In this document: positions 1-49,476 of the stretch, piece by piece | Layout: each line of letters starts with the position of its first letter | How positions within the stretch are numbered: the stretch's first letter is position 1 | Assembly: GCA_002495645.1 (NCBI GenBank) | Contig: DAGF01000091.1 | Span: 1-49,476, forward strand | Direction: 5' to 3' | Source: Euryarchaeota archaeon UBA549 | GTDB taxonomy: Archaea; Thermoplasmatota; Poseidoniia; Poseidoniales; Poseidoniaceae | DNA: 49,476 bases | The notes under the pieces: model-generated | What the model saw: only the letters and a program-made list of their open reading frames with translations | Told to the model about the DNA's origin: nothing | Database searches by the model: none | Translations under genes and position numbers: made by a program

Positions 1-33
1 CCTTTTGAGCCTTCACCTGTGCAGGACAGCGAA

Positions 34-1335
34 TCAAACGCAGTCAATAGTAGCATCACGGTCTGGACCGACACCCACGCTGGTGCACGGCACGCCCACC
101 AAGGCTTCGAGTTTCGCGATGTACTGTTGAGCGGCTGCAGGCAGGACAGCGATGCCTTTGCCTGATTCGTTGGCGTGAACAGCCATGGCCAGCCACTCGG
201 ATAGCGAGAGTTCGGGGAACCCTGGCATGGTGAGGTAGATGGGTTTGCAGCGGGCCAGGGCGGAGGCGGTGGAAGGCAGTTCCGTGATTTCCTTGCCATC
301 CAGTTCGTACGCCACGCAGATCTTGAGTTCCTCAAGCCCGCCCAAGACGTCCAGTTTTGTGAGGGCCAGACCGGTGAAGCCGTTGATGCGCTGTGCGTGG
401 CGCATGACCACGGCGTCAAACCAACCGCAGCGTCGCTTCCTGCCCGTAGTGGTTCCGAATTCATGACCCACTGTGCCCATGTGTTCACCCGCCTCGTCGT
501 CCAGTTCGGTGGGCATGGCGCCGTGGCCGACCCGGGTGATGTAGGCCTTGGTGATGCCAATGACATCCTTCACATGCCCAGGGTGGATACCGGCCCCATG
601 GGTGGCGTTGCCTCGCGAGGTAACTGACGAGGTGACGAAGGGGAAGGTGCCCTGGTCGATGTCCAGCAGGCAGCCTTGTGCGCCTTCGAGAATGACATGC
701 TCGCCCAGTTTCAGGGCGTTGTCGAGCATCAAGCCGGTGTTCGCAATGGAGCTTGCGTAATTCTCGTGAATCCATGCGATGTCGCCGGCCAAACCTTCAG
801 CTGAGACTCGTTCACCGGAACCGGCCGCTTCCAGGGATGCGTTCATGCGGGCCACCGTGGCGTTGATCCAGTCGTCGTCGCCAAGCACTTCGGCCACGTC
901 GCCAAAGCGAAGCCCGACACGGTTGATTTTGTCAGCGTAGGTGGGTCCGATGCCACGACCGGTGGTGCCGATTTTGGTGTCGAGACTGTCCATGTAGCGG
1001 TGGTAGGGGAGAATGATGTGGGCTCGCTCGCTGACAAAAAGGCGTTCACCACGGGGGTCTTCACCGGTGGTCTCTTTCCATCCGCTCAATTCCTTGTCGA
1101 GCACCCACGGGTCGATGACCATGCCATCGCCGAGCACCAGGTGGCATTCTTTGCGGGTAATGCCAGAAGGAAGCAGGTGGAACTTCAGCACCTGTTCACC
1201 GAGCACGACGGTGTGTCCAGCGTTGTTTCCACCTTGGAATCGGGCGACCCACGTGGCTTGTTCCGCCAATCGGTCAACCAATTTCCCTTTTCCTTCGTCG
1301 CCCCACTGAGCACCCAGAATCACGGTGGCTGGCAT
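34..1335 (-). CDS. purA: adenylosuccinate synthetase
   Basis: Track ORF 34..1359(-). Motifs GAQWGDEGKGK (P-loop), GGNNAGHT, TTGRGIGPTYADK, TTTGRKRRCGW. The codon at 1359 is GTG. The first ATG, at 1335, gives MPATVILGAQWGDEGKGK, the usual PurA N-terminus. Confidence 0.95.
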   Translation of the reverse strand: MPATVILGAQWGDEGKGKLVDRLAEQATWVARFQGGNNAGHTVVLGEQVLKFHLLPSGITRKECHLVLGDGMVIDPWVLDKELSGWKETTGEDPRGERLFVSERAHIILPYHRYMDSLDTKIGTTGRGIGPTYADKINRVGLRFGDVAEVLGDDDWINATVARMNASLEAAGSGERVSAEGLAGDIAWIHENYASSIANTGLMLDNALKLGEHVILEGAQGCLLDIDQGTFPFVTSSVTSRGNATHGAGIHPGHVKDVIGITKAYITRVGHGAMPTELDDEAGEHMGTVGHEFGTTTGRKRRCGWFDAVVMRHAQRINGFTGLALTKLDVLGGLEELKICVAYELDGKEITELPSTASALARCKPIYLTMPGFPELSLSEWLAMAVHANESGKGIAVLPAAAQQYIAKLEALVGVPCTSVGVGPDRDATIDCV

Positions 1336-1547
1336 CTCAATCCTCAAGTCGCTTGGCACCGCGGGACGCCTTTGAACCCTGTGATGCTGTTTGGTTCAAA
1401 TCCGTGGTCGGAGCGTGCAGAGCGCACCCATGAACAGGAACGACCGTTTATAACAAGAAACGTGAACTCACACATGAGGTACCCGATTTGTTCACAGGTC
1501 TAAACCGTGTATTGAGCGAGACCAAGTGTGTGCAAAGAAACCTCGGA

Positions 1548-1556
1548 TTTATATAA
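1548..1556 (+). promoter_or_regulatory. archaeal TATA box (TTTATATAA) upstream of tfb
   Basis: TTTATATAA lies about 33-41 nt upstream of the ATG at 1589. AAGGAG at 1578..1583 lies between the TATA box and the start. Assigned by geometry only. Confidence 0.5.
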
Positions 1557-1588
1557 CACAATGTTCCACTACTAAACAAGGAGTTGAG

Positions 1589-2602
1589 ATGATGAAACAA
1601 AAAAACGAGCCAACACAGGCCAAGACCGCAACGAGCCCAACCCTGCCCGGCATGACGCCTCACGACCATTCCCGCCGAACCCTCGAGGGCCACACTCGAC
1701 CCTGTGAAGAGTGCGGCGCCGTCAACTGGGATTTTGATATCTCCCGTGGTGAAATCACCTGCGGCGATTGTGGACTGGTGGCTGAGGAAAACGTCCCAGA
1801 CCCGGGCGCCGAATGGACCAACCGAGACAACGGTGAGGACCGGTCTCGTGTCGGTCGCCCCATGACCTACACCCTTGCTGATAAGGGCCTCAACACCACC
1901 ATCGATGTTCGCGACCTCAACACCGGTATTGCCTCCCGTCACGGCATGAGCTCCCAAGCCCGTCGAGACTGGCGACGCCGTCGTGTCATCGACGAACGCT
2001 CGAAGACTCGAAAGAGTCGTGAGCGAAACTTGGTGAAAGCCAACCAATTCATCCGTGACCGCTCTGGTCTGCCCGCACCGCTCCAAGAAGAGGCGGCCCG
2101 TCTCTACCGTCGCCTCTCCGGCGAAGGCTTCGTCACCGGTCGTTCCATCGCCGGCGTAACCGCTGCGTGCACCTACCTCGTCGCACGACAAGAAGGGTTG
2201 CCCCGCCAAATTCCCGACGTGGCTGAGGCCTATGACATCACTGAAAAGGACCTCTCCCGCTTGATTCGCCAGGTCTCTCGCCGCCTCAACATGCACAAAA
2301 TCACCGCACCTGACGAGTACTTTGACAAGTTCATGTCTGACCTCGGACTTGAACCCAGCATCCGAACCCCGCTTGACGAATTGTGGAGGACCATCCAACC
2401 GCACGACGATGTCTGGCAAGGAAAGAAACCGATGGGCGTGGCTGCCGCACTCATTTACAAGGCTGCCAACGATGCGGGAACGCCTCGCACCCAATCGGAA
2501 GTCTGTGCAGTGGCGAACGTCTCTGAGGTCACGCTGCGTGGTCTGCTTCGCATCATCGACGGACTGTTGGAGAAAATTCGTCAGTACCAGAACTTGCAGT
2601 GA
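1589..2602 (+). CDS. tfb: transcription initiation factor IIB (TFB)
   Basis: N-terminal zinc ribbon CEECGAVNWDFDISRGEITCGDCG, then a linker and two cyclin-like repeats (AGVTAACTYLVARQEG..., MGVAAALIYKAAN...). The track ORF starts at 1526. The ATG at 1589 (MMKQKNE) follows the TATA box and an SD-like AAGGAG. Confidence 0.93.
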   Translation: MMKQKNEPTQAKTATSPTLPGMTPHDHSRRTLEGHTRPCEECGAVNWDFDISRGEITCGDCGLVAEENVPDPGAEWTNRDNGEDRSRVGRPMTYTLADKGLNTTIDVRDLNTGIASRHGMSSQARRDWRRRRVIDERSKTRKSRERNLVKANQFIRDRSGLPAPLQEEAARLYRRLSGEGFVTGRSIAGVTAACTYLVARQEGLPRQIPDVAEAYDITEKDLSRLIRQVSRRLNMHKITAPDEYFDKFMSDLGLEPSIRTPLDELWRTIQPHDDVWQGKKPMGVAAALIYKAANDAGTPRTQSEVCAVANVSEVTLRGLLRIIDGLLEKIRQYQNLQ

Positions 2603-2642
2603 GCGAGGCAACCTTCATGAACGGGGCCTGCAAGCCCTCTGC

Positions 2643-2918
2643 ATGGGATTCAAGGCGAAGGCGCGCAAGCACAAGAAAGACGCCGGTGAGGATCAGAAGA
2701 AAACCAAATCCAGCGCCAAAGAAGGCGAACTGCCATGCGGCGTGAAAGGCTGCGATAACTTCGCAGACAAATCCTTTGGCGGACGTTCACTCTCAGTTGA
2801 CGACGCCATCGAAATGTGGGGCTCCAACGGCTACGAAATGCGGAAGGGACGTGTGCGCGTCTGCAAATCTTGCTACCGAAAGTGGAAGAAGGAAAACAAG
2901 AACGACGAAATGTACTGA
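2643..2918 (+). CDS. small Lys-rich four-Cys (zinc-ribbon-like) protein, function unknown
   Basis: In-frame ATG at 2643 inside track ORF 2322..2918. Product is 91 aa: MGFKAKARKHKKDAGEDQKKTKSSAKEGELPCGVKGC...VCKSCYRKWKKENKNDEMY. Cys pattern CxxxxC...CxxC with basic N- and C-termini. It starts 40 nt downstream of tfb on the same strand. Confidence 0.6.
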   Translation: MGFKAKARKHKKDAGEDQKKTKSSAKEGELPCGVKGCDNFADKSFGGRSLSVDDAIEMWGSNGYEMRKGRVRVCKSCYRKWKKENKNDEMY

Positions 2919-2986
2919 TGTTCACTTTCACTTTCTCCCGTTGGGTGTGAAAAAGTAAGGTGTACCTCCAGCACTTCATTCACCCC

Positions 2987-3550
2987 ATGAATCAACGTAC
3001 AATTGTCCGCAGTCTCACGACAAACGACGGCACACTGGTCGCCATGAACGACGGTGTTGTCTCGTGGAAACCACGTGAAGGCCGAGCGACGAGGACCAAA
3101 CTCGAAGGCTTGCCGACCGTTCTTCTCGCCATGCGCGGGCCAATGGGCCCCGTTGACGCAACGGCCATCGGATGCGCCGACGGTAATGTCGTCGTCCTGA
3201 CCATACCCCGTTTGGAAACCGTTGCGAAGTTCTCCCTCAATTCTGGAAGCATACGGGCATTGACGCTGGTTGATGAGGGCGGCCTCCACTTTCTTGTCGG
3301 TACGCAACACGGCGCTGTCTGGTCAGTGTGCGACGGGCGAGCAAAGCGATGCATCCACGAATTTACCATTGACGGCCCAGTCTCAAGCCTCCACATCGAA
3401 GGCGAGCGAGTGCATGTCCGCAGCGGCTGGATGCATCACGTTCGAACACTGGACGGAACTTCCCATGATGTTGAAAACACGGCTGCAGCCTACCGCGTAA
3501 AACGGCAGAAGCGGCTCAGTCAAACGTATTTCATGCCCTATCCGGCTTAG
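2987..3550 (+). CDS. hypothetical protein with WD40/beta-propeller-like repeats
   Basis: Track ORF 2960..3550 begins with GTG; the first ATG is at 2987 (MNQRTIV). Recurring about 40-aa strand motifs: DGTLVAMNDGVVSW, CADGNVVVLTIP, GTQHGAVWSV, HIEGERVHVRSGW. No family recognised. Confidence 0.5.
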   Translation: MNQRTIVRSLTTNDGTLVAMNDGVVSWKPREGRATRTKLEGLPTVLLAMRGPMGPVDATAIGCADGNVVVLTIPRLETVAKFSLNSGSIRALTLVDEGGLHFLVGTQHGAVWSVCDGRAKRCIHEFTIDGPVSSLHIEGERVHVRSGWMHHVRTLDGTSHDVENTAAAYRVKRQKRLSQTYFMPYPA

Positions 3551-4323
3551 ACCGTTTCGTGTTCTTCAAGCGGCCATGGCGTACGCGGCGTTAACCAAAC
3601 GGCTGTTGGGGCTGGTCGGTCCCACGAGGATGGTGGTCGACCTTCGTTGTTCACGGCCTCTTCGTGGAAGGCGAGATGCCGGTCAAGCACCTCCTGAACA
3701 TGTTCCGCTCCACGAATGGCTGGACCTTGCAACGGCACGATGGAGGTCAGGTTTAGCCGCTTCATGCGTTTGATGCTGGCGATGACATCGATCAAGGAGC
3801 CACCGGGAAGGTCCCAACGGGTCGGACGGTCAGCCCTCGGAATGAGTGCTCCCACGACCAATGTGGAGAGGTGAGGTATGTGAAAACCCATCCCTTCACT
3901 GGCATGGCCGGGGAGATGGATGGAAACCACTTCGCCACCGCCCATGGGAAAAACATCCTCTTCGCTCAATCCCTCGGTGGCCGTACGGGGCATGTCTGAG
4001 TCGTAGCGATTGGCCCATGTCGTGAAAAAATCGCCCGTCTCAAGGGCGGCTTGGCCATCGGCGTGAATGTGAACAGGAACGCCCCCGAAGGCCTCGGCAA
4101 CATGGGCGGCACCACCCGATACTGGAAAGCGTCGTGAGGTCAAGAGAATGCGGTCCAAGCGCTCATCGCCCAATTGGCCAGTGACTCGTTCGACCTGCAG
4201 GGCCTGGTACCATGAAGTTCCTGCATTGATGAGAAGATGGCCTAACGACCCTGAGACAAGAACAACGTTCCCGTCGTGATGGATGCCCGGCAACCTCACG
4301 ACCTTCATGGGATGCCCATTCAT
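3547..4323 (-). CDS. metallo-beta-lactamase-fold protein (HxHxDH motif degenerate)
   Basis: 258 aa. MBL-like layout with HLPGHASEG (PGH motif), HIHADG and a C-terminal H. The position where HxHxDH is expected reads ILLTSRRFPVSGGA. ATG at 4323. Its stop overlaps the convergent stop of the 2987..3550 gene. Confidence 0.7.
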   Translation of the reverse strand: MNGHPMKVVRLPGIHHDGNVVLVSGSLGHLLINAGTSWYQALQVERVTGQLGDERLDRILLTSRRFPVSGGAAHVAEAFGGVPVHIHADGQAALETGDFFTTWANRYDSDMPRTATEGLSEEDVFPMGGGEVVSIHLPGHASEGMGFHIPHLSTLVVGALIPRADRPTRWDLPGGSLIDVIASIKRMKRLNLTSIVPLQGPAIRGAEHVQEVLDRHLAFHEEAVNNEGRPPSSWDRPAPTAVWLTPRTPWPLEEHETV

Positions 4324-4361
4324 CGGTCAACCTTGAACATACCCAAAGCAGGTGGTTGCGG

Positions 4362-4368
4362 TTAAATA
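4362..4368 (+). promoter_or_regulatory. TATA-like box (TTAAATA) for rpl40e, geometry suggests a leaderless mRNA
   Basis: TTAAATA lies 22-28 nt upstream of the ATG at 4390, with no SD in between. Confidence 0.4.
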
Positions 4369-4389
4369 GGGGAATTCGGTCGCCCCATC

Positions 4390-4539
4390 ATGGCACGATT
4401 CCCCGAGGCAGAAGCCCGCTTGCTTCACCGCAAGATTTGCATGCGCTGCAACGCACGCAACGCTGTTCGTGCTACTCGCTGCCGAAAGTGCGGCTACAAG
4501 GGACTGCGTCCCAAGAACATCGAGCGCAAGGGTAACTGA
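4390..4539 (+). CDS. rpl40e: 50S ribosomal protein L40e
   Basis: Not in the ORF track because it is under 60 aa. My translation: [49 protein letters not shown], stop TGA at 4537..4539. It has the L40e CxxC...CxxC zinc-ribbon signature [10 protein letters not shown]...[13 protein letters not shown]. This displaces the antisense track ORF 4327..4650(-). Confidence 0.9.
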
Positions 4540-4544
4540 TGACG

Positions 4545-5540
4545 CTACCCAATCCACTGCATCAAGAGGGTTGTTGGGTCTCCAAACAACACCAGCGGAA
4601 GCACGGCCGGGAACAAGAAGACCAACAGCGGCATTTTGTGGCTGACCCATACCCTTTCCACGCCAAGAGATGAAAGACGCTGGAGGTGTTCGGCGAGCGC
4701 CTCCTTGGTTGGTGTTTTTCGAGGGGCCCGTGTCGCATGAACGACACGTTCCTCACCGCTTGGCATGACCATCGTGTCGCTCAAAACCCACACGTGCCGG
4801 TGAGGCACCTCGCCCACGGCCATCATGGATGCATGCCAGGCCAAGCGGAGGTCGCCAAATCCTCGCACATCTCCCCGCTTGAGATTGACAGCGAGCATGA
4901 CAACGGGAATGAACAAGAACGCGAGGCCACCCCAAATCAGCAAGGCGATGCTGACAGGTAAGGCCACGACGGCACCCTCACCCATGCTGCTGAAGGGAAG
5001 CGGGACCGAGGCCCAAGTTGGAAACATCAACGTGACCCACATCAAGGCCTTGGCGTCGGCACCACCGTGCAAAAGGCGGAGGCGCCAGGCAACATCAATG
5101 AACAAAATCACCAAGAGCAGTGAAGCTGTTCGCCACCACAACATGCCGAGACCGTCCCCGTCATCCAACACCACCTCGAGGGGTGTGGTCGCTTGGTACT
5201 GCACCGCACCAGCAACCAAGCCAATCATACTCGCTCCGTACCAAAACAGGAATGTTCTGTCCATCCAAGAGCCGCTCAAAGCGTCCTTGATGGTCGGTCG
5301 GCCGAACACAGAAACGCTGGCATAAGCGATGACGGCTGAAGCGGTCAGGTAGATGGTCCAGTCTGCTCCTTGCACCATCAAATCCAGCGCCCAGATGAAG
5401 ATGGCGGGTTTCGCCCAGACAATCCAATGTTCATTCGCAACTCTGCGCGTCTTATGGTCCATCCACGCTGCCCAGCCCATGCCGAGGAGAAGAACGGCGA
5501 CCCGTGTCCATCCCAAGATGGCCTCGTTGGTCGCTTGCAT
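4545..5540 (-). CDS. archaeal type IV prepilin/preflagellin peptidase (peptidase A24, FlaK/PibD-like)
   Basis: 331 aa polytopic membrane protein. First catalytic Asp is in WMDHKTRRV, the second in the GxGD-type motif HGGADAKALM. The C-terminal region (VWVSHKMPLLVFLFP) resembles the archaeal A24 C-terminal domain. ATG at 5540. Confidence 0.8.
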   Translation of the reverse strand: MQATNEAILGWTRVAVLLLGMGWAAWMDHKTRRVANEHWIVWAKPAIFIWALDLMVQGADWTIYLTASAVIAYASVSVFGRPTIKDALSGSWMDRTFLFWYGASMIGLVAGAVQYQATTPLEVVLDDGDGLGMLWWRTASLLLVILFIDVAWRLRLLHGGADAKALMWVTLMFPTWASVPLPFSSMGEGAVVALPVSIALLIWGGLAFLFIPVVMLAVNLKRGDVRGFGDLRLAWHASMMAVGEVPHRHVWVLSDTMVMPSGEERVVHATRAPRKTPTKEALAEHLQRLSSLGVERVWVSHKMPLLVFLFPAVLPLVLFGDPTTLLMQWIG

Positions 5541-5562
5541 GGATGAACCACAGCGGCCATCA

Positions 5563-5569
5563 ATTTAAA
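5563..5569. promoter_or_regulatory. palindromic TATA-like element (ATTTAAA) in a divergent intergenic region
   Basis: Sits in the 74-nt spacer between the A24 peptidase start (5540, minus) and the UPF0147 start (5615, plus). It is 23-29 nt from the minus-strand ATG and 46-52 nt from the plus-strand ATG. The plus-strand start also has AAGGTGAG at 5603..5610. Confidence 0.35.
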
Positions 5570-5614
5570 GACGGCCACCGACCAGCCGTCTTTGCGTGCA
5601 ACAAGGTGAGTACC

Positions 5615-5881
5615 ATGGACATCGAAGAACGATTAGAACAAGTTGCGTCCGTCATCAATCAAATTGACGACCCCAAAGTCCCACGAAACATCCGCCGACA
5701 GGCCAAAGAAGCCTGTGAAAACTGGCTGCTGAACAAAGGCCGACAACTGGATGTTCGCATCGCCATGGCTCAATCAAAACTGGAGGAACTGTACGAGGAC
5801 CCCAACATTCCACCCGAGTTCGGCACGCTGATCTTGACCATCAACACCGAACTTGAGCGCATTCTTACCGAAGTGCTCTGA
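5615..5881 (+). CDS. UPF0147 family protein (conserved archaeal helical protein)
   Basis: In-frame ATG at 5615 inside track ORF 5504..5881. 88 aa: MDIEERLEQVASVINQIDDPKVPRNIRRQAKEA...DPNIPPEFGTLILTINTELE. This matches the UPF0147 hallmark (D..VPRNIRR.A, then DPN.P). Confidence 0.8.
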   Translation: MDIEERLEQVASVINQIDDPKVPRNIRRQAKEACENWLLNKGRQLDVRIAMAQSKLEELYEDPNIPPEFGTLILTINTELERILTEVL

Positions 5882-5882
5882 A

Positions 5883-7322
5883 TCACTCTTCTTCCTCTTC
5901 TTCGTCGCTGAAGGCGAAAACGAGGCGGCCGAGGAATAATCGCTCTTTGACGCTGAGTTTGCCCTCCGTAACGATGGCTTCGAATTGCTCATCCCAGTCC
6001 TCGCCGTCATGCATATGGTCAATACCGATTCGAATCAATGCAATTTGGTCAACACTCAAGCGACCTCTCCGCAGGGCGTATTCGGCCGCAATGCGAGCTG
6101 AGATGAGTTTCACCTGCTCGTCGGTGTAGCCCAGAACAGTTTGCAGTTCATTGAGCATGCGCTCCTCATAGGCCGTGATTCGGCCGTCTTTGATGGCCTC
6201 GCGCCATGCCTCTTCCAAGGTCGGCGCACGTTCTGAAAGAAGGATGGCCAGGGGGCGGGTGGCATCGATGTTCTCGAGAACAATTTTCAAAATGACCACG
6301 AGCGGGATGGAGAGAATCATGCCAATGATGCCCCAAACCCAGAAGGAAAAGGCCGTGACCACCAGGAGAAGCACAGGTGAGATGTCGAGCGCTCGACCGG
6401 CCCATCGTGTTTCGATGATGTTACCCCAAAGTTGCTGATTGGTCAAGAGGAGGACCGTGAGCAGCACCAGCATTGCAGGGTCAAGAAGGATAAATCCAAG
6501 CAGAATCGGTGGAATTGTGGCCAATAAGGAACCGATGTAGGGGACATAGTTCAGCAGGAAGGTGAGCAACGCCCAGGTGAACCAGAGGTCGATGCCGAAC
6601 ACCAGCATGACCAATCCTGCACAGACACCTGTACCAAAACCGACACCGGTCTTGACCACCACATAGGTGTTGACACTGGCTTCAATTTGGTCGCGAATCA
6701 TGTGGACGCGTTCACTTGCTCCACCGGGATAAGCCCGTTCAATCCGTCCCGGGAGCAAACTGGCTTCAAAGATGATGAACAGCAGGAAAAAGAGGACGGT
6801 GATTCCGGTGATGAAGAACATCCCAACGCTCGAGAGCAATCCGTTAAGGGCCTCGGAAATCCCAGAACCCTCATCAAGCAAGCCCATGCTTGCCAGGTCG
6901 TCATCAAGGGTCCCCTCAACGGTTGCACCTGCATCCAAGAGCGACTTACCAACCACGGGCATCTCCTTTAGGTCGGACCAACGTTCGTCGAGCAAGAGGG
7001 TGTACTCATCCATGCGCTCCTCGTCGGAGAGAAAATTATCCGCTTGCTGATAAGCGAAGAAACCCGCACTCAACACAATCAAAATCGCCAGCATGAGCAT
7101 GGTGATGTACGACAGCATGATGGGGAAACCCTTCTTTGAGAGGGCGTCAGCTCCAGGCTTCAAAACAAAATAGATACCAAGAGCGATGAACAATGGCTGA
7201 AGCACATCAATGAGTTGAATCAACCAGACGGTAACCAACGTCATGATGACCGCAGCATGAGATAGCACCGTCAGCCGATTACGGAATTGCTGACCCGTCC
7301 ATGCCGAAGACTCAGTCTCCAT
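5883..7322 (-). CDS. AI-2E family transporter (PerM/UPF0118) with C-terminal soluble extension
   Basis: Multi-TM protein with the AI-2E-type segment NYVPYIGSLLATIPPILLGF. The codon at 7352 is TTG; the first ATG is at 7322 (METESSAW). The last roughly 120 aa are soluble and end in DEEEEEE. Confidence 0.8.
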   Translation of the reverse strand: METESSAWTGQQFRNRLTVLSHAAVIMTLVTVWLIQLIDVLQPLFIALGIYFVLKPGADALSKKGFPIMLSYITMLMLAILIVLSAGFFAYQQADNFLSDEERMDEYTLLLDERWSDLKEMPVVGKSLLDAGATVEGTLDDDLASMGLLDEGSGISEALNGLLSSVGMFFITGITVLFFLLFIIFEASLLPGRIERAYPGGASERVHMIRDQIEASVNTYVVVKTGVGFGTGVCAGLVMLVFGIDLWFTWALLTFLLNYVPYIGSLLATIPPILLGFILLDPAMLVLLTVLLLTNQQLWGNIIETRWAGRALDISPVLLLVVTAFSFWVWGIIGMILSIPLVVILKIVLENIDATRPLAILLSERAPTLEEAWREAIKDGRITAYEERMLNELQTVLGYTDEQVKLISARIAAEYALRRGRLSVDQIALIRIGIDHMHDGEDWDEQFEAIVTEGKLSVKERLFLGRLVFAFSDEEEEEE

Positions 7323-7375
7323 AACCCTAGCCTGCACGGCTTTGGTTTTCAAAACATCTCCAACAGAAAAACGGC

Positions 7376-8707
7376 TTATTCTGCCTCGTCAAGCTCAGGC
7401 ATAACGGGCAACCGAAGGGTCAAGAGCCCTGATATCAACATCAAAAGACCGCACAGATGGAAGGGGGTGTGGTAGTCCCAAGGGTAGGAGCCGTTGACGG
7501 TTAATTCCCAAGCAAGACCACCAGAAAGCGGACCGAGGATACGGGCAAAGGCACTCAAGGATTCTTGAGCTCCCATCACGGCCCCCAAATCGTAATCTGT
7601 ATCCCTTGCAAGACGCGTGAGGTAGGTGCTCGAGGAGGGTTGAAACACACCGTTGCCAATCGCTATGCACGAAAGCACCAGCAGCATTTGGAGCCAAACC
7701 AAGTTCGTTTGCGTGTAAGGTATCATGACCAGCCCAATACCGGTCAGGATGATGGAGAGGGGAATGAGTCGGCGTGTGCCAAATTTACGGGTCAACGGGC
7801 CAATCAACGTAGCCTGAGTAAAGATACCCAAGAGACCAATCATGGCGAACATACGCCCGTTGTCTTGCTCCGAAAATCCAAGCCCGCCGTTCGCAGGATC
7901 CATTTCCGTGTACAAGATGAACACAGAGTGCATGACGGTGAACCCGAGCATGAACAGCATGGAGACCCAAATCATTGCACCGATGGTCGCCGTCCGAAGC
8001 ATCGACACCGAATTACTTGCGATCATGGACATTTGACGACCCCATGAAAGGTGCTCGTCCTCGCGGGCACGCTCAAGGTCAATGGACTCAGGGAGTTTGA
8101 AGTACGCAAGCACGAGGGAACCTGCTGAAAGAATGCTCGCTATAAGGCACGGCAACAAGTAAGGGTAGGTCTCAAAGATTGTTCCAACAAAGAGGTCCCA
8201 ACGTTCAGCAGGGCTTGAAAACTCTCCACCAATAAAGGGCCCGATGGTGAAGCCAAGACCGAAGGCTGCACCGATGAGGCCCATGCGTGTGGCCAATTGT
8301 TTGGGTGTGCTGACATCCCCTATGTACGCCCGTGCTACAGCGATGTTTCCGTTGAAGATGCCTGCAAAGAACCTCATTGACAAAGCGAAGAGGAGGGTGT
8401 TGGACAAACCAAAGGCCGTGAAAAAGACGGTGTTTCCAACCAGACCGATCATCAAAACCCGACGTCGCCCGATTCGGTCAGAAAGCGACCCCCAAAAAGG
8501 TGAGGAAATGAATTGGGCTGACGAGTAGGCCGTCATCAACAGGCCCACCCAAAGACCAACTTGAACCACGCCTTGCTCTGCAGCAAGGTCCTGGACGAGA
8601 TATGTCAGAAATGGTATGATGATACCAAATCCAATCATGTCGATCATCGTGACCAAAAAGAGCGCCAAAAGAGCCCCCTTTCCTGCATCACGTGTCGTCG
8701 TTGACAT
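7376..8707 (-). CDS. MFS transporter
   Basis: ATG at 8707 (MSTTTRDAGKGALLALFLVTMIDMIGFGII). MFS motif A is GSLSDRIGRRRVLMIGL. About 12 TM segments. The track ORF extends to 9019, but that extension overlaps lonB in another frame and is Ser/Lys/Thr-rich and non-membrane. Confidence 0.88.
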   Translation of the reverse strand: MSTTTRDAGKGALLALFLVTMIDMIGFGIIIPFLTYLVQDLAAEQGVVQVGLWVGLLMTAYSSAQFISSPFWGSLSDRIGRRRVLMIGLVGNTVFFTAFGLSNTLLFALSMRFFAGIFNGNIAVARAYIGDVSTPKQLATRMGLIGAAFGLGFTIGPFIGGEFSSPAERWDLFVGTIFETYPYLLPCLIASILSAGSLVLAYFKLPESIDLERAREDEHLSWGRQMSMIASNSVSMLRTATIGAMIWVSMLFMLGFTVMHSVFILYTEMDPANGGLGFSEQDNGRMFAMIGLLGIFTQATLIGPLTRKFGTRRLIPLSIILTGIGLVMIPYTQTNLVWLQMLLVLSCIAIGNGVFQPSSSTYLTRLARDTDYDLGAVMGAQESLSAFARILGPLSGGLAWELTVNGSYPWDYHTPFHLCGLLMLISGLLTLRLPVMPELDEAE

Positions 8708-8780
8708 GGTGACCGATGTTTGCTCAACACCGTTTGTTTTAGAATGCGACCCCAATAATCCCGCCGAGGGGATGGTTTTC

Positions 8781-10871
8781 TCATACAAGGGAGATTTTGC
8801 TTTGGACTTCGGGTGTGAGTCGGTCGATGACCGCTTCAAGGCGCTCGACAAGACTGGCTTTCTGCTCGTGCTTGATGAGTGCATACTGCATGACTTCGTC
8901 AAGTGTGTCAACAGCGACGACCTCAACCATGTCCTCAAATCGGTCGTCCAGGAGAACGTCTTGCATGTTGGCACGAGGCACAACGATGGTTTTGACACCG
9001 GACCGAGCGGCGGCTTCAATCTTCGCCGTTACGCCACCGATGGGGAGGACCTCTCCACGAACAGAAAGCGAGCCCGTCATGGCAAGGTCTTGGCGAATGG
9101 GGATGTTCTCAAGCGCAGAAATGATGGCGGTGGCGATGGTGATGGAGGCTGAGTCGCCGTCCACACCGTGCGTGTCAACGAATTGAATGTGGATATCGTA
9201 ATCCGAGATGTCTTTGCCCGTGAGTTTCTTGATGACGGCGCTGACATTGGTCACGCTTTCTTTGGCCAAATCAGACAGCCCACCCGTGGCGTGGATTTTC
9301 CCTCCGCCGCCTTGCGAGGGCGTCACCAAGGCTTCGACTGGAAGCATGATGCCGCTGAAGTCGGAAAGTCCGGAGTTGGCACCGAGCACGGCCAGGCCGT
9401 TGACACGACCAACACGCTCGCCGCTGTTGACCAGCATGGCGTAATCTTGGCGGCGTTCAATCATGCGGTCAGCGACCTGTTGTTCCAGCGGCTTGGCGAT
9501 GTTGCGGGCACCGAGAACATGCTCAGCCGAAGTGAAGGGCACGCCAGCTTCAACGGCCAAATCCCCAGCGATTCGGACCAAACCACCGAGTTCACGAAGT
9601 CGCAGGGAGAGTTTTCCTCGGCGACCAGCACGGCGTTGGGCTTCACGGAGAATGATGGCGACGGCGCTCTTGTCAAAGTGTGGAATCTCACGAACGGTGT
9701 CTTGGTCCCGCAGGACCTCTTGAGCGATGAAGCGAATCAAGCGGCGGCGGTTTCGAGAGGTGTCGGGCATCTCCGAATTGACATAGACCTCGTAGCCGTA
9801 GCCACGAATACGGCTTCGGAGTGCAGGGTGCATGCCTTGGATGGCATCGAGGTTTCCTGCTGCGATCAAAATGAAGTCGCAGGGGACCGGTTCGGTCTTG
9901 GTCAGTGCACCCGAAGAACGCTCCGAGCGGCCAGAAATGGGGAAGGCACGGTCTTGCATGGCCGTGAGCAAAGCCTGCTGTTCTTCGAGGCGAAGCAGGT
10001 TGATTTCGTCAATGTAGAGCACACCTTTGTGGGCACGATGAATGGCACCAGGCTCAACGCGATCGTGGGCAGGCGTTTCCATACCGCCAGACTGGAAAGG
10101 GTCGTGGCGTACATCGCCGAGCAACGAGCCTGAGAGCGTGGCTGTTGCATCAACAAAGGGTGGCAATTCGTTGAGGTCGTGCTTGACGAGCACCTTCGGA
10201 ATACGGCTGTCATCGGCAGCACCGAGACGGCTTCGGATGAACATGTATCCGAAGACGAGCAGGAACCCGCCAAAGAGCAGCGTGAACAAATCACCGGATT
10301 GAAGCGCTGCGATGAGCAGCAAAAATCCGATAGCGGCAAAGGCGATGAAGAGCATGCGCTGCGATTTTTCGCGCTGTTGGCGAATGGCTTCTTTCTGAAC
10401 CTTCACGATGCGTTCGGCTCGCCCGGCAGGCACCGTGCGAACGCGGGGAACGTTCTCGTCGTCTTCGTTGGGGTAAACCAGCACATCCTCGAGAGCGTCC
10501 TTGGGAAGCAAGTCCGTCATCGACTTGGCCAGCATTGACTTCCCCGTTCCGGGGTCGCCGATCATCAACATGTGGCGGCGCTGCTCAGCGGCTTTCTTGA
10601 TGACCACTGAACCGGCTTCTTGACCGATGACCTGGTCGACGAGTCGCTCAGGGATTGGGACATCAGCCGTGGATTCGAATTCAACATCGGCGATCCACTC
10701 CTCGATGGAGGTGCTGAGGATTTCATCAGCCCCGGTGGGTTCAGGCGACCAGATGGTAGCCATGTCGTCCTGACGAGCATCCGACTCGCCTTGAGTCTCC
10801 TGAGGGACCTCCTCAGAATCCTCAACAGGAACCTCCACGTTGTCTTCGGCCACGTTACTTCCTCTCCTCAC
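8781..10871 (-). CDS. lonB: archaeal membrane-bound ATP-dependent Lon protease (LonB)
   Basis: Walker [13 protein letters not shown] and Walker B VLYIDEIN. Two TM helices are inserted in the AAA+ module ([18 protein letters not shown]...[15 protein letters not shown]). C-terminal Ser-Lys protease domain ([24 protein letters not shown]). The codon at 10871 is GTG. An alternative ATG at 10763 gives MATIWSPEP... about 40 aa before VDQVIGQE. Confidence 0.93.
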
Positions 10872-10928
10872 TCCCCTTTAGGGCTATGCTTTTCTTACAA
10901 CCCCTGTCAAGGGGTCATAAATCTTGCA

Positions 10929-13900
10929 TCACTGGTTGTTCATTTGGTCCAGATATTGCTGGCCGTAATAGGTCCACTGCTCCATGGTCCAACCTGCTGG
11001 TAGACCGGTGGGGGGCAAAGGTGGCCCTGCTGGGGCTGCGACAGGAGCAGGCGGTGGTGCAACGGCTGCAATCGGGGGAACCGCTGCAACAGGAGCGACG
11101 GGTTGCTGGAAGATGTCTTGAGCACCGCCGTACATCGAATTGGCCACGGCGTCATGGACGGGCAGGTTTGCCTCGTTCCACTTGGTTTCTTCAGGCTGAC
11201 CGCCGCCGCCTCGAATAAACATCAGGCCGAGCAGAGCAGCAACGATCAACACACCGATAACAATCAGGATGAGGTTCATGTTCATGCCATCTTCTTCGCC
11301 CGAAGTGCTGCCTTGAACTTCGTCCACGGGGCAGTTGGCACGCGTGTCCTCACATGCAGCGTCAAATTTGGTGTTCAATTCCATCAATCGTGCCTCAAGC
11401 GAAGCTTTGTCCTGCGTGTTTGCTGGGTCGGCGAGTTGCTCTTCAACTTCAGCGATGTCGTCAATCAGTTCGCCGACATACCAGTCGAGGAGGACCTCTT
11501 CCATTTCAGCAGGCTCTGGAAGCGACTCGGTTGTGAGCCACTTCGTGGTGTCCCTGGTCTTGTAATCTTGACCGGTGTCGTCCACGGCTTGAACGGTGAG
11601 ACCGATGTAGTCCATGTCTCGCATACCGTTGACACGGGCGAATCCACCATCGCCGTAGGACGAGGGGATGTTCATTTCTTGCGTCCATCCGGTGTTGGAG
11701 CGAGACATATCCAAGTCGTATTCCCAGAAACCATCGCACGTACCCGAGAGTTCATTGCACAGCGACCAGGTCACCGAGATGACCGTGAACGTTGGTGCAG
11801 ATTCGGTCAACTTGAACGATGCCGTAGGTGTTTGGGACTCGTAGGTGTAGTTCATCATGTCCACAAAGAGGTGGCCAGACCCGTCATCTGTCTTGGATAC
11901 ATAGAAATCTAAGGAATCGAAGACGTTTACGGTGATTTCATAGCTGTTCGTTGCGTACCCATCCGTGGTCGAGATGGTCACGGTTTGGACGCCAACTTCC
12001 TCAAAGTTGAGAATGAGGTCGCCGGTGACCAATCGGGCCGAACCCGTCTCGGTTGACTGAGGGTTGTTCACCCAGTAGGTACCTTGCGGACTGTCAACGT
12101 CGGTGAGGCGGCTGTTGAGGTTGATGATCTTCTGGCGGTTGGTCTTCAACGAGAATTCCTCAATGTCCGTCAAGTCAAGACGAGGAGCGTCGTTGATGGG
12201 ATTGACACGGAGGGTAATCGTTTGGTCCGACCACTGAACGCCGTCGCTGGCTCGGAGTTTCACCGTGGTCTCGCCGTTCACATCGTCGTCCACCGTTTCA
12301 AAGCCAAGGGTTTTATCGCGCAGTTCAACGGTGAAGACTTCAGGGTTCGAGTTTTCGAGAATTTCAATCGATAAAGCCGAAGTGTCTGCTGGCTGACCGT
12401 TATCGTCGGTGTCGGAGAGGTAGTCAGACAAGGTCAAAAGTCCGCTTCCACCCTCATCAATGACTTGAATCGGCAAGCCTGCCCATCGAGGTTGGCCGTT
12501 TTCAATGACGTTGAAGAGCAACGTTCCGTAGGGAAGTTCGCCCGTGTCGGAGTAATCTCCACCGTCGTCAACCTTGACCTCAATGCCTTTCTGGCCGAGT
12601 GGACAACCGTTGTCAAACGGGAAGAGGACCTCGATTTCTTCGGAGTCGGCGTGCCACGCAACGAAGTTTTCGCTGCTGCTCGTAATGACGAGGTCGCCCA
12701 AGGGCGTTTCAGGGTCGGAGACATGGCCAACCATGCTCACCTTGGTGCTCGTATCACACATGACGGTTGGAACGGGGTCAGCAACGATGAGTGGGCGGCC
12801 GTTGGCCAGTTCAAACATGTCGCTCACGACCGACCAGTCACTGGTCTGGCCACGGCTGTCCACCGAACGGGTGCGCACGTCGTAATCACCAGCGCTCATG
12901 GTTGCTGTGGGGGTCACGAAGTATTGTCGGCCCTCTTGGGGAGAGTCCCGATAGAGGACGGTCTCGCCACCAGAAACCAAACTTGAGTCCCAGAGGTTTG
13001 CACCTGCTGCCGAGACCTCGATTTCAAAGCTCATGGAGTCGATGTCGTCGACGTTGTCGTTGGGGTCGCCCTTGGCAAGTACTTCGACAGACTCACCACG
13101 CTGAACGACATTATCACCGAGAACTTGAGGCGTCTTTGAGAGCGGAGCACGATCGTGGTTCACGCCAATTTCTTGGACGTTATTGCTGGAGGCCATGTCG
13201 CCGGTGATGCCGGTAAGTCGGGCACCGAAGTTGGTGGACCACACGTTGCTTGGAAGGTTTGAGGTATCAAAGGTGGCGGTGCCAGTCAAGTAAGGTGAGC
13301 CGGGAGCGACGTTGAGTGTCGGGATGGACACGGTGTCAATCGCCGTGATGGTGGCGCCGTTCTTGTAGAAGAATTCGAGCGAGCCACCGCTGGTGTAGTC
13401 GAGGTCACCGGTGTTCTTGACATCGGCTTCAAGGGTCACTGTGTCCCCACGGACGTAAGAGTCGGTGCCTTGGTCGTTGGTCACCGTGAGGCCGGAGACG
13501 CTGATGTCCATCTTGGGACCCATGGTTGAGTCGATAGCGTGGTAAACGTGAGGACTGCTGCCACCCACCGACACTTGGTTTCCACTCATGAGGGCGGCCA
13601 CGACAATGGCCTTGCTGATTCCGCCAGGAACGACGGAGGTCGGCACGGAGGTCCAGGTCTCTGTGGCTTCAGTAGAGGAAACGGAGACGCTGTGGAAAGC
13701 GGTTCCGGAGCCAGCACCCTTCGACTTGTAGGTGTCGCCAGCGGTGAGCCAAGCCATCCAGCAGTTGTAGCCGTGAGGAATACCTGAGGAGTAGGAGTAG
13801 CCTGTGCAGTCCTTGTCAACAAGAGCGGCATAGAGCTTCATGTTGGAAGCAGGGGTGCCTGAACCCTTGTACTTGTAGGAGATGCTGATGTCGTAGTTGC

Positions 13901-14414
13901 CACCGTTCTGTGAAACGGCTGCGGACATTCCGTAATCGTTCACGGTGCTGTGCATGCCGCCGCCGCTTGAGAACTGGCTGTCATAGGTGTCGTAGTTGGA
14001 GGATGCACCTTGTTGGCGCTTGTCGTTGCGGTCCCCAAAGTAGGCATCGGGAGCACCGCCCGTTGACCATGGCCAGTTGTAGGGGGCGACGTTGCCAGCA
14101 CGAGCGGTGTCGGTGTCGCCGAAGGATGCCGACATGTAGGTGATGTAGACATACTCGTCGGGGTGGTTCTGCTTGATGGCGTGGTGGGCATCGGAGCCTC
14201 CGCCCGTCTTGGAACAGTGGCCGCAGTTATCCGAAGAGATGTACTGTCCAAAGACAACATGGCCGGGGCTGGTTGCTTGAGACGGGTTCTGAACGACGGG
14301 TTCTTCCTCCAATTCGATGGCTGGTTGGTACAATTCAGCCATCATGCCTGAAGCAAGACTGCCGAGGAAAACGGCAACGATGACAAGGGCGAGGCTACGC
14401 GAAGCGGTATTCAT
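10929..14414 (-). CDS. giant surface protein A: signal peptide, CGHC thioredoxin-like module, CARDB-like and cadherin-like domains, C-terminal TM, Pro-rich cytoplasmic tail
   Basis: 1161 aa. N-terminal MNTASRSLALVIVAVFLGSLASGMMA. CGHC at 14214..14225, codons verified. VKNTGDLDY (CARDB-like). Roughly 100-aa modules ending in ANGRPLIV, IENGQPRW and NPINDAPRL (cadherin-like). TM MNLILIVIGVLIVAALLGLMFI followed by R. The 94-aa tail contains PPLPP and ends LPAGWTMEQWTYYGQQYLDQMNNQ. Confidence 0.85.
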   Translation of the reverse strand: MNTASRSLALVIVAVFLGSLASGMMAELYQPAIELEEEPVVQNPSQATSPGHVVFGQYISSDNCGHCSKTGGGSDAHHAIKQNHPDEYVYITYMSASFGDTDTARAGNVAPYNWPWSTGGAPDAYFGDRNDKRQQGASSNYDTYDSQFSSGGGMHSTVNDYGMSAAVSQNGGNYDISISYKYKGSGTPASNMKLYAALVDKDCTGYSYSSGIPHGYNCWMAWLTAGDTYKSKGAGSGTAFHSVSVSSTEATETWTSVPTSVVPGGISKAIVVAALMSGNQVSVGGSSPHVYHAIDSTMGPKMDISVSGLTVTNDQGTDSYVRGDTVTLEADVKNTGDLDYTSGGSLEFFYKNGATITAIDTVSIPTLNVAPGSPYLTGTATFDTSNLPSNVWSTNFGARLTGITGDMASSNNVQEIGVNHDRAPLSKTPQVLGDNVVQRGESVEVLAKGDPNDNVDDIDSMSFEIEVSAAGANLWDSSLVSGGETVLYRDSPQEGRQYFVTPTATMSAGDYDVRTRSVDSRGQTSDWSVVSDMFELANGRPLIVADPVPTVMCDTSTKVSMVGHVSDPETPLGDLVITSSSENFVAWHADSEEIEVLFPFDNGCPLGQKGIEVKVDDGGDYSDTGELPYGTLLFNVIENGQPRWAGLPIQVIDEGGSGLLTLSDYLSDTDDNGQPADTSALSIEILENSNPEVFTVELRDKTLGFETVDDDVNGETTVKLRASDGVQWSDQTITLRVNPINDAPRLDLTDIEEFSLKTNRQKIINLNSRLTDVDSPQGTYWVNNPQSTETGSARLVTGDLILNFEEVGVQTVTISTTDGYATNSYEITVNVFDSLDFYVSKTDDGSGHLFVDMMNYTYESQTPTASFKLTESAPTFTVISVTWSLCNELSGTCDGFWEYDLDMSRSNTGWTQEMNIPSSYGDGGFARVNGMRDMDYIGLTVQAVDDTGQDYKTRDTTKWLTTESLPEPAEMEEVLLDWYVGELIDDIAEVEEQLADPANTQDKASLEARLMELNTKFDAACEDTRANCPVDEVQGSTSGEEDGMNMNLILIVIGVLIVAALLGLMFIRGGGGQPEETKWNEANLPVHDAVANSMYGGAQDIFQQPVAPVAAVPPIAAVAPPPAPVAAPAGPPLPPTGLPAGWTMEQWTYYGQQYLDQMNNQ

Positions 14415-14436
14415 GTTAATAGCACACTTCCGCGGG

Positions 14437-14441
14437 TATAT
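14437..14441 (-). promoter_or_regulatory. TATA-like element (TATAT) upstream of surface protein A
   Basis: Lies 23-27 nt upstream of the ATG at 14414 on the minus strand. The geometry is compatible with a leaderless transcript. Confidence 0.3.
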
Positions 14442-14536
14442 GAACTACTCGCCCTGTTGACAGTGGCACTGCTTTTCGAATTTTGTGCAGTTGCCCGTTA
14501 ATAGCCCTCCATGCGAACCTTAACATCAACCACCCT

Positions 14537-15331
14537 GTGCGCTTCGTTGTGACTTCCGGAGATTGGGCCGTCTTGGTCGAGGAGAACGGCAAAACATACG
14601 TCGTTGAATTGGTTGACCAGCAGGTCAAAATCAAAGGATTGGGAGTCTTCAACCCTCAACAGAAGTTGGCTGATGTCACCGTCGATGAGCGGGTGGAAAT
14701 CGGACAAAAGGAACTCAAGCGAGTCGCACCCCGCCTCCCTGAATTGAGTCGGGGCATGGTGCGCCGTGCGCAGACCATCGGCAGCAAAGATGCCGGCTTT
14801 TTCATTGCCAAACTCGGCCTCGGCCCCGGCGACAGTGTCCTGGAAGCCGGCATCGGAAGCGGTGGCCTCTCGATGTACATTCAACGTGTCCTCGGCACCA
14901 ACGGCACACATGTGACCGTTGAACCGAGAGGTGAGCACTCCGAGGTGGCACTTGAGAATCTGCAGCGTGCTGCCGCCTGTTGGGAAGAAACGCCCAACCA
15001 CCACCACATCGAAGGCACGATTGAAGCATCAATTGAGGCCATCAAGACTGTCAGCGATGGTTTTCATGCCATCGTTCTTGACCTGCCCGAGCACCCGAGT
15101 GCCATTCAGGCGACGGCTGAACTCCTTTTGCCGGGTGGCCGGCTCGCATGCTATTGCCCCGTTAGTTCACAGATGGAGCGAGCTTGGGAAGCCTGTGAAG
15201 CCGCTGAGTTGAGCGTTGAGTGGGCTGGTGAACTGATGGAACGAGAGTGGGGGCGTGCCTCAAAGGGCGGCATGCGACCGGTCAACGGTCCGTTTGGACA
15301 CACGGCCTTCCTTCTGGTCGCCCAGCGTTGA
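14537..15331 (+). CDS. trmI: tRNA (adenine-N1)-methyltransferase, TrmI/Gcd14 family
   Basis: SAM motif VLEAGIGSGGLS, RRAQTIGSKDAGFFIAKLGLGPGD, C-terminal HTAFLLVAQR. There is no in-frame ATG near the N-terminus. The track start 14483 is TTG. GTG at 14537 gives (M)RFVVTSGDWAVLV, typical of the TrmI N-domain. TTAATA at 14498..14503 is a possible TATA box. Confidence 0.85.
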   Translation: MRFVVTSGDWAVLVEENGKTYVVELVDQQVKIKGLGVFNPQQKLADVTVDERVEIGQKELKRVAPRLPELSRGMVRRAQTIGSKDAGFFIAKLGLGPGDSVLEAGIGSGGLSMYIQRVLGTNGTHVTVEPRGEHSEVALENLQRAAACWEETPNHHHIEGTIEASIEAIKTVSDGFHAIVLDLPEHPSAIQATAELLLPGGRLACYCPVSSQMERAWEACEAAELSVEWAGELMEREWGRASKGGMRPVNGPFGHTAFLLVAQR

Positions 15332-15334
15332 TGA

Positions 15335-18300
15335 TCACTCAATGACTCGGATCTTATTGTCGCATTGCGGACAGGTAAAGCGGAACGGTGGCACGCTGCC
15401 TCGAGGGACGCCCAATCGTGCGCCGCATGAGGGGCAGTTCACCTTTGATTCACCGTCGAGTCGGCATTCATTGTAGCCGAGTTCGGGCAGGTCTTTTTCT
15501 TCCTCCTCTTCTTCAGCCTCGTCTTCCTCTTCTGCTTCAAGAACATCCACTGGTTTGGAGGTCCTGCGACGCAGCATTTGGATGGCCAGGATGGCCAAGA
15601 GCCAACCCCCGCCCATGACGCCCAGTGCCACCGGCTGACTGACGCTGACGCCGAGAGGTAACGAGAGGCCGTTTGGAGGTATCGCTGGCCCCTCAATGGA
15701 GACCGGCAACGGCACGGATTCATCGGTAATCAACACCCCTCCACCGGCGGATGTCGCACGAATCACGATTTCGGAGGATGCCGTACGCGCCGTGTTAGAG
15801 ATAACGGTCATTTGGAAGTCAACGCTGGAGCCGGGCGTAAGGGTGTAGTCTGTGGTTACTTGGTCATCACTCATACGTACCCACTCCAACACCACCAGTC
15901 CAGTGTCCTGTCCAAAGGCATCCAAGGTTCCCGAAACTTGGGCGTTGCCGAGGTTTTGAACCGTCAAGATGGTCGTCGTGGAGCTGTCAACCCCAAGAGA
16001 GAGGCGCCCGTCGGCAAAGGAAAGCGCAACCAGAGCATCCCCTGGCCAATCGGCTTCCACCGTGTAAAGCGTGCTCTGTTCAATGACAACGTTGCTTCGA
16101 ACACCGCTCACGGCACGGAAGGAGATGCCTTTCTGGCCTGCCTCGGCGCTGTTGGGAACCACGCATGACCAGCCATAATATTCTGTGGAAAGTCCCGGCG
16201 CAACGGTGATGGAGACATCAAGGCCACAATCAACACCGACCGTGGTGATGGAGAAGGTGTCCTCGGTGTTGCCGGTGTTGGTCAACACAAGCGTCCCGTA
16301 AACCGACCCACCGGGAGCGGCTGAATCAACGTCGGCCAACACGGTCATGCTGGCGCCAACCGAGACGGGTTGAACGGTCATGAGAACCTCATCATGAACC
16401 TCTGAGTTGGTCGTGGAGACAACTCGGAGCGTGTAAATGACGCCCGCATCGGGTGCACCCGTGGCGATTTCTCGAACACCGATGGAAATCGGTTGAGTCG
16501 CCCCGGAGTCAAGTTGGAACGTGGTTGGAGAAACAGTGAATTCAAACCAGTTGCCCTGGCTTTCCGTGGTCCATTCAACGAGGTAAACATCGGATGCTGT
16601 ACCGAGGTTGGTCGCGTCGACAATCGCCGACGAAACGCTGGCGGGACTCGCCAAAAGGCGGTCTTGAACGGTGTTCACGGCAACCTGCTCACGTTCGACC
16701 ACCACGACCTCAAAGGTGTAGGATACACTCAACGAACCTGAAAGGTAGGTGAGCGTGGCTGTTGAGGTTCCGGGTGTGGCCCCCGTTGCGGCTGCAAACG
16801 TCATGACAACCGATTGTTGCTCGGACTGCTCAAGGTCAACAGCACCAACATCAAAGGTGACATCCACAGCCGAAGGGAGACCGGCAAGGGTCGGCGTCAA
16901 GGAAAGGCTTGAGGTCCCCGTGTTGTGGAGAACCACGGACAGGTTATTGGTTGAGCCAGGGGCGATGAGCACACGATTTTCACTTGGCGGAACGATGTCA
17001 AGGCCGTCCACTTCAAGCAGTTGTATGTCAACGACAACAGTGGACGTTTGACCGTTGTAGGAGGTAGCAAAGGACTGCTGGAACAGGCCCGCAAGGTCAA
17101 CATCGCCCTTGGTGTTCACCGTCCACGTACCGATTTCGCCGGCAGCGACACTGACCCCGGAGGCCGAAACCAGCACCGTGTTGAGGGACGGCGATTCCAC
17201 AATATCGAGGAAGAAGATGGTTTCATCGCTGCCGTGGTTGTTGACGCGAACCTCGTAATTCGCACCGATATCAGGAACAACATCCACGGTGGCCATGGGC
17301 CCAGAGAGCGAGAAACTGACGTTCTCATCAATGTCGATGGTGAAGTCAAGTTCTTCCAACAGTACCGTTGCGTCATCGACAGCGTGGTGTCCGGTCAACC
17401 GGAGTGGACACTGGGCTGAGCTGTCGGCGTTTTCATCGACATCGACCACAACCTCCACTTCGCTGACCGCATCGGGCTGAAGGGCCAGTGTTTGCGGCGT
17501 CACAAGCGAAGCGGTGCAAGCCGTTGTGCCTGCAGAGGGTGGAACGGAGAGCGTCCAGTCAATGTTGAGGGGAGCATTTCCGGTGTTGGTGACCTGCACC
17601 CCGGTCGTGGTACTGGCACCTGGGAGGAAGACATCGCTTTGCCGTAGGAAAGCAGCACTTGCAGAGGGTTCGGCTTCAACCTCAACGACGATGATGGTTG
17701 ATGAGGTGATGTTCCCGTTGGTGGACCCAATGGTGAGGCGATAACCGTAGAAATCTGGGGCAGCATCGGATGGAACCGTGATGGAAAGGGTAGCTGAGGC
17801 TGAACCACCGGCGGGAATGTTGGTCAATTCGTCGTCCTGCCACTGGATGTACCAACCTTGGGGAATGGAGGAGCCAAGACCAAACGCAGCGGTGCCCGAA
17901 ACTTCCCACGGGTAGTAGGACATCCCGGTTGTCTGGTTGAACACCGTATCATCAGCGGCTTGCTGCAGGGCGAGCTTTACGTTGGCGTTCAAATTCACCG
18001 TGTCGTTGGAGCCCACGCAAGTTTCCCCGGTGGTGCTGGAATGGAAAACGCATGCAGCGAGGTAGGAACCTGAGAGCGAAGGATGGCTTCCGTCGCTGGT
18101 GTAGAGGTCGTAGAAGAGGTTGCCCGAGACGGTTGGGTCGTCGCCATCGGCAACCACACCGTCATGCACCGTTTTGTACGCCAGGCCCACGGGTGCAATC
18201 CAAACGCTGTTTCCTGCGTTTGAAATGTTCTCGGCATACCGAGTGTAGCCCTCGGTCAAGCGGGCCTGCATCGTGGTGAAATTATTGTTGAAACTGTTCG

Positions 18301-19336
18301 AGCTGTCGCCGTTTCGGTAACCCCATGTCATGAACAACATGGTCTGGCCACCTTCATCTTCGATGGCGTTGCTCAAGTTCACAACAGCATTCTTGCTCTG
18401 CTGCCACATCGAATTCGTGGTCGGGAAGGAAGGCACTTGGCTTTGGTCTTGAAGGATGACGTAATCCCAGTTTGAGCCTCTGAGCGTGGTGTTCCATTGA
18501 TTTCCGGAAGTGTTCACGTTTTGCCAGTGTTGGGGGAGTCTCATTCCCCCTGCGGTGACCGACTGAACCGTGGCGTTGTAGCCGTCAGCATCCATGACGT
18601 CCTCTACAACCGACGCCAAATTGTTGGCACCGGTGTAACTGTTCCCCATCATCATGACGGACACTGAAGGTGTGGTGGTGTTGGTCGTACCGTTGTTTCC
18701 GGTGCCGTTATCGCTGGAGTTTCCGGAGGAATTCCCGGAGGAGCCGTTGGTGTGGTTGGCCCACCATGCGGCAAGGTCAGGTTGAACCTCAACATCCAGT
18801 AGGAAGGTATCGGTGACCGTCCCGAGGTTGTGAGCCGTGAAACTCACATCGATGCTCTCACCTGTGGCCATGTGAACCAGCGGTGAGCCGACGGTCGCCA
18901 AGGACGGGTGATAGGCTGGAGCGACCGAGACGAGCACATCCAAGTGGGTGAAATCACCGGAATCCGGTTCGCTGACGTTGATGGTGAACGACCCGCTGTC
19001 AGCCACCGTCGCACCCTCGTCAAGGCGAACGACGATGGTGGTGTTCTTTGACCAGGTGGGGAAGACGTTGTCCACGGTTGCCTCCACGGGAAGGATGTTC
19101 CAGTATGAGGCGAGCGCACCGGTGTAAACACTGAGGTTGTAGGATTCAATGCTGGTCCCGTTATTTCCCACCGTGAGCGTGATGTTGGTGCTTTGCCCGG
19201 GCGTCAATACCACATGTTGCACATCCGTGCTGAGAAGAATGGGCTCATCGGCTGACGCCGAGCCGACCAGCGGAGACATGCTCATCATGAGCAAAACGAG
19301 GACACAAGCAACCGCACGGGCAGGTCGGCTGGACAT
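15335..19336 (-). CDS. giant surface protein B: signal peptide, CARDB-like domain array with inserted SGNH-hydrolase-like domain, C-terminal TM, acidic tract and cytoplasmic zinc ribbon
   Basis: The track ORF starts at 19408 (TTG). ATG at 19336 gives MSSRPARAVACVLVLLMMSMSPLVGSASA. Repeated xNxG beta-sandwich signatures: TVGNNGTS, AHNLGTVTD, VTNTGNAPL, VNNHGSDE, LHNTGTSS, TNLGTASD, LTNTGNTED, VQNLGNAQ. SGNH-like domain at about 17945..18667 (MMMGNSYT, WDYVILQDQSQ, MTWGY, SDGSHPS). TM WLLAILAIQML followed by RRR. EAEEEDEAEEEEEEKD, then CPSC-x17-CPQC. Confidence 0.85.
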   Translation of the reverse strand: MSSRPARAVACVLVLLMMSMSPLVGSASADEPILLSTDVQHVVLTPGQSTNITLTVGNNGTSIESYNLSVYTGALASYWNILPVEATVDNVFPTWSKNTTIVVRLDEGATVADSGSFTINVSEPDSGDFTHLDVLVSVAPAYHPSLATVGSPLVHMATGESIDVSFTAHNLGTVTDTFLLDVEVQPDLAAWWANHTNGSSGNSSGNSSDNGTGNNGTTNTTTPSVSVMMMGNSYTGANNLASVVEDVMDADGYNATVQSVTAGGMRLPQHWQNVNTSGNQWNTTLRGSNWDYVILQDQSQVPSFPTTNSMWQQSKNAVVNLSNAIEDEGGQTMLFMTWGYRNGDSSNSFNNNFTTMQARLTEGYTRYAENISNAGNSVWIAPVGLAYKTVHDGVVADGDDPTVSGNLFYDLYTSDGSHPSLSGSYLAACVFHSSTTGETCVGSNDTVNLNANVKLALQQAADDTVFNQTTGMSYYPWEVSGTAAFGLGSSIPQGWYIQWQDDELTNIPAGGSASATLSITVPSDAAPDFYGYRLTIGSTNGNITSSTIIVVEVEAEPSASAAFLRQSDVFLPGASTTTGVQVTNTGNAPLNIDWTLSVPPSAGTTACTASLVTPQTLALQPDAVSEVEVVVDVDENADSSAQCPLRLTGHHAVDDATVLLEELDFTIDIDENVSFSLSGPMATVDVVPDIGANYEVRVNNHGSDETIFFLDIVESPSLNTVLVSASGVSVAAGEIGTWTVNTKGDVDLAGLFQQSFATSYNGQTSTVVVDIQLLEVDGLDIVPPSENRVLIAPGSTNNLSVVLHNTGTSSLSLTPTLAGLPSAVDVTFDVGAVDLEQSEQQSVVMTFAAATGATPGTSTATLTYLSGSLSVSYTFEVVVVEREQVAVNTVQDRLLASPASVSSAIVDATNLGTASDVYLVEWTTESQGNWFEFTVSPTTFQLDSGATQPISIGVREIATGAPDAGVIYTLRVVSTTNSEVHDEVLMTVQPVSVGASMTVLADVDSAAPGGSVYGTLVLTNTGNTEDTFSITTVGVDCGLDVSITVAPGLSTEYYGWSCVVPNSAEAGQKGISFRAVSGVRSNVVIEQSTLYTVEADWPGDALVALSFADGRLSLGVDSSTTTILTVQNLGNAQVSGTLDAFGQDTGLVVLEWVRMSDDQVTTDYTLTPGSSVDFQMTVISNTARTASSEIVIRATSAGGGVLITDESVPLPVSIEGPAIPPNGLSLPLGVSVSQPVALGVMGGGWLLAILAIQMLRRRTSKPVDVLEAEEEDEAEEEEEEKDLPELGYNECRLDGESKVNCPSCGARLGVPRGSVPPFRFTCPQCDNKIRVIE

Positions 19337-19425
19337 GGCATTACCAAAACGACACTGTTCAAGAGACTTCGGGCAACCCGACTCCTTCTTCTTTGGCTTT
19401 GGATTCAACCTAGTGCCCTCAGCGA

Positions 19426-20865
19426 ATGGTTCATGTTCTGTGCCTCAACCCCAACGACATGACCACTTGGGTTCCAACCGCTTACCGAACACACACCCTC
19501 GGCGAATTGCAAGCACAGGGCGCCGACCTCGTTGGAAAAGACGTCACTGTTATCGGATTCATGGAAGCCAACCGGGGCAAAGGAGCGATTTGTTTCGTCG
19601 ACCTTCGCGACGGAACTGGCAAAACGCAGGTCTTCCTCAAGGCGGACAACATCGGGGAAGAAGCCCTTGACACGGTTCAGCGAATGACCCGAGAGTCAAC
19701 CCTCCAATTCACCGGCACCGTGGCTCTCAAGCGCCCTCCCAAGGTGAAAGAAGGTGAACCAACCCCCCCGCCAGCCTACGAAGTCTTGGCCACTTCGGTC
19801 AATGTCATCGCACGAGCCGAGGCACCCCTCCCATTGGGCGTTACCGACAACGTCAATGTGGAACTCGACACCCGCCTTGACAACCGGTTCCTCGACCTCC
19901 GAAGAGCTCACGTGAACGCCATGTTCCGGCTGCGAGGCAAAGTCCTGCAGTACGGTCGAGAGCACCTCATCACCGAGGGCTTTGTCGAAACGCATACGCC
20001 AAAGATCGTCGCCACCGCCACCGAGGGCGGCGCTGACCTGTTTCCCATGCAATACTTTGACCGCCCAGCCTTCCTGAACCAATCCCCTCAATTGTTCAAG
20101 CAACTGTGCATGAGCGGCGGCCTCGAGCGGGTCTTCGAAATCGGTCCTGCCTTCCGAGCAGAAAAGAGCGACACCTATCGCCACCTGGCGGAATTTATTT
20201 CCTTCGATATTGAATGTTCTTGGGCCAACGACGACGACGTGATGGGCGTGCTTGAACGCATGCTCCACCACATCTGGAAATCGGTCGCCGAGGATGAAGA
20301 GTCGCAGGACCATATCGACACCATCAACGCTTTCCGTGCCGAGCAAGGTGAAGAGTTGGTCGAGGTCATCGTCCCAGAACTGCCCTTCCCTCGGGTGGAG
20401 TACGACGACGCCATCCGCATCATCAAGGAGAAAGGCGGCAGCATTGAGTGGGGCGACGACATCGACGCAGAGAACTCCGACCTCTTGGCTCAAGACCTCC
20501 CACAATTCTACTTCCTTCCGCGTTGGCCCATGTCCCTCAAGCCGTTTTACATCCACCAAATTGAAGGTGAAATTGGAAGCACGGGTGAACAACTCTCACG
20601 TGGCTTTGACCTCAACTTCGGAAGGGACGAAATGACCTCTGGCGGTCAGCGAGAACATCGCATTGATGTGTTGGTGGAAAACCTCCGCAACATGGATTTG
20701 GACCCCGAGGAATTCGAATTTTATGTCGCTGGTTTCCGCCACGGTGTGCCTCCACACGCTGGTTGGGGCCTTGGTGTTGAGCGCATTTTGATGAAGTTGA
20801 CAGGAGCGAAGAACGTCCGTGAAACGGTCCTCTTCCCCCGCGACCTTCGCCGATATTGCCCTTGA
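19426..20865 (+). CDS. aspS: aspartate--tRNA ligase, archaeal type
   Basis: N-terminal OB fold. Class II motifs [27 protein letters not shown] and [14 protein letters not shown] at 19426; an alternative ATG at 19459 gives [17 protein letters not shown]. Confidence 0.93.
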
Positions 20866-20879
20866 GCACGTGGCATCCA

Positions 20880-21614
20880 TCATCCGAAGAGCAGAAAGTA
20901 CCCGACGCCAAAGACCACCACGTCGCAGATGGCGTGGGTGATGTAGGGAATCCAAATGCTCCGATAACGCACGTAGAGCCAACTGAAGGCGGCGCCCCCA
21001 ACGAAAAGACCGAGGCAAGCCAAAAGGTTCGCCGTGAGCGAAAATCCGAGGAACCACAGGGCAAAGAAATGGTGGACAACGAACATGAGAGCAGATGCGA
21101 AAATGGTCGGCCAGCCCGGGCCAAAAACAACCTCGCCTTTCTCGACGAGGAACCAACGGAACACGTATTCCTCTAACACCGAATTTCCAACCGTCCAGAA
21201 CACGGCGGCGGCAATGTAGGTGTTGACATCGGTCAAGCCAAAGGGTTCGAGCGTCGCTCGGAATGTTTGCTGGTCTAGGCGCGACTCGCCGATGAACAAC
21301 CATGCCAGCACCATGACGACGGCAAAGACGAGTCCGATGGCGGTCGCTGCGCCATAGCCACCGTTTCGAACCGGCGACCACGACCATGATTTTCGGTCCA
21401 CGCTCAGATGCCACCACAATGGCAGGCCAAGCATCCAAGCCTTGGAGAGCAACCAAACGAGTTGTCCAACCAAACCTTCACCTGTACCAAACGAGGCCAG
21501 AATCGAAGCGGTGGGAGCTAGCCCAACCAGGAGGAAGGCAAGCAAAGCTCGTCGCTTTTCCAACACTTCACGCACCCCAATCCGTGTCAAGGCCCGTCCA
21601 ACCGGAGGTGTCAT
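20880..21614 (-). CDS. CPBP family intramembrane glutamic endopeptidase (CAAX protease/Abi-like)
   Basis: Motifs EEYVFRWF (EExxxR), FVVHHFF (FxxxH) and ITHAICD, in a multi-TM protein. The track ORF runs to 21977, but that part overlaps the upstream gene's tail in another frame. Candidate starts are ATG 21635, ATG 21614 and GTG 21575. All of them overlap the stop (21568..21570) of the upstream surface protein gene. Confidence 0.75.
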   Translation of the reverse strand: MTPPVGRALTRIGVREVLEKRRALLAFLLVGLAPTASILASFGTGEGLVGQLVWLLSKAWMLGLPLWWHLSVDRKSWSWSPVRNGGYGAATAIGLVFAVVMVLAWLFIGESRLDQQTFRATLEPFGLTDVNTYIAAAVFWTVGNSVLEEYVFRWFLVEKGEVVFGPGWPTIFASALMFVVHHFFALWFLGFSLTANLLACLGLFVGGAAFSWLYVRYRSIWIPYITHAICDVVVFGVGYFLLFG

Positions 21615-24546
21615 CGGACTCAACAACGGGCACATCCTCAACAGCCGTGGGCGTTGGTTGGAGAGCAGAAAGGTCGACGGGAACATCCGCATTCGCGCCA
21701 AGAGACGAGGGTTCGCTCGGTTCAGCCGTTGCCTGGAGTTGAGCCCCCCAATCTGATGCAGTTGGTTGCAGGGATTCAGCGGGTGTGGGCAAATGCGCAG
21801 GTTCTGCTGGTTGAGGAGGAGGGAGTGGTGGGGCTGTCGCCGGCGAGGAAAAGACGGGGGGTTGGGTCGGTCGGTTCTCGGGCACGACAAACATCGCTTC
21901 TTCAAACGCTGAAGGTGCAAACTCAAGTCCTCCCTCCGTCCTTCGCCGGTAGGCAACGGCGCCACCAGCGCATGCACCGACCAAAATCAGGAGCCACAAA
22001 ACCACGCCCAACCACGATGAAAAGGTCCCGCTGTTGGGAAAGGCGTCGTAGGCATCGGCGACGCCATCGCCATCAGCGTCGTATTTTGCCCCACTGTCAG
22101 TGGGGAAAGCATCCGCGTTGTCCCCGAGCCCATCACCGTCAGAATCCAGCGTTTCGGTGGCGTCATTGGGGAAGGCGTCGGCGTTATCGCCCACGCCGTC
22201 AAGGTCGGTGTCCAAGCATTCGTCAGGGTTCAATGGGAAGACATCGCTGTTGTCGCCGCATCCATCGTCGTCGGTGTCGTTCCATTCGCTGGCATCGTTG
22301 GGGAAGCGGTCCTGGTTATCCCCCACACCTTCGCCGTCGGTGTCGTTCCATTCACTGGCATCAAACGGGAAAGCGTCCCGGTTATCTCCGTAGGAATCGT
22401 TGTCTCGGTCGGCCCAATCAGTGGCGTCGTTTGGAAATAAATCGGTGTTATCGCCGTAGCCATCGGCGTCTGTATCAACCCATTCCGTAGGGTCGAAGGG
22501 GAAATCATCGTTGGTGTTGGCGTAACCGTCGCCGTCTCGGTCAGGACAGCCCATCGGGTAGAGGGAACGACCTGCTTCGAGCGGACACGCATCACCGTTA
22601 TCGCCGACGCCGTCGCCATCAAGGTCGGTCCACTCATCTTCGTCGGTTGGAAAGACATCGGCGTTATCGCCCACGCCGTCCTCGTCGGCGTCGCTGCATT
22701 CACTCGGGTCAAAGGGGAAGGCATCGCTGTTATCACCGCAGCCATCACGGTCGGTGTCCTTCCATTCCGTTGGATCGACGGGGAAGGCGTCCTCGCCATC
22801 CAGCCACGTATCGTCGTCCGTGTCTTCGTCTCGCTGGTCGGACCCGGCCGTCGTTTCATCGGCGTTTGACAGACCGTCGCCGTCGATATCGTCGTCCTCA
22901 GCGTCATGGCAGCCATCGCCGTCCAAATCAGCCTCATGAGGACCAATCCATCCCTGAGAGCAGACGTCATCACCATCCAACACCCCATCGTTATCATCGT
23001 CGTCGTCCTCCACATCCGAACATCCATCGCCGTCGTGGTCGTTCAAGTTGGGACTGAACGGGCAGGGGTCCGTCAAATCGCTAAGACCATCGCCGTCTGA
23101 ATCGCGCTGCGCAGCCGAACAGCCTCGCTCGTCAACGCTCTCGCCGTTGGCCGTTCCTTGGCATTCGTCCACGCCGTTCAACACCCCGTCTCCGTCGTCG
23201 TCAAGTTGCTCATAGGAACAACCCTGCGTGTTGGCTTGCTGGTCGGTTTGGGTCCAGGGGCATTGGTCGACCGTGTCCACAACGCCGTCGCCGTCCGTAT
23301 CGGCTGTGCCCACGGCTTCAATGGCATACCGTGCGATGACATCGTGCATCACGGACGTGGGGTGGGCCTTGTCGAAAAAGATGTACTCGTCAACGTTTGC
23401 AGCGATGCTGCTGCCGCTGTTGCAAATGGGAAGTGGCAAGAGCGTGGTTCCCCCCGAACAGGCTGCGTCCTGAACATTGGTCAGGCCGAGGGCTTCCTTG
23501 TTGGCCGTGATATCACCAAAAATGGTCCATGCATCTACGGTGTGGATGGTGATGCCGAGTTCAGCTCGAAGACTGATGATGATGTTGGCGAGTTGGTTGT
23601 TGTAATCAATGACCTCGTTTCGTATCGTTGTTTGTTGGGAGGATGAGCGGCTTTGAATTTCCGGCGTGTCCTCCAGCGGCGGTAAGTTTGGAACCACCAA
23701 GGTACGAGCACCCGCACCGGCCAGTTGGCGAATGTGTGCTTCCATGTTGGTGGCAATGGTATCGGCGTTGGCCGTCCCGTAGAGGAAGTCGTTACCGCCG
23801 GCCCAGAGGCTGACCACGGCGTTGCTCGGTATCGTGGCTTGGACATTGGCCAAATAACTGGAAATTTGCGTGCCAACGTTTGGAATGAGCAAATAGGCGT
23901 AGCCCGAACCGGTTTGCGCTCCACCAAAGGCTCGGTTCGCCCCGCTGGTCGCTATGCCAGAGCCGATGCTGCTGGTCAAACCGTAGGCATCGTACAGGCC
24001 GCCCAACCAGACCTCCCCGTTGGAAAAACGCCCTTGCCAGTAAGGCGGCACATCGGGTGTGTTGAGAATCGAGGCTTTCGCATTCCCCATGTCGGACAAG
24101 GAATCACCGAAAGCAAGCAAGGAGCCTGCAGTTCCCATCTTCACCTGTCGGAAAACAACAAAATGGATCTCCGCACTTCCAAGAACAGCGTCCGTGCTGT
24201 CGTAGACCACGACACTGACCTCGTGGAAATGTTCACCACGATAGAACATGGAGAGGTTGAGGTCAACAACGGTAAAAGTTCCCGTAGCCGTGAACAAAAG
24301 CGTCCCGTTGTCAACGGTTCCCGACCCATCGGACAACACCCACTCTGCTCGCATCACTTCGTTGTAAGGCGCATTGCGCAGTCGGAGGTCAACCTCCACC
24401 ACCTCTTGGGAGGTCCAATCATGCCGTGGGATTTCAAGCGAAACAACGGTGGAACGTGCGTCAATGGCGCCTGAAACGGGCAAAAGCGGGGCCATCAACA
24501 CGAAGAGGATGACCCAAACCAAACGTTGCACGAGTTTGCTATGCAT
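21568..24546 (-). CDS. surface protein C: signal peptide, beta-sandwich, GDSL/SGNH lipase-esterase domain, thrombospondin type-3-like Ca-binding repeat array, C-terminal TM, Pro-rich tail
   Basis: ATG at 24546 gives the signal peptide MHSKLVQRLVWVILFVLMAPLLPVSGA; the track start 24615 adds 23 atypical residues. Block I FGDSLSD (24091..24111, codons verified), block III WAGGNDF, block V FFDKAHPT. More than 15 DxDxDGxxD-type repeats follow. TM LGVVLWLLILVGACAGGAVAY followed by RRR. The 126-aa tail contains PPLPPP and ends SGWTGLDTDWGA. Confidence 0.88.
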   Translation of the reverse strand: MHSKLVQRLVWVILFVLMAPLLPVSGAIDARSTVVSLEIPRHDWTSQEVVEVDLRLRNAPYNEVMRAEWVLSDGSGTVDNGTLLFTATGTFTVVDLNLSMFYRGEHFHEVSVVVYDSTDAVLGSAEIHFVVFRQVKMGTAGSLLAFGDSLSDMGNAKASILNTPDVPPYWQGRFSNGEVWLGGLYDAYGLTSSIGSGIATSGANRAFGGAQTGSGYAYLLIPNVGTQISSYLANVQATIPSNAVVSLWAGGNDFLYGTANADTIATNMEAHIRQLAGAGARTLVVPNLPPLEDTPEIQSRSSSQQTTIRNEVIDYNNQLANIIISLRAELGITIHTVDAWTIFGDITANKEALGLTNVQDAACSGGTTLLPLPICNSGSSIAANVDEYIFFDKAHPTSVMHDVIARYAIEAVGTADTDGDGVVDTVDQCPWTQTDQQANTQGCSYEQLDDDGDGVLNGVDECQGTANGESVDERGCSAAQRDSDGDGLSDLTDPCPFSPNLNDHDGDGCSDVEDDDDDNDGVLDGDDVCSQGWIGPHEADLDGDGCHDAEDDDIDGDGLSNADETTAGSDQRDEDTDDDTWLDGEDAFPVDPTEWKDTDRDGCGDNSDAFPFDPSECSDADEDGVGDNADVFPTDEDEWTDLDGDGVGDNGDACPLEAGRSLYPMGCPDRDGDGYANTNDDFPFDPTEWVDTDADGYGDNTDLFPNDATDWADRDNDSYGDNRDAFPFDASEWNDTDGEGVGDNQDRFPNDASEWNDTDDDGCGDNSDVFPLNPDECLDTDLDGVGDNADAFPNDATETLDSDGDGLGDNADAFPTDSGAKYDADGDGVADAYDAFPNSGTFSSWLGVVLWLLILVGACAGGAVAYRRRTEGGLEFAPSAFEEAMFVVPENRPTQPPVFSSPATAPPLPPPQPAEPAHLPTPAESLQPTASDWGAQLQATAEPSEPSSLGANADVPVDLSALQPTPTAVEDVPVVESDDTSGWTGLDTDWGA
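22036..23304 (-). repeat. array of TSP type-3-like calcium-binding repeats (coding)
   Basis: Protein C aa about 438-860. The distal part is a regular roughly 23-aa unit, D.DGDG.GDN.D.FP.D..EW.DT. A 23-nt exact DNA repeat, tcggcgttatcgcccacgccgtc, occurs at 22178..22200 and 22658..22680, which indicates internal duplication. Confidence 0.8.
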
Positions 24547-24613
24547 CGGGGTTTGTAAGCCCTTTCCCACGATACGACACAAGCATGATAGCCTCATGTC
24601 CTCTGTTTGAGGC

Positions 24614-25360
24614 ATGGCCGTCGACCGAATGCAGTGGGGGGCCGAGGCGTGGCAGTACGCTGACCTTTACATGCCCGATGACCCCTCACCGTTCCAAAAA
24701 GACGAGGGCATCCCCTGCATCATGCTCATTCACGGTGGGTTTTGGAAGCAGCAGTACACGCTTGAGTTGATGCAACCCATCGCTGAAGACTTGGCGGAAG
24801 CCGGTGTGGCTGCTTGGAACATCGAATTCAAGCGGTGGGCACCGGGTGATGAAGGCGTTTGGATGGACACCCTTTCTGATGTTCTCAGAGCGTGGGGTCA
24901 ACTCGCCCTCCTTCCCGGCATCGACATCGCCCGCTCCATGGTGATGGGACACTCGGCGGGGGGCCAACTTGCGTTGTTGATGAGCGCGAAGGCCGAGCGA
25001 AGACCTTGGTTGGCCATTGCTCAAGCCCCCTTATCGGACCTCATTGGTGCTGACCACGCCCGCCTATCGGATGAGGGCGATGCCGTACGGCGCTGGATTG
25101 GTTGTGCACCCGAAGCCAACGAAACGCTCTGGCGGCAACTCAATCCTGTCGACCACCCACCGACCACGAGCGTGTTGCTGTTCCACGGCGAAGAGGACGA
25201 AGATGTGCCCGTTGAACAGTCCGAAACATATGCGAGGGTGATGAAGGCCAAGGGCGCTGACGTGCAGAAAGTTTGGCTTCCCGGCAATCACTACGACATC
25301 ATCGATGTGGCCTCCGACGATTGGCTGGTGCAACTCAACACCATCCTCGACTGGTTGTGA
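24614..25360 (+). CDS. alpha/beta hydrolase (esterase / arylformamidase-like)
   Basis: Oxyanion motif HGGFW. Nucleophile elbow GHSAGGQLAL. Later acidic (EEDEDVP) and His (GNHYD) candidates could complete the triad. 248 aa. Confidence 0.8.
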   Translation: MAVDRMQWGAEAWQYADLYMPDDPSPFQKDEGIPCIMLIHGGFWKQQYTLELMQPIAEDLAEAGVAAWNIEFKRWAPGDEGVWMDTLSDVLRAWGQLALLPGIDIARSMVMGHSAGGQLALLMSAKAERRPWLAIAQAPLSDLIGADHARLSDEGDAVRRWIGCAPEANETLWRQLNPVDHPPTTSVLLFHGEEDEDVPVEQSETYARVMKAKGADVQKVWLPGNHYDIIDVASDDWLVQLNTILDWL

Positions 25361-25441
25361 CACCAAGAACCACGCCCGACGGTAACCTCCTGCTTTTGGC
25401 TCCATCCCAAGGCCTATGACCTAGGGCGATGTCCACGGGCC

Positions 25442-26257
25442 ATGGACCTCCTCGGCAACGACTACCCGTTTGTTTCAACCGCCCTTGAAGGCAAGCACGC
25501 CTTTGTCTGCGGTGCGAGCCAAGGTATCGGTGAAGCCACTGCAAAAATGCTCGCAAAAGCCGGAGCTGACGTGACGGTCTGTGCACGAAACGGAGCGGCG
25601 CTGACGGCACTTTGCGAAGAATTGGGGCGCATCGGTTCCGGTCGCCACCAAGCTTTGATGCTCGATTTGGAAGAAACGGACAGCATCGATTCGGCCTTTG
25701 CATCAGCCGTTGAAACGTTGGGTCCGGTTCACATTCTCATCAACAACGCAGGCGGACCTCCCGGCGGACCGCTGCTGAACAACGAAGTGTCTGACTTTGA
25801 GGCCCCGTTCCGACGGCACCTCCACGCCGCCCACACCTTGGTCAAAGCCGCATCACCAGCCATGGAATCCGAAGGCTACGGCCGTATCGTGCAAATCATT
25901 TCCACCTCGGTCAAGGAACCCATTCCCAACATCGGTCTTTCAAACACCCTTCGGGGAGCCATGGCCTCGTGGGCGAAATCCATGTCCAACGAACTCGCCC
26001 CCTGCATCACCATCAACAACGTTCTTCCTGGATTCACCGACACCGAACGACTCGGTAATTTGTCGGCCTCCATCCAAGAACGCACGGGGAAGTCCGCTCA
26101 GGCGGTTCGTGAAGGCTGGTTGAACCAGGTGCCCATTGGCCGACTCATCGACCCCCTCGAGACGGCCAGTGCCATCACCTACCTCTGCCTCCCTGCTTCA
26201 GGCGGCATTCGCGGCGTGAGTTTGGCCGTGGACGGCGGACGACTCCGCTCAATTTGA
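25442..26257 (+). CDS. short-chain dehydrogenase/reductase family protein (atypical active-site region)
   Basis: Rossmann motif VCGASQGIGEATAKMLAKAGADV, then NNAGG. The region aligned to YxxxK reads GLSNTLRGAMASWAKSM. PGFTDT follows. Confidence 0.8.
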   Translation: MDLLGNDYPFVSTALEGKHAFVCGASQGIGEATAKMLAKAGADVTVCARNGAALTALCEELGRIGSGRHQALMLDLEETDSIDSAFASAVETLGPVHILINNAGGPPGGPLLNNEVSDFEAPFRRHLHAAHTLVKAASPAMESEGYGRIVQIISTSVKEPIPNIGLSNTLRGAMASWAKSMSNELAPCITINNVLPGFTDTERLGNLSASIQERTGKSAQAVREGWLNQVPIGRLIDPLETASAITYLCLPASGGIRGVSLAVDGGRLRSI

Positions 26258-26266
26258 GGTGGCCGC

Positions 26267-27115
26267 ATGGATGCAGAAGTCTCTCCAGAAATGGCAGCCC
26301 AAGTGCTCGGGATGTTGACCGACGGCGGGTCCATGGACCACATCAATACTTCACTTGCACTCCATCTCATCCCGCTCGCACAGGAAGTCAAAGACCAGGA
26401 ATTGGTGGAACAACTCTTGGAACACGCCAGCAAGGTGGCCAAGAACGATGAAGAACGTGGATGGGCCAAATTTGAGGCACTCAAGGTGATGGAAGCGAGT
26501 TTGGAGAGTTTTCTTCGGCTGGCCGAAGAAGCCGAGCACATCGAGGACGCAAAAGGCTTGACGGCGGCGGTCAATCACTACGTCGCACTGCTCTACATGG
26601 CTGAAGGGAAACTCGACGAAGCACGAGCCACCGCGCAACACGCTCTGCGCCTACGCCATGTCATCGAAGACAAACAGGGGCTCTCCTACGGCATGGCCTT
26701 GCTCATGGCCGTCGCCAAGCGACAGCACGACGAAGAGACCGCCATTGCCGTTGGCACCGAACGCTTGGAGTTGCTCATGACGCTCAAGGATGAGGAGGGG
26801 CAGATGGAAGTTCTCGCTGATTTGGCCCACTGCCAAGCGACCATCGGCGAGTTCACCACCGCACAAGACCTGTTTGAACAATCGCTGGAGCGAGCCAAGG
26901 GTCTTGGAAGCCTCTCAGGTCAACTGGTCGCACGGTGGGGCCTTGCTGATTTGGCTGAAATCAGAGAAGACTACCAAACTGCCATGCTGGTCCTCTCCGA
27001 CGCCCTTCACGAATTCATCGCACTCGATGTCCCAGCACCCGCACAACTTCGCCAGCGCATCAGCGATTTAACCGATATCAAAGGCCAGCCGCAGCCAGAC
27101 AATGGCGAAGCCTAG
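26267..27115 (+). CDS. hypothetical all-helical (TPR-like) protein
   Basis: 282 aa. ATG lies 9 nt after the SDR stop. Ala/Leu/Glu-rich helical-hairpin periodicity (e.g. ALLYMAEGKLDEARATAQHALRL). No catalytic motif recognised. Confidence 0.5.
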   Translation: MDAEVSPEMAAQVLGMLTDGGSMDHINTSLALHLIPLAQEVKDQELVEQLLEHASKVAKNDEERGWAKFEALKVMEASLESFLRLAEEAEHIEDAKGLTAAVNHYVALLYMAEGKLDEARATAQHALRLRHVIEDKQGLSYGMALLMAVAKRQHDEETAIAVGTERLELLMTLKDEEGQMEVLADLAHCQATIGEFTTAQDLFEQSLERAKGLGSLSGQLVARWGLADLAEIREDYQTAMLVLSDALHEFIALDVPAPAQLRQRISDLTDIKGQPQPDNGEA

Positions 27116-27167
27116 TGTGCCACACTCATTATGAGCCATGGCGGTGTGGGGTAGACGGTGAGTGTGC

Positions 27168-28418
27168 ATGGAGCATGATATCTTCTTCTCCATCTCCCAA
27201 ACGCCCGACGAAGACGGGCATATTCCAACCGAAGCCACGATGTTGAGAAATTATTTCCAACAACTGGCGTGTGCTGACCGCTTGGGCTTTGGCGTTGGCT
27301 GGATTGCTCAAGCCCATCTTTCCACAGAGACCCAGAAATCCAACCAGCGGCCTGTCGTGCCGCACTGGAAGGGTGAAGTCGGCCTTTGCACCGACTTCCC
27401 ACAACTTGCCTTGGAGTCCTTTCGGCGAACCAGCAACATCGAGATCGGCAGTGCCGTCGTTTCTATTCTCGCTTCAGGTGGCCCCATCGCACAGGCCGAA
27501 CGCATGGCGAACGTCTTGAGCTTGCACGGCCTTGACGAAAACGAACAACGATGCCTCCACGTCGGTTTTTCTGCCGGTCGCTTCGAGTTCATGGCGCGCC
27601 CGTACGGCGTCGTGCCCCGAAACGCCATCGAGGAAGCGGCGTGGCCCGCTTTGCGAGGTCAAATCTTCATGGAAGCTGCCGAAATTTTCCTCCGTTTGTT
27701 GCGAGGTGACGTCATCAATTCCACCATGATTCGCCCCACCGTCCTCACCCGAGCCAACTTCAGAAGCGACGAAGACTGGGAGGCCGTCCAGGACGCTGCT
27801 GTTGAATTTGAGGCGCTTGATGGTCGACCGGAAGAGATCAAGATCCCGTCAAGGTACGTGTTTGAAGACCTCAAAATCATCCCTTCGGACTTCCGTCGTT
27901 CCCTGTTGAAACTGGTCGCTGGCACGCACGACCCTCGGGCACAGACCTTCGTCAACACCATCCTCCCTGTCAAGGTGTTCAACCTCTCCATCACCTCGCC
28001 CGAGGTGATTGATGCAACCCACGAGCGCATGCGAGAGGTCTACCACACCGATGGTGGGGCGTGGAAAAGAAGCGATATGCCTCGAACCAGTTTTGTCTTC
28101 TTGAACGCAGAGGACGGCCTTTCGCCCGAGGAACAAAGTGCTGCTGCACACATCGAAGCAGACCGGGCACTGAGCGCCTATTGGAACGCCTTGGAAGGTA
28201 CCATCGACCCCGACAAAGTCTCGAAGGCGGCCAACAATGCGCTGATTGGAAACGTTGAGGAGGTGGCCAAACAGATGGTGGGGCGATTCCATCCCGAAGA
28301 CCGCATCATGGCGTGGTTTGATTTCTTCAACCACGACAGCGACCGAGTGTGTCGAAACATGACGGCGTACATGGAACAGGTCGTGCCTCGTGTAGAAGCC
28401 ATGTTGAGGGAGGCATGA
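27168..28418 (+). CDS. luciferase-like (LLM class) flavin-dependent monooxygenase/oxidoreductase
   Basis: N-terminal LLM pattern FFSISQTPDEDGH...ADRLGFGVGWIAQAHL with a TIM-barrel-like layout, about 416 aa. The track start 27162 is GTG; the ATG is at 27168 (MEHDIFF). Confidence 0.7.
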   Translation: MEHDIFFSISQTPDEDGHIPTEATMLRNYFQQLACADRLGFGVGWIAQAHLSTETQKSNQRPVVPHWKGEVGLCTDFPQLALESFRRTSNIEIGSAVVSILASGGPIAQAERMANVLSLHGLDENEQRCLHVGFSAGRFEFMARPYGVVPRNAIEEAAWPALRGQIFMEAAEIFLRLLRGDVINSTMIRPTVLTRANFRSDEDWEAVQDAAVEFEALDGRPEEIKIPSRYVFEDLKIIPSDFRRSLLKLVAGTHDPRAQTFVNTILPVKVFNLSITSPEVIDATHERMREVYHTDGGAWKRSDMPRTSFVFLNAEDGLSPEEQSAAAHIEADRALSAYWNALEGTIDPDKVSKAANNALIGNVEEVAKQMVGRFHPEDRIMAWFDFFNHDSDRVCRNMTAYMEQVVPRVEAMLREA

Positions 28419-29539
28419 AGATGGGCATTCATCACGATACCTTCTCTGCGGTCCAGCCTGGCAAACCGGGTTCAGCGATGTACCCAACCTCCCCACTCGG
28501 CGAAAAGGTGGAAGGCATCCCAACAGGACGGGACGTGGATTGGGAACCACTGGTGGATTACCGCCGCAACGGCGTGTCCGAAACAACGATTCACGGCGCT
28601 GTGGCGTGGGCTCACGGAGACGAAGTCATCCATTCCTTCGGAGGAAACGTCCTCTGCTACGGCCGCTCGATGATGAAACCCTTCATGCTCAAAGCCTTCA
28701 CAGAAGAGTTGGAGGATTGCTCGTGGGAGCAGAAAGCCATCGCTGTGGCCTCGCACAACGGGGATACCGAACACGTGGCGGCCGCCCAATCTCTGCTGAG
28801 CGAATCCGAGTGGCCATTGATGCTCACGCCGCTGGATGTCCCGTTGATCCAGTTCGGACGTCAGGTCCGCCGGCCGCGACGGTGGTTCCACACCTGCTCG
28901 GGTGAACACGCAGCGATTTTGCGAGGCTGCCGGATGAAAGGATGGAACCGTGCTGGCTACACCCTGCCAACCCACGAAGTCTTCCACGCCTACATGGAAC
29001 AGTTGCGAACCTACCTCGGCCCGGAGTGGGAACCGCTCCGCATCGCCAAGGACGGGTGCGGCTTGCCCACGGTCTCAAACACCGTTTCTGAGTTGGCTCA
29101 AATCTATGCTGGTTTGGTCCGCGACAAGGACGACGACTGGATTTGGGAGGCCATGGTCCGCCATCCTGACCTCGTGGGTGGCTTCAATCGTCTCGATTCC
29201 ACCGTACTCAAAGCCGGCGAGGGACGCGTCATCGCCAAAGAAGGCGCTGATGGATTGATCGGCATGGCCATTGAGCATCCCGACTACCCGAAGGGCCTCG
29301 GCATCGTGGTGAAAATCGCCCACGGATGGAATTCACAAGCAACCTGGTATGTAACTCGGGCCCTGCTGGGTGTCCTCGGCATCAATTTGCGAAACCCCTA
29401 CCCTCTTCACCGTCAGAAGGCCTTCATTGTTCCTGGTATCGTACCAGAACACTACCTTGATGTCCTTGAAACGGTTCCAACATGGGACGAATGGGACCCC
29501 GACCAAGACCGATGGCACTTCGATCACGAGGTGAGTTGA
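28415..29539 (+). CDS. asparaginase II family (PF06089-like) protein
   Basis: Motifs RSMMKPFMLKA, ASHNGDTEHV, CSGEHAAIL, KDGCGLPT, IAKEGADGL. The ATG at 28415 overlaps the LLM stop (ATGA). GAGGGAGG lies upstream at 28406..28413. Confidence 0.7.
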   Translation: MKMGIHHDTFSAVQPGKPGSAMYPTSPLGEKVEGIPTGRDVDWEPLVDYRRNGVSETTIHGAVAWAHGDEVIHSFGGNVLCYGRSMMKPFMLKAFTEELEDCSWEQKAIAVASHNGDTEHVAAAQSLLSESEWPLMLTPLDVPLIQFGRQVRRPRRWFHTCSGEHAAILRGCRMKGWNRAGYTLPTHEVFHAYMEQLRTYLGPEWEPLRIAKDGCGLPTVSNTVSELAQIYAGLVRDKDDDWIWEAMVRHPDLVGGFNRLDSTVLKAGEGRVIAKEGADGLIGMAIEHPDYPKGLGIVVKIAHGWNSQATWYVTRALLGVLGINLRNPYPLHRQKAFIVPGIVPEHYLDVLETVPTWDEWDPDQDRWHFDHEVS

Positions 29540-30987
29540 TGGAGCCGATTTTGAATTACATCAACGGCGAATTTCTTCCCTCAACATCAGGACGAACGAT
29601 GGAAACGGTCAACCCTGCCAACGGTCAACCCATCACCACGCTCCCACGTTCTTCCGCCGATGATGTGGAATTGGCCACGGCAGCCGCCCATGAGGCAACA
29701 CCATCGTGGTCGGCCACCACCATGGAAGAACGCATCACGTGGCTTCATCGAATTGCTGATGCCTTGGAGGAAGAGGCCGAAACGATCGCTCAACTTGAGA
29801 GCATGGACACGGGAAAACCGATTTCCCTTGCACGAAGGGTGGACGCCGCCCGTTCTGTATCCAATTTCCGATTTTTCGCAGATTTTGGAAAGAGCCACAC
29901 CGAGCCAACCTTTGCTGACCACGGTGCTGTCAACCATGTCCACCGCTCCCCTATTGGATGTGTGGGCCTCATCACGCCATGGAATCTTCCGCTCTACCTG
30001 CTCACGTGGAAGGTCGCACCCGCCTTGTTGATGGGCAACACCATCGTGGCTAAACCTTCGGAATTGACCCCAATGACGGCCAATCACCTGGCAAAAATCC
30101 TGACCAGCATCAACTTCCCGAAAGGTGTGTTCAACCTTGTCCACGGCTTGGGCCCTGAAGTTGGTCAGGCCATTGTTGAGCATCCAGAAATTCGTGGTAT
30201 TTCGTTCACCGGTGGAACGGCGACCGGCAAAATCGTCGCCGCCACCGCCGCACCGATGTTCAAGAAACTCTCCTTGGAGTTGGGAGGCAAAAACGCCACC
30301 ATCGTCCTCGACGATGCACCACTCGAAGACGTGATGGACGGCATCGTTCGAGCGTCGTTTACCAATTCCGGCCAAGTCTGCTTATGCGGCTCTCGTGTTC
30401 TGGTCGACGCCTCCATCTACGACCGATTCAAGGCCATGTTTGTTGAAGCAGTCAACACCATTCGCGTGGGCGACCCAACCTTGGAAGCTACCGTCATGGG
30501 TTCCGTGATCTCCAAAGACCACCAAACCAAAGTTGAGTCCTACATCGAACTGGGACGCCAAGAAGGAGGCGTGGTGCTGACGGGTGGAACAGCGGCCGAA
30601 AGCCCGGTGGACGACGTACCATCCGAAGGTGCGTTTTTGCGACCAACCGTCATCGAAGGACTCAGTTACACCGCTCGTACCGCAACCGAGGAAATCTTTG
30701 GCCCCGTCGTAACTCTTCATTCCTTTAACTCCGAGCAAGAGGCCATTGACATGGCCAACGCCACCCAGTACGGTTTGGCGGGCTCGGTGTGGACCGCTGA
30801 CACCGAACGTGGGCACGCCTTTGCTCAACGCATGGACACCGGTATTGTGTGGGTCAACACCTGGTTGAACCGGGATCTGAGAACGCCCTTTGGTGGTGTC
30901 AAACAATCGGGCGTTGGACGGGAAGGCGGCACATGGTCGCTCAACTTCTTTTCCGAATTGACCAACATCTGCGTCCAGCAACCTTGA
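29539..30987 (+). CDS. NAD-dependent aldehyde dehydrogenase, 2-hydroxy/2-aminomuconic semialdehyde dehydrogenase-like
   Basis: MEPILNYINGEF..., VSNFRFFADF (characteristic of the muconic semialdehyde DH clade), ITPWNLPL, catalytic Glu in LELGGKN, catalytic Cys in GQVCLCGSR. The ATG at 29539 shares one nt with the upstream TGA (TGATG). Confidence 0.85.
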   Translation: MEPILNYINGEFLPSTSGRTMETVNPANGQPITTLPRSSADDVELATAAAHEATPSWSATTMEERITWLHRIADALEEEAETIAQLESMDTGKPISLARRVDAARSVSNFRFFADFGKSHTEPTFADHGAVNHVHRSPIGCVGLITPWNLPLYLLTWKVAPALLMGNTIVAKPSELTPMTANHLAKILTSINFPKGVFNLVHGLGPEVGQAIVEHPEIRGISFTGGTATGKIVAATAAPMFKKLSLELGGKNATIVLDDAPLEDVMDGIVRASFTNSGQVCLCGSRVLVDASIYDRFKAMFVEAVNTIRVGDPTLEATVMGSVISKDHQTKVESYIELGRQEGGVVLTGGTAAESPVDDVPSEGAFLRPTVIEGLSYTARTATEEIFGPVVTLHSFNSEQEAIDMANATQYGLAGSVWTADTERGHAFAQRMDTGIVWVNTWLNRDLRTPFGGVKQSGVGREGGTWSLNFFSELTNICVQQP

Positions 30988-31025
30988 GAACACATGTTCA
31001 AATGCTTCCGAAGGGAGGTTTGGGC

Positions 31026-31754
31026 ATGGACGATGAAACGCTCCCACTCTTCGTCCTGCCCATGGTGCTTTTTCCGGGGGAGTTGCAGGAATTACGTGTC
31101 TTTGAACCACGCTATCGCCAAATGTTGGACACATGCATTCTGGACGAGCGACCGTTTGGCCTCGTCATGAACGACCCCTTTGAACCGGCCAACGGATGGG
31201 ACGGCCCACGAAGACATGGTTGCGAAGCCATCATCCTCAACCACGAAACGAGGGGAGTGAACCACTTCATCACCATCACCGGCGGTCGACGATTTTTCAT
31301 CGAGGAGGTCATTGAGCCGGCACTGCCACCGTTTTCTGACCCCAGCATGGCCGCTCTTGTCGAGGAGGGTTTGGCGCCCGATGTGGATACGCTGCTGCAA
31401 CATCTCCCAGAAGACGCGACCCATAGCAAGTTGTACATCTCGGCGAAGGTGACGTATTTGGAGGAGGTCGGCGAACTGGGCGAAGAGGACCAAGCCTACC
31501 TTCGCAGCCTCACCAGCAACATCGTCCACCGTGCCGGACGAGGCATGAACGTCGACGCCACCGTCTTGGACGGGTGGGTTGAATCCATTTGTGAAGAGCA
31601 AATCAACGAGCGGAAAGAGTCGATTTACAACATCGCAGCCCTGTGTCTCAACGACCTTGAAGCACGCCAACAACTGCTTGCCTGCTCCAGTGCTGCCGAG
31701 GCTTTGCACGAACTCCAGACCCATGTTTTCGGCTTCGTTGACGAGGCAGAATGA
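31026..31754 (+). CDS. stand-alone LON N-terminal (substrate-binding, PUA-like) domain protein
   Basis: [37 protein letters not shown] is the canonical start of the LON_substr_bdg domain. ATG at 31026 is preceded by AAGGGAGG. No AAA+ or protease module is present. Confidence 0.75.
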
Positions 31755-31797
31755 ACGAAGGCGACGAATTGAAAACACGACGGGCGGTGGAAGGTCC

Positions 31798-32619
31798 ATG
31801 TCCGTCTACAGCGAAGCACGGAAGGTGACCACCCATACGCTGCAAGAAATGAAGCGTGCAGGCGAGAAAATCACCATGCTCACCGCCTACGACTACTCGC
31901 TGGCTCGCCTTGTCGACCAAGCAGGTGTTGATGTCATTCTCGTCGGTGATTCCGCATCGAACGTTATGGCTGGTCAAGTCACCACGGTACCGATGACCCT
32001 CGACCACATGATCTACCATGCCCAGTGTGTTGAGCGAGCCGTTGACCGCGCCCTGTTGGTGGTTGACATGCCGTTTGGCACCTACCAAGGCAATTCTCGT
32101 CAAGCCCTTGATTCCGCCATTCGCATCATGAAGGAGTCAAGCGGACACGCTGTGAAATTGGAAGGTGGAGCCGAAATCGTGGAGTCCGTGGAGCGTATCC
32201 TAACCGCTGGCATCCCCGTCATGGGTCATTTGGGCTTGACACCTCAGTCCATCTACAAGTTTGGGACCTACTCTGTACGAGCCAAGGAAGAGGAAGAAGC
32301 TGAGAAGTTGATCGCCGACGCCAAAGTGCTCGAAGCCGCTGGCTGCTTTGCCATCGTGCTTGAAAAAATTCCTCGGGACCTCGCCAAGCGTGTTTCGGCC
32401 GCATTGAGCATTCCCACCATCGGCATCGGTGCTGGACCTGATGTGGACGGTCAAGTGCTCGTCCTTCACGACCTCTTGGGCATCACGATGGATTTCTCAC
32501 CACGCTTCCTTCGCCGATACCTGAACCTCGCCGAAGAAATTGACGGGGCCATCAAGGGCTATTGCGCTGATGTGCGTTCAGGGGATTTCCCCAACGACGA
32601 GGAATCGTACACCTCGTGA
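31798..32619 (+). CDS. panB: 3-methyl-2-oxobutanoate hydroxymethyltransferase (ketopantoate hydroxymethyltransferase)
   Basis: [69 protein letters not shown] at 31798 within track ORF 31579..32619. Confidence 0.92.
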
Positions 32620-33129
32620 TCACATCATCAGGCTGTGATAGAGCAACGAGCCGCCTAAGGCACCGATGTTGACGCCCATGGTGTGCCAAATGGCCAATCG
32701 GAACGGAGGAAGATGAAATCGCCACCACGAAGTGCTGACCCAAATCCAAAGCACGACCGTGAGGTACCCGCCGCACACAAAACCACCCATCCCGGTGGAC
32801 CAAACAAACATCAACGGGAGGCCGAGGGCTGCGATACCACCGAGGTAATCGAGCCACATCGATTGAGGATGAGGCGTAAGCCAGCGGTGGAGCAGGGGGG
32901 AGAAGAGCATCATGATCAGCAAACCACCTTGGGGTGGATTGGGCAGACCGTAGGTCAATTGCGGTGAAATGAAGGCTTGCCATAACGCACCTGCTGCCAT
33001 CCCGAACAGCGTGGGAAAGACCACATTCACCCACGTTTCCGCCCATGTGGCCGACATCGGTTGTTGAATCTGAACGCTTGTCTGAGCCGATTCCTCCGGA
33101 GCCGTATCCTCCAGAGTTGGTTCTCCCAT
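32620..33129 (-). CDS. hypothetical membrane protein (about 4 TM)
   Basis: 169 aa with hydrophobic segments (VVFPTLFGMAAGALW, GLLIMMLFSPLL, LGGIAALGLPLMFVW, FVCGGYLTVVLWIWV). Preferred over the Arg-rich overlapping ORF 32552..33256. Its stop abuts the panB stop (TGATCA). Confidence 0.55.
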   Translation of the reverse strand: MGEPTLEDTAPEESAQTSVQIQQPMSATWAETWVNVVFPTLFGMAAGALWQAFISPQLTYGLPNPPQGGLLIMMLFSPLLHRWLTPHPQSMWLDYLGGIAALGLPLMFVWSTGMGGFVCGGYLTVVLWIWVSTSWWRFHLPPFRLAIWHTMGVNIGALGGSLLYHSLMM

Positions 33130-33224
33130 GGCCCTTCCACAGCGACGGGTTGTTTATGGCTTCGTGTTTGAAACGCAACAGGTGATGCCGATGATGAATT
33201 AAACCTCGGCGCAATCCGTTGAGC

Positions 33225-34127
33225 ATGGGCAAGGGCCAGATTGTAGCCGGATGCATAGCTCCGCATCCACCGCATCTTGTTTACGCAGAAAACCCGCCCC
33301 AAAACGAACCCGTTGCGGAAGGTGGCTGGGAACAACTGCGTTGGGGATACGAACGACTCCGAGCCTCACTTTCCGAGCACGATTACGACGCCATCGTCCT
33401 TCTTTCCCCACACTGGCAAACCTATGTTGGCACCCATTTCCTTGGCCTCCCCCATTTTGAGGGCCTATCGGTTGACCCCATCTTCCCCAACCTCTTCCGC
33501 TACCACTACGACATGAACGTCGATGTTGAATTGGCGCAAGCGATTCACGACGAGGCAGCCAAAGCGGGCCTTCCGGTGAAGATGATGGAAAATCCAGACT
33601 TCCGAGTCGATTACGGCACCATCACCACCGGCCACTTGTTCAACCCTGACTGGGACAAGCCGCTCGTGGTCATTTCAAGCAACCGTTCAACGGCGTACTA
33701 TTCGGTTGAAGTGATGCAGGAAATCATGATCGAACTGGGCAGAGTCACCCGAAAAGCCATTGAGGCCAGTGGAAAAAGAGTCGTTGTCCTCGCCAGCAAT
33801 TCACTCTCACACCGACACTTCACGACCGAATCCGAAGTGCCCGAAGACATGAGCAAAGAGCACATCACCAGCCACGCCATGCACCTGTGGGACATGCGAA
33901 TGATCGATTACATGCGAAGCGGTCAAGCTCAACGCATCCTCGATGAGATGCCGGAATTCACCGAACAAGCCATCGCCGAGAGCGACGGGGGCGGGCTCTC
34001 TTGGTTGCTGTCCACCCTCGATGTGCCCGATTACCCCGCCATTCTCCACGGCTACGGGACCATTATTGGCACCGGTAACGCTGTGGTTGAATGGCCGTGT
34101 TATGCACACGAGGTGAACGACGAATGA
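33225..34127 (+). CDS. class III (LigB-family) extradiol ring-cleavage dioxygenase, catalytic beta subunit, 2-aminophenol 1,6-dioxygenase AmnB-like
   Basis: MGKGQIVAGCIAPHPPHLVYAENPPQNEP..GGWEQLRWGYERL, VDPIFPNLFRY, FRVDYGTITTGHL, SNSLSHRHF, PEDMSKEH, GYGTIIGTGNAVVEW. The track start 33219 is TTG; the ATG is at 33225. Confidence 0.8.
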   Translation: MGKGQIVAGCIAPHPPHLVYAENPPQNEPVAEGGWEQLRWGYERLRASLSEHDYDAIVLLSPHWQTYVGTHFLGLPHFEGLSVDPIFPNLFRYHYDMNVDVELAQAIHDEAAKAGLPVKMMENPDFRVDYGTITTGHLFNPDWDKPLVVISSNRSTAYYSVEVMQEIMIELGRVTRKAIEASGKRVVVLASNSLSHRHFTTESEVPEDMSKEHITSHAMHLWDMRMIDYMRSGQAQRILDEMPEFTEQAIAESDGGGLSWLLSTLDVPDYPAILHGYGTIIGTGNAVVEWPCYAHEVNDE

Positions 34128-35566
34128 GCCAAGGCGAAATCGTGGCGTCCTACGTCGTCCCCGTTCACCCCCACACGGTGTTGGCGCCCGACCAAAATCC
34201 AGGGTGGCGCCGCTTACGTGATGCTTTTGACGGGGCCGCTCAAACCATTCAAGACCTCGACGCAGATTTGCTCATCATCTACTCCACCACTTGGCCCTCC
34301 ATTATTGGCCATCAGATTCAGGCCGACCCGAACCCCGAATGGGTCATGGTCGACCACGATTTTCACGACCTCGGGTCCATCCCTTACTCCTTCAACATCG
34401 ATGCAGACTTCGCCCATGCCTGGAACGAAGCCAACAAACAACGAGGCCTGCAGAGCCGATGTGTGAACTACAAAGGATTCCCCATCGACGTCGGTTCGGT
34501 CGTGGCCTTGACCCTGCTGAACCCGGACAACAGCATTCCCGCCGTCATCGTCTCGTCAAACATGTACGCCAACCGAAGCGAGACCACGGTGCTGGCCAAA
34601 TCCTGCTTGGACGTCATCAAGGCCCAAGGTCGTCGTGCCGTCGCCATCACCGCCATGTCGCTGTCCAACCGAATGTTCACTGACTTTATCCAGCCTGAGG
34701 AGGATAAGATCCACTCGCTCAAGGACGATGAGTGGAACAGGAAGATTCTGGAATTCCTTGAACAAGGTCGCCTCGAGGATGTGGGTCAACTCTCACGAAC
34801 CATTCACCGACAAATCCGAGTGCAAAAGGTGGTGGCGTTCAAACCGATGTGGTGGCTTTCCGCCATGAACGGGAATCGAAACGATTTGACCGGACGCATC
34901 CTCGCTTACGAAGCGATTCACGGCGCCGGTGGTGCCGTGGTTCACATCGACCCAACATCGACCGGCGTGGGCGACAAAGAATACGACGAGGACGACGTGG
35001 AATACTTCCACGGCGAACGCGGTGTGTTGGAAGGTGCAGAGGAGAGCCAGACGGACGCAATCCAAAACACCGACGCTGGCGTCGATGCAACAGATGATGC
35101 AAGGGCAAGCGACAGCGGCCCTGCACTTTGGGACCCGACGGAGGCCAAAGGTTCGGTGAACACCGATGCTGCGCCAAAACCAGTGGGCGCTTATCCTCAT
35201 GCCCGCAAGGTTGGCGACATGCTCTTCCTCTCCGGCGTGGGGCCTCGTCAGCCTGGTACCAACGCCATTCCCGGAGGGCCCATCCACGATGAAAACGGGG
35301 AGCCGCTCGAGTATGACATCAAAGCCCAAACACATGCGGTTGTCAACAACGTGAAGCGAATTGTCGAGGAAGCAGGCGCTACCATGGACCAAGTGGTTGA
35401 TGTCACCACCTTCCTCGTGGACATGAAACGAGACTTTGCTGGCTACAATGAGGTGTGGGCTGAAACGCTTGGAAAGGTCGGACCCACGCGAACAACCCTC
35501 GCTATTGACGCTCTACCAACCCCCATTGCTGTCGAGATGAAGGTCATCGTCCACATGCCGGAATAA
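34124..35566 (+). CDS. fusion protein: LigB-family alpha-like subunit (AmnA-like), acidic linker, and RidA/YjgF/L-PSP deaminase domain
   Basis: The ATG at 34124 overlaps the upstream TGA (ATGA). N-domain at 34124..34954: LLIIYSTTWPS, VNYKGFPIDVGS, KDDEWNRKILEFLEQG. Asp/Glu-rich linker at 34955..35155. RidA domain at 35156..35563: APKPVGAYPHARKVGDMLFLSGVGP...TTFLVDMKDF..YNEVW...PTRTTLAIDALP..IAVEMKVIV. Confidence 0.8.
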   Translation: MSQGEIVASYVVPVHPHTVLAPDQNPGWRRLRDAFDGAAQTIQDLDADLLIIYSTTWPSIIGHQIQADPNPEWVMVDHDFHDLGSIPYSFNIDADFAHAWNEANKQRGLQSRCVNYKGFPIDVGSVVALTLLNPDNSIPAVIVSSNMYANRSETTVLAKSCLDVIKAQGRRAVAITAMSLSNRMFTDFIQPEEDKIHSLKDDEWNRKILEFLEQGRLEDVGQLSRTIHRQIRVQKVVAFKPMWWLSAMNGNRNDLTGRILAYEAIHGAGGAVVHIDPTSTGVGDKEYDEDDVEYFHGERGVLEGAEESQTDAIQNTDAGVDATDDARASDSGPALWDPTEAKGSVNTDAAPKPVGAYPHARKVGDMLFLSGVGPRQPGTNAIPGGPIHDENGEPLEYDIKAQTHAVVNNVKRIVEEAGATMDQVVDVTTFLVDMKRDFAGYNEVWAETLGKVGPTRTTLAIDALPTPIAVEMKVIVHMPE

Positions 35567-35672
35567 TTCCGGAATTCGGCGAGACAGAACCGTAAACGGA
35601 CAAGAGTTCAAGGACAGCCTTCAGTTAGAAGGGGATGTAAGCCAATCGGCTACCGGAAATCGGGGAATTACT

Positions 35673-37064
35673 ATGGTTGTTGAAAAAACAGTTGAACTGG
35701 CCCGCTCCATCGGACTCAAGACGTTGGTGATTCTTTCGCTGTCCTCCATGTTGGGTTCAGGGATTTTCCTCCTCCCTGCATTTGCACAGGAAGTGGTGGG
35801 CCCGGGAATGTGGTTTGCCTTCCTCCTTGCCGGCAGCGTGGTCATCGCCAGCGCGTTCTCAAAGGCTGAATTGGCCAGTGCCATGCCTCAGTCCGGCGGA
35901 TTCTATGTTTACGCCGAACGCACCTATGGCCACCTCGTCGGCACCATCAGTGGCCTTGGCCTCTTTGCATCCTTCATGTTGAAATCTGCGTTCGCCTTGG
36001 TTGGTTTTGCAGCCTACATGAAGGTCATCACCGACCACTACGGTATCGAAGACATCAATTCAAACGCCATCGCCATGGTCTTGCTCGCCTTTATTCTCCT
36101 CGTAAACTTGACAGGTGTCAAGGCCATCAAGAAAGTTCAGATTCCCATCGTCACCGGTGCGATGGCCATGGTCGTCGTGCTGTGCATCATGGCCTTGGCC
36201 TCGGGCGACATGGATTTCGGCCGGCCCGTTGAGGACTTCAATCCAGTGAGCATCCAAATGGGAACCGCAGCAGCACTCGTGTTCGTAGCATACTCGGGAG
36301 CCATCAAGGTCGGCGCCATCGGTGGCGAGGTGATGGACCCTGAAACGAACCTCCCTCGAGGCATGATTCAATCCTTGGTCATCGCCACCTTGCTCTACGC
36401 CACCGTCGCCTACATCATGGTCGCTACGATGGACCCGGGATGGCACATGGTTGACGGCCACGCCGTTGAGAACCCAATTACGGTCTTCGCCCAATCGGTT
36501 GCTGGAACAGCCGTTGTGTTGATCGCCTCCTTGGTGGCCATCATCGCCATGGCATCCATGGCACTTGCTGGTGTTCTCTCCTCATCGCGCTTCATTTATG
36601 CCATGGCCAAAGACGGTGTTCTTCCCGCTTCACTTGGAGAACTCAACGAGCGCTACAAGACGCCGCACTGGCCCATTTTACTCACGGGGCTGCTCATGGC
36701 TGTCTCAATCTATTCCTTTGACGTTCACGTCATTGCAGAGCTCGCCTCTGGATTCATCCTCATGGTCTTCATCGTCCTCAACCTCACGGTGGTCGTATTG
36801 CGCCGAGCCGGTCCAAAACACGAGTGGAATCCACCATACCGTTCGCCATTGTACCCGCTACCCCAGATTTACGGCACAATCGCCGGGATGTTCATGCTCG
36901 TCTTGATGGGCAAGAAGGCCCTCTTCGGTGGTGCAGGAGCGATCGTTCTCGGCCTCATTGCATGGTATGCATACGGGCGGAAGAATGTTCAGCCAAGAGA
37001 TGGGCCAACCCCGCTCAGCACCTTCCTTGGCCGAGACAGCACCGTGAGTGAGGAAAGCGAGTAA
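35673..37064 (+). CDS. amino acid permease (APC superfamily)
   Basis: 463 aa, about 12 TM. N-terminal LKTLVILSLSSMLGSGIFLLPA is an APC-type signature. Confidence 0.85.
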   Translation: MVVEKTVELARSIGLKTLVILSLSSMLGSGIFLLPAFAQEVVGPGMWFAFLLAGSVVIASAFSKAELASAMPQSGGFYVYAERTYGHLVGTISGLGLFASFMLKSAFALVGFAAYMKVITDHYGIEDINSNAIAMVLLAFILLVNLTGVKAIKKVQIPIVTGAMAMVVVLCIMALASGDMDFGRPVEDFNPVSIQMGTAAALVFVAYSGAIKVGAIGGEVMDPETNLPRGMIQSLVIATLLYATVAYIMVATMDPGWHMVDGHAVENPITVFAQSVAGTAVVLIASLVAIIAMASMALAGVLSSSRFIYAMAKDGVLPASLGELNERYKTPHWPILLTGLLMAVSIYSFDVHVIAELASGFILMVFIVLNLTVVVLRRAGPKHEWNPPYRSPLYPLPQIYGTIAGMFMLVLMGKKALFGGAGAIVLGLIAWYAYGRKNVQPRDGPTPLSTFLGRDSTVSEESE

Positions 37065-37079
37065 GCAACCGGTCAACAC

Positions 37080-37104
37080 CCGTCACGAACGACGGTTGAT
37101 TTCT
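37080..37104. terminator. hairpin plus T-rich tract between convergent genes
   Basis: CCGTC-acgaac-GACGG (37080..37095) followed by TTGATTTCT. An alternative outer stem is CAACCG (37066..37071) with CGGTTG (37093..37098). It lies in the 46-nt spacer between the permease and ferritin-like gene stops. Confidence 0.3.
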
Positions 37105-37110
37105 CACCAG

Positions 37111-37530
37111 TCAAGCCAGAATGAGACGTAGGTCCTCTAGACTGCGAAGCTCTGCAAGATAGATTTGCTCGATGGCGTCGTACATCTCTTGGTCGCCTGC
37201 CTTTTCCACGAGTTGAATGATGTTCGAATACACTTCGGCAGCCTTCGTTTCGGTCTCCAATGAGCGTTCAAGCATCGCTTTGTACTCGGTGGTGTGGACG
37301 ATGGGGTGGGGATTTCGCTCCGTCACAGGAACACCACCCAATTTGACGATGGCTCGACGGACAACATCGGCGTGAGCGAGTGATTCCGTGGCCTCTCCGG
37401 TGAACATTGGGTCGAGTTGCAGGCGGTTAATCCCCTGAATGTTAGCGGCATAGTGAGCGTACATGTTGACGGCACGGAGTTCCCATCCCAGGGCTTCGTT
37501 AAGGCGTTCAATCAGTTCTTGCACTCCCAT
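37111..37530 (-). CDS. ferritin-like (Dps/bacterioferritin-like) four-helix-bundle protein
   Basis: LNEALGWELRAVNMYAHYA, GEATESLAHADVV (ExxH), ETETKAAEVY, IYLAELRSLEDL. The track start 37560 is TTG; the ATG is at 37530 (MGVQELIERL). Confidence 0.75.
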   Translation of the reverse strand: MGVQELIERLNEALGWELRAVNMYAHYAANIQGINRLQLDPMFTGEATESLAHADVVRRAIVKLGGVPVTERNPHPIVHTTEYKAMLERSLETETKAAEVYSNIIQLVEKAGDQEMYDAIEQIYLAELRSLEDLRLILA

Positions 37531-37590
37531 GTTATCACGAAGTCCTACAGGGTCATACAATATGAACCTCTGTGAAGATTGGCAAGGAGC

Positions 37591-40194
37591 TTACTCATGA
37601 CGAATCCATTCGCCATCGGAGGTTACTTCCCAATACTGCAGTTCTTCTGAAACATCGACATACCAGCCAGTTTGTCCTTGAACGGTCGAGGGCGTAGCCT
37701 GCATGACGCCGACCTTTCCTGCCTCTTCAGCGAGCGCTTTCATCGATTCAAGCGTCAAGCCGTGGCGCTCGTGAAGCGGGGTGTCGTCAACCACTTCTGA
37801 TGAATGACCAACCTCTTCCTCCTCGTCGTCCTCATCTTCATCAAAGGTCTCTTCCATCCATTCATCCTCGGAGGCCTGAGCTGCCTCTGCAGCCTTTCGG
37901 GTCAGCGTGACCAAGACGGCCAAGAGCAGGAAGAGAAGAACCGCAGCCATGGTCATGGCGGTGTTGGTTGAACCCACTGCACCTCCCAGAAGAACATCAT
38001 CAACATCGTAGAACGTTTGTGCGAGCAGGCCACTCCACCGAATGGTGCAAGAGCGGTCGGTTCCACCGTTTTCGATGTCAACTTCCCAGGTGCCGTTGGT
38101 CACAAAGGAGGCGGGCCCTGACGTGCAGGTAACGCTGGTGTTTTCTTTGGGAATGCTGAGCGTGTTTCCATAGGCGTCGGTTGCAAAGGCGTTCATCAAC
38201 ACAACATCGCCCTCAGCGATGGAGTCTCGGCTCATCGAAGCCTGAATCCGAATGGGCGCGCCTGCCTCAATCGTTAATGGAATGGTGTGCGAGGCACCCT
38301 CATCTTCGAGAATTAATTCGTAAGAACCCACCTTCTTGCCGGTGAATTGCCAATAACCAAGGCCCGTGGGAGAAACGTCCAACTCTCCAAGCGAAGCATT
38401 GAGCATCGTGGTAACCGACGTGGACTCGGCGATGTTGCCGTGAATATCGACCACCTGTATGAAAAGGTCGTGGGGCAGGCCAGCGTTGACGACCAAGCCC
38501 TCATCGGCATCGGTGACAAGTGCGTGCGCATCTCCGGTGACCACCGTCAAGCGAACCGTTGCAAACACACCGTCAGCGTTGACCCGAAGCTCATGACCTC
38601 CGACGGTGGTGGCCGTCCAACGTCCGTCGTTCAACAGCATGTCAAGCGTGATGTCCTTGCCGTCCAATGTCCAATTGAGTGCAACATCGCCGAGTTCGTT
38701 TCCATAAGCATCAAAAAACGCTGGATTGAGAGCCAACTCACCGTCGGCAGGAACTTGACTTCCTTCACCGTCCAAATTGATGAAGGCGAGGCGACCTGGA
38801 CGAACATCAAACGCGGCATCGGTGGCAAACATGGCCCCCGTCGTGTTGTCAAACCAGCTTCCATCAAACCGCCACGATATTGCACGCTGTGCTTGAAGCA
38901 AAACAAAGGAAGGGTCCGGTGTCAACTCGGCTTCATCTCCCATGGTCATGGCGATGGTCCCGTCCACAACCCAGCGGTTTCCTTTCACATCCTCCGCCAT
39001 GAGTTCAAGAACGACTTGATCGCCAGCGGCGGGTTCCCGTGGTGTAATTTGGAAGCCGATGTCAATCGCTCGGCCGTGCTCCACATCGAGTGTCAATGAA
39101 CTGCTCACGGTACCGTCAACACCGGTAATGACCGCAGGCCCAGTGGCTGAAGGATTCCAAAACACCCGTGCATCGTCGTCAACCGACAAGCCACCAGAAG
39201 AAGCCGTGAGAGCATGGATGGAGGGTGAGACAAAGCCGATGTAGCCGTTGGCATCGCGGCGTTCAAACACCAACTCGTAGGATTCGCCTGCCATGAACAT
39301 CTCTGGTGTGTCAACCACCATCAGTTCCGATGCAACAGCATCACCCGGAATCACATGAAGCGTGGTGCTGCCCGTGATGTTTCCAGCGGACACGGTGATG
39401 AGCCAATCACCGGTGTTGGTCGCGAGGTATTCCCCCTGTGCGTTAAACGAGCCGTTTTCGGCGAACCAAGCCAGGGAACCCACCGTGGACAACGGCATTT
39501 CATAGCCGTTGATATCGACAAGATGTGGCGTGATTTTTTCGATGGTTCCTGCACGAACCATCAGCGGGTCATCGAAAACAAATTCGTGAGGCGCACCTGC
39601 TGCGACCGTGATGGTAGCACGTGTTTCCAACTGGTTGTACCTCACTCGGACATCGTAATCTCCGATGGACTCTGCTGCCCATGTGGGTTGCCCGTGGCCG
39701 ATGTATTCGCCATTGATGTCCCAAACCATGGACGCTGCGCCAGGCATACGGTTGCCTCTGGCGTCGAGCAGGTCAGCGGTCATCGTCGTTGATTCGAGAA
39801 CACCTACGTTGAGGCGAGTGATTTCAATCGAGGTGGGGACGCCGGCTTCAACCGTGATGTTGTGGTATCCCCGAAGGCCATCGTGCTCGGCGATGATTTC
39901 CACCAAACCGGCGGACCATGGATAGAACAAACCGTCTTCCGTGATGCTGCCGTTACTTGTCGACCAACTGATTTCACCTGAAACGAGGTTGTTGACAGGG
40001 TCGTAAATCAGGGCTTCAAACGAGACGACTTCATCAGCGGACATGGAGGCAGGTGGGTCATCGATGACGACCCTGTCGGCTGTCCCTGTACGCTGAATAA
40101 CGGGCTTCTCGTCCAAGAGGGTCGGTACGTTCGTGGACAGCGTCCCCAGGAGAACGAGCGCAACGAGAGCAACGCACGTTTTCGGGAAATTCAT
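37591..40194 (-). CDS. surface protein D: signal anchor, about 7-8 Big_2-like Ig domains, C-terminal TM, acidic tract, Trp-rich C-terminal module
   Basis: 867 aa. MNFPKTCVALVALVLLGTLS. Domain boundaries of the type ITVEAGVPTSIEI, ITVAAGAPHEFVF, LHVIPGDAVASEL, LDVEHGRAIDIGF, LTVVTGDAHALV, LTIEAGAPIRIQ. TM AAVLLFLLLAVLVTLT followed by RK. Tail: EDEWMEETFDEDEDDEEEE...TGWYVDVSEELQYWEVTSDGEWIRHE. Confidence 0.85.
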   Translation of the reverse strand: MNFPKTCVALVALVLLGTLSTNVPTLLDEKPVIQRTGTADRVVIDDPPASMSADEVVSFEALIYDPVNNLVSGEISWSTSNGSITEDGLFYPWSAGLVEIIAEHDGLRGYHNITVEAGVPTSIEITRLNVGVLESTTMTADLLDARGNRMPGAASMVWDINGEYIGHGQPTWAAESIGDYDVRVRYNQLETRATITVAAGAPHEFVFDDPLMVRAGTIEKITPHLVDINGYEMPLSTVGSLAWFAENGSFNAQGEYLATNTGDWLITVSAGNITGSTTLHVIPGDAVASELMVVDTPEMFMAGESYELVFERRDANGYIGFVSPSIHALTASSGGLSVDDDARVFWNPSATGPAVITGVDGTVSSSLTLDVEHGRAIDIGFQITPREPAAGDQVVLELMAEDVKGNRWVVDGTIAMTMGDEAELTPDPSFVLLQAQRAISWRFDGSWFDNTTGAMFATDAAFDVRPGRLAFINLDGEGSQVPADGELALNPAFFDAYGNELGDVALNWTLDGKDITLDMLLNDGRWTATTVGGHELRVNADGVFATVRLTVVTGDAHALVTDADEGLVVNAGLPHDLFIQVVDIHGNIAESTSVTTMLNASLGELDVSPTGLGYWQFTGKKVGSYELILEDEGASHTIPLTIEAGAPIRIQASMSRDSIAEGDVVLMNAFATDAYGNTLSIPKENTSVTCTSGPASFVTNGTWEVDIENGGTDRSCTIRWSGLLAQTFYDVDDVLLGGAVGSTNTAMTMAAVLLFLLLAVLVTLTRKAAEAAQASEDEWMEETFDEDEDDEEEEVGHSSEVVDDTPLHERHGLTLESMKALAEEAGKVGVMQATPSTVQGQTGWYVDVSEELQYWEVTSDGEWIRHE

Positions 40195-40206
40195 TCTACC
40201 ACGTCC

Positions 40207-43200
40207 TCAATCCGTGTACTCTTGCCACTCTTCCTCGCCAGGATTACGGTACCACCAGGTACCGTCTTCGTCTTCCCACCATTCCACGCCGTCTTCGTCA
40301 AAGGTGGTTTCGAGTTCCTCCTCGACCTCCTCATCCTCGGCAGGTGCTTCTTCGGGTGGTGGACCAGATGGACCGGGTGCAGGACCGGATGGACCGGGAG
40401 CGGGGCCGGTTGGGCCGGGAGCAGGACCTGTTGGACCTGGCGCAGGGCCGGTTGGACCGGAGGGGCGTTCGTCGTCGTCGTCATCGTCGTAGTCGTCATC
40501 GTCCCAGTCGTCGCTGCCGCCGCTGTTTCGCATGAACATGACACCGAGCACCAAGAGAACGATGGCCACGAGTGCAAGCAAACCAGCACCAACATAGTAC
40601 AGTGTTCCACCTGCTTCAAAGAAGCCTTGGAAGTTGCCGATGACGGTTATTTCTTCGTTGACGCGAACGGCGCCAACACTGACCGTGATGGTTTGCGGTC
40701 CATCGTCAAGCGTGGTGACGGTCCAAAGGTCGGAGGAGGTCATCGACGATGTTCCACGACCTGTGGATTCAACCTGGACACTGCCTGGAACGGGGATCTC
40801 GTTGTCAAAGGCGTCGAAGGCTCGGATGGCGACCTCAAGGCTGGCAAGTTGCTCAAGGCTATCGGTTGAGAGGTTGACCTCCAAGCGGGCCACAGTGTTC
40901 TGAGCTGAAACCGTAATTTCAGCGGTTGAAACAGCACCGCCCACGCTGTATTGGAGCGTGTGGACGCCAGCCACTTCGGCATCGTAGGTGTAGGTTCCCT
41001 CCGATGAGGTGATGATGCTCAAGGTTGGAACGCTTGCTCCGTCTTCGGTCCATTCCACGTCTTGCGGGAATTGGTTCCCATCAGCGTCCGTTCCCGTCAC
41101 TTGAATGTCAACTCGGTCACCAGCGGTCGGGCTGGTGGTCGAGAGGTCTGCTGCCACCGTGACAGCTTCACCGTGCAGCACCGTGATGGAGACACTATCC
41201 GAGATGTTGAAGCCCGTTCCGCTGATGCTGTAGGCATCAATTCGCCATTCACCGACCGTGGTCGCTTCCCAGCGCATGCCATCAAGCAACAACTGCGTCG
41301 TGATGTCCTGAACATCGCCGGTTGCTACGTTGACCTCAAGCCAAGTCAATTCGTCCGAGGAGATTCGGTTGTTGTCCGTGTCAAAGAGTTCCGAAGTGAA
41401 GTCAACCGCGAAATCTGAGGTCACCTCAATGAGAGCACCCGTTGAACGAAGTGGGTCGTTGGCCACAGCTTCGATGGTGACGGTGTTGAGCATACCGTGG
41501 TCGACGGTGATGTTGATGGAGACGCTGAGGTCGGTGTTTTCGTCACTGTAGGTTGCCGTTAGCGTGTATGGCAAATCAGAGGCGTAGTAGGGTGTGAAGG
41601 TGGTGGCGTCGCCGGTCAAGACCTCAAGGAAATTCGAAGCATCGCTGATGGTCGGGTGGTCAAGCGACCAGTTGGATTCTGGAACCGCCCACTGATTGCC
41701 TTTGGCATCGATGGCGAAGATCTTCGCTTCCAGCGTATCGTCAGCCGTGATGTCAAAGTGTTGCCAGGTGGCAATCTCATCATCCACCGTAATGCGGAGC
41801 GTTTGGGTTTGGCCACGAGAAACATCGATGACAATTTGCGTCAATTCGGTCTCATACCGTGCTTCAAGAATCTTGGATCCGGTCTTCACCGGGTCCCATG
41901 TGGCTGGCGCACCGGGCGTCAACTGCCCGTCCGATGTCTTCGTCCAATTATCGGCTGGCAAAACGACGGTCAAACGATTTCCGCGCACGTCAACCCGCGT
42001 GGTGTTGATGTAAACGCGGTCATCAGCAGTGATGGACGTCGAAGAGGCGTTCAGTTCAAGGTAATCGATAGCGCCGTGTCCAACGGTGATTTGGAGTTCG
42101 TCCATGGCTCCTGAAGCAGATGTGAGATTCAACCACCAAACGCCGACATGGTCTGGGAAGTACTTCTGGTCAATTTCCGAGTAGTTTCCGTTGGTGGTGC
42201 TCCATGTCAGGTCTCCAGCGTCGGCGATGTCCAAAGCGTTGCCGAACTGGTCGTACAAATCGATGCTGATGTCGCACCATACGCCGGCAGGCACCGTGCC
42301 TTCGCATCCACCCAATACGAAGTAAGATGGAACACCGGCTTCGACCGTAACCGCCACATCCACAAACTCACCCGAAGGCACGTTGTGAGCCACACGGACA
42401 ACGTGTGAACCGACAGCGTAAGGCTGGAAGATGTTGGGCACAACAGCGCTCATGCTACCGTTGGTCGGGGTATAGGTGATCGGCTCGCCGGGCACCATAT
42501 TGCCGTGCTGGTCAACCATGTTGGCCGTGATAGTCAAGGTCTCGTCAGCCGTGATGGTCGCCGAGAGCGGCGTTACAACGAGTTCAGTTGCGGCACCGGG
42601 CGTGACCGTGATGTTTTGATGGCCGCAGACCAGACCGAAGCAGGAGGTGATGGTCGTGACACCAGCCGTGTTTGGCGTGAACAACCCGTTGCTCCCGATG
42701 TTTCCGGAAGAGGACGACCACGTCATCGGCGGGGATTGAACCATGGAGAGATGGTCGTACGCCACGGAGTTGAAGTTCACAGCAGTATCTGCATCGGTGG
42801 TTGTTGTGCCGCCAGATGAACTGATGGCCACGCTGGTGATGTTGGTCGTGTTGAACAGGATTTGTGGCCTGTAGTTGACGTTGGTTGCCGTACCGGAGTA
42901 GAACGTTGCATGGGCATAGCCGTTGTTATTGGGCGTTCCAATGATGACCCAAGCCTGCTGGTTGGAGATGGTCATGCCAGCGGTGCTGACATCGAACCAA
43001 ACCCATCCTGTGGTGTCAACATTCACCACGGTTGTCGATACGGCGTCGCCATAATCCACGCCCGCCTGCATACCGGGAGCACCCCATGTTCCGCCTGCTG
43101 TGGTGCCGTTCCAGGTGGCAGAGGCAGCGCCCCAGTTGGCATTGGTGATGGGGTGGACGTTGAACGCAACCGATGTTGCTCCCTGAACCGAAGTCCACGA

Positions 43201-46200
43201 TTCAACGTACATTCCAAGCGAAGCAGAATGCACTTGCTGATATTGTGCGAACGGCACTTGACCAGCGTTCAAGGCCACATTGATGCGGCATTCGTCACCG
43301 TAGAGGGTGCCACAGAAGGTTCCCGCACTGATGGTCTGCTCACCGGCAAAATTGGTGTTCGCATATTCGCTGTAGACGGCCGTGTCTTGCACGTTGGTGT
43401 GGCCAAAGGCGGCGATTTCACTGCCGGTTTGGAAGCGGTACGTGTAGGTGTAATCGTTGTTGAAGGTGTGGTCGGGGTCGCCGACGGCGAAACTCCAGCG
43501 CGAAGAGGAGGGGCCTGGGATGGACTGATTCACGCCTTGAACCCACCAGGAGAAGAGTTGCCCCTCGGTCAAGTTGTCCGAGAATCGGAAGGTGGTGTTG
43601 GTGATTTCAGAATCTTCCCACGAGCGGAATTTGTACACACCGCTCTCGTTTGCGATGGTGACAATGTACCCCGTTGCACCGCTCACCGGCGTCCATGTCA
43701 AGACGGGTTGGGTCGAGGGGGTGAGCAAACCGTCAGCCTCGGCGTAGAGCACTTGGCCGTCCGCAGGCGAGGTCAGCATGGGCTGTCCGGGAGGAACAAT
43801 GCCGTTGACGTTGTCAACGTAATCCAGCACCAGGTGGGGGTGATAGGCGTCGTCCGAATGTTCGGAGGAGTAGAAACTGTGGGAGGACCCTGTGCTTCCA
43901 ATCATCGCCAGCATGAACGTCATGGTGGTGTTGCCGTTGGCGATGTTGCTTTGTGCCAAGCTGGTCAAATCCCATTCCACCCATCCGAAGGGGTTGTTCA
44001 AGGTCAGGGTTGAACGGGTGATTTCGGTGGTTGAACAGGTTGGGGCCGTGGCCCACACAACACTGGATTCGGTAAAACCACTGCAAGCGTAAGCTGCAAT
44101 CGTGGTTGACGATGTTCCCGAAACGCCGGGCTGGTACATTCGCAGCATCATTTGCGTGGGGGTCATCGCAGAGGGCCATGGGATGTTGCTGAGGTCGAAT
44201 TCCATGAGAATGCGACTTTGTCCCGTGCCCAAACCGTTGACGCCGAGGACCATGGTGTTGGAACCGCCTCGGTTCACCGTTGCGTTGGAATCAATTTCAA
44301 CGTCCTCCACCATCGGCAATTGACCCGTGTAGTCAAAGATCGAGCCACGAGACAGGTTCAGCGTGTGATTCCCGTTGCCGTCATCGCTGCCCTGATCTTC
44401 AGGAACGCGATACTTGTTGACGGAGGACCACTCGCCGATGCGGTCGCCCTGGTCGGCTCTAACGCGCCAGTAGATCCAGAAATCCCCCTTGGAGAGGTTG
44501 GTATTGCTGTACGTGTTGTTGAGGAAGTCGAACGTGTCGTTGCCGTAGAGTCCCGCCATGATTTCGTCGTGCGTCCAACAGGTGGTGATTTCTTCGTTGA
44601 GGAACAAAGGATCGCCACCGCCACATGCTGCGATTTGGGTGTGGTTGCTGTAGGTGAGGTTGAAGGTGAAATCAGTGCTGTTGAGCCCCGACGGACGAGG
44701 CGTGGAAGTGTTCCAGAGGGTGATGCCGTCCAGGGGTGTGAGTCCGGTGGGTTGCGATGGCACCCATGCCTCGACGATGCGATAGGTCAGGTTGAGGCGT
44801 GGCCGAACGTCGATGTTCGAGGCTTCGCTTGAGGCAAATTGAACGCGCCCGTCTACGCCGGTTTCGAGTTCAACGGGGAAGAGCACGATGTCCAGTTCCG
44901 CCATGTTGTTCTTCAAAGCGTGCTGAACATAGGCTGTAACGTTAAACGCGGCGGTGCCGGTCTCGTTGACCCATTGCGCTGCGTTGAATGGGATATCGGA
45001 GTCTCTTATGGTGAATCCACCCGTTTGAGCCCACGATGAGGTGTTGCCCGCTGGGTAGGCGTAAACCGAGGATTCGCTCCATTGGGAGGTCATCTCCGAG
45101 ACCGCAATGAGCGTGGACTGGTAGGCGTTCACCACGGTGAATTCCAAACTGGCGTTCACCACTTCGTAGGTCCCGGGCATTGGAAGGGCACTGAAATTCA
45201 TGTTCATGAGCGACATTGAGCGGAGGTTGGGGTTGCTCGTGGACACTTGGCTGCGACCGACATAAAGACTTGAGGATGAACCGCGGTTGGTGTAGATGGA
45301 GCCCGTGTCAAGGTAGGTGTCTTGGGTGACGCTCGGATAGGAGAGCGACGCTACAATCGACCCTTCCTGGATGGAGAGGTTGGCATGGGTGCTGTTGATT
45401 TCCTGACCGACATCGTTTGGCAGGTAGAAACTTGTGGATGCACTTCGGGGACCAAGCATACCGTTGTTGATGGGTTGAACCATCCAGCGAATCTCCTGAG
45501 CGAACGTCAAATCTGATGAGGGCGTAAAGGTCAGGTTGGTGGTGTCAAAGTCTGAGGGGGTGGTGCGTGAATCGTACGTGAACAAGCCCGCCATGTCGTC
45601 GTTAGCATCGGTTTGGATGAAGACTCGCCAGTCAGAAACTGCGGTCGCCCCGCTGTAGGTCCATGAGAAGGTCGGGGAACGGTCGGCTTGGAGTGCATGG
45701 GAGGCCGCGTCCCAAACGATGGAACCGCTGGTCGGCGCGCTGTTCACGCCGCTCACGGTCGGGGTTGCGACGGTTCCGTCTTCCCATGTCAGCGTGAGGT
45801 AGGGGCGCTCGCTGGCGCTGCCCTCAGTGGAGGTGAAGATGATTTCATCCGTGGTCTGTGAAGAGGTGTAAACCATCAACGAGACAAAATTCTGGCTGTT
45901 GGCAAGTGCACCTTGAACAGCCTCGGTGACATCGAAATCCATCCAATCATCTTCCACACTGTCAACGAGATCAACATAGCTGCCGACGTCAACACCGATG
46001 TCGCGACCGCCACGCTCAGACCAGGTGTTGGTGCCGTCGTACGTGGTGGCGTTGGCCGAAGTCGTCCAAGGTTGGAGAACGGGACGGATAGCGACGGGCT
46101 CATCCTCTGGCGAACCGTATTCTGCAAACAAACTCAACTCCGCCCCGGTGACGCGTGCGCCCGAGGGTTGTGGGACTTCAGCGAGCGGAATTCGAATGAG

Positions 46201-49200
46201 AGCAGCGGATTGGTAGCCCGTGGACTGCTCACCGACACGAAGTGTCGTGGCGTTTTCATGGGTGTCATCGGAGCCCGAACCGTTCTCGATGACATAGGTG
46301 TCAACCAAGTGAGGCGTATTCAAGTGGGGAAGTGCGCCATGGTGTCGCAGTTCAACGGAAGCCTTGGTGGAATTGAAGACCACCGTGTTCAAGTCAGGAA
46401 GTTGGAAATGATAGGACGACGACCAGTTTCCAATTTGGTTGGTCGCTGATACGGCACGTACCCGCCAATACCATGTTTTCCCATCGTCAAGGTCGGACTG
46501 CAACGTAAAGGAGGTGTTGGTCACATCAAAACCTGCATCGTTCCAAGAGGTGTAGGTGAGGCTGTTGACCGATGAGAAGTCACTTTGGGTGTCGAGTTGG
46601 ACGATGTAGCCGGCCAGCGCCATTGAACCAGCGAAGTTCCAAACCAGTTCGGGTTGGGCGATGGGCGTCAAATCAACGCCGGCTCCGATGGACCACGAAC
46701 CGTTGAGTGGGAGGGATGGCGCTGGGTCGGAGGGCAAAGCATCCGAACCAGGGACGTAAACAAAGGAGAGTTCAGGGCGATTCGCCATGGAATCTTCGGC
46801 CGTGCTGAAATAAGCGGTTCGAGCGCCGCCGGAACCTGCACCCAACATGCCTGCGATGAAGTCCACTCGGCGGTCTTCGCGCATGGCGTTTTGAACCGCA
46901 AGAGTGACGTTCCATTCCACGCTGTCTCCTTCAAAGAAGGAGTTGCCCACGCTCACGCTGTCCAGAAGAGAGCCACGTTCGGCACCCTTTGCACCGGCGG
47001 TGTCCCACGCGTTGGAACCGTCATAACTTGCCCACGTGGCGTCCTCGGCGTTCCAATCGTGTTCACTGCTCTCCCAAACGGCGATGGTCGGGCTGCCAAA
47101 GGTCGTGGATGTCAAGGTCATTGACAAGTGGGCAGATTCCACAGCGTAGCCGTTGGGCAACAAATTGGACACGAGGTTACATCCCAGAAGGGCGGTGATT
47201 TCGCCGCCCGACGGGTTGTAATCAATGGTCATCTCCGAGTCGCCGTCAAAGTTGTCGGTTGATGCAGCGCTGTCGATGTAGGTGTCCATGCAGGCAGGGT
47301 ATTGATTGTCTTGCGAACCGTTGCCGTGCTTCATTCTGAACTCGTGGCGGTCGCCACCCAACCATGTGCTTTCGGCGGAGGAAACGAGGAAACTGGAGCT
47401 GACCCATTCACCGTAGTGGTCGTCGCTGTCCACTGTGGCCATGCGCCAGAAGTACATGTTGCCGACTTCGAGGGTCTTGGCCCCGGTCATCGGAAGGGTG
47501 CCGTCGGAGGGACTGAAATCGCTGTCAACACGGGTGTCAACGCGCAATTCACGCAGACGGAAGTCCTCGTCGGTGGCCAGTTCAAACAGGATGTCATCGC
47601 CGGTGGAAGGGCTCGTCCAATTCAACGATGGCTGCGTGTTGCCGGAGAGGTTGTGGCCGGTTTGATTCCAAATGGCCAAGCCCTCGGCAGGTGCGGTCAG
47701 GTTGACCGAAGTGGGCGGCGTGCCGCTGCCCCACTCGTAGGTGAGCGAGAACGACGGGGTATCGCTGGGGTTCGAGGCTTCAGCCGAATGGAATTGAATC
47801 CCTTCACCGTTGGTGTAGGATTCGTACTTACCACGGACCGCAATCAGCATGTCCAACGGTGCATCGTCGCCCCCATCAAGGTAGTTTTGGACCGCGTGGT
47901 CGAGGTCGAAGGTAAAGCTGGAACTGGTTTGATTGCCGTCAGCGAGAGCGAAGGCAGCCGTGCCGTTAGAACGACCCCCATCGTACCAAGAGAAGCCGTT
48001 GGTGGACATCCGGTTCCAGGTGATGCCGTCCTCGGTCCAAAGGCCAGATTCTTCCATACCGTGAATCGAGATCATCGGGTCGCCGGTGTAGGAGGAGCGC
48101 GTCAACTTCATCTCAGCGTTCACGATGGTCAAGTTGTCGTGCAGTCCGAGTTGATTCAACGAGGCCCTGAAGTGAATCAAGCGTTCTTTGCTTGACGTCA
48201 TGCTGGCCTCGAGGGTGGAGGCGTCGCCGTACGTGATCGTTTTGCTGGTCTCACTGACGGTGGCGTCCTGAAGGAAATTCGATTCCAGACCGGTATCGGT
48301 GGGGCCGAAGGTCATGGTGGCGGTGCCGTCCCCGTTATCCACCACATTGTGCGTTGGGAGCATGAAACTGGTGCTGTCCCAAGGACCCCACTGGTCGTTG
48401 CTGTCAACGGCTCGAATGCGCATGTGCATCGTGGTTCCGTTCACCAAGGCGAGGGAAGAAGGGAGGTCATAAGCGCCGGATGTGCCCGTTGAAGCGAAGG
48501 TGGACCACAACGTCGAGAAGTGCCATGCTTCGTCGCTTTCAGAGCGCCAATCGGCGTCGTTGCTCAATTGAATCTCAACGTCCGTTCCGGTGTTCTGGTC
48601 GTAGGAGAGGGTTGGCGTGGTGACGGCTTGGAGCAGGAAATCCGCTTTCATCCAAGGCGCACCGTCCTCCACAGGAAGGTCGGTGGAAACGGTTGCACCG
48701 CTGGTCGCAGCGGTGTTGTTCGTGGTGTCCATCGTGAGTTGAGGGCGGTTGGAGGCGCTCAGTGCTTCGGACATGCCGCAATCATAACTGGCACCAAACG
48801 ACGAGACGACAAGCGAGAGGTTGCCCGCGTTGCTCTTCGCAGCATCCTGCGCCAGAGCGGTGACGTTCAGGGTCAAGGTTCCGTTGCCCGTTAGCGTGGT
48901 GGGAGGCTCCCATTCGCCACGGTCAGCTGCGCCTTCAGCACCTGCCGTCGACCACAGTTGGCCGTTGTCATAGGCCACCCAAGAGGCGTGCGAACCGTTC
49001 CACAAACGATCCATTGTTGCCACATAGGCCGTCAATTCGGCAGGCCCAAGAACATCGGTTGTGCACTGCAGAGCAACGCTGGCCTCGTGAACCGTGTCGC
49101 TTGATGTGAAGTTCATCGGGAATCGAAGCAACAATCTGGACGCTTGGCCAACACCGTCAGCAAGGGTCCCTGAGACCGAGGTGTTGAAGGTCGACGACGG

Positions 49201-49395
49201 AGAGGCGGCCGAGATGTAGGTATCAGCGTTCGCTGAATGGTAGGAAACGGCCCGCTGCACGGTGTTTTCATCTTCCAACTCAGACCAACCTTCCATGGTT
49301 TGAGGCAGGGAAAGGTCAGCGAAGATAAACATCAAAACGAGCAAAAGCGCGGTGGCTTGGGGACGAAGGATTCGTACGCTACGCATGGGACTCAT
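40207..49395 (-). CDS. giant (3062 aa) surface protein G: signal peptide, 7 x (CBM/DNRLRE-like + FN3-like) super-repeat, about 8 Big_2-like Ig domains, TM, acidic and Pro-rich tail with WW-like C-terminus
   Basis: Single uninterrupted ORF. N-terminus MSPMRSVRILRPQATALLLVLMFIFADL, with an alternative ATG at 49386. See the repeat features below. TM LYYVGAGLLALVAIVLLVLGVMFM followed by R. 107-aa tail. Confidence 0.9.
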   Translation of the reverse strand: MSPMRSVRILRPQATALLLVLMFIFADLSLPQTMEGWSELEDENTVQRAVSYHSANADTYISAASPSSTFNTSVSGTLADGVGQASRLLLRFPMNFTSSDTVHEASVALQCTTDVLGPAELTAYVATMDRLWNGSHASWVAYDNGQLWSTAGAEGAADRGEWEPPTTLTGNGTLTLNVTALAQDAAKSNAGNLSLVVSSFGASYDCGMSEALSASNRPQLTMDTTNNTAATSGATVSTDLPVEDGAPWMKADFLLQAVTTPTLSYDQNTGTDVEIQLSNDADWRSESDEAWHFSTLWSTFASTGTSGAYDLPSSLALVNGTTMHMRIRAVDSNDQWGPWDSTSFMLPTHNVVDNGDGTATMTFGPTDTGLESNFLQDATVSETSKTITYGDASTLEASMTSSKERLIHFRASLNQLGLHDNLTIVNAEMKLTRSSYTGDPMISIHGMEESGLWTEDGITWNRMSTNGFSWYDGGRSNGTAAFALADGNQTSSSFTFDLDHAVQNYLDGGDDAPLDMLIAVRGKYESYTNGEGIQFHSAEASNPSDTPSFSLTYEWGSGTPPTSVNLTAPAEGLAIWNQTGHNLSGNTQPSLNWTSPSTGDDILFELATDEDFRLRELRVDTRVDSDFSPSDGTLPMTGAKTLEVGNMYFWRMATVDSDDHYGEWVSSSFLVSSAESTWLGGDRHEFRMKHGNGSQDNQYPACMDTYIDSAASTDNFDGDSEMTIDYNPSGGEITALLGCNLVSNLLPNGYAVESAHLSMTLTSTTFGSPTIAVWESSEHDWNAEDATWASYDGSNAWDTAGAKGAERGSLLDSVSVGNSFFEGDSVEWNVTLAVQNAMREDRRVDFIAGMLGAGSGGARTAYFSTAEDSMANRPELSFVYVPGSDALPSDPAPSLPLNGSWSIGAGVDLTPIAQPELVWNFAGSMALAGYIVQLDTQSDFSSVNSLTYTSWNDAGFDVTNTSFTLQSDLDDGKTWYWRVRAVSATNQIGNWSSSYHFQLPDLNTVVFNSTKASVELRHHGALPHLNTPHLVDTYVIENGSGSDDTHENATTLRVGEQSTGYQSAALIRIPLAEVPQPSGARVTGAELSLFAEYGSPEDEPVAIRPVLQPWTTSANATTYDGTNTWSERGGRDIGVDVGSYVDLVDSVEDDWMDFDVTEAVQGALANSQNFVSLMVYTSSQTTDEIIFTSTEGSASERPYLTLTWEDGTVATPTVSGVNSAPTSGSIVWDAASHALQADRSPTFSWTYSGATAVSDWRVFIQTDANDDMAGLFTYDSRTTPSDFDTTNLTFTPSSDLTFAQEIRWMVQPINNGMLGPRSASTSFYLPNDVGQEINSTHANLSIQEGSIVASLSYPSVTQDTYLDTGSIYTNRGSSSSLYVGRSQVSTSNPNLRSMSLMNMNFSALPMPGTYEVVNASLEFTVVNAYQSTLIAVSEMTSQWSESSVYAYPAGNTSSWAQTGGFTIRDSDIPFNAAQWVNETGTAAFNVTAYVQHALKNNMAELDIVLFPVELETGVDGRVQFASSEASNIDVRPRLNLTYRIVEAWVPSQPTGLTPLDGITLWNTSTPRPSGLNSTDFTFNLTYSNHTQIAACGGGDPLFLNEEITTCWTHDEIMAGLYGNDTFDFLNNTYSNTNLSKGDFWIYWRVRADQGDRIGEWSSVNKYRVPEDQGSDDGNGNHTLNLSRGSIFDYTGQLPMVEDVEIDSNATVNRGGSNTMVLGVNGLGTGQSRILMEFDLSNIPWPSAMTPTQMMLRMYQPGVSGTSSTTIAAYACSGFTESSVVWATAPTCSTTEITRSTLTLNNPFGWVEWDLTSLAQSNIANGNTTMTFMLAMIGSTGSSHSFYSSEHSDDAYHPHLVLDYVDNVNGIVPPGQPMLTSPADGQVLYAEADGLLTPSTQPVLTWTPVSGATGYIVTIANESGVYKFRSWEDSEITNTTFRFSDNLTEGQLFSWWVQGVNQSIPGPSSSRWSFAVGDPDHTFNNDYTYTYRFQTGSEIAAFGHTNVQDTAVYSEYANTNFAGEQTISAGTFCGTLYGDECRINVALNAGQVPFAQYQQVHSASLGMYVESWTSVQGATSVAFNVHPITNANWGAASATWNGTTAGGTWGAPGMQAGVDYGDAVSTTVVNVDTTGWVWFDVSTAGMTISNQQAWVIIGTPNNNGYAHATFYSGTATNVNYRPQILFNTTNITSVAISSSGGTTTTDADTAVNFNSVAYDHLSMVQSPPMTWSSSSGNIGSNGLFTPNTAGVTTITSCFGLVCGHQNITVTPGAATELVVTPLSATITADETLTITANMVDQHGNMVPGEPITYTPTNGSMSAVVPNIFQPYAVGSHVVRVAHNVPSGEFVDVAVTVEAGVPSYFVLGGCEGTVPAGVWCDISIDLYDQFGNALDIADAGDLTWSTTNGNYSEIDQKYFPDHVGVWWLNLTSASGAMDELQITVGHGAIDYLELNASSTSITADDRVYINTTRVDVRGNRLTVVLPADNWTKTSDGQLTPGAPATWDPVKTGSKILEARYETELTQIVIDVSRGQTQTLRITVDDEIATWQHFDITADDTLEAKIFAIDAKGNQWAVPESNWSLDHPTISDASNFLEVLTGDATTFTPYYASDLPYTLTATYSDENTDLSVSINITVDHGMLNTVTIEAVANDPLRSTGALIEVTSDFAVDFTSELFDTDNNRISSDELTWLEVNVATGDVQDITTQLLLDGMRWEATTVGEWRIDAYSISGTGFNISDSVSITVLHGEAVTVAADLSTTSPTAGDRVDIQVTGTDADGNQFPQDVEWTEDGASVPTLSIITSSEGTYTYDAEVAGVHTLQYSVGGAVSTAEITVSAQNTVARLEVNLSTDSLEQLASLEVAIRAFDAFDNEIPVPGSVQVESTGRGTSSMTSSDLWTVTTLDDGPQTITVSVGAVRVNEEITVIGNFQGFFEAGGTLYYVGAGLLALVAIVLLVLGVMFMRNSGGSDDWDDDDYDDDDDDERPSGPTGPAPGPTGPAPGPTGPAPGPSGPAPGPSGPPPEEAPAEDEEVEEELETTFDEDGVEWWEDEDGTWWYRNPGEEEWQEYTD
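40361..40465 (-). repeat. five imperfect 21-nt tandem repeats encoding (GPTGPAP)x5
   Basis: Plus-strand units: ggaccagatggaccgggtgca / ggaccggatggaccgggagcg / gggccggttgggccgggagca / ggacctgttggacctggcgca / gggccggttggaccggagggg. They encode PSGPTGPAPGPTGPAPGPTGPAPGPSGPAPGPSGPPP in the cytoplasmic tail of protein G. Confidence 0.85.
42847..49257 (-). repeat. seven-fold coding super-repeat of about 327 aa (about 980 nt) in protein G
   Basis: Module starts are at about aa 47, 375, 700, 1028, 1355, 1693 and 2000. Each module ends with an RP.L-type strand: SNRPQLTMD, SDTPSFSLTYEW, ANRPELSFVYV, SERPYLTLTWE, DVRPRLNLTYRI, AYHPHLVLDYV, NYRPQILFNT. In five of the seven units an FN3-like module with an aromatic W..V/A strand follows (YFWRMATVD, WYWRVRAVS, IRWMVQPIN, IYWRVRADQ, FSWWVQGVN); MHMRIRAVD after unit 1 may be a diverged copy. 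Confidence 0.75.
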
Positions 49396-49412
49396 CCCTT
49401 ACACCACTCCCC

Positions 49413-49418
49413 ATTATA
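49413..49418 (-). promoter_or_regulatory. TATA-like element (TATAAT on the minus strand) upstream of giant protein G
   Basis: Plus strand reads ccATTATAgg. It lies 18-23 nt upstream of the ATG at 49395 and 27-32 nt upstream of the second ATG at 49386. The second start would therefore fit a leaderless transcript better. Confidence 0.35.
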
Positions 49419-49476
49419 GGGACTTTTCCCTCTTACGGATTGCGAGGCCCAAATCATATCACTGAATTTCAAGAGG

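Follow-up and report, generated by a model that had tools for sequence, protein, structure and literature searches.

Three genes that follow one another on a single strand of an archaeal contig encode a luciferase-like (LLM) protein (A), an asparaginase-type protein (B) and an aldehyde dehydrogenase (C), and the locus raises the question of what substrate such a set could act on. The window, meaning the whole 49,476-nucleotide stretch analysed, belongs to Euryarchaeota archaeon UBA549, a Marine Group II archaeon of the Poseidoniales. An initial annotation of it had suggested a new route for an aromatic amide or amine, or for an amino-acid-derived substrate. In this study, we propose that A, B and C form the middle of a kynureninase-free tryptophan breakdown leading from kynurenine to aspartate and 2-aminophenol, a reading to which we give somewhat better than even chances. 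A literature search found no paper describing a tryptophan route via A and B. The features of the locus are listed in Table 1.

Table 1. Features of the locus, with positions in the window
Feature	Position	Strand	Basis and remarks
Alpha/beta-hydrolase (BD-FAE / Peptidase_S9 / Abhydrolase_3)	24614..25360	+	Pfam; first in same-strand array
Short-chain dehydrogenase/reductase (SDR)	25442..26257	+	Pfam and NCBIfam; directly upstream of A in Poseidoniales
TPR-repeat protein	26267..27115	+	Pfam; between SDR and A
Gene A, divergent luciferase-like (LLM) TIM-barrel family	27168..28418	+	416 aa; predicted fold, family profile
Shine-Dalgarno-like GGAGG	28409..28413	+	7 nt ahead of ATG 28421, only 1 nt ahead of 28415
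Gene B, Class-3 (Rhizobium-type) L-asparaginase homologue	28421..29539	+	372 aa (374 aa from 28415); PF06089
Gene C, NAD(P)-dependent 2-amino/2-hydroxymuconate-semialdehyde-type aldehyde dehydrogenase	29539..30987	+	482 aa; PF00171, E 7e-164
Lon N-domain protein	31026-31754		Between C and dioxygenase genes; unrelated-looking
panB	31759-32619		Between C and dioxygenase genes; unrelated-looking
LigB-type extradiol dioxygenase subunit (AmnB-like, LigB1)	33219..34127	+	Pfam
Second LigB-type subunit (AmnA-like, LigB2) fused to RidA-family deaminase domain	34091..35566	+	Pfam and NCBIfam
Amino-acid permease	35673..37064	+	Pfam

Reading of the sequence placed genes A, B and C end to end. Gene A opens with an ATG, the alternative being a GTG at 27162, and stops at TGA 28416-28418, and gene C terminates with TGA 30985-30987. 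The TGATG at 29537-29541 contains both the stop of gene B (TGA, 29537-29539) and the ATG of gene C, giving the 1-nt overlap described in the initial annotation. The ATGA at 28415-28418, taken there for a second stop/start overlap, is present but is probably not the true start of gene B, for which there are two candidate in-frame ATGs, at 28415 and 28421. The start at 28421 is favoured because its GGAGG spacing of 7 nt equals the Shine-Dalgarno-like spacing before ATG 31026, and gene B therefore probably begins 2 nt past the gene A stop rather than inside gene A; the two genes abut whichever ATG is used. Neighbouring prokaryotic genes often overlap by a few nucleotides, which is weak evidence by itself. 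The triplet is real, and its above-chance element is the retention of the A-B-C order across two domains of life, not the overlaps.

Synteny in related genomes bore this out. The order SDR-A-B-C was found in 15 of 16 Poseidoniales loci, covering both main families, and A-B-C recurs in bacterial Thermoanaerobaculia. The SDR belongs to the conserved archaeal unit (SDR-A-B-C); it also occurs upstream of A in the archaeal locus L043 and was found in none of 80 bacterial loci. Of the 80 bacterial species loci, 69 have gene B beside gene A; where the downstream sequence extends for 8 kb or more, 45 of 49 do, and A-B is thus an ancient module. The Thermoanaerobaculia array reads A-B-C-LigB1-LigB2/RidA, with a Cyclase gene after it in roughly half of the arrays that are complete, and its proteins are 53% (A), 65% (B), 51% (C) and 59% (LigB1) identical to those of the window.

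The LigB-type genes start 2.2 kb downstream of gene C, as had been noted, beyond the Lon N-domain gene, panB and a further gap of 0.6 kb. Despite these intervening genes, the association of the triplet with AmnAB-like dioxygenases holds: in L022, as in Thermoanaerobaculia loci, C is immediately followed by the pair, and the position of LigB2/RidA beside LigB1 is conserved. Moreover, LigB is fused to B in one lineage, on several contigs (P0274-P0276); in L032 and L070, B carries a fused Cyclase domain of the KynB formamidase type, and in L043 C is joined to RidA. These gene fusions tie the pathway steps together.

The other genes of the array vary more in their distribution. The alpha/beta-hydrolase, whose top PDB sequence match is a carboxylesterase, is near-universal in the window's family (f1; orthologues in 32 of 33 genomes) and was found once among the 26 genomes of the second main family (f3); it is accessory and at most a tentative candidate for a formamidase or esterase. 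The TPR-repeat gene was found in L024-L028, all of the window's own family, and is absent from the loci of the other two families (L013-L023). The amino-acid permease, a possible substrate importer, adjoins the dioxygenase pair in L021, L022, L027 and L028.

Gene A reached no Pfam or NCBIfam model at default thresholds and gave no match in a PDB sequence search; against PF00296 it scored 15.8 bits (E 0.009), where 27.9 are required. The AlphaFold model (pLDDT 91.8, pTM 0.90) matched the LLM fold in Foldseek with probability 1.0 at 11-16% identity, the family profile matched luciferase alpha chains (E 5e-6), and a homologue at 48% identity passes PF00296. The label 'luciferase-like' given earlier thus stands by fold, profile and homologue, though not by default sequence models. 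The family is narrow, comprising 314 representative clusters in a set of 1.84 billion proteins. Of 121 Poseidoniales genomes, 117 carry it, and species-representative genomes gave 587 or more matching stretches; gene A carries an insertion of about 80 residues relative to the matched LLMs of 320-350 residues. Structural neighbours include luciferase, RutA and 3,6-diketocamphane monooxygenase, a type II Baeyer-Villiger enzyme, all of which attack carbonyl carbons via a flavin peroxide. By analogy with these folds, gene A may be a flavin-dependent Baeyer-Villiger monooxygenase of kynurenine or N-formylkynurenine. It presumably needs a separate flavin reductase, and a PF01613 flavin reductase gene is located elsewhere in the window's genome. 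The flavin monooxygenase role in creating an o-aminophenol, previously suggested as a hydroxylation, would be kept, with Baeyer-Villiger insertion and hydrolysis likelier than ring hydroxylation.

Gene B matched PF06089 with a Pfam E-value of 2.5e-47, and its PDB sequence matches were ReAIV and ReAV. Alignment showed counterparts of Arg47, Ser48, Lys51, Ser80, Cys135, His139, Asp187, Cys189 and Lys263, leaving both Ser-Lys tandems intact (Ser48-Lys51 and Ser80-Lys263); the zinc ligand Lys138 is replaced by Glu and Cys249 by Asp. In ReAV, Arg47 binds the alpha-carboxylate of asparagine (PMC12292245). Because the nucleophile/base tandems and Arg47 are kept, gene B looks like a beta-aspartyl hydrolase, proposed to free L-aspartate and 2-aminophenol.

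Gene C is best matched in the PDB by 4u3w, 7bzv and 4i1w, all 2-aminomuconate-semialdehyde dehydrogenases. It scored 451-476 bits against enzymes of this type and about 372 bits against betaine-aldehyde dehydrogenases, the first matches outside the muconic-semialdehyde family; against TIGR03216 it reached 546.6 bits, under the cut-off of 693. Counterparts of five key residues (Arg120, Asn169, Glu268, Cys302 and Arg464) are conserved, including both substrate-carboxylate arginines. The NFRFFADF signature pointed out before is present and aligns with NFRTFAD/NFRNFAD of the solved enzymes. Bit scores and arginines place gene C inside the muconic semialdehyde clade, as first assigned, and it is predicted to oxidise 2-aminomuconic semialdehyde.

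The link to tryptophan comes from tryptophan 2,3-dioxygenase (TDO). TDO lies within the cluster in three separate lineages: L043 carries TDO-SDR-A-(C-RidA)-Cyclase beside LigB and LigB-B, L033 carries TDO-B-A, and about 10 Bdellovibrionota/Myxococcota loci, including L032 and L074, hold A, B(-Cyclase) and TDO together. In counts that come from few related lineages and are non-independent, TDO was detected in 59 of 61 Poseidoniales genomes and 18 of 18 bacterial A-carriers tested, against 2 of 14 control genomes, and kynureninase scored above the cut-off in one genome each of the same Poseidoniales and A-carrier sets. None of the 61 Poseidoniales genomes showed a recognisable kynurenine formamidase (Cyclase). 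The window's genome (80% complete) encodes a TDO unlinked to the cassette; searches of it for kynureninase, KynB and an ACMSD-type amidohydrolase (PF04909) found none, nor was there a KMO candidate, the sole full-length FAD_binding_3 protein being a geranylgeranyl reductase. As TDO is near-universal and kynureninase nearly absent, A and B would fill a pathway hole. The earlier guess of an amino-acid-derived substrate fits tryptophan, both by clustering and by co-occurrence.

In the proposed route, TDO would open the indole ring to give N-formylkynurenine/kynurenine. Gene A, as a divergent two-component flavin monooxygenase, would direct a flavin peroxide at the aryl ketone and insert oxygen in a Baeyer-Villiger reaction, giving a beta-aspartyl ester of 2-aminophenol that is able to rearrange to N4-(2-hydroxyphenyl)asparagine. 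As an asparaginase-type serine hydrolase, gene B would cut the beta-aspartyl bond, yielding L-aspartate and 2-aminophenol. The AmnAB-like LigB pair would then cleave the 2-aminophenol ring, the resulting 2-aminomuconic semialdehyde would pass to gene C for oxidation to 2-aminomuconate, and the RidA domain on the second dioxygenase subunit would deaminate the gene C product. What was observed comprises a conserved order of genes, fold and family assignments, retained catalytic residues, fused genes and the joint occurrence with TDO in genomes without kynureninase; the substrate and chemistry of A and B are what we infer, the Baeyer-Villiger step on chemical grounds. If the route is true, A and B bypass four canonical steps of the kynurenine pathway and aspartate is formed, not alanine.

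Several observations run against the proposed route. The conserved archaeal SDR stands outside its steps. No Cyclase was found in the 61 Poseidoniales genomes, and the upstream alpha/beta-hydrolase is confined to one of their families. In two fairly complete genomes (G028 and G130), TDO and the LigB pair are present and A and B were not found. Of the 49 bacterial loci with long flanks, only 7 have TDO at a distance of 10 kb or less. Thermoanaerobaculia clusters add two FadL/TodX outer-membrane channels (porins) and a CE4 deacetylase, as in L100, a 21-kb locus in which TDO was not found; this combination could point to an exogenous aromatic amide substrate. The last two observations, together with the unlinked TDO of the window's genome, speak for a cassette that breaks down a different aromatic amide or aryl ketone giving rise to an o-aminophenol, such as an aminophenol of exogenous origin that is N-acylated or beta-aspartyl-conjugated, the TDO association in some lineages being secondary. 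We regard this as unlikely, given the TDO frequencies in carriers and controls, the three lineages with TDO inside the cluster and the fusion of B to a KynB-type domain; without A and B, moreover, the near-universal TDO of Poseidoniales would be left with no known downstream enzyme.

Genomic associations identical to those of the kynurenine-to-aspartate reading would also be expected if the course from tryptophan through an o-aminophenol to ring cleavage were kept and the chemistry differed, with A taking over kynurenine hydroxylation from KMO, and B the side-chain cleavage from kynureninase. B would then give 3-hydroxyanthranilate, the LigB pair would cleave the ring and C would oxidise a (carboxy)muconic semialdehyde. 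In the window's genome neither a KMO candidate nor kynureninase was found, and LLM enzymes are able to hydroxylate. Kynureninase, however, performs a PLP-dependent C-C cleavage, whereas B keeps the amidase-type Ser-Lys and the arginine for the asparagine alpha-carboxylate, and no ACMSD-type decarboxylase was found in the window's genome; such chemistry appears decidedly unlikely. Chance proximity in a compact archaeal genome, with B an ordinary asparaginase, C a general ALDH and A an unrelated flavin/F420 oxidoreductase, would accord with the frequency of short overlaps in such genomes, the presence of panB and the Lon N-domain gene in the same array, and the scores of A and C under curated family cut-offs. 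It is strongly disfavoured, and in our view very improbable, as the order is kept across archaea and bacteria, fusions join B with LigB or a Cyclase domain and C with RidA, and C carries residues specific to muconic-semialdehyde dehydrogenases.

Among known systems, the meta-cleavage pathway of 2-aminophenol (amnBACD... of Pseudomonas sp. AP-3, and the cnb and nbz clusters of chloronitrobenzene/nitrobenzene degraders) shares the two-subunit LigB extradiol dioxygenase, the 2-aminomuconic-semialdehyde dehydrogenase and the RidA-family 2-aminomuconate deaminase. In those clusters 2-aminophenol comes from nitroarene reduction, whereas here it would come from tryptophan via A and B, which have no counterpart there. 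The deaminase is here fused to a dioxygenase subunit, unlike in amn clusters, this cluster showed no genes for a lower pathway (decarboxylase, hydratase, aldolase), and gene C matches the solved dehydrogenases yet falls under the NCBIfam equivalog cut-off. The canonical kynurenine pathway (TDO, KynB, KMO, kynureninase, 3-HAO, ACMSD, AMSDH, deaminase) has in common the TDO start and, at the end, the 2-aminomuconate-semialdehyde dehydrogenase and RidA-type deaminase, but its middle is missing here (kynureninase in 1/61 and KynB in 0/61 Poseidoniales; no KMO candidate or ACMSD in the window's genome).

At the level of single enzymes, gene B shares its family and presumably its fold with the Class 3 L-asparaginases ReAIV and ReAV of Rhizobium etli (PF06089; PDB 8cly, 7os3), at a low similarity of about 61 bits. 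It differs from them in the Lys138 to Glu change (motif CSGEH), found in the clade of Poseidoniales and Thermoanaerobaculia, in the change at Cys249, in adjoining A or being fused to pathway enzymes, and in the proposed leaving group, 2-aminophenol instead of ammonia. Gene A has the LLM TIM-barrel fold of LuxAB, RutA and 3,6-diketocamphane monooxygenase (PDB 4uwm), but is set apart by its low identity, its failure at the PF00296 threshold and its narrow family of its own. In the 4-hydroxyacetophenone route, a monooxygenase and an aryl esterase convert an aryl ketone through an aryl ester to a phenol. The monooxygenase of that route uses FAD, has a single component and belongs to a family unrelated to A, and the esterase is unrelated to asparaginases, but Baeyer-Villiger oxidation followed by hydrolysis to a phenol and an acid is the same logic as that proposed for A and B.

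Genes A, B and C, which encode a luciferase-like monooxygenase (LLM)-fold protein, a Class-3 asparaginase homologue and an aldehyde dehydrogenase (ALDH), respectively, likely belong to a tryptophan or kynurenine-type aminophenol route. The triplet lies in an array of genes on one strand, the coordinates of which are listed in the table.

Features of the same-strand array in the window
Feature	Position	Remarks
alpha/beta-hydrolase	24614-25360	same strand as the whole array
short-chain dehydrogenase/reductase (SDR)	25442-26257	same-strand array
TPR protein	26267-27115	same-strand array, between SDR and A
gene A, 416 aa	27168-28418	same-strand array
gene B	28421-29539	same-strand array
gene C (ALDH)	29539-30987	same-strand array
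Lon N-domain (Lon-N) protein, stand-alone	31026-31754	same-strand array, 38 nt behind ALDH
panB	31759-32619	same-strand array, 4 nt behind Lon-N gene
LigB-type dioxygenase gene 1 (LigB1)	33219-34127	0.6-kb gap after panB
LigB-type dioxygenase gene 2 (LigB2), RidA domain fused	34091-35566	same-strand array
amino-acid permease	35673-37064	end of same-strand array

The strings ATGA (28415-28418) and TGATG (29537-29541), by which the initial annotation had joined the three genes through overlapping stop and start codons, were confirmed by reading the sequence. Gene C overlaps the stop codon of B by one base; the start of B, however, is probably at 28421, 2 nt past the stop of A, because a GGAGG at 28409-28413 sits 7 nt ahead of this second in-frame ATG and the spacing is identical before the ATG at 31026. 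Such overlaps are ordinary in compact genomes, and the weight rests on the conservation of the triplet. The frame of panB is open from a TTG at 31579, with the Pfam match starting near the ATG at 31759, and the gap between panB and the dioxygenase genes is filled by a 234-aa open frame without Pfam match (32552-33256, minus strand), which may or may not be a gene.

The expectation that the triplet would be syntenic in related genomes was borne out, as A, B and C adjoined one another in unchanged order in 15 of 16 loci from three Poseidoniales families. The names of near-identical proteins assign the window itself to this order, as DNA of a Marine Group II archaeon. An SDR gene was located directly upstream of A in 15/16 of these loci, and the TPR insertion between the two was seen in the window's own family only; the TPR protein is far less conserved than its neighbours (40-84% identity). 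The packing of Lon-N and panB behind the ALDH gene was likewise restricted to this family. In some Poseidoniales genera (locus L022) the LigB pair, the permease and panB directly follow C, so the position of panB and Lon-N between C and the dioxygenases in the window represents a local rearrangement. A locus of the third family (L019:7773-10269, genome G027) carries SDR-A followed by a subtilase-like gene in place of B and C. Gene A was found in 117 of the 121 Poseidoniales genomes of at least 85% completeness. In two of the remaining four B was not found either, and both carry tryptophan 2,3-dioxygenase (TDO) and the LigB pair, while the other two carry B, and A may be unassembled there. Co-loss within Poseidoniales is uninformative, since every component is near-core.

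A pattern scan of species-representative genomes gave at least 587 stretches encoding relatives of A, and the bacterial set comprised the 80 loci closest to one bacterial A member. These came from Oligoflexales-like Bdellovibrionota, from other Bdellovibrionota and Myxococcota, and from Thermoanaerobaculia and other Acidobacteriota. B adjoins A in 69 of the 80, and an SDR gene, found beside A in archaea, was present in none. Of the 49 bacterial loci whose downstream flank was 8 kb or longer, 45 encoded B, 22 ALDH, 21 LigB genes, 21 RidA, 17 a Cyclase gene (KynB-type, kynurenine formamidase) and 7 TDO. The order in Thermoanaerobaculia is A-B-C-LigB1-LigB2/RidA, with the Cyclase gene next in about half of the complete arrays, and the proteins are 53% (A), 65% (B), 51% (C) and 59% (LigB1) identical to those of the window. 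These identities nearly match those between Poseidoniales families, which suggests that the cassette was passed as a whole between archaea and bacteria. One Thermoanaerobaculia cluster (L100:7805-19090) contains two FadL/TodX outer-membrane channel genes, and a CE4 polysaccharide-deacetylase-family gene sits between its A and B.

Gene A had no Pfam or NCBIfam match at default thresholds and no PDB sequence match; its alignment to PF00296 (15.8 bits, E 0.009) was limited to aa 15-115 and fell below the gathering cut-off of 27.9. Fold prediction and family profiles were needed because these searches gave nothing usable. A 48% identical homologue in the archaeal locus L043 passed PF00296 over its full length (53.4 bits), and the A family profile reached luciferase alpha chains at E 5e-6. 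The AlphaFold model of A, with 26 homologues as input (pLDDT 91.8, pTM 0.90), was matched by Foldseek to the LLM (beta/alpha)8 TIM-barrel with probability 1.0, E-values down to 6e-15 and 11-16% identity. Matches included 2i7g, 8cbb, 7bip, 1luc, RutA and 4uwm, and the fold neighbours include homodimeric luciferase, RslO1, LuxA, RutA and the type II Baeyer-Villiger 3,6-diketocamphane monooxygenase. The luciferase-like call made in the initial annotation is thus upheld by the predicted LLM-type fold and the family profile, although the sequence itself stays under the Pfam gathering score.

The A family is narrow: 1.84 billion representative proteins, searched exhaustively, yielded 314 clusters, many of them fragments. 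A flavin reductase gene (PF01613; C51:8892-9308) is present elsewhere in the window's genome. The search for fusions of A found no flavin reductase fusion, and only a 1501-aa eukaryotic gene model (P0127; EukProt, Andalucia godoyi, ANDGO_01838). Its N-terminal part is a full-length A homologue (42% identity, 99% coverage), with GATase and ApbE (flavin transferase) domains behind it. The model may result from gene merging; if it is real, a jakobid shows the A family connected with flavin handling.

Gene B matched PF06089 (E 2.5e-47) and, by PDB sequence search, the solved Rhizobium etli Class-3 asparaginases ReAIV and ReAV. In ReAV, mutagenesis has established that Arg47 binds the substrate alpha-carboxylate and that Ser48 is the nucleophile, and the zinc site is Cys135-Lys138-Cys189 (PMC12292245). 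In the alignment B keeps the counterparts of Arg47, Ser48, Lys51, Ser80, Lys263, Cys135, His139, Asp187 and Cys189, with the Ser48-Lys51 and Ser80-Lys263 tandems and Arg47 contained in the segments GRSMMKP, ASH and AKEGAD. The zinc site is altered: both Cys ligands are kept, Lys138 is replaced by Glu (CSGEH) and the Cys249 position by Asp. The CSGEH variant is common to the B proteins of Poseidoniales and Thermoanaerobaculia, and only this clade shows the change; in Oligoflexales and Bdellovibrionota the homologues retain Lys138. As a mark of every A-linked B protein the change was ruled out. From its genomic context, B is more likely to act on a beta-aspartyl substrate other than free L-asparagine.

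The seven best PDB sequences for gene C were all 2-aminomuconate-6-semialdehyde dehydrogenases (E 2e-141 to 8e-133), followed by an unnamed aldehyde dehydrogenase and two (carboxy)hydroxymuconate-semialdehyde dehydrogenases (420-396 bits); betaine-aldehyde dehydrogenases scored about 372 bits. TIGR03216 was the top NCBIfam family at 546.6 bits, below its equivalog cut-off of 693.25, ahead of HpaE (535 bits) and BADH (478 bits). The best NCBIfam families are hydroxymuconic-semialdehyde types, both under their equivalog cut-offs. C is identical to 4i1w at all five of Arg120, Asn169, Glu268, Cys302 and Arg464 (numbering of chain 4i1w_A); in that enzyme Arg120 and Arg464 are the substrate-carboxylate arginines, and Cys302, Glu268 and Asn169 are catalytic. 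The seven top matches, together with the retained NFR-FAD motif, support at the sequence level the earlier assignment of C to the muconic-semialdehyde dehydrogenase clade.

The link to tryptophan is drawn from the convergence of gene clustering, fusions, genome-level co-occurrence and a hole in the pathway. Two bacterial loci, L032 (a Polyangiaceae MAG contig, identical with that of L074) and L070, encode a B-Cyclase fusion after A and have TDO alongside; the order in L033 is TDO-B-A. L043 carries TDO-SDR-A-(ALDH-RidA fusion)-Cyclase on one strand, with LigB and a LigB-B fusion on the opposite strand. The LigB-B fusion occurs in three protein clusters on several contigs. Through the fusions LigB-B, B-Cyclase, ALDH-RidA and LigB2-RidA, B and C are connected with the steps of dioxygenase, formamidase and deaminase. 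L033 (1-11073) looks like a biosynthetic cluster, with an AMP-binding enzyme, a PLP enzyme, DUF1611, an MR_MLE-type epimerase, an acyl-CoA dehydrogenase-like protein, an 88-aa protein, GNAT, an MFS transporter and a second LLM; its TDO-B-A module may be a source of building blocks there, either 2-aminophenol or aspartate.

TDO is encoded on another contig of the window's genome, and was found in 59 of 61 Poseidoniales, all 18 bacterial carriers tested and 2 of 14 control genomes; the carriers come from a few lineages, so these counts are not independent. Kynureninase scored above its cut-off in 1/61 Poseidoniales and 1/18 bacterial carriers, and the latter has no B beside its A. The Poseidoniales exception (G058, C29:6106-7323) is a bona fide kynureninase of 425 bits, which could be due to transfer, contamination or a lineage running both routes.

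The canonical kynurenine pathway, that is, TDO with formamidase, kynurenine 3-monooxygenase (KMO), kynureninase, 3-HAO and ACMSD, was not found as a set. KynB-type formamidase was found in none of the 61 Poseidoniales. In the window's genome (80% complete) neither KynB nor an ACMSD-type enzyme was found, nor a candidate for KMO; the one full FAD_binding_3 protein there is a geranylgeranyl reductase. Nothing can be inferred from the 3-HAO search (PF06052), in which the control matched in no genome. The upstream alpha/beta-hydrolase was not supported as the general missing formamidase, as one family has an orthologue in 32 of 33 genomes and the other in 1 of 26; among solved structures, it is closest in sequence to carboxylesterases. 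In Poseidoniales, either A takes N-formylkynurenine, with deformylation by another enzyme, or the formamidase is of an unrecognised kind. An analogy with the Rut pathway, which likewise combines an LLM (RutA), an amidohydrolase, RidA, an alpha/beta-hydrolase and a reductase, was dropped because the TDO, KynB and AmnAB links are specific and a pyrimidine link is absent. The Thermoanaerobaculia cassette may have a different or broader substrate, as FadL/TodX porins and the CE4 deacetylase have been added to the clusters of that group.

For the kynurenine-type route, a mechanism can be proposed. Kynurenine is an o-aminoaryl ketone, the side chain of which is, past the carbonyl, the aspartate skeleton. 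A Baeyer-Villiger reaction would place oxygen between the ring and the carbonyl, giving the beta-aspartyl ester of 2-aminophenol, which could shift to N4-(2-hydroxyphenyl)asparagine; hydrolysis of the beta-aspartyl bond would then yield L-aspartate and 2-aminophenol. This scheme would explain why the hydrolase is an asparaginase homologue with the alpha-carboxylate-binding residue retained, and why the oxygenase comes from a family whose members specialise in attacking carbonyls with flavin peroxide. It would also account for the genes found with the module, which are TDO and a formamidase on one side and, on the other, genes for a 2-aminophenol-type dioxygenase, a dehydrogenase of 2-aminomuconic semialdehyde and a RidA-type deaminase. 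On this inferred chemistry, we lean slightly towards Baeyer-Villiger oxidation followed by beta-aspartyl hydrolysis as the specific mechanism.

In the surface ocean, Marine Group II archaea belong to the most abundant heterotrophs; to our knowledge, they have no cultured member. Nearly all encode TDO without kynureninase, which leaves the fate of their kynurenine unexplained; this gap would be closed if A and B yield aspartate and 2-aminophenol. Two large families annotated as hypothetical or misannotated ('alkanesulfonate monooxygenase', 'L-asparaginase II') would gain a function, and annotation pipelines that score tryptophan catabolism by kynureninase would need revision. Enzymes of 2-aminophenol ring cleavage are known mainly from nitroarene degraders and would acquire a natural role. 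The route is directly testable with four or five recombinant proteins and commercial substrates.

The array is a likely aromatic amino-acid catabolic operon with two probable new enzyme activities. The chances are about even for the full proposal, in which A would be the first monooxygenase to carry out Baeyer-Villiger oxidation of kynurenine or N-formylkynurenine, and B would be the first hydrolase of asparaginase fold with specificity for a beta-aspartyl aminophenol. The pair would form a third way of degrading tryptophan, to aspartate and 2-aminophenol, that supplies a natural substrate for the 'xenobiotic' amn ring-cleavage enzymes, is near-core in Marine Group II archaea and several uncultured bacterial lineages, and has moved between domains as a cassette. 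No description of this tryptophan route was found in the open-access literature that was searched, and A and B have no described counterpart in the amn or kynurenine pathway. Genes of the amn lower pathway (4-oxalocrotonate decarboxylase, hydratase, aldolase) were not found among the annotated neighbouring genes. Counterparts of AmnB/AmnA, AmnC and AmnD are encoded together in the window, within a stretch of 8 kb, and are contiguous in L022 and in the Thermoanaerobaculia loci. The downstream half of the route is homologous to the amn pathway of 2-aminophenol meta-cleavage, with the same working, and at its upstream end the route starts with the same step as the kynurenine pathway.

Follow-up and report, generated by a model that had tools for sequence, protein, structure and literature searches.

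A predicted o-aminophenol ring-cleavage cluster in Poseidoniaceae in which an AmnA-like dioxygenase subunit is fused to a deaminase-type Rid domain

Introduction

Marine Group II (MGII) ranks with the most abundant archaea of the plankton; its members are uncultured, and their substrates have largely been inferred. The window analysed here, a 49,476-nucleotide stretch of contig DAGF01000091.1 from the Poseidoniaceae genome UBA549, carries two overlapping LigB-family genes, the second of which continues through an acidic linker into a complete Rid domain. What would an AmnB/AmnA-like pair do in a planktonic archaeon, and how is the fusion of a deaminase-type domain to a dioxygenase subunit to be understood? 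An earlier note knew of no description of the fusion, nor of this pathway in planktonic archaea. A literature search found no paper describing an AmnA-Rid fusion or an aminophenol pathway in MGII, and aromatic ring-cleavage capability is unmentioned in the searchable MGII genomic surveys. In databases the fusion is common, and the names it has there are all automatic: 'Rid family hydrolase' and '2-aminomuconate deaminase' or, in IMG, a dual RidA/ring-opening dioxygenase label.

Results

ORF1 (33225..34127, on the + strand like all features below; 300 aa, ATG at 33225 to TGA) and ORF2 (34124..35566; 480 aa, ATG at 34124 to TAA) overlap by the ATGA at 34124..34127, as the earlier note had read them, and all of the hallmark motifs it quoted are present in the two translations. 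Together with an SD-like GAGGTGA at 34110..34116, this stop/start overlap makes up a translational-coupling junction (34110..34127). Of 85 loci, 71 have a 4-nt NTGA overlap between the AmnB and fusion genes and 78 have an SD-like motif; the AmnB gene lies directly 5′ of the fusion gene in every locus examined.

ORF1 matched LigB in Pfam (2e-23) and, in PDB sequence searches, the AmnB-type 8ihg_A (E 2.3e-110, ∼57% identity, 372 bits) and 3vsg_B (E 4.5e-106, ∼54% identity), as against 45 bits for HpaD. The models HpaD_Fe (93 bits, cutoff 316) and MhpB (28 bits, cutoff 291) stayed below their cutoffs. A LigAB, gallate or HpaD identity for the pair was ruled out, with HpaD_Fe below cutoff and AmnB scoring far higher, and the AmnB/AmnA-like assignment stands. 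In alignments with 8ihg_A and 3vsg_B, the ORF1 residues that correspond to CnbCb H13, H62, E251, H195 and Y129 are unchanged (H, H, E, H and Y, respectively). Following the CnbC/LigB structural literature, we take H13, H62 and E251 to be the Fe(II) 2-His-1-carboxylate site of CnbCb, and H195 its catalytic His. ORF1 is thus predicted to be the catalytic beta subunit, bearing the active site, of an o-aminophenol extradiol dioxygenase. Its identity to enzymes characterised on 2-aminophenol (54–57%) is similar to that with the AmnBs of other fusion operons (53–59%), and therefore a re-specialised subfamily is not indicated. Judged from sequence, the substrate is most likely 2-aminophenol or a close analogue.

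The N-terminal domain of ORF2 (residues 1–275, 34124..34948) is AmnA-like and resembles the non-catalytic alpha subunit, with PDB matches to 3vsg_A (E 8.5e-40) and 7txy_A (E 3.7e-38). The hmmscan check that the earlier note had suggested recovered LigB in ORF2 (9e-8, residues 16–267) as well as in ORF1, and Ribonuc_L-PSP (PF01042) at 2e-24 (residues 348–477). The positions for metal binding and catalysis are occupied in the alpha domain by V, T, Q, N and V, comparable to CnbCa, so that by alignment the domain is a degenerate paralogue in which the metal ligands have been lost. The pair shares its beta-then-alpha gene order, a beta subunit of 54–57% identity and a degenerate alpha paralogue (∼31% identical) with AmnAB and CnbCaCb (Pseudomonas sp. 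AP-3 and Comamonas CNB-1; PDB 8ihg, 3vsg–3vsj) and with the actinobacterial ARO dioxygenase (7txy). What sets the ORF1/ORF2 pair apart from these dioxygenases is an alpha subunit with a ∼200-residue C-terminal extension (linker plus Rid), a separate clade for the fused alpha domains, an archaeal host, and a setting that lacks both a nitroarene context and downstream meta-pathway genes.

The linker, put at some 65 residues in the earlier note, measures ∼70 (residues 276–345, 34949..35158). It is acidic, with 20 D/E against 4 K/R and a net charge of −16. A proximal motif, GDKEYDEDDVEYFHGERGVL, at 34970..35029 is conserved; conservation is 0.81 over residues 276–302 as against 0.27 over residues 303–340, which are hypervariable with indels. 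The linker is probably flexible, and a low-confidence model predicted no secondary structure in it; the model of the whole fusion (pLDDT 44) was too poor for use.

The Rid domain (residues 346–480 plus stop, 35159..35566; PF01042) is of the 2-aminomuconate deaminase (AmnE/AMD) type. Its best PDB match was AmnE of Pseudomonas sp. AP-3 (6izh_A; 1.7e-27, 99.5 bits), a protein of the NbaF/AMD type and the closest solved relative, followed by scores of 2e-21 and, for PH0854, 79.9 bits; a PDB sequence search with the ORF2 C-terminus gave 1.9e-26 against 6izh. Chance does not account for PDB scores such as these or those of ORF1 and the ORF2 N-terminus. Nearness to AMD as opposed to generic RidA was judged from these scores and from an insertion alignment: a loop insertion of ∼12 residues in AmnE aligns with the ORF2 domain, whereas generic RidAs are gapped there by 12–13 residues. 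The inter-subunit cleft of AmnE contains S35, G36, E88, R117 and K135 (PMC6742747). In ORF2 the SG pair is aligned, D426 stands conservatively at E88, and R456 and K473 correspond to R117 and K135; the hydrophobic Lp3 loop L-P-x-P is common to both proteins. TIGR00004 scored 88 bits, under its cutoff. On this sequence evidence the domain is assigned to the specialised 2-aminomuconate-deaminase type, and AMD-type Rid proteins have a specialised function that sets them apart from generic RidA (bioRxiv 10.64898/2026.06.05.730449).

AmnE differs from the ORF2 domain in being a free-standing hexamer of 142 aa. Its M96 and P126 are kept in ORF2, but the hexamer residue R56 is replaced by E393, and by alignment the Arg56–Met96 hydrogen-bonded contact of the AmnE-type homohexamer is not preserved. 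Because the R56 position is Glu, the oligomeric state of the ORF2 domain is uncertain; a trimer is likely.

The joining of the two domains in one reading frame is not an artefact. All 120 of the ORF2 matches listed (of 3188) have the PF02900+PF01042 architecture, and its recurrence across matches and loci rules out a frameshift, which the earlier note had named as a possible refutation, or an assembly error. The fusion recurs in the genomes of at least 80 Poseidoniales species and in thousands of metagenomic proteins, and is kept over lineages only 35–50% identical in two domains of life. It is not confined to archaea, since the bacterial protein clusters that have it number more than 120, that of the cultured Oligoflexus tunisiensis among them. 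In a tree the fused AmnA domains group in approximately one clade, within which MGIIa branches among bacteria, and the archaeal copy of the cluster probably stems from inter-domain transfer. In a second protein, P0127, an ALDH that shares 54% identity with that of the window is linked to three Rid domains in tandem, which are of the AMD subtype and predicted to constitute a covalent trimer; P0127 is an independent Rosetta-stone protein.

The ALDH of the window, an AmnC-like enzyme probably of the 2-aminomuconate/2-hydroxymuconate 6-semialdehyde dehydrogenase type (29482..30987; its real start is probably downstream of 29482), sits 2.2 kb upstream of ORF1. Its best seven PDB matches are all 2-aminomuconate 6-semialdehyde dehydrogenases (E down to 1.3e-141), and it scored under the equivalog cutoffs of both OH_muco_semi_DH (546 bits, cutoff 693) and HpaE (535, cutoff 638). 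Synteny shows it to be retained in the cluster of archaea and bacteria. In Poseidoniaceae three unrelated genes, one of them on the opposite strand, lie between it and AmnB, so that co-regulation of the two is not evident.

Further upstream lies the gene of a probable amidohydrolase, homologous to class-3 (Rhizobium-type) asparaginases (28349..29539; PF06089 3e-47, matching from ORF residue 69; about 1e-15 against ReAIV/ReAV in PDB). It keeps the Ser-Lys tandems and both Zn cysteines; in MGII, Glu replaces the Zn lysine. It is 82–95% identical across Poseidoniaceae and, with AmnB, among the best-conserved genes of the region. It is preceded by a divergent luciferase-like (flavin/F420) monooxygenase-family protein (27162..28418), with Bac_luciferase E 0.009 in the window and 28.6 bits (cutoff 27.9) for the ortholog in locus L081; a fold search with a low-confidence model (pLDDT 54) returned LLM-family proteins as all of its best 37 matches, and the gene is syntenic in bacteria. 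The first gene of the conserved cluster encodes a short-chain dehydrogenase/reductase (SDR; 25442..26257; PF00106 3e-39), which has the same position in loci L081, L088, L089 and L091. Beside it, in Poseidoniaceae only (synteny in 32 loci), is a BD-FAE/alpha-beta hydrolase, an esterase or amidase (24614..25360; PF20434 2e-16), which resembles Drosophila kynurenine formamidase only weakly (E 0.004); its membership of the pathway is uncertain. Directly 3′ of the fusion is an APC-family amino-acid permease (35673..37064; PF13520 4e-40), a possible substrate importer. It is the next gene in 64 of 83 loci, as divergent paralogues of 46–89% identity, and is missing from the bacterial operons.

The order SDR, luciferase-like monooxygenase, asparaginase-II homologue, ALDH, AmnB, AmnA-Rid is common to Poseidoniaceae and bacteria such as Oligoflexus, and recurs in four bacterial contexts. 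The luciferase-like and SDR genes form a patchy upstream module, missing beside short-linker bacterial fusions, where the asparaginase homologue, ALDH, AmnB and the fusion persist. In 7 of 8 bacterial contexts a KynB kynurenine formamidase gene comes after the fusion (KynB-like at 7e-49 versus isatin-hydrolase-like at 2e-5; TIGR03035 206–214 bits); tblastn found it neither in the window nor in any Poseidoniaceae locus. The search for meta-pathway genes covered the ORFs of the window and the loci. It found no 4-oxalocrotonate decarboxylase, hydratase, aldolase or tautomerase in the window or any of 92 loci, and no 2-oxopent-4-enoate hydratase, 4-hydroxy-2-oxovalerate aldolase or acetaldehyde dehydrogenase among the Pfam-scanned window ORFs or the called genes of bacterial loci. 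Kynureninase, KMO, ACMSD and TDO were likewise seen in no locus.

Discussion

We consider it probable that ORF1, ORF2 and the ALDH cleave the ring of an o-aminophenol and carry it to 4-oxalocrotonate and ammonia, with a kynurenine-derived feed. AmnB/AmnA, an Fe(II) extradiol dioxygenase, would convert o-aminophenol and O2 to 2-aminomuconic 6-semialdehyde, the ALDH would oxidise this with NAD+ to 2-aminomuconate, and the Rid domain would release 4-oxalocrotonate and NH3. The earlier note had suggested that the fusion tethers an enamine- or imine-hydrolysing step to ring cleavage. The covalent link is there, but in the canonical pathway the ALDH step intervenes; with deamination two steps beyond ring opening, the fusion does not simply pair enzymes for substrate channelling.

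In Rid proteins the active sites sit at the subunit interfaces of a trimer, and AmnAB is an alpha2beta2 tetramer, so that the fusion would cross-link several AmnAB tetramers around Rid trimers. Such an assembly would raise the local concentration of the first and third pathway enzymes; the intermediates are unstable, and among them 2-aminomuconate decays slowly. The AmnA-Rid and P0127 fusions together provide Rosetta-stone evidence that the first three aminophenol-pathway enzymes may form a physical unit. Trimerisation is required for Rid protein function (PMC6742747), 2-aminomuconic semialdehyde turns into picolinate by spontaneous cyclisation, and in Actinobacteria the early aminophenol-pathway enzymes are enclosed in a microcompartment (PMC10470539). 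In that ARO microcompartment, the substrate of which is thought to be a 2-aminophenol precursor, dioxygenase, ALDH and deaminase are likewise co-localised, presumably against the unstable, toxic semialdehyde (PMC10470539); there the means is a protein shell and here a covalent fusion, shell genes being absent.

The first three activities are also those of the amn/nba/cnb clusters (amnRJBACDFEHG; Burkholderia xenovorans LB400, PMC3790839), and here all lie within 6 kb. In place of the decarboxylase, hydratase, aldolase and acetaldehyde dehydrogenase of those clusters, this one has the SDR, the luciferase-like monooxygenase and the asparaginase homologue, with KynB in bacteria. Because KynB usually follows the fusion in bacteria, the aminophenol probably derives from an (N-formyl)kynurenine-type compound and not from a nitroaromatic pollutant. 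KynB, an AMSDH-type ALDH and an AMD-type deaminase, known from the bacterial kynurenine pathway (KynA/KynB/KynU; AMSDH and AMD in Burkholderia and Pseudomonas), co-occur in the bacterial fusion operons. Ring cleavage would be by LigB-type AmnBA here, whereas it is by the cupin HAAO there; TDO, kynureninase, KMO and ACMSD are unseen, and KynB is missing from the archaeal loci.

How kynurenine might yield 2-aminophenol can be sketched from gene content and chemistry. N-formylkynurenine would be deformylated, by KynB in bacteria and perhaps by the BD-FAE hydrolase in MGII, where kynurenine might alternatively be imported through the adjoining permease. The luciferase-like enzyme would then effect a Baeyer-Villiger oxygenation of the aryl ketone, giving a beta-aspartyl ester of 2-aminophenol that would rearrange to N4-(2-hydroxyphenyl)asparagine; the asparaginase homologue would split this N4-substituted asparagine into L-aspartate and 2-aminophenol, and AmnB, AmnA-Rid and the ALDH would turn the latter into 4-oxalocrotonate and ammonia. 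This undescribed kynurenine catabolism, giving aspartate and 2-aminophenol ahead of ring cleavage, is a tentative and rather unlikely proposal. If it were true, an abundant surface-ocean archaeal group could harvest photo-oxidised tryptophan.

The same genes could serve a dioxygenase that directly cleaves an o-aminophenol still bearing its side chain (3-hydroxykynurenine or 3-hydroxyanthranilate), with the luciferase-like protein as a kynurenine hydroxylase and the asparaginase homologue freeing aspartate later, from the ring-opened product. The tight linkage of KynB in bacteria, the amino-acid permease adjoining in MGII, and the persistence of the core genes at short-linker fusions that lack the patchy upstream module fit such a scheme. 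We nonetheless regard it as unlikely: ORF1 is as close to the 2-aminophenol enzymes as to the AmnBs of fusion operons, kynureninase, KMO and ACMSD are unseen, and we know of no asparaginase homologue that carries out C-C or vinylogous-amide hydrolysis of this kind.

Another order of steps would make the fusion one of truly consecutive enzymes, with the Rid domain deaminating 2-aminomuconic semialdehyde to 2-hydroxymuconic semialdehyde before picolinate can form, and the ALDH acting as a 2-hydroxymuconic semialdehyde dehydrogenase. In 4-amino-3-hydroxybenzoate degradation by Bordetella sp. 10d, a deaminase reportedly acts directly on the ring-fission semialdehyde. The physical joining of Rid domain and dioxygenase agrees with this order, as does the best NCBIfam model of the ALDH, that for 2-hydroxymuconic semialdehyde dehydrogenase, and such dehydrogenases take both substrates (PMC10470539). 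The Rid domain, though, is nearest to AmnE, whose substrate is 2-aminomuconate, and the best solved relatives of the ALDH are 2-aminomuconate semialdehyde dehydrogenases; P0127 is compatible with either order. We therefore hold deamination ahead of oxidation to be quite improbable.

LigB-type dioxygenases also occur in natural-product biosynthesis, and aminophenol cleavage could in principle lead to picolinate or a pyridine-type product, with Rid and ALDH trimming side products. Picolinate does arise spontaneously from the cleavage product (PMC10470539), and downstream catabolic genes are not found nearby. Such a role is very unlikely, as the constant link to an AMSDH-type ALDH and an AMD-type deaminase would divert flux away from picolinate, and the cluster is conserved and single-copy in these streamlined heterotrophs, where no scaffold genes for biosynthesis accompany it. 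It is scarcely credible that the Rid domain is a generic RidA (a 2-aminoacrylate/imine quencher) fused by chance and with no pathway role, since, although the canonical RidA Arg and fold are kept and TIGR00004 gives its sub-cutoff score, the best match is AmnE, the insertion is absent from generic RidAs, the fusion has been kept across divergent lineages of two domains of life, the independent ALDH-Rid fusion employs the AMD subtype too, and AMD-type proteins are inactive on 2-iminopropanoate (bioRxiv 10.64898/2026.06.05.730449).

As a route for o-aminophenol catabolism, this strongly conserved cluster, found in at least 80 species, would give MGIIa a predicted oxygen-dependent capability for aromatic ring cleavage. 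The AmnA-deaminase fusion would be a covalent alternative to the actinobacterial microcompartment for handling unstable intermediates. Because the operon is present in cultured Oligoflexus tunisiensis, the hypothesis is directly testable by genetics and biochemistry. It is the upstream cluster and the KynB link in bacteria, neither of them noticed in the earlier note, that make the locus interesting: KynB and the asparaginase homologue point to natural, tryptophan-derived aminophenols over pollutants, and possibly to a new route of kynurenine degradation.

Results

ORF1 (33225..34127, plus strand; ATG start at 33225, TGA stop at 34127) and ORF2 (34124..35566, plus strand; ATG start at 34124, TAA stop at 35566) share an ATGA overlap, with GAGGTGA located 8 bases 5′ of the ORF2 start. 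All motifs quoted in the earlier note were found in the sequence, and its identification of an AmnB/AmnA-like pair with a fused Rid domain was borne out by PDB and Pfam matches. ORF1 aligned over its full length with two solved 2-aminophenol 1,6-dioxygenase beta subunits (E values of 2e-110 and 4.5e-106 in a PDB search), to which it is about 57% and 54% identical. His, His, Glu, His and Tyr occupy the positions aligned with H13, H62, E251, H195 and Y129 of CnbCb, a known beta subunit; from the CnbC and LigB structures, we take these to be Fe ligands and catalytic residues. Assignment of ORF1 to the LigAB, gallate or HpaD groups was dropped, as the HpaD and MhpB models were distant and the AmnB match was far stronger.

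Residues 6-275 of ORF2 match non-catalytic alpha subunits (E value of 8.5e-40, PDB search), with V, T, Q, N and V at the five CnbCb ligand or catalytic positions, as in the alpha subunit CnbCa. Residues 346-480 constitute a complete Rid domain (PF01042, 2e-24). Among solved proteins, AmnE of Pseudomonas sp. AP-3, a 2-aminomuconate deaminase (AMD), comes closest to it (99.5 bits vs. 79.9 for the best generic RidA). An insertion of ∼12 residues is common to this domain and AmnE and is missing from generic RidAs, and the cleft Arg and Lys of AmnE (residues per PMC6742747) are retained. AMD-type Rid proteins are functionally specialised; the fungal AMD accelerates deamination of 2-aminomuconate, which has a half-life of ∼160 min without enzyme, but not hydrolysis of 2-iminopropanoate, and human RIDA has no accelerating effect on 2-aminomuconate deamination (bioRxiv 10.64898/2026.06.05.730449).

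The two domains are joined by a linker (ORF2 residues 276-345) with a net charge of -16. Directly 3′ of the AmnA-like domain lies the acidic motif GDKEYDEDDVEYFHGERGVL (34970..35029, plus strand; ORF2 residues 283-302). Among Poseidoniaceae, GDKEYDEDDVEYFHGERGVL is on par in conservation with the flanking domains: across 84 orthologs, the proximal linker that includes it scores 81%, and both domains share 83-84% identity with the window copy. Residues 303-340 form a hypervariable stretch (27%) of differing length. The motif is discernible in a lineage of 51% identity (P0121) and missing from short-linker bacterial versions, and it may serve in docking. An AlphaFold2 model of the fusion, built on 21 sequences of 85-90% identity, had a pLDDT of 44, too poor for its fold or interfaces to be read; the linker has no secondary structure in this low-confidence model.

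A frameshift or assembly artefact was ruled out, as the listed relatives have the same two-domain architecture and the ORF junction is conserved across loci. A search of 5.8 billion proteins returned 3188 matches to the fusion, and the 120 listed among them are all 471-488 aa long and contain both Pfam domains. A scan of GTDB species genomes yielded 453 relatives, and the best 80, CM001443.1 among them, are all assigned to Poseidoniales, Poseidoniaceae or Poseidonia. When 1.84 billion representatives were searched exhaustively, divergent fusions of full length emerged at 51%, 41% and 40% identity. When the 41%-identity lineage was used as a query, more than 120 additional two-domain clusters (420-501 aa) were found, among them a RefSeq “Rid family hydrolase” of the cultured bacterium Oligoflexus tunisiensis and proteins of Bdellovibrionales MAGs. 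In light of this distribution, the earlier note overstated the rarity of the fusion. Its view that the fusion, and this pathway in planktonic archaea, are undescribed agrees with the searchable literature, where no description was found: database names are automatic only, the fusion goes unmentioned in the searched text of a comparative genomics paper on the Rid family and in the searchable genomic and transcriptomic papers on Marine Group II (MGII), and queries combining MGII with aminophenol, aminomuconate or dioxygenase returned no account of it.

In a neighbor-joining tree computed from alpha-domain distances, fused alpha domains formed approximately one clade apart from CnbCa and from the alpha subunit of ARO, an actinobacterial microcompartment system, although with modest support (bootstrap 59). 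MGIIa domains formed a subclade with 100% support among bacterial members. This nesting, together with the 57% identity between archaeal and Pseudomonas AmnB, suggests transfer of the genes between archaea and bacteria.

The 49.5 kb window (56.5% G+C) contains archaeal hallmarks, including LonB with an AAA-LID domain, an Arc_PepC_II peptidase and GCD14, and its fusion gene shares 98% identity with that of a Tara MAG named “uncultured euryarchaeote” and 93% with those of Poseidonia/Poseidoniaceae MAGs. These features place the window in Marine Group IIa (MGIIa). Scans of the window for tRNAs and Rfam families gave no matches. Large ORFs on the minus strand encode 3062 aa (40207..49395), 867 aa with a C-terminal acidic tail (37591..40194), 1357 aa (15335..19408), 1161 aa (10929..14414) and 1015 aa (21568..24615). 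In a Pfam scan of the four shorter ones, most had weak matches or none, and one was identified as a GDSL lipase that carries a thrombospondin-type repeat. The large ORFs probably encode proteins of a kind typical of MGII, either secreted or located at the cell surface. Three database entries under other names, L004 (NZEQ01000011.1, labelled Verrucomicrobiales bacterium ARS100), P0070 and P0367 (both labelled Candidatus Woesearchaeota), are 87-94% identical to window proteins, and the gene order of L004 is that of Poseidonia loci. These entries almost certainly represent MGII contigs that were wrongly binned or labelled.

The functional unit extends beyond the ORF1/ORF2 pair. Poseidoniaceae loci share the conserved order [BD-FAE hydrolase]-SDR-TPR-unk418-AspII-ALDH-[Lon-N-domain protein, PanB, membrane protein]-AmnB-fusion-[amino-acid permease]. 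The bracketed internal genes (30849..33129), encoding a Lon N-terminal-domain protein, the ketopantoate hydroxymethyltransferase PanB and a 169-aa membrane protein (minus strand), are unrelated to the cluster and split it; a few species have the monooxygenase-AspII-ALDH block inverted (L047, L048, L050). In bacteria, SDR-unk418-AspII-ALDH-AmnB-fusion are contiguous with overlapping genes (L081, L088, L089, L091). Short-linker bacterial fusions (L090, L092 and the P0489 contig) lack the luciferase-like monooxygenase (LLM) and SDR alongside. In this clade, a DUF4920 gene lies just 5′ of AmnB, and each of the three contexts has a carboxyltransferase/biotin carboxylase/biotinyl carrier/methylmalonyl-CoA mutase block 3-4 kb downstream. 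Genes for 4-oxalocrotonate decarboxylase, hydratase and aldolase were absent from the window and the loci examined.

Among the neighbours, the ALDH (29482..30987, 2.2 kb upstream) had 2-aminomuconate 6-semialdehyde dehydrogenases (AMSDH) as all seven of its best PDB matches, with E values to 1.3e-141. The unk418 product (27162..28418) is a divergent luciferase-like monooxygenase; its L081 ortholog exceeds the Pfam threshold. A fold search with a weak AlphaFold2 model (pLDDT 54), used as corroboration only beside the ortholog's Pfam match, returned LLM-family proteins as its top 37 matches, with type II Baeyer-Villiger monooxygenases among the matches. AspII (28349..29539) is a class-3 asparaginase homologue in which both Ser-Lys tandems and both zinc cysteines are kept (cf. 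PMC12292245), and RSMMK, DGCGLP and KEGADG are invariant in all 70 cluster-associated copies. Where ReAIV/ReAV have their zinc-ligand Lys (CSGKH), 63 of 64 MGII copies carry Glu and most bacterial ones Lys; the change to Glu was rejected as a cluster signature, being MGII-specific. The permease (35673..37064) falls into same-position classes of ∼84-89%, 64-66% and 46-50% identity to the window copy across loci L001-L080, which suggests that the position is kept while the gene may be replaced by paralogues or evolve rapidly.

In 7 of 8 bacterial contexts, a PF04199 protein is encoded directly 3′ of the fusion. Its PDB match to the kynurenine formamidase KynB (7e-49) far exceeds that to isatin hydrolase (2e-5), an identity that was discarded, and it scores 206-214 bits against TIGR03035 (cutoff 223); on these matches it is clearly KynB-like. 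KynB was absent from the window and all archaeal loci by tblastn. A role of the BD-FAE hydrolase (24614..25360) as an AFMID-type kynurenine formamidase was not supported, since it matched the Drosophila enzyme only at E 0.004 and generic esterases far better.

AmnA-like LigB domains also occur fused to a LivM-type branched-chain amino-acid ABC permease in a Rhodospirillaceae MAG (L084/L085; P0193, also P0187 and P0207), P0193 being additionally fused to a BD-FAE/Abhydrolase_3 esterase. Besides LysR and the ABC ATPases, the operon encodes a Liv-type binding protein and has two further LigB genes. These fusions are a further link of AmnA-like domains with amino-acid-type transport and an esterase.

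Discussion

Catalytic AmnB, degenerate AmnA, an AMD-type Rid domain and an AMSDH-type ALDH are co-inherited over two domains of life. Acting together, the dioxygenase, ALDH and Rid activities would convert an o-aminophenol to 4-oxalocrotonate and ammonia. Since the canonical deaminase acts after the dehydrogenase, the fusion would unite steps 1 and 3. The covalent joining of deaminase and ring-cleavage subunits proposed in the earlier note is real, but the note simplified the pathway logic: the canonical order places the ALDH step between them, and the rationale of the fusion is probably co-localisation as opposed to direct channelling.

In Rid trimers, the active sites lie where protomers meet (PMC6742747), and the alpha2beta2 AmnAB tetramer dimerises via beta (PMC10470539); Rid trimerisation would therefore be expected to draw several AmnAB tetramers into a larger assembly. 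P0127, an ALDH 54% identical to that of the window followed by three tandem AmnE-type Rid domains, is a covalent Rid trimer and lends indirect support to this idea. So does the microcompartment in which Actinobacteria house exactly these early enzymes, because the ring-fission semialdehyde cyclises to picolinate (PMC10470539). P0127 is encoded on a 2.9-kb single-gene contig (L087, JGI 3300017277); a 3xRid protein is found in the marine diplonemid Diplonema japonicum (P0122, EukProt), and the AmnE-type subtype also occurs in the very long proteins P0205 (4770 aa) and P0210 (4312 aa). All four are probably from protists.

Three features suggest a tryptophan-derived substrate: linkage to KynB, the asparaginase homologue and the adjoining amino-acid permease. 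The dioxygenase might alternatively cleave 3-hydroxykynurenine or 3-hydroxyanthranilate directly. A more elaborate scheme, in which Baeyer-Villiger oxidation of kynurenine would give a beta-aspartyl aminophenyl ester or amide that AspII splits into aspartate and 2-aminophenol, is coherent chemically and employs most of the conserved genes. The distribution of the monooxygenase is patchy, however, and literature searches combining kynurenine with Baeyer-Villiger or aminophenol found no such route; we regard it as an unlikely source of the aminophenol.

Although the individual enzymes are known, the fusion and the cluster architecture are undescribed yet widespread, and their archaeal hosts, the Poseidoniaceae, are an ecologically dominant, uncultured family. 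The cultured bacterial counterpart makes the system testable.

What the first reader, a model, noticed from the sequence alone, without database searches (positions are those of the whole stretch)
37594..40602. Shared long cytoplasmic tail with a Trp-rich WW/DUF2510-like terminal module on giant type-I surface proteins; no known archaeal anchor signal
Proteins D and G are adjacent genes 12 nt apart on the same strand. Both end with one TM helix followed immediately by Arg/Lys (positive-inside, so the tail is cytoplasmic) and then a tail of about 100 aa. The D tail is RKAAEAAQASEDEWMEETFDEDEDDEEEE...TGWYVDVSEELQYWEVTSDGEWIRHE. The G tail is RNSGGSDDWDDDDYDDDDDDE-(GPTGPAP)x5-...EELETTFDEDGVEWWEDEDGTWWYRNPGEEEWQEYTD. 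They share the ETFDED acidic box and a terminal module with W...G..[WY][WY].....(G)EEW spacing. That spacing recalls WW domains (W-x-G-x-YY-x-N-x6-W) and the GWY.D....YWDG..W DUF2510 motif. Protein A (10932..11003) ends LPAGWTMEQWTYYGQQYLDQ and protein C (21571..21606) ends SGWTGLDTDWGA. Known archaeal surface-anchor signals (PGF-CTERM, PEF-CTERM) are a TM plus a few basic residues at the extreme C-terminus. These tails are long, structured and conserved among paralogs. That suggests an intracellular docking, sorting or signalling module that couples giant adhesins to something inside the cell.
Basis: partly seen in the sequence, partly recalled or inferred. Interest (0 to 1): 0.78.

Follow-up and report, generated by a model that had tools for sequence, protein, structure and literature searches.

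The report
Portable cytoplasmic tail caps on archaeal surface proteins
Two adjacent giant surface proteins of a marine Group II archaeon end, inside the cell, in long acidic tails capped by two different small, conserved, previously uncatalogued domains that are reused on many other surface proteins, which suggests an unrecognised way of coupling the archaeal cell surface to the cell interior.

Summary
The window comes from a Poseidonia-like Marine Group II archaeon. Each has a signal peptide, a large glycosylatable ectodomain, one TM helix, then Arg/Lys and about 100 residues.

The claimed homology fails. The D and G terminal modules show no profile-profile similarity. Neither matches WW, DUF2510 or any Pfam, NCBIfam or PDB entry.

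Each module is nevertheless a real, strongly conserved and portable domain.
All of these are Poseidoniales, and they span several ectodomain families.
- Its only other relatives are repeats in eukaryotic IQ-motif and PH-domain proteins that lack a TM.
- The G-type cap (DGTEW..D..GTWWYR......W, a predicted four-strand Trp-rich beta-meander) also ends other anchored proteins. It also ends a roughly 230-aa protein with no TM and no signal peptide.
- G orthologs in another lineage carry the D-type cap and have no D gene.

What the two tails truly share is their architecture: a juxtamembrane acidic-aromatic box, a variable spacer and a folded cap.

The most likely function is cytoplasmic docking or clustering. 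This is inferred, not shown.

The parts
37591..40194 (-). Gene D: 867-aa type I membrane protein with Ig-like ectodomain. It is a paralog of the membrane-proximal stalk of G.
   Evidence: ORF and translation. BLASTP of D against G residues 2206-2893 gives E 2e-28. 104 orthologs in Poseidonia and Poseidoniaceae.
40120..40194 (-). D N-terminal signal-peptide-like segment (MNFPKTCVALVALVLLGTLSTNVPT).
   Evidence: Direct reading.
37900..37959 (-). D single transmembrane helix (AMTMAAVLLFLLLAVLVTLT), followed by RK.
   Evidence: Kyte-Doolittle scan. Coordinates verified. 81% identity across orthologs.
37810..37899 (-). D juxtamembrane acidic-aromatic box (RKAAEAAQASEDEWMEETFDEDEDDEEEEV).
   Evidence: W-x3-4-[FY] inside an acidic run in 99 of 101 D orthologs. 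The same kind of box is found in 71% of 75 tails of both cap types.
37744..37809 (-). D variable linker.
   Evidence: Least conserved part of the protein. The linker segment measured (residues 796-812) shows 13% identity in distant orthologs.
37594..37743 (-). D-type C-terminal cap domain (MKALAEEAGKVGVMQATPSTVQGQTGWYVDVSEELQYWEVTSDGEWIRHE). Predicted as a helix plus a short strand plus a three-strand beta-meander.
   Evidence: Alignments A1 and A3. AF2 pLDDT 80.7, but only 1 of 5 models is confident. Exhaustive profile search gives 179 representatives. The motif starts 38-48 aa (mostly 39) before the stop in nearly all of the 119 ORFs carrying it, all Poseidoniales.
40207..49395 (-). Gene G: 3062-aa giant type I surface protein with 7 DNRLRE/CBM96 domains and an Ig-like stalk.
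   Evidence: Synteny RFC-G-D is conserved in three distant contigs.
40531..40596 (-). G single transmembrane helix (YVGAGLLALVAIVLLVLGVMFM), followed by R.
40465..40530 (-). G juxtamembrane acidic-aromatic box (RNSGGSDDWDDDDYDDDDDDER).
   Evidence: Conserved in G orthologs. Encoded by a 3-nt/15-nt repeat tract.
40354..40464 (-). G Pro-rich spacer, (GP[ST]GPAP)x5, encoded by a 21-nt tandem repeat.
   Evidence: TRF finds period 21 and 5.1 copies. The repeat is present in most G orthologs examined, in a variable number of units.
40210..40308 (-). G-type C-terminal cap domain (TTFDEDGVEWWEDEDGTWWYRNPGEEEWQEYTD). Predicted as a four-strand Trp-rich beta-meander.
   Evidence: Alignment A2. AF2 pLDDT 79.6, with all five models at 77-80 and the core above 90. 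Every genuine match in the 119 metagenome loci starts 27-31 aa before the stop. tblastn with the C-terminus of the TM-less 230-aa protein gives E 4e-11.

Best explanation
D and G are type I (N-out, C-in) surface proteins of a Poseidoniales archaeon.

Their cytoplasmic tails share one tripartite design:
1. A juxtamembrane Arg/Lys followed by a strongly acidic run with embedded Trp/Tyr/Phe.
2. A poorly conserved, low-complexity spacer. In G this is a variable-copy GPxGPAP repeat.
3. A small folded 'cap' domain at the exact C-terminus.

There are two unrelated cap families. The D-type cap is about 50 aa: a helix plus a beta-meander, with the motif A..GVMxA..GTxQGxxGWYxD....YWxV...GxW. The G-type cap is about 33 aa: a four-strand Trp-rich beta-meander, with the motif DGTEW..D..GTWWYR......W.

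Both caps are portable cassettes. Each is attached to several unrelated ectodomain families. G orthologs carry either type depending on lineage.

The caps most likely act as cytoplasmic protein-protein docking or oligomerisation modules. They would tether or cluster surface adhesins and enzymes to one another or to a shared intracellular partner. One candidate partner is the TM-less 230-aa protein that ends in the same G-type cap.

Shown here: the anatomy, conservation, modularity, exact C-terminal position, and relatives in proteins without a TM or signal peptide. Inferred: the docking or clustering function and the identity of the partner.
For: **Topology**
- D and G each have a signal-like N-terminus, a single TM followed by R/K, and an ectodomain of Ig-like and CBM96/DNRLRE domains.
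- The G ectodomain has 62 N-x-S/T sequons and its tail has none. D has 9 and 0.
- The D-type cap's only non-archaeal relatives are repeats in TM-less proteins carrying IQ motifs (Pfam IQ, E 8.8e-22) and a PH domain (E 5.9e-14). One of these sits on a contig beside Rpn3/PCI, Kelch, WD40-CDC20 and TB2/DP1 genes, so it is eukaryotic.
- The G-type cap also ends a conserved 230-aa protein with no signal peptide and no TM, found at 29 loci.
- A third surface protein in the window (B, 15335..19408) ends in TM, then an acidic run, then a zinc ribbon.

**Constraint**
- The cap is the most conserved region of D, and the linker the least.

**Modularity and position**
- The D-type motif starts 38-48 aa (mostly 39) before the stop in nearly all 119 ORFs carrying it (one N-containing read-through ORF and one 3'-truncated ORF are the exceptions). 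A TM lies 51-235 aa upstream in all but a few short or 5'-truncated ORFs. Carriers are families of roughly 870, 1100-1160, 1230-1260 and more than 2600 aa.
- The exhaustive search adds G-like giants of 3040 aa and a 2738-aa subtilase-like giant.
- Every genuine G-type match starts 27-31 aa before the stop. Carriers include G orthologs, TM-anchored proteins of 1130-1540 aa (among them TSP3-repeat proteins), and an FG-GAP-like protein.

**Swapping**
- G orthologs in the same RFC-adjacent position carry a D-type cap and have no D gene next to them.
- D itself is a partial duplicate of the G stalk.
Against: - No partner was identified and no interaction was tested.
- The two caps are not homologous, so equivalent function rests only on their shared position and on swapping.
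- The D-type structure prediction is confident in only 1 of 5 models.
- Foldseek gives no significant match for either cap, so the fold gives no functional lead.
- Topology was inferred from the signal peptide plus a single TM plus sequon bias. No dedicated predictor was run.
- The gene neighbourhood of the 230-aa protein (S15 peptidase, JAB-like, DUF1499) gives no functional link to surface proteins.
Confidence: 0.55

Rival explanations
1. The caps are biogenesis, sorting or quality-control tags rather than docking modules. A folded C-terminal cytoplasmic domain would be recognised by a dedicated machine, such as a targeting factor, a membrane protease like LonB, or a localisation system. That machine would handle a regulon of very large surface proteins. 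This would be analogous in logic to C-terminal sorting domains such as the T9SS CTD, but read from the cytoplasmic side.
For: - The strict extreme C-terminal position, at a constant distance to the stop codon, is typical of terminal recognition tags.
- The cap is portable across unrelated cargo.
- The same cargo accepts either tag.
Against: - The G-type cap also ends a small soluble protein that needs no membrane sorting.
- D-type relatives occur as internal tandem repeats in eukaryotic cytosolic proteins, which does not fit a terminal tag.
- No conserved candidate machine is linked to the D/G locus in the four loci compared.
Confidence: 0.2
2. The tail is a passive anchor-stabilising device. 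The acidic juxtamembrane run plus a folded Trp-rich 'stopper' would lock the single TM of a very large ectodomain in the membrane. It would prevent slippage or shedding, or it would associate with the membrane interface. No specific partner would be involved.
For: - The acidic-aromatic box directly after the TM is the one feature shared by both tail types.
- The caps are small, Trp-rich and terminal.
- Carriers are mostly large proteins of about 650 to over 3100 aa.
Against: - A passive stopper would not need about 20 invariant or near-invariant positions. It would not need homologs in soluble eukaryotic IQ proteins or a soluble carrier of the same cap.
- Spacers of 50-235 aa place the cap well away from the membrane.
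Confidence: 0.12
3. D and G (and A and C) would share one paralogous WW/DUF2510-like Trp module that binds Pro-rich ligands, as WW domains do.
For: - There is motif-level resemblance. The D-type GWYxD....YW......W recalls the DUF2510 motif as I remember it.
- Both caps are predicted beta-meanders with conserved Trp.
- Pro-rich segments exist in the tails of G, A and C as potential ligands.
- One weak Foldseek hit is the Sas-4 TCP/G-box sheet, which binds a Pro-rich motif (E 3.5-3.9).
Against: - hhalign of D against G gives a probability of about 1%.
- No WW or DUF2510 hit at E<=10 on the tails or at E<=1 on 52 D-type modules.
- No WW chain appears in three PDB profile searches.
- No WW appears among the top 50 Foldseek hits.
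- The G-type cap has four strands rather than three.
Confidence: 0.05

Closest known systems
WW domain (Pfam PF00397)
   Same: A small (30-40 aa), Trp-containing antiparallel beta-meander used as a cytoplasmic protein-protein interaction module. The two conserved Trp are about 18-20 residues apart.
   Different: No HMM, PDB-profile or Foldseek match. The G-type cap is predicted with four strands. The D-type cap has an obligatory N-terminal helix and the GVMxA..GTxQG segment. There is no conserved C-terminal Pro. Ligand binding is untested.
DUF2510 (Pfam PF10708), a small Trp/Tyr-rich module on bacterial membrane proteins (properties from my own knowledge)
   Same: Motif-level resemblance of GWYxD...(R)YWDG..W to the D-type GWYVD....QYWEV...GEW. 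Both are associated with single-pass membrane proteins.
   Different: No Pfam hit on the D tail or on 52 family members. The D-type cap has a longer second hairpin and the extra GVMxA..GTxQG half. Among prokaryotic genomes the D-type hits are restricted to Poseidoniales, plus eukaryotic relatives.
PGF-CTERM / PEF-CTERM archaeosortase signals
   Same: A C-terminal element shared by many archaeal surface proteins that includes a TM helix.
   Different: Those signals are a short motif, then a TM, then a few basic residues at the very end, and they are cleaved. Here the TM is followed by 100-290 aa ending in a conserved folded domain. No NCBIfam sorting-signal model hits D or G.
Cytoplasmic tails of eukaryotic adhesion receptors (integrins, cadherins) that dock adaptor proteins
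   Same: A type I surface adhesin, a single TM, and a conserved cytoplasmic tail used for intracellular coupling. This is the functional analogy the data best fit.
   Different: No sequence relationship. The partner is unknown. Here the docking element is a discrete terminal domain on a long acidic or Pro-rich spacer. The organism is an archaeon with no known cortical cytoskeleton linkage.
Single beta-propeller blades / fragment propellers (Pizza, Ph1500, PQQ-like repeats)
   Same: The G-type model superposes on single blades (TMq 0.57-0.60, rmsd 1.2 A over 30-32 residues). The DGT.W...G.W...G..W periodicity resembles PQQ-like repeats.
   Different: All matches are non-significant: Foldseek E of 2.2 or more, and hmmsearch E 2.4-5.4 for the PQQ-propeller chains. 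There is only one blade per protein. Oligomeric assembly is speculation.
LPD23 (Pfam PF18838, large polyvalent protein-associated domain 23)
   Same: Sub-threshold hits over the GT.QG..GWY.D segment in 5 of 52 D-type modules, and in P0260 (24.1 bits against a cutoff of 27).
   Different: The hits never reach the gathering score and cover only about 22 positions. The relationship is unproven.

Membership tests
WW domain (PF00397) | Significant match to the Pfam WW profile | tested here: not met
   hmmscan of the D and G tails at E<=10 and of 52 D-type modules at E<=1 returned no WW hit. HMMER filters may drop very weak matches.
WW domain (PF00397) | Sequence or structural similarity to solved WW domains | tested here: not met
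   hmmsearch of profiles A1, A2 and A3 against PDB returned no WW chain at E<=10. Foldseek against PDB shows no WW domain in the top 50 for either model, and all E values exceed 1.
WW domain (PF00397) | Three-stranded antiparallel sheet of about 35 aa with two signature Trp and a C-terminal Pro | tested here: inconclusive
   AF2 predicts four strands for G-type. For D-type it predicts a helix, a short strand and three strands. Conserved Trp pairs are present, but there is no conserved terminal Pro.
WW domain (PF00397) | Binds Pro-rich (PPxY-type) ligands | not testable with these tools
   Pro-rich segments exist in the tails of G, A and C. No binding test was possible.
DUF2510 (PF10708) | Significant match to the Pfam DUF2510 profile | tested here: not met
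   No hit at E<=10 on the tails or at E<=1 on 52 family members.
PGF-CTERM / PEF-CTERM archaeosortase substrates | Match to the curated sorting-signal models, with the signal (motif, TM, short basic tail) at the extreme C-terminus | tested here: not met
   NCBIfam scan of full-length D and G at E<=1 returned only DNRLRE_dom on G. The TM is followed by 102 and 107 aa.
D-type cap family (undescribed; defined here by profiles A1 and A3) | Profile match over A..GV[ML]xA..GTxQGx[ST]GWYxD....Y[WF]xV...GxW | tested here: met
   179 representatives at E<=1e-3 and 51 at E<=1e-10 among 1.84 billion proteins. Single-domain scores for eukaryotic members reach 45 bits. Near-invariant positions are G12, A16, T20, Q22, G23, G26, W27, Y28, G44 and W46.
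D-type cap family, archaeal branch | Extreme C-terminal position behind a single TM on a secreted-type protein | tested here: met
   The motif starts 38-48 aa before the stop in nearly all 119 motif-bearing ORFs (exceptions: one N-containing read-through ORF and one 3'-truncated ORF). A TM lies 51-235 aa upstream in all but a few short or 5'-truncated ORFs. Window D has its TM at residues 746-765 and the cap at residues 818-867.
G-type cap family (undescribed; defined here by profile A2) | D-x-x-G-[TV]-x-W ... W-[WYF]-[YF]-R ... W motif starting 27-31 aa before the stop | tested here: met
   All genuine motif hits in 119 metagenome loci satisfy this. The seven short spurious matches do not. 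Window G has the cap at 40210..40308.
Single beta-propeller blade (PQQ-like or fragment propeller) | Four-strand antiparallel meander that superposes on a blade; family HMM match | tested here: inconclusive
   Foldseek top hits are blades (TMq 0.57-0.60, rmsd 1.2 A) but with E of 2.2 or more. PQQ-propeller chains score E 2.4-5.4 in hmmsearch. There is no Pfam PQQ hit.
LPD23 (PF18838) | Match above the Pfam gathering score | tested here: not met
   The best score is 24.1 bits against a cutoff of 27. 5 of 52 modules hit, with best E 0.003.

The most novel reading that the evidence does not exclude
Poseidoniales would possess an adhesion-receptor-like coupling system. Diverse surface adhesins and enzymes would be wired to the cell interior through interchangeable cytoplasmic cap domains.

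The G-type cap, a single propeller-blade-like unit, would co-assemble from several tails together with the membrane-peripheral 230-aa protein. The resulting ring-like oligomer would cluster the giant proteins.

The D-type cap would be an interaction domain exchanged horizontally between these archaea and marine protists. In the protists it sits after IQ motifs in cytoskeleton-type proteins.
Probability: 0.12. Interest if true: 0.85.

Novelty: new variant of a known kind. Interest (0 to 1): 0.62.

Why it matters
Marine Group II archaea are among the most abundant surface-ocean archaea and have not been cultured. Their giant surface proteins are thought to mediate attachment to particles and algae and the degradation of polymers.

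Archaeal surface proteins are usually described as anchored by a bare C-terminal TM or by a lipid (PGF-CTERM). A family-wide, modular, conserved cytoplasmic domain on such proteins has not been catalogued: Pfam, NCBIfam and PDB all return nothing.

If the caps dock to intracellular partners, they give the first handle on three questions in these cells: how they organise their surface proteins, how they turn them over, and how they might sense through them.

The work also yields practical markers.
- Two new profile-definable domains flag C-terminally anchored surface proteins in MAGs.
- There is a candidate soluble partner family.
- There is an unexpected archaeon-protist shared domain, relevant to gene transfer between MGII and phytoplankton.

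Tried and rejected
1. Direct homology of the D and G tails. BLASTP and hhalign in four modes were negative.
2. Pfam on tails, whole proteins and 52 modules; NCBIfam; PDB profile searches. Nothing was found for the tails.
3. Foldseek against PDB for both models. There was no hit below E = 1, so the blade-like and TCP-like hits are treated only as shape descriptions.
I replaced it with hand-designed degenerate DNA patterns.
5. The word-indexed search with the G-type profile returned only ORFs of 32-80 aa. I first considered them stand-alone mini-proteins.
   - Inspection showed that most are C-terminal pieces of larger genes. Some are split by frameshifts in the Asp-codon or Pro-repeat tracts: their 'MMMTMM' N-termini are GAT/GAC read out of frame. 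Others are cut by contig ends.
   - Some of them (for example P0197, P0199, P0200 and P0203) are the C-terminal part of the genuine TM-less 230-aa family found later by the DNA scan.
6. The 'ETFDED box' as a shared element was rejected as positionally non-equivalent.
7. Orthologs of the tails of A, B and C among all fetched loci. Only the TSP3 repeats of C matched, so those tails remain unevaluated.
8. The two bacterial MAG hits (Yoonia, Salipiger) were rejected as evidence of bacterial distribution. The ORFs on them (896 and 871 aa) have the length and tail of D-family proteins, so these contigs are probably mis-binned Poseidoniales DNA.
9. The gene neighbourhood of the 230-aa protein gave no functional clue.
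10. A literature search found MGII adhesion genes discussed (thrombospondin, flotillin, archaella; PMC6461757) but nothing on these tails.


Full report
**Source and setting**

Orthologs of protein D are named Poseidonia sp., Candidatus Poseidoniaceae or Poseidoniales. The window (GC about 57%) therefore comes from a Marine Group IIa archaeon.

It carries five large minus-strand genes for secreted-type proteins, set among housekeeping genes (adenylosuccinate synthetase, LonB, Asp/Lys-type tRNA synthetase, aldehyde dehydrogenase and others).
- A: 10929..14414.
- B: 15335..19408.
- C: 21568..24615, a GDSL lipase with TSP3 repeats.
- D: 37591..40194.
- G: 40207..49395, with 7 DNRLRE/CBM96 domains and an Ig-like stalk.

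**Checking the observation**

- D has a signal-like N-terminus, a single TM (37900..37959), then RK and a 102-aa tail (37594..37899).
- G has a signal-like N-terminus, a single TM (40531..40596), then R and a 107-aa tail (40210..40530).
- G's stop codon and D's start codon are 12 nt apart.
- The order RFC small subunit, G, D is conserved on three distant Poseidoniaceae contigs.
- D's ectodomain is a paralog of G residues about 2206-2893, the membrane-proximal stalk (BLASTP E 2e-28).

**Are the tails homologous to each other?**

They are not detectably homologous.
- BLASTP of tail against tail gives E = 1.6.
- I collected 104 D orthologs (44-97% identity) and about 60 G C-termini. I built profiles of the terminal modules and compared them with hhalign in local, global, low-mact and no-realign modes. 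The probability was 0.2-1.2%.
- The 'ETFDED box' is not equivalent in the two proteins. In D it belongs to a juxtamembrane box (EW[MV]E[ED][AV]FD, with W-x3-4-[FY] in 99 of 101 orthologs). In G it is the first strand of the terminal module, and the Phe is usually Val.

What the tails really share is their architecture.
- A basic residue comes first, then an acidic run with embedded aromatics. G has DDWDDDDYDDDD.
- Over 75 tails of both kinds the mean net charge is -11.5 in 32 aa, and 71% have an aromatic inside the acidic run.
- A variable spacer follows, and then a conserved terminal module.

**Each module is real and under constraint**

- In full-length D orthologs the last 55 aa are the most conserved part of the protein. 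Identity to the window is 83%, against 69% for the ectodomain and 56% for the linker.
- In the 13 most distant orthologs the figures are 55%, 48% and 13%.
- In the 33-sequence D-module alignment (A1), 19 columns are invariant.
- G's terminal 33 aa keep D, G, W, W and W invariant across orthologs down to about 31% module identity.
- G's spacer is a GP[ST]GPAP repeat encoded by a 21-nt tandem repeat. It is present in most G orthologs examined, in a variable number of units.

**Known families**

- Pfam finds nothing on the tails even at E<=10.
- Scanning 52 diverse D-type modules at E<=1 gives only sub-threshold LPD23 (5 of 52, best E 0.003) and noise. There is no WW and no DUF2510.
- NCBIfam finds no family for the tails and no PGF-CTERM-type model on D or G.
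- Profile searches of PDB sequences with A1, A2 and A3 find no WW domain and nothing significant.

**Structure prediction**

- AlphaFold2 with the ortholog alignments predicts the G-type module as a four-strand antiparallel meander. All five models have pLDDT of 77-80, and the core exceeds 90.
- It predicts the D-type module as a helix, a short strand and a three-strand meander, with pLDDT 80.7. Only one of the five models is confident.
- Foldseek against PDB gives no hit below E = 1 for either model.
- The G-type model superposes best on single beta-propeller blades (designed Pizza proteins, PknD, Ycf48; TMq 0.57-0.60, rmsd 1.2 A). It also superposes on the single-layer TCP/G-box sheet of Sas-4. 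No WW domain is listed.
- The WW/DUF2510 idea therefore survives only as a loose resemblance in shape and motif.

**Where else the D-type module occurs**

An exhaustive HMMER search of 1.84 billion representatives with profile A1 found 179 proteins at E<=1e-3 and 51 at E<=1e-10. They fall into two classes.

Class 1 is acidic and archaeal-type (K+R 3-6%). Full-length members have a signal-like N-terminus, and members have one TM with the module at the very C-terminus. This class includes:
- D orthologs.
- Families of 1100-1260 aa, such as P0308, which is UniRef A0A075GU68, 'uncultured marine group II/III euryarchaeote'.
- A 2738-aa subtilase-like giant (P0296).
- Proteins of 3040-3043 aa that are G orthologs carrying a D-type tail (P0279 and P0286).

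Class 2 is basic (K+R 11-24%) and has no TM.
- Members carry 1-6 copies of the module, usually just after an IQ-like helix.
- Pfam finds IQ motifs (E 8.8e-22 in P0269) and a PH domain (E 5.9e-14 in P0260).
- The contig of P0259 also encodes Rpn3/PCI, Kelch, WD40-CDC20 and TB2/DP1 proteins, so it is eukaryotic.
- Single eukaryotic domains score up to 45 bits. An example is KEAGVMVAMRGTTQGKSGWYMDFDGQMYFFAVDPNGEWWQVV.

I then scanned 185,579 prokaryotic species genomes with a degenerate DNA pattern for G[VIM][LMIF]xAxxxTxQGxxGWY.
All are annotated as Poseidoniales or under older names for them, except two bacterial MAG contigs.
- The ORFs on those two contigs (896 and 871 aa) have the length and tail of D-family proteins, so they are probably mis-binned.
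- In nearly all of the 119 ORFs recovered, the motif starts 38-48 (mostly exactly 39) residues before the stop. The exceptions are one N-containing read-through ORF and one 3'-truncated ORF.
- A TM lies 51-235 residues upstream in all but a few short or 5'-truncated ORFs.

**Where else the G-type module occurs**

Seven are short spurious matches. In every genuine match the module starts 27-31 residues before the stop. Carriers are:
- Giant G orthologs of about 3040-3180 aa.
- Other TM-anchored proteins of 1130-1540 aa, including TSP3-repeat proteins related to window protein C (L157 and L202).
- An FG-GAP-like protein (L125).
- A conserved family of about 230 aa with no signal peptide and no TM, found at 29 loci. 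Its consensus is MAKKKGGFGRFLGAITGSPYERL ... IDEEEHDL ... GRDEFEEFR ... GDH ... RVF ... followed by the G-type module.

This 230-aa family has no Pfam or NCBIfam match and is not encoded in the window.

**Module swapping and origin of D**

The G orthologs with a D-type tail lie next to the RFC gene, as in the window, but have no D gene downstream. D is a partial paralog of G's stalk. Together these facts suggest the following history, which is an inference:
1. The ancestral G carried a D-type cap.
2. D arose by tandem duplication of the stalk, TM and tail.
3. G then acquired the G-type cap.

Whatever the direction, the same ectodomain family functions with either cap. This is the best evidence that the two unrelated caps play equivalent roles.

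**Topology**

Several facts place the tails in the cytoplasm.
- The ectodomains have Ig-like and CBM96 domains. G has 62 N-glycosylation sequons and D has 9, against none in either tail.
- There is only one TM after the signal peptide.
- Both caps have relatives in proteins that lack a TM and a signal peptide.
- Protein B's tail ends in a zinc ribbon (Pfam Zn_ribbon_FGT1_2, E 7e-7).

No dedicated topology predictor was available, so this remains a well-supported inference rather than a demonstration.

**Interpretation**

The shown facts are:
- the tripartite design of the tails;
- strong constraint on the caps;
- their exact C-terminal position;
- their portability across unrelated cargo;
- their interchangeability;
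- their relatives in proteins that lack a TM and a signal peptide.

These facts best fit small cytoplasmic protein-protein interaction modules that dock or cluster surface proteins. I give this about 0.55.

The alternatives are a cytoplasmically read sorting or quality-control tag (0.2) and a passive anchor stopper (0.12).

One speculative but testable idea concerns the G-type cap. As a single blade-like unit, it could co-assemble from several tails and the 230-aa protein into a ring.

**Limits**

- The confidence of the D-type model rests on one model out of five.
- The tails of A and C could not be evaluated because no orthologs were found among the fetched loci.
- A's GWTMEQWTYYGQQY does resemble the conserved WTTEQVWEWGRTQGW(S/N)DEQI motif in the tails of the 1230-1260-aa D-type family.
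- Literature searches found MGII adhesion genes discussed (PMC6461757) but nothing on these tails.

**Verdict**

The finding is two new portable cytoplasmic cap domains on Poseidoniales surface proteins. I classify it as a new variant of a known kind (tail-mediated coupling of type I surface proteins), with interest of about 0.6.

Noticed in passing
window 15335..19408 (-), tail about 15335..15570: Protein B is a 1357-aa surface protein with DUF4886 and Ig-like/NPCBM-associated domains. It ends in a hydrophobic TM-like segment (below my hydrophobicity threshold), then RRR, an acidic run (EAEEEDEAEEEEEE) and a C4 zinc ribbon (Pfam Zn_ribbon_FGT1_2, E 7e-7). This would be a third kind of cytoplasmic cap on the same tail design.
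   Followed up: partly
window 10929..11210 (-), tail of protein A; loci L017, L023, L062, L066, L093, L107: A's terminal GWTMEQWTYYGQQYLDQ resembles a conserved internal motif, WTTEQVWEWGRTQGW(S/N)DEQIAAYE. That motif sits in the roughly 216-aa tails of the 1230-1260-aa D-type-capped family. It may be a fourth recurrent tail element. Conservation in A orthologs could not be tested.
   Followed up: partly
metagenome loci L126, L127, L130, L133-L135, L143, L145 and others (29 loci): A conserved acidic protein family of about 230 aa has no TM and no signal peptide. It has a basic N-terminus (MAKKKGGFGRFLGAITGSPYERL, possibly amphipathic) and a C-terminal G-type cap. There is no Pfam or NCBIfam match. 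Frequent neighbours are an S15 X-Pro dipeptidyl peptidase and a weak JAB-like protein. It is a candidate cytoplasmic partner of G-type tails.
   Followed up: partly
proteins P0221, P0230, P0250, P0253, P0255, P0259, P0260, P0263, P0269; locus L245: The D-type cap has clear homologs as 1-6 tandem copies in eukaryotic TM-less proteins with IQ motifs, a PH domain, EF-hands or coiled coils. One sits on a contig with Rpn3, Kelch, WD40-CDC20 and TB2/DP1 genes. This suggests transfer between protists and MGII archaea.
   Followed up: partly
loci L247 (3.0-Mb contig) and L248: G orthologs in the same RFC-adjacent position carry a D-type cap and have no D gene downstream. In the window's lineage, D looks like a partial tandem duplicate of G's stalk, TM and tail.
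   Followed up: yes
window 40354..40464 and 40469..40512: G's spacer is encoded by a 21-nt tandem repeat (5.1 copies). Its acidic box is encoded by a GAY-rich 3/15-nt repeat. Repeat copy number varies between orthologs. In public assemblies these tracts often break the gene call, which produces spurious small ORFs starting 'MMMTMM...' (Asp codons read out of frame).
   Followed up: partly
loci L044 (Yoonia sp. MAG) and L046 (Salipiger bermudensis MAG): Two bacterial MAG contigs in the species-representative genome set carry ORFs (896 and 871 aa) with the length and D-type tail of D-family proteins. These are most likely mis-binned Poseidoniales contigs.
   Followed up: partly
window 21568..24615 (-); loci L157, L202: Protein C combines a GDSL lipase with many thrombospondin type 3 repeats, a TM and a 128-aa Pro-rich tail ending SGWTGLDTDWGA. 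TSP3-repeat proteins in other MGII contigs instead end in a G-type cap. C's own terminal motif was not evaluated.
   Followed up: partly
window 40195..40206: Only 12 nt (GGACGTGGTAGA) separate G's stop from D's start. A GAGG overlaps the stop codon. This is consistent with co-transcription and coupled translation of G and D.
   Followed up: no
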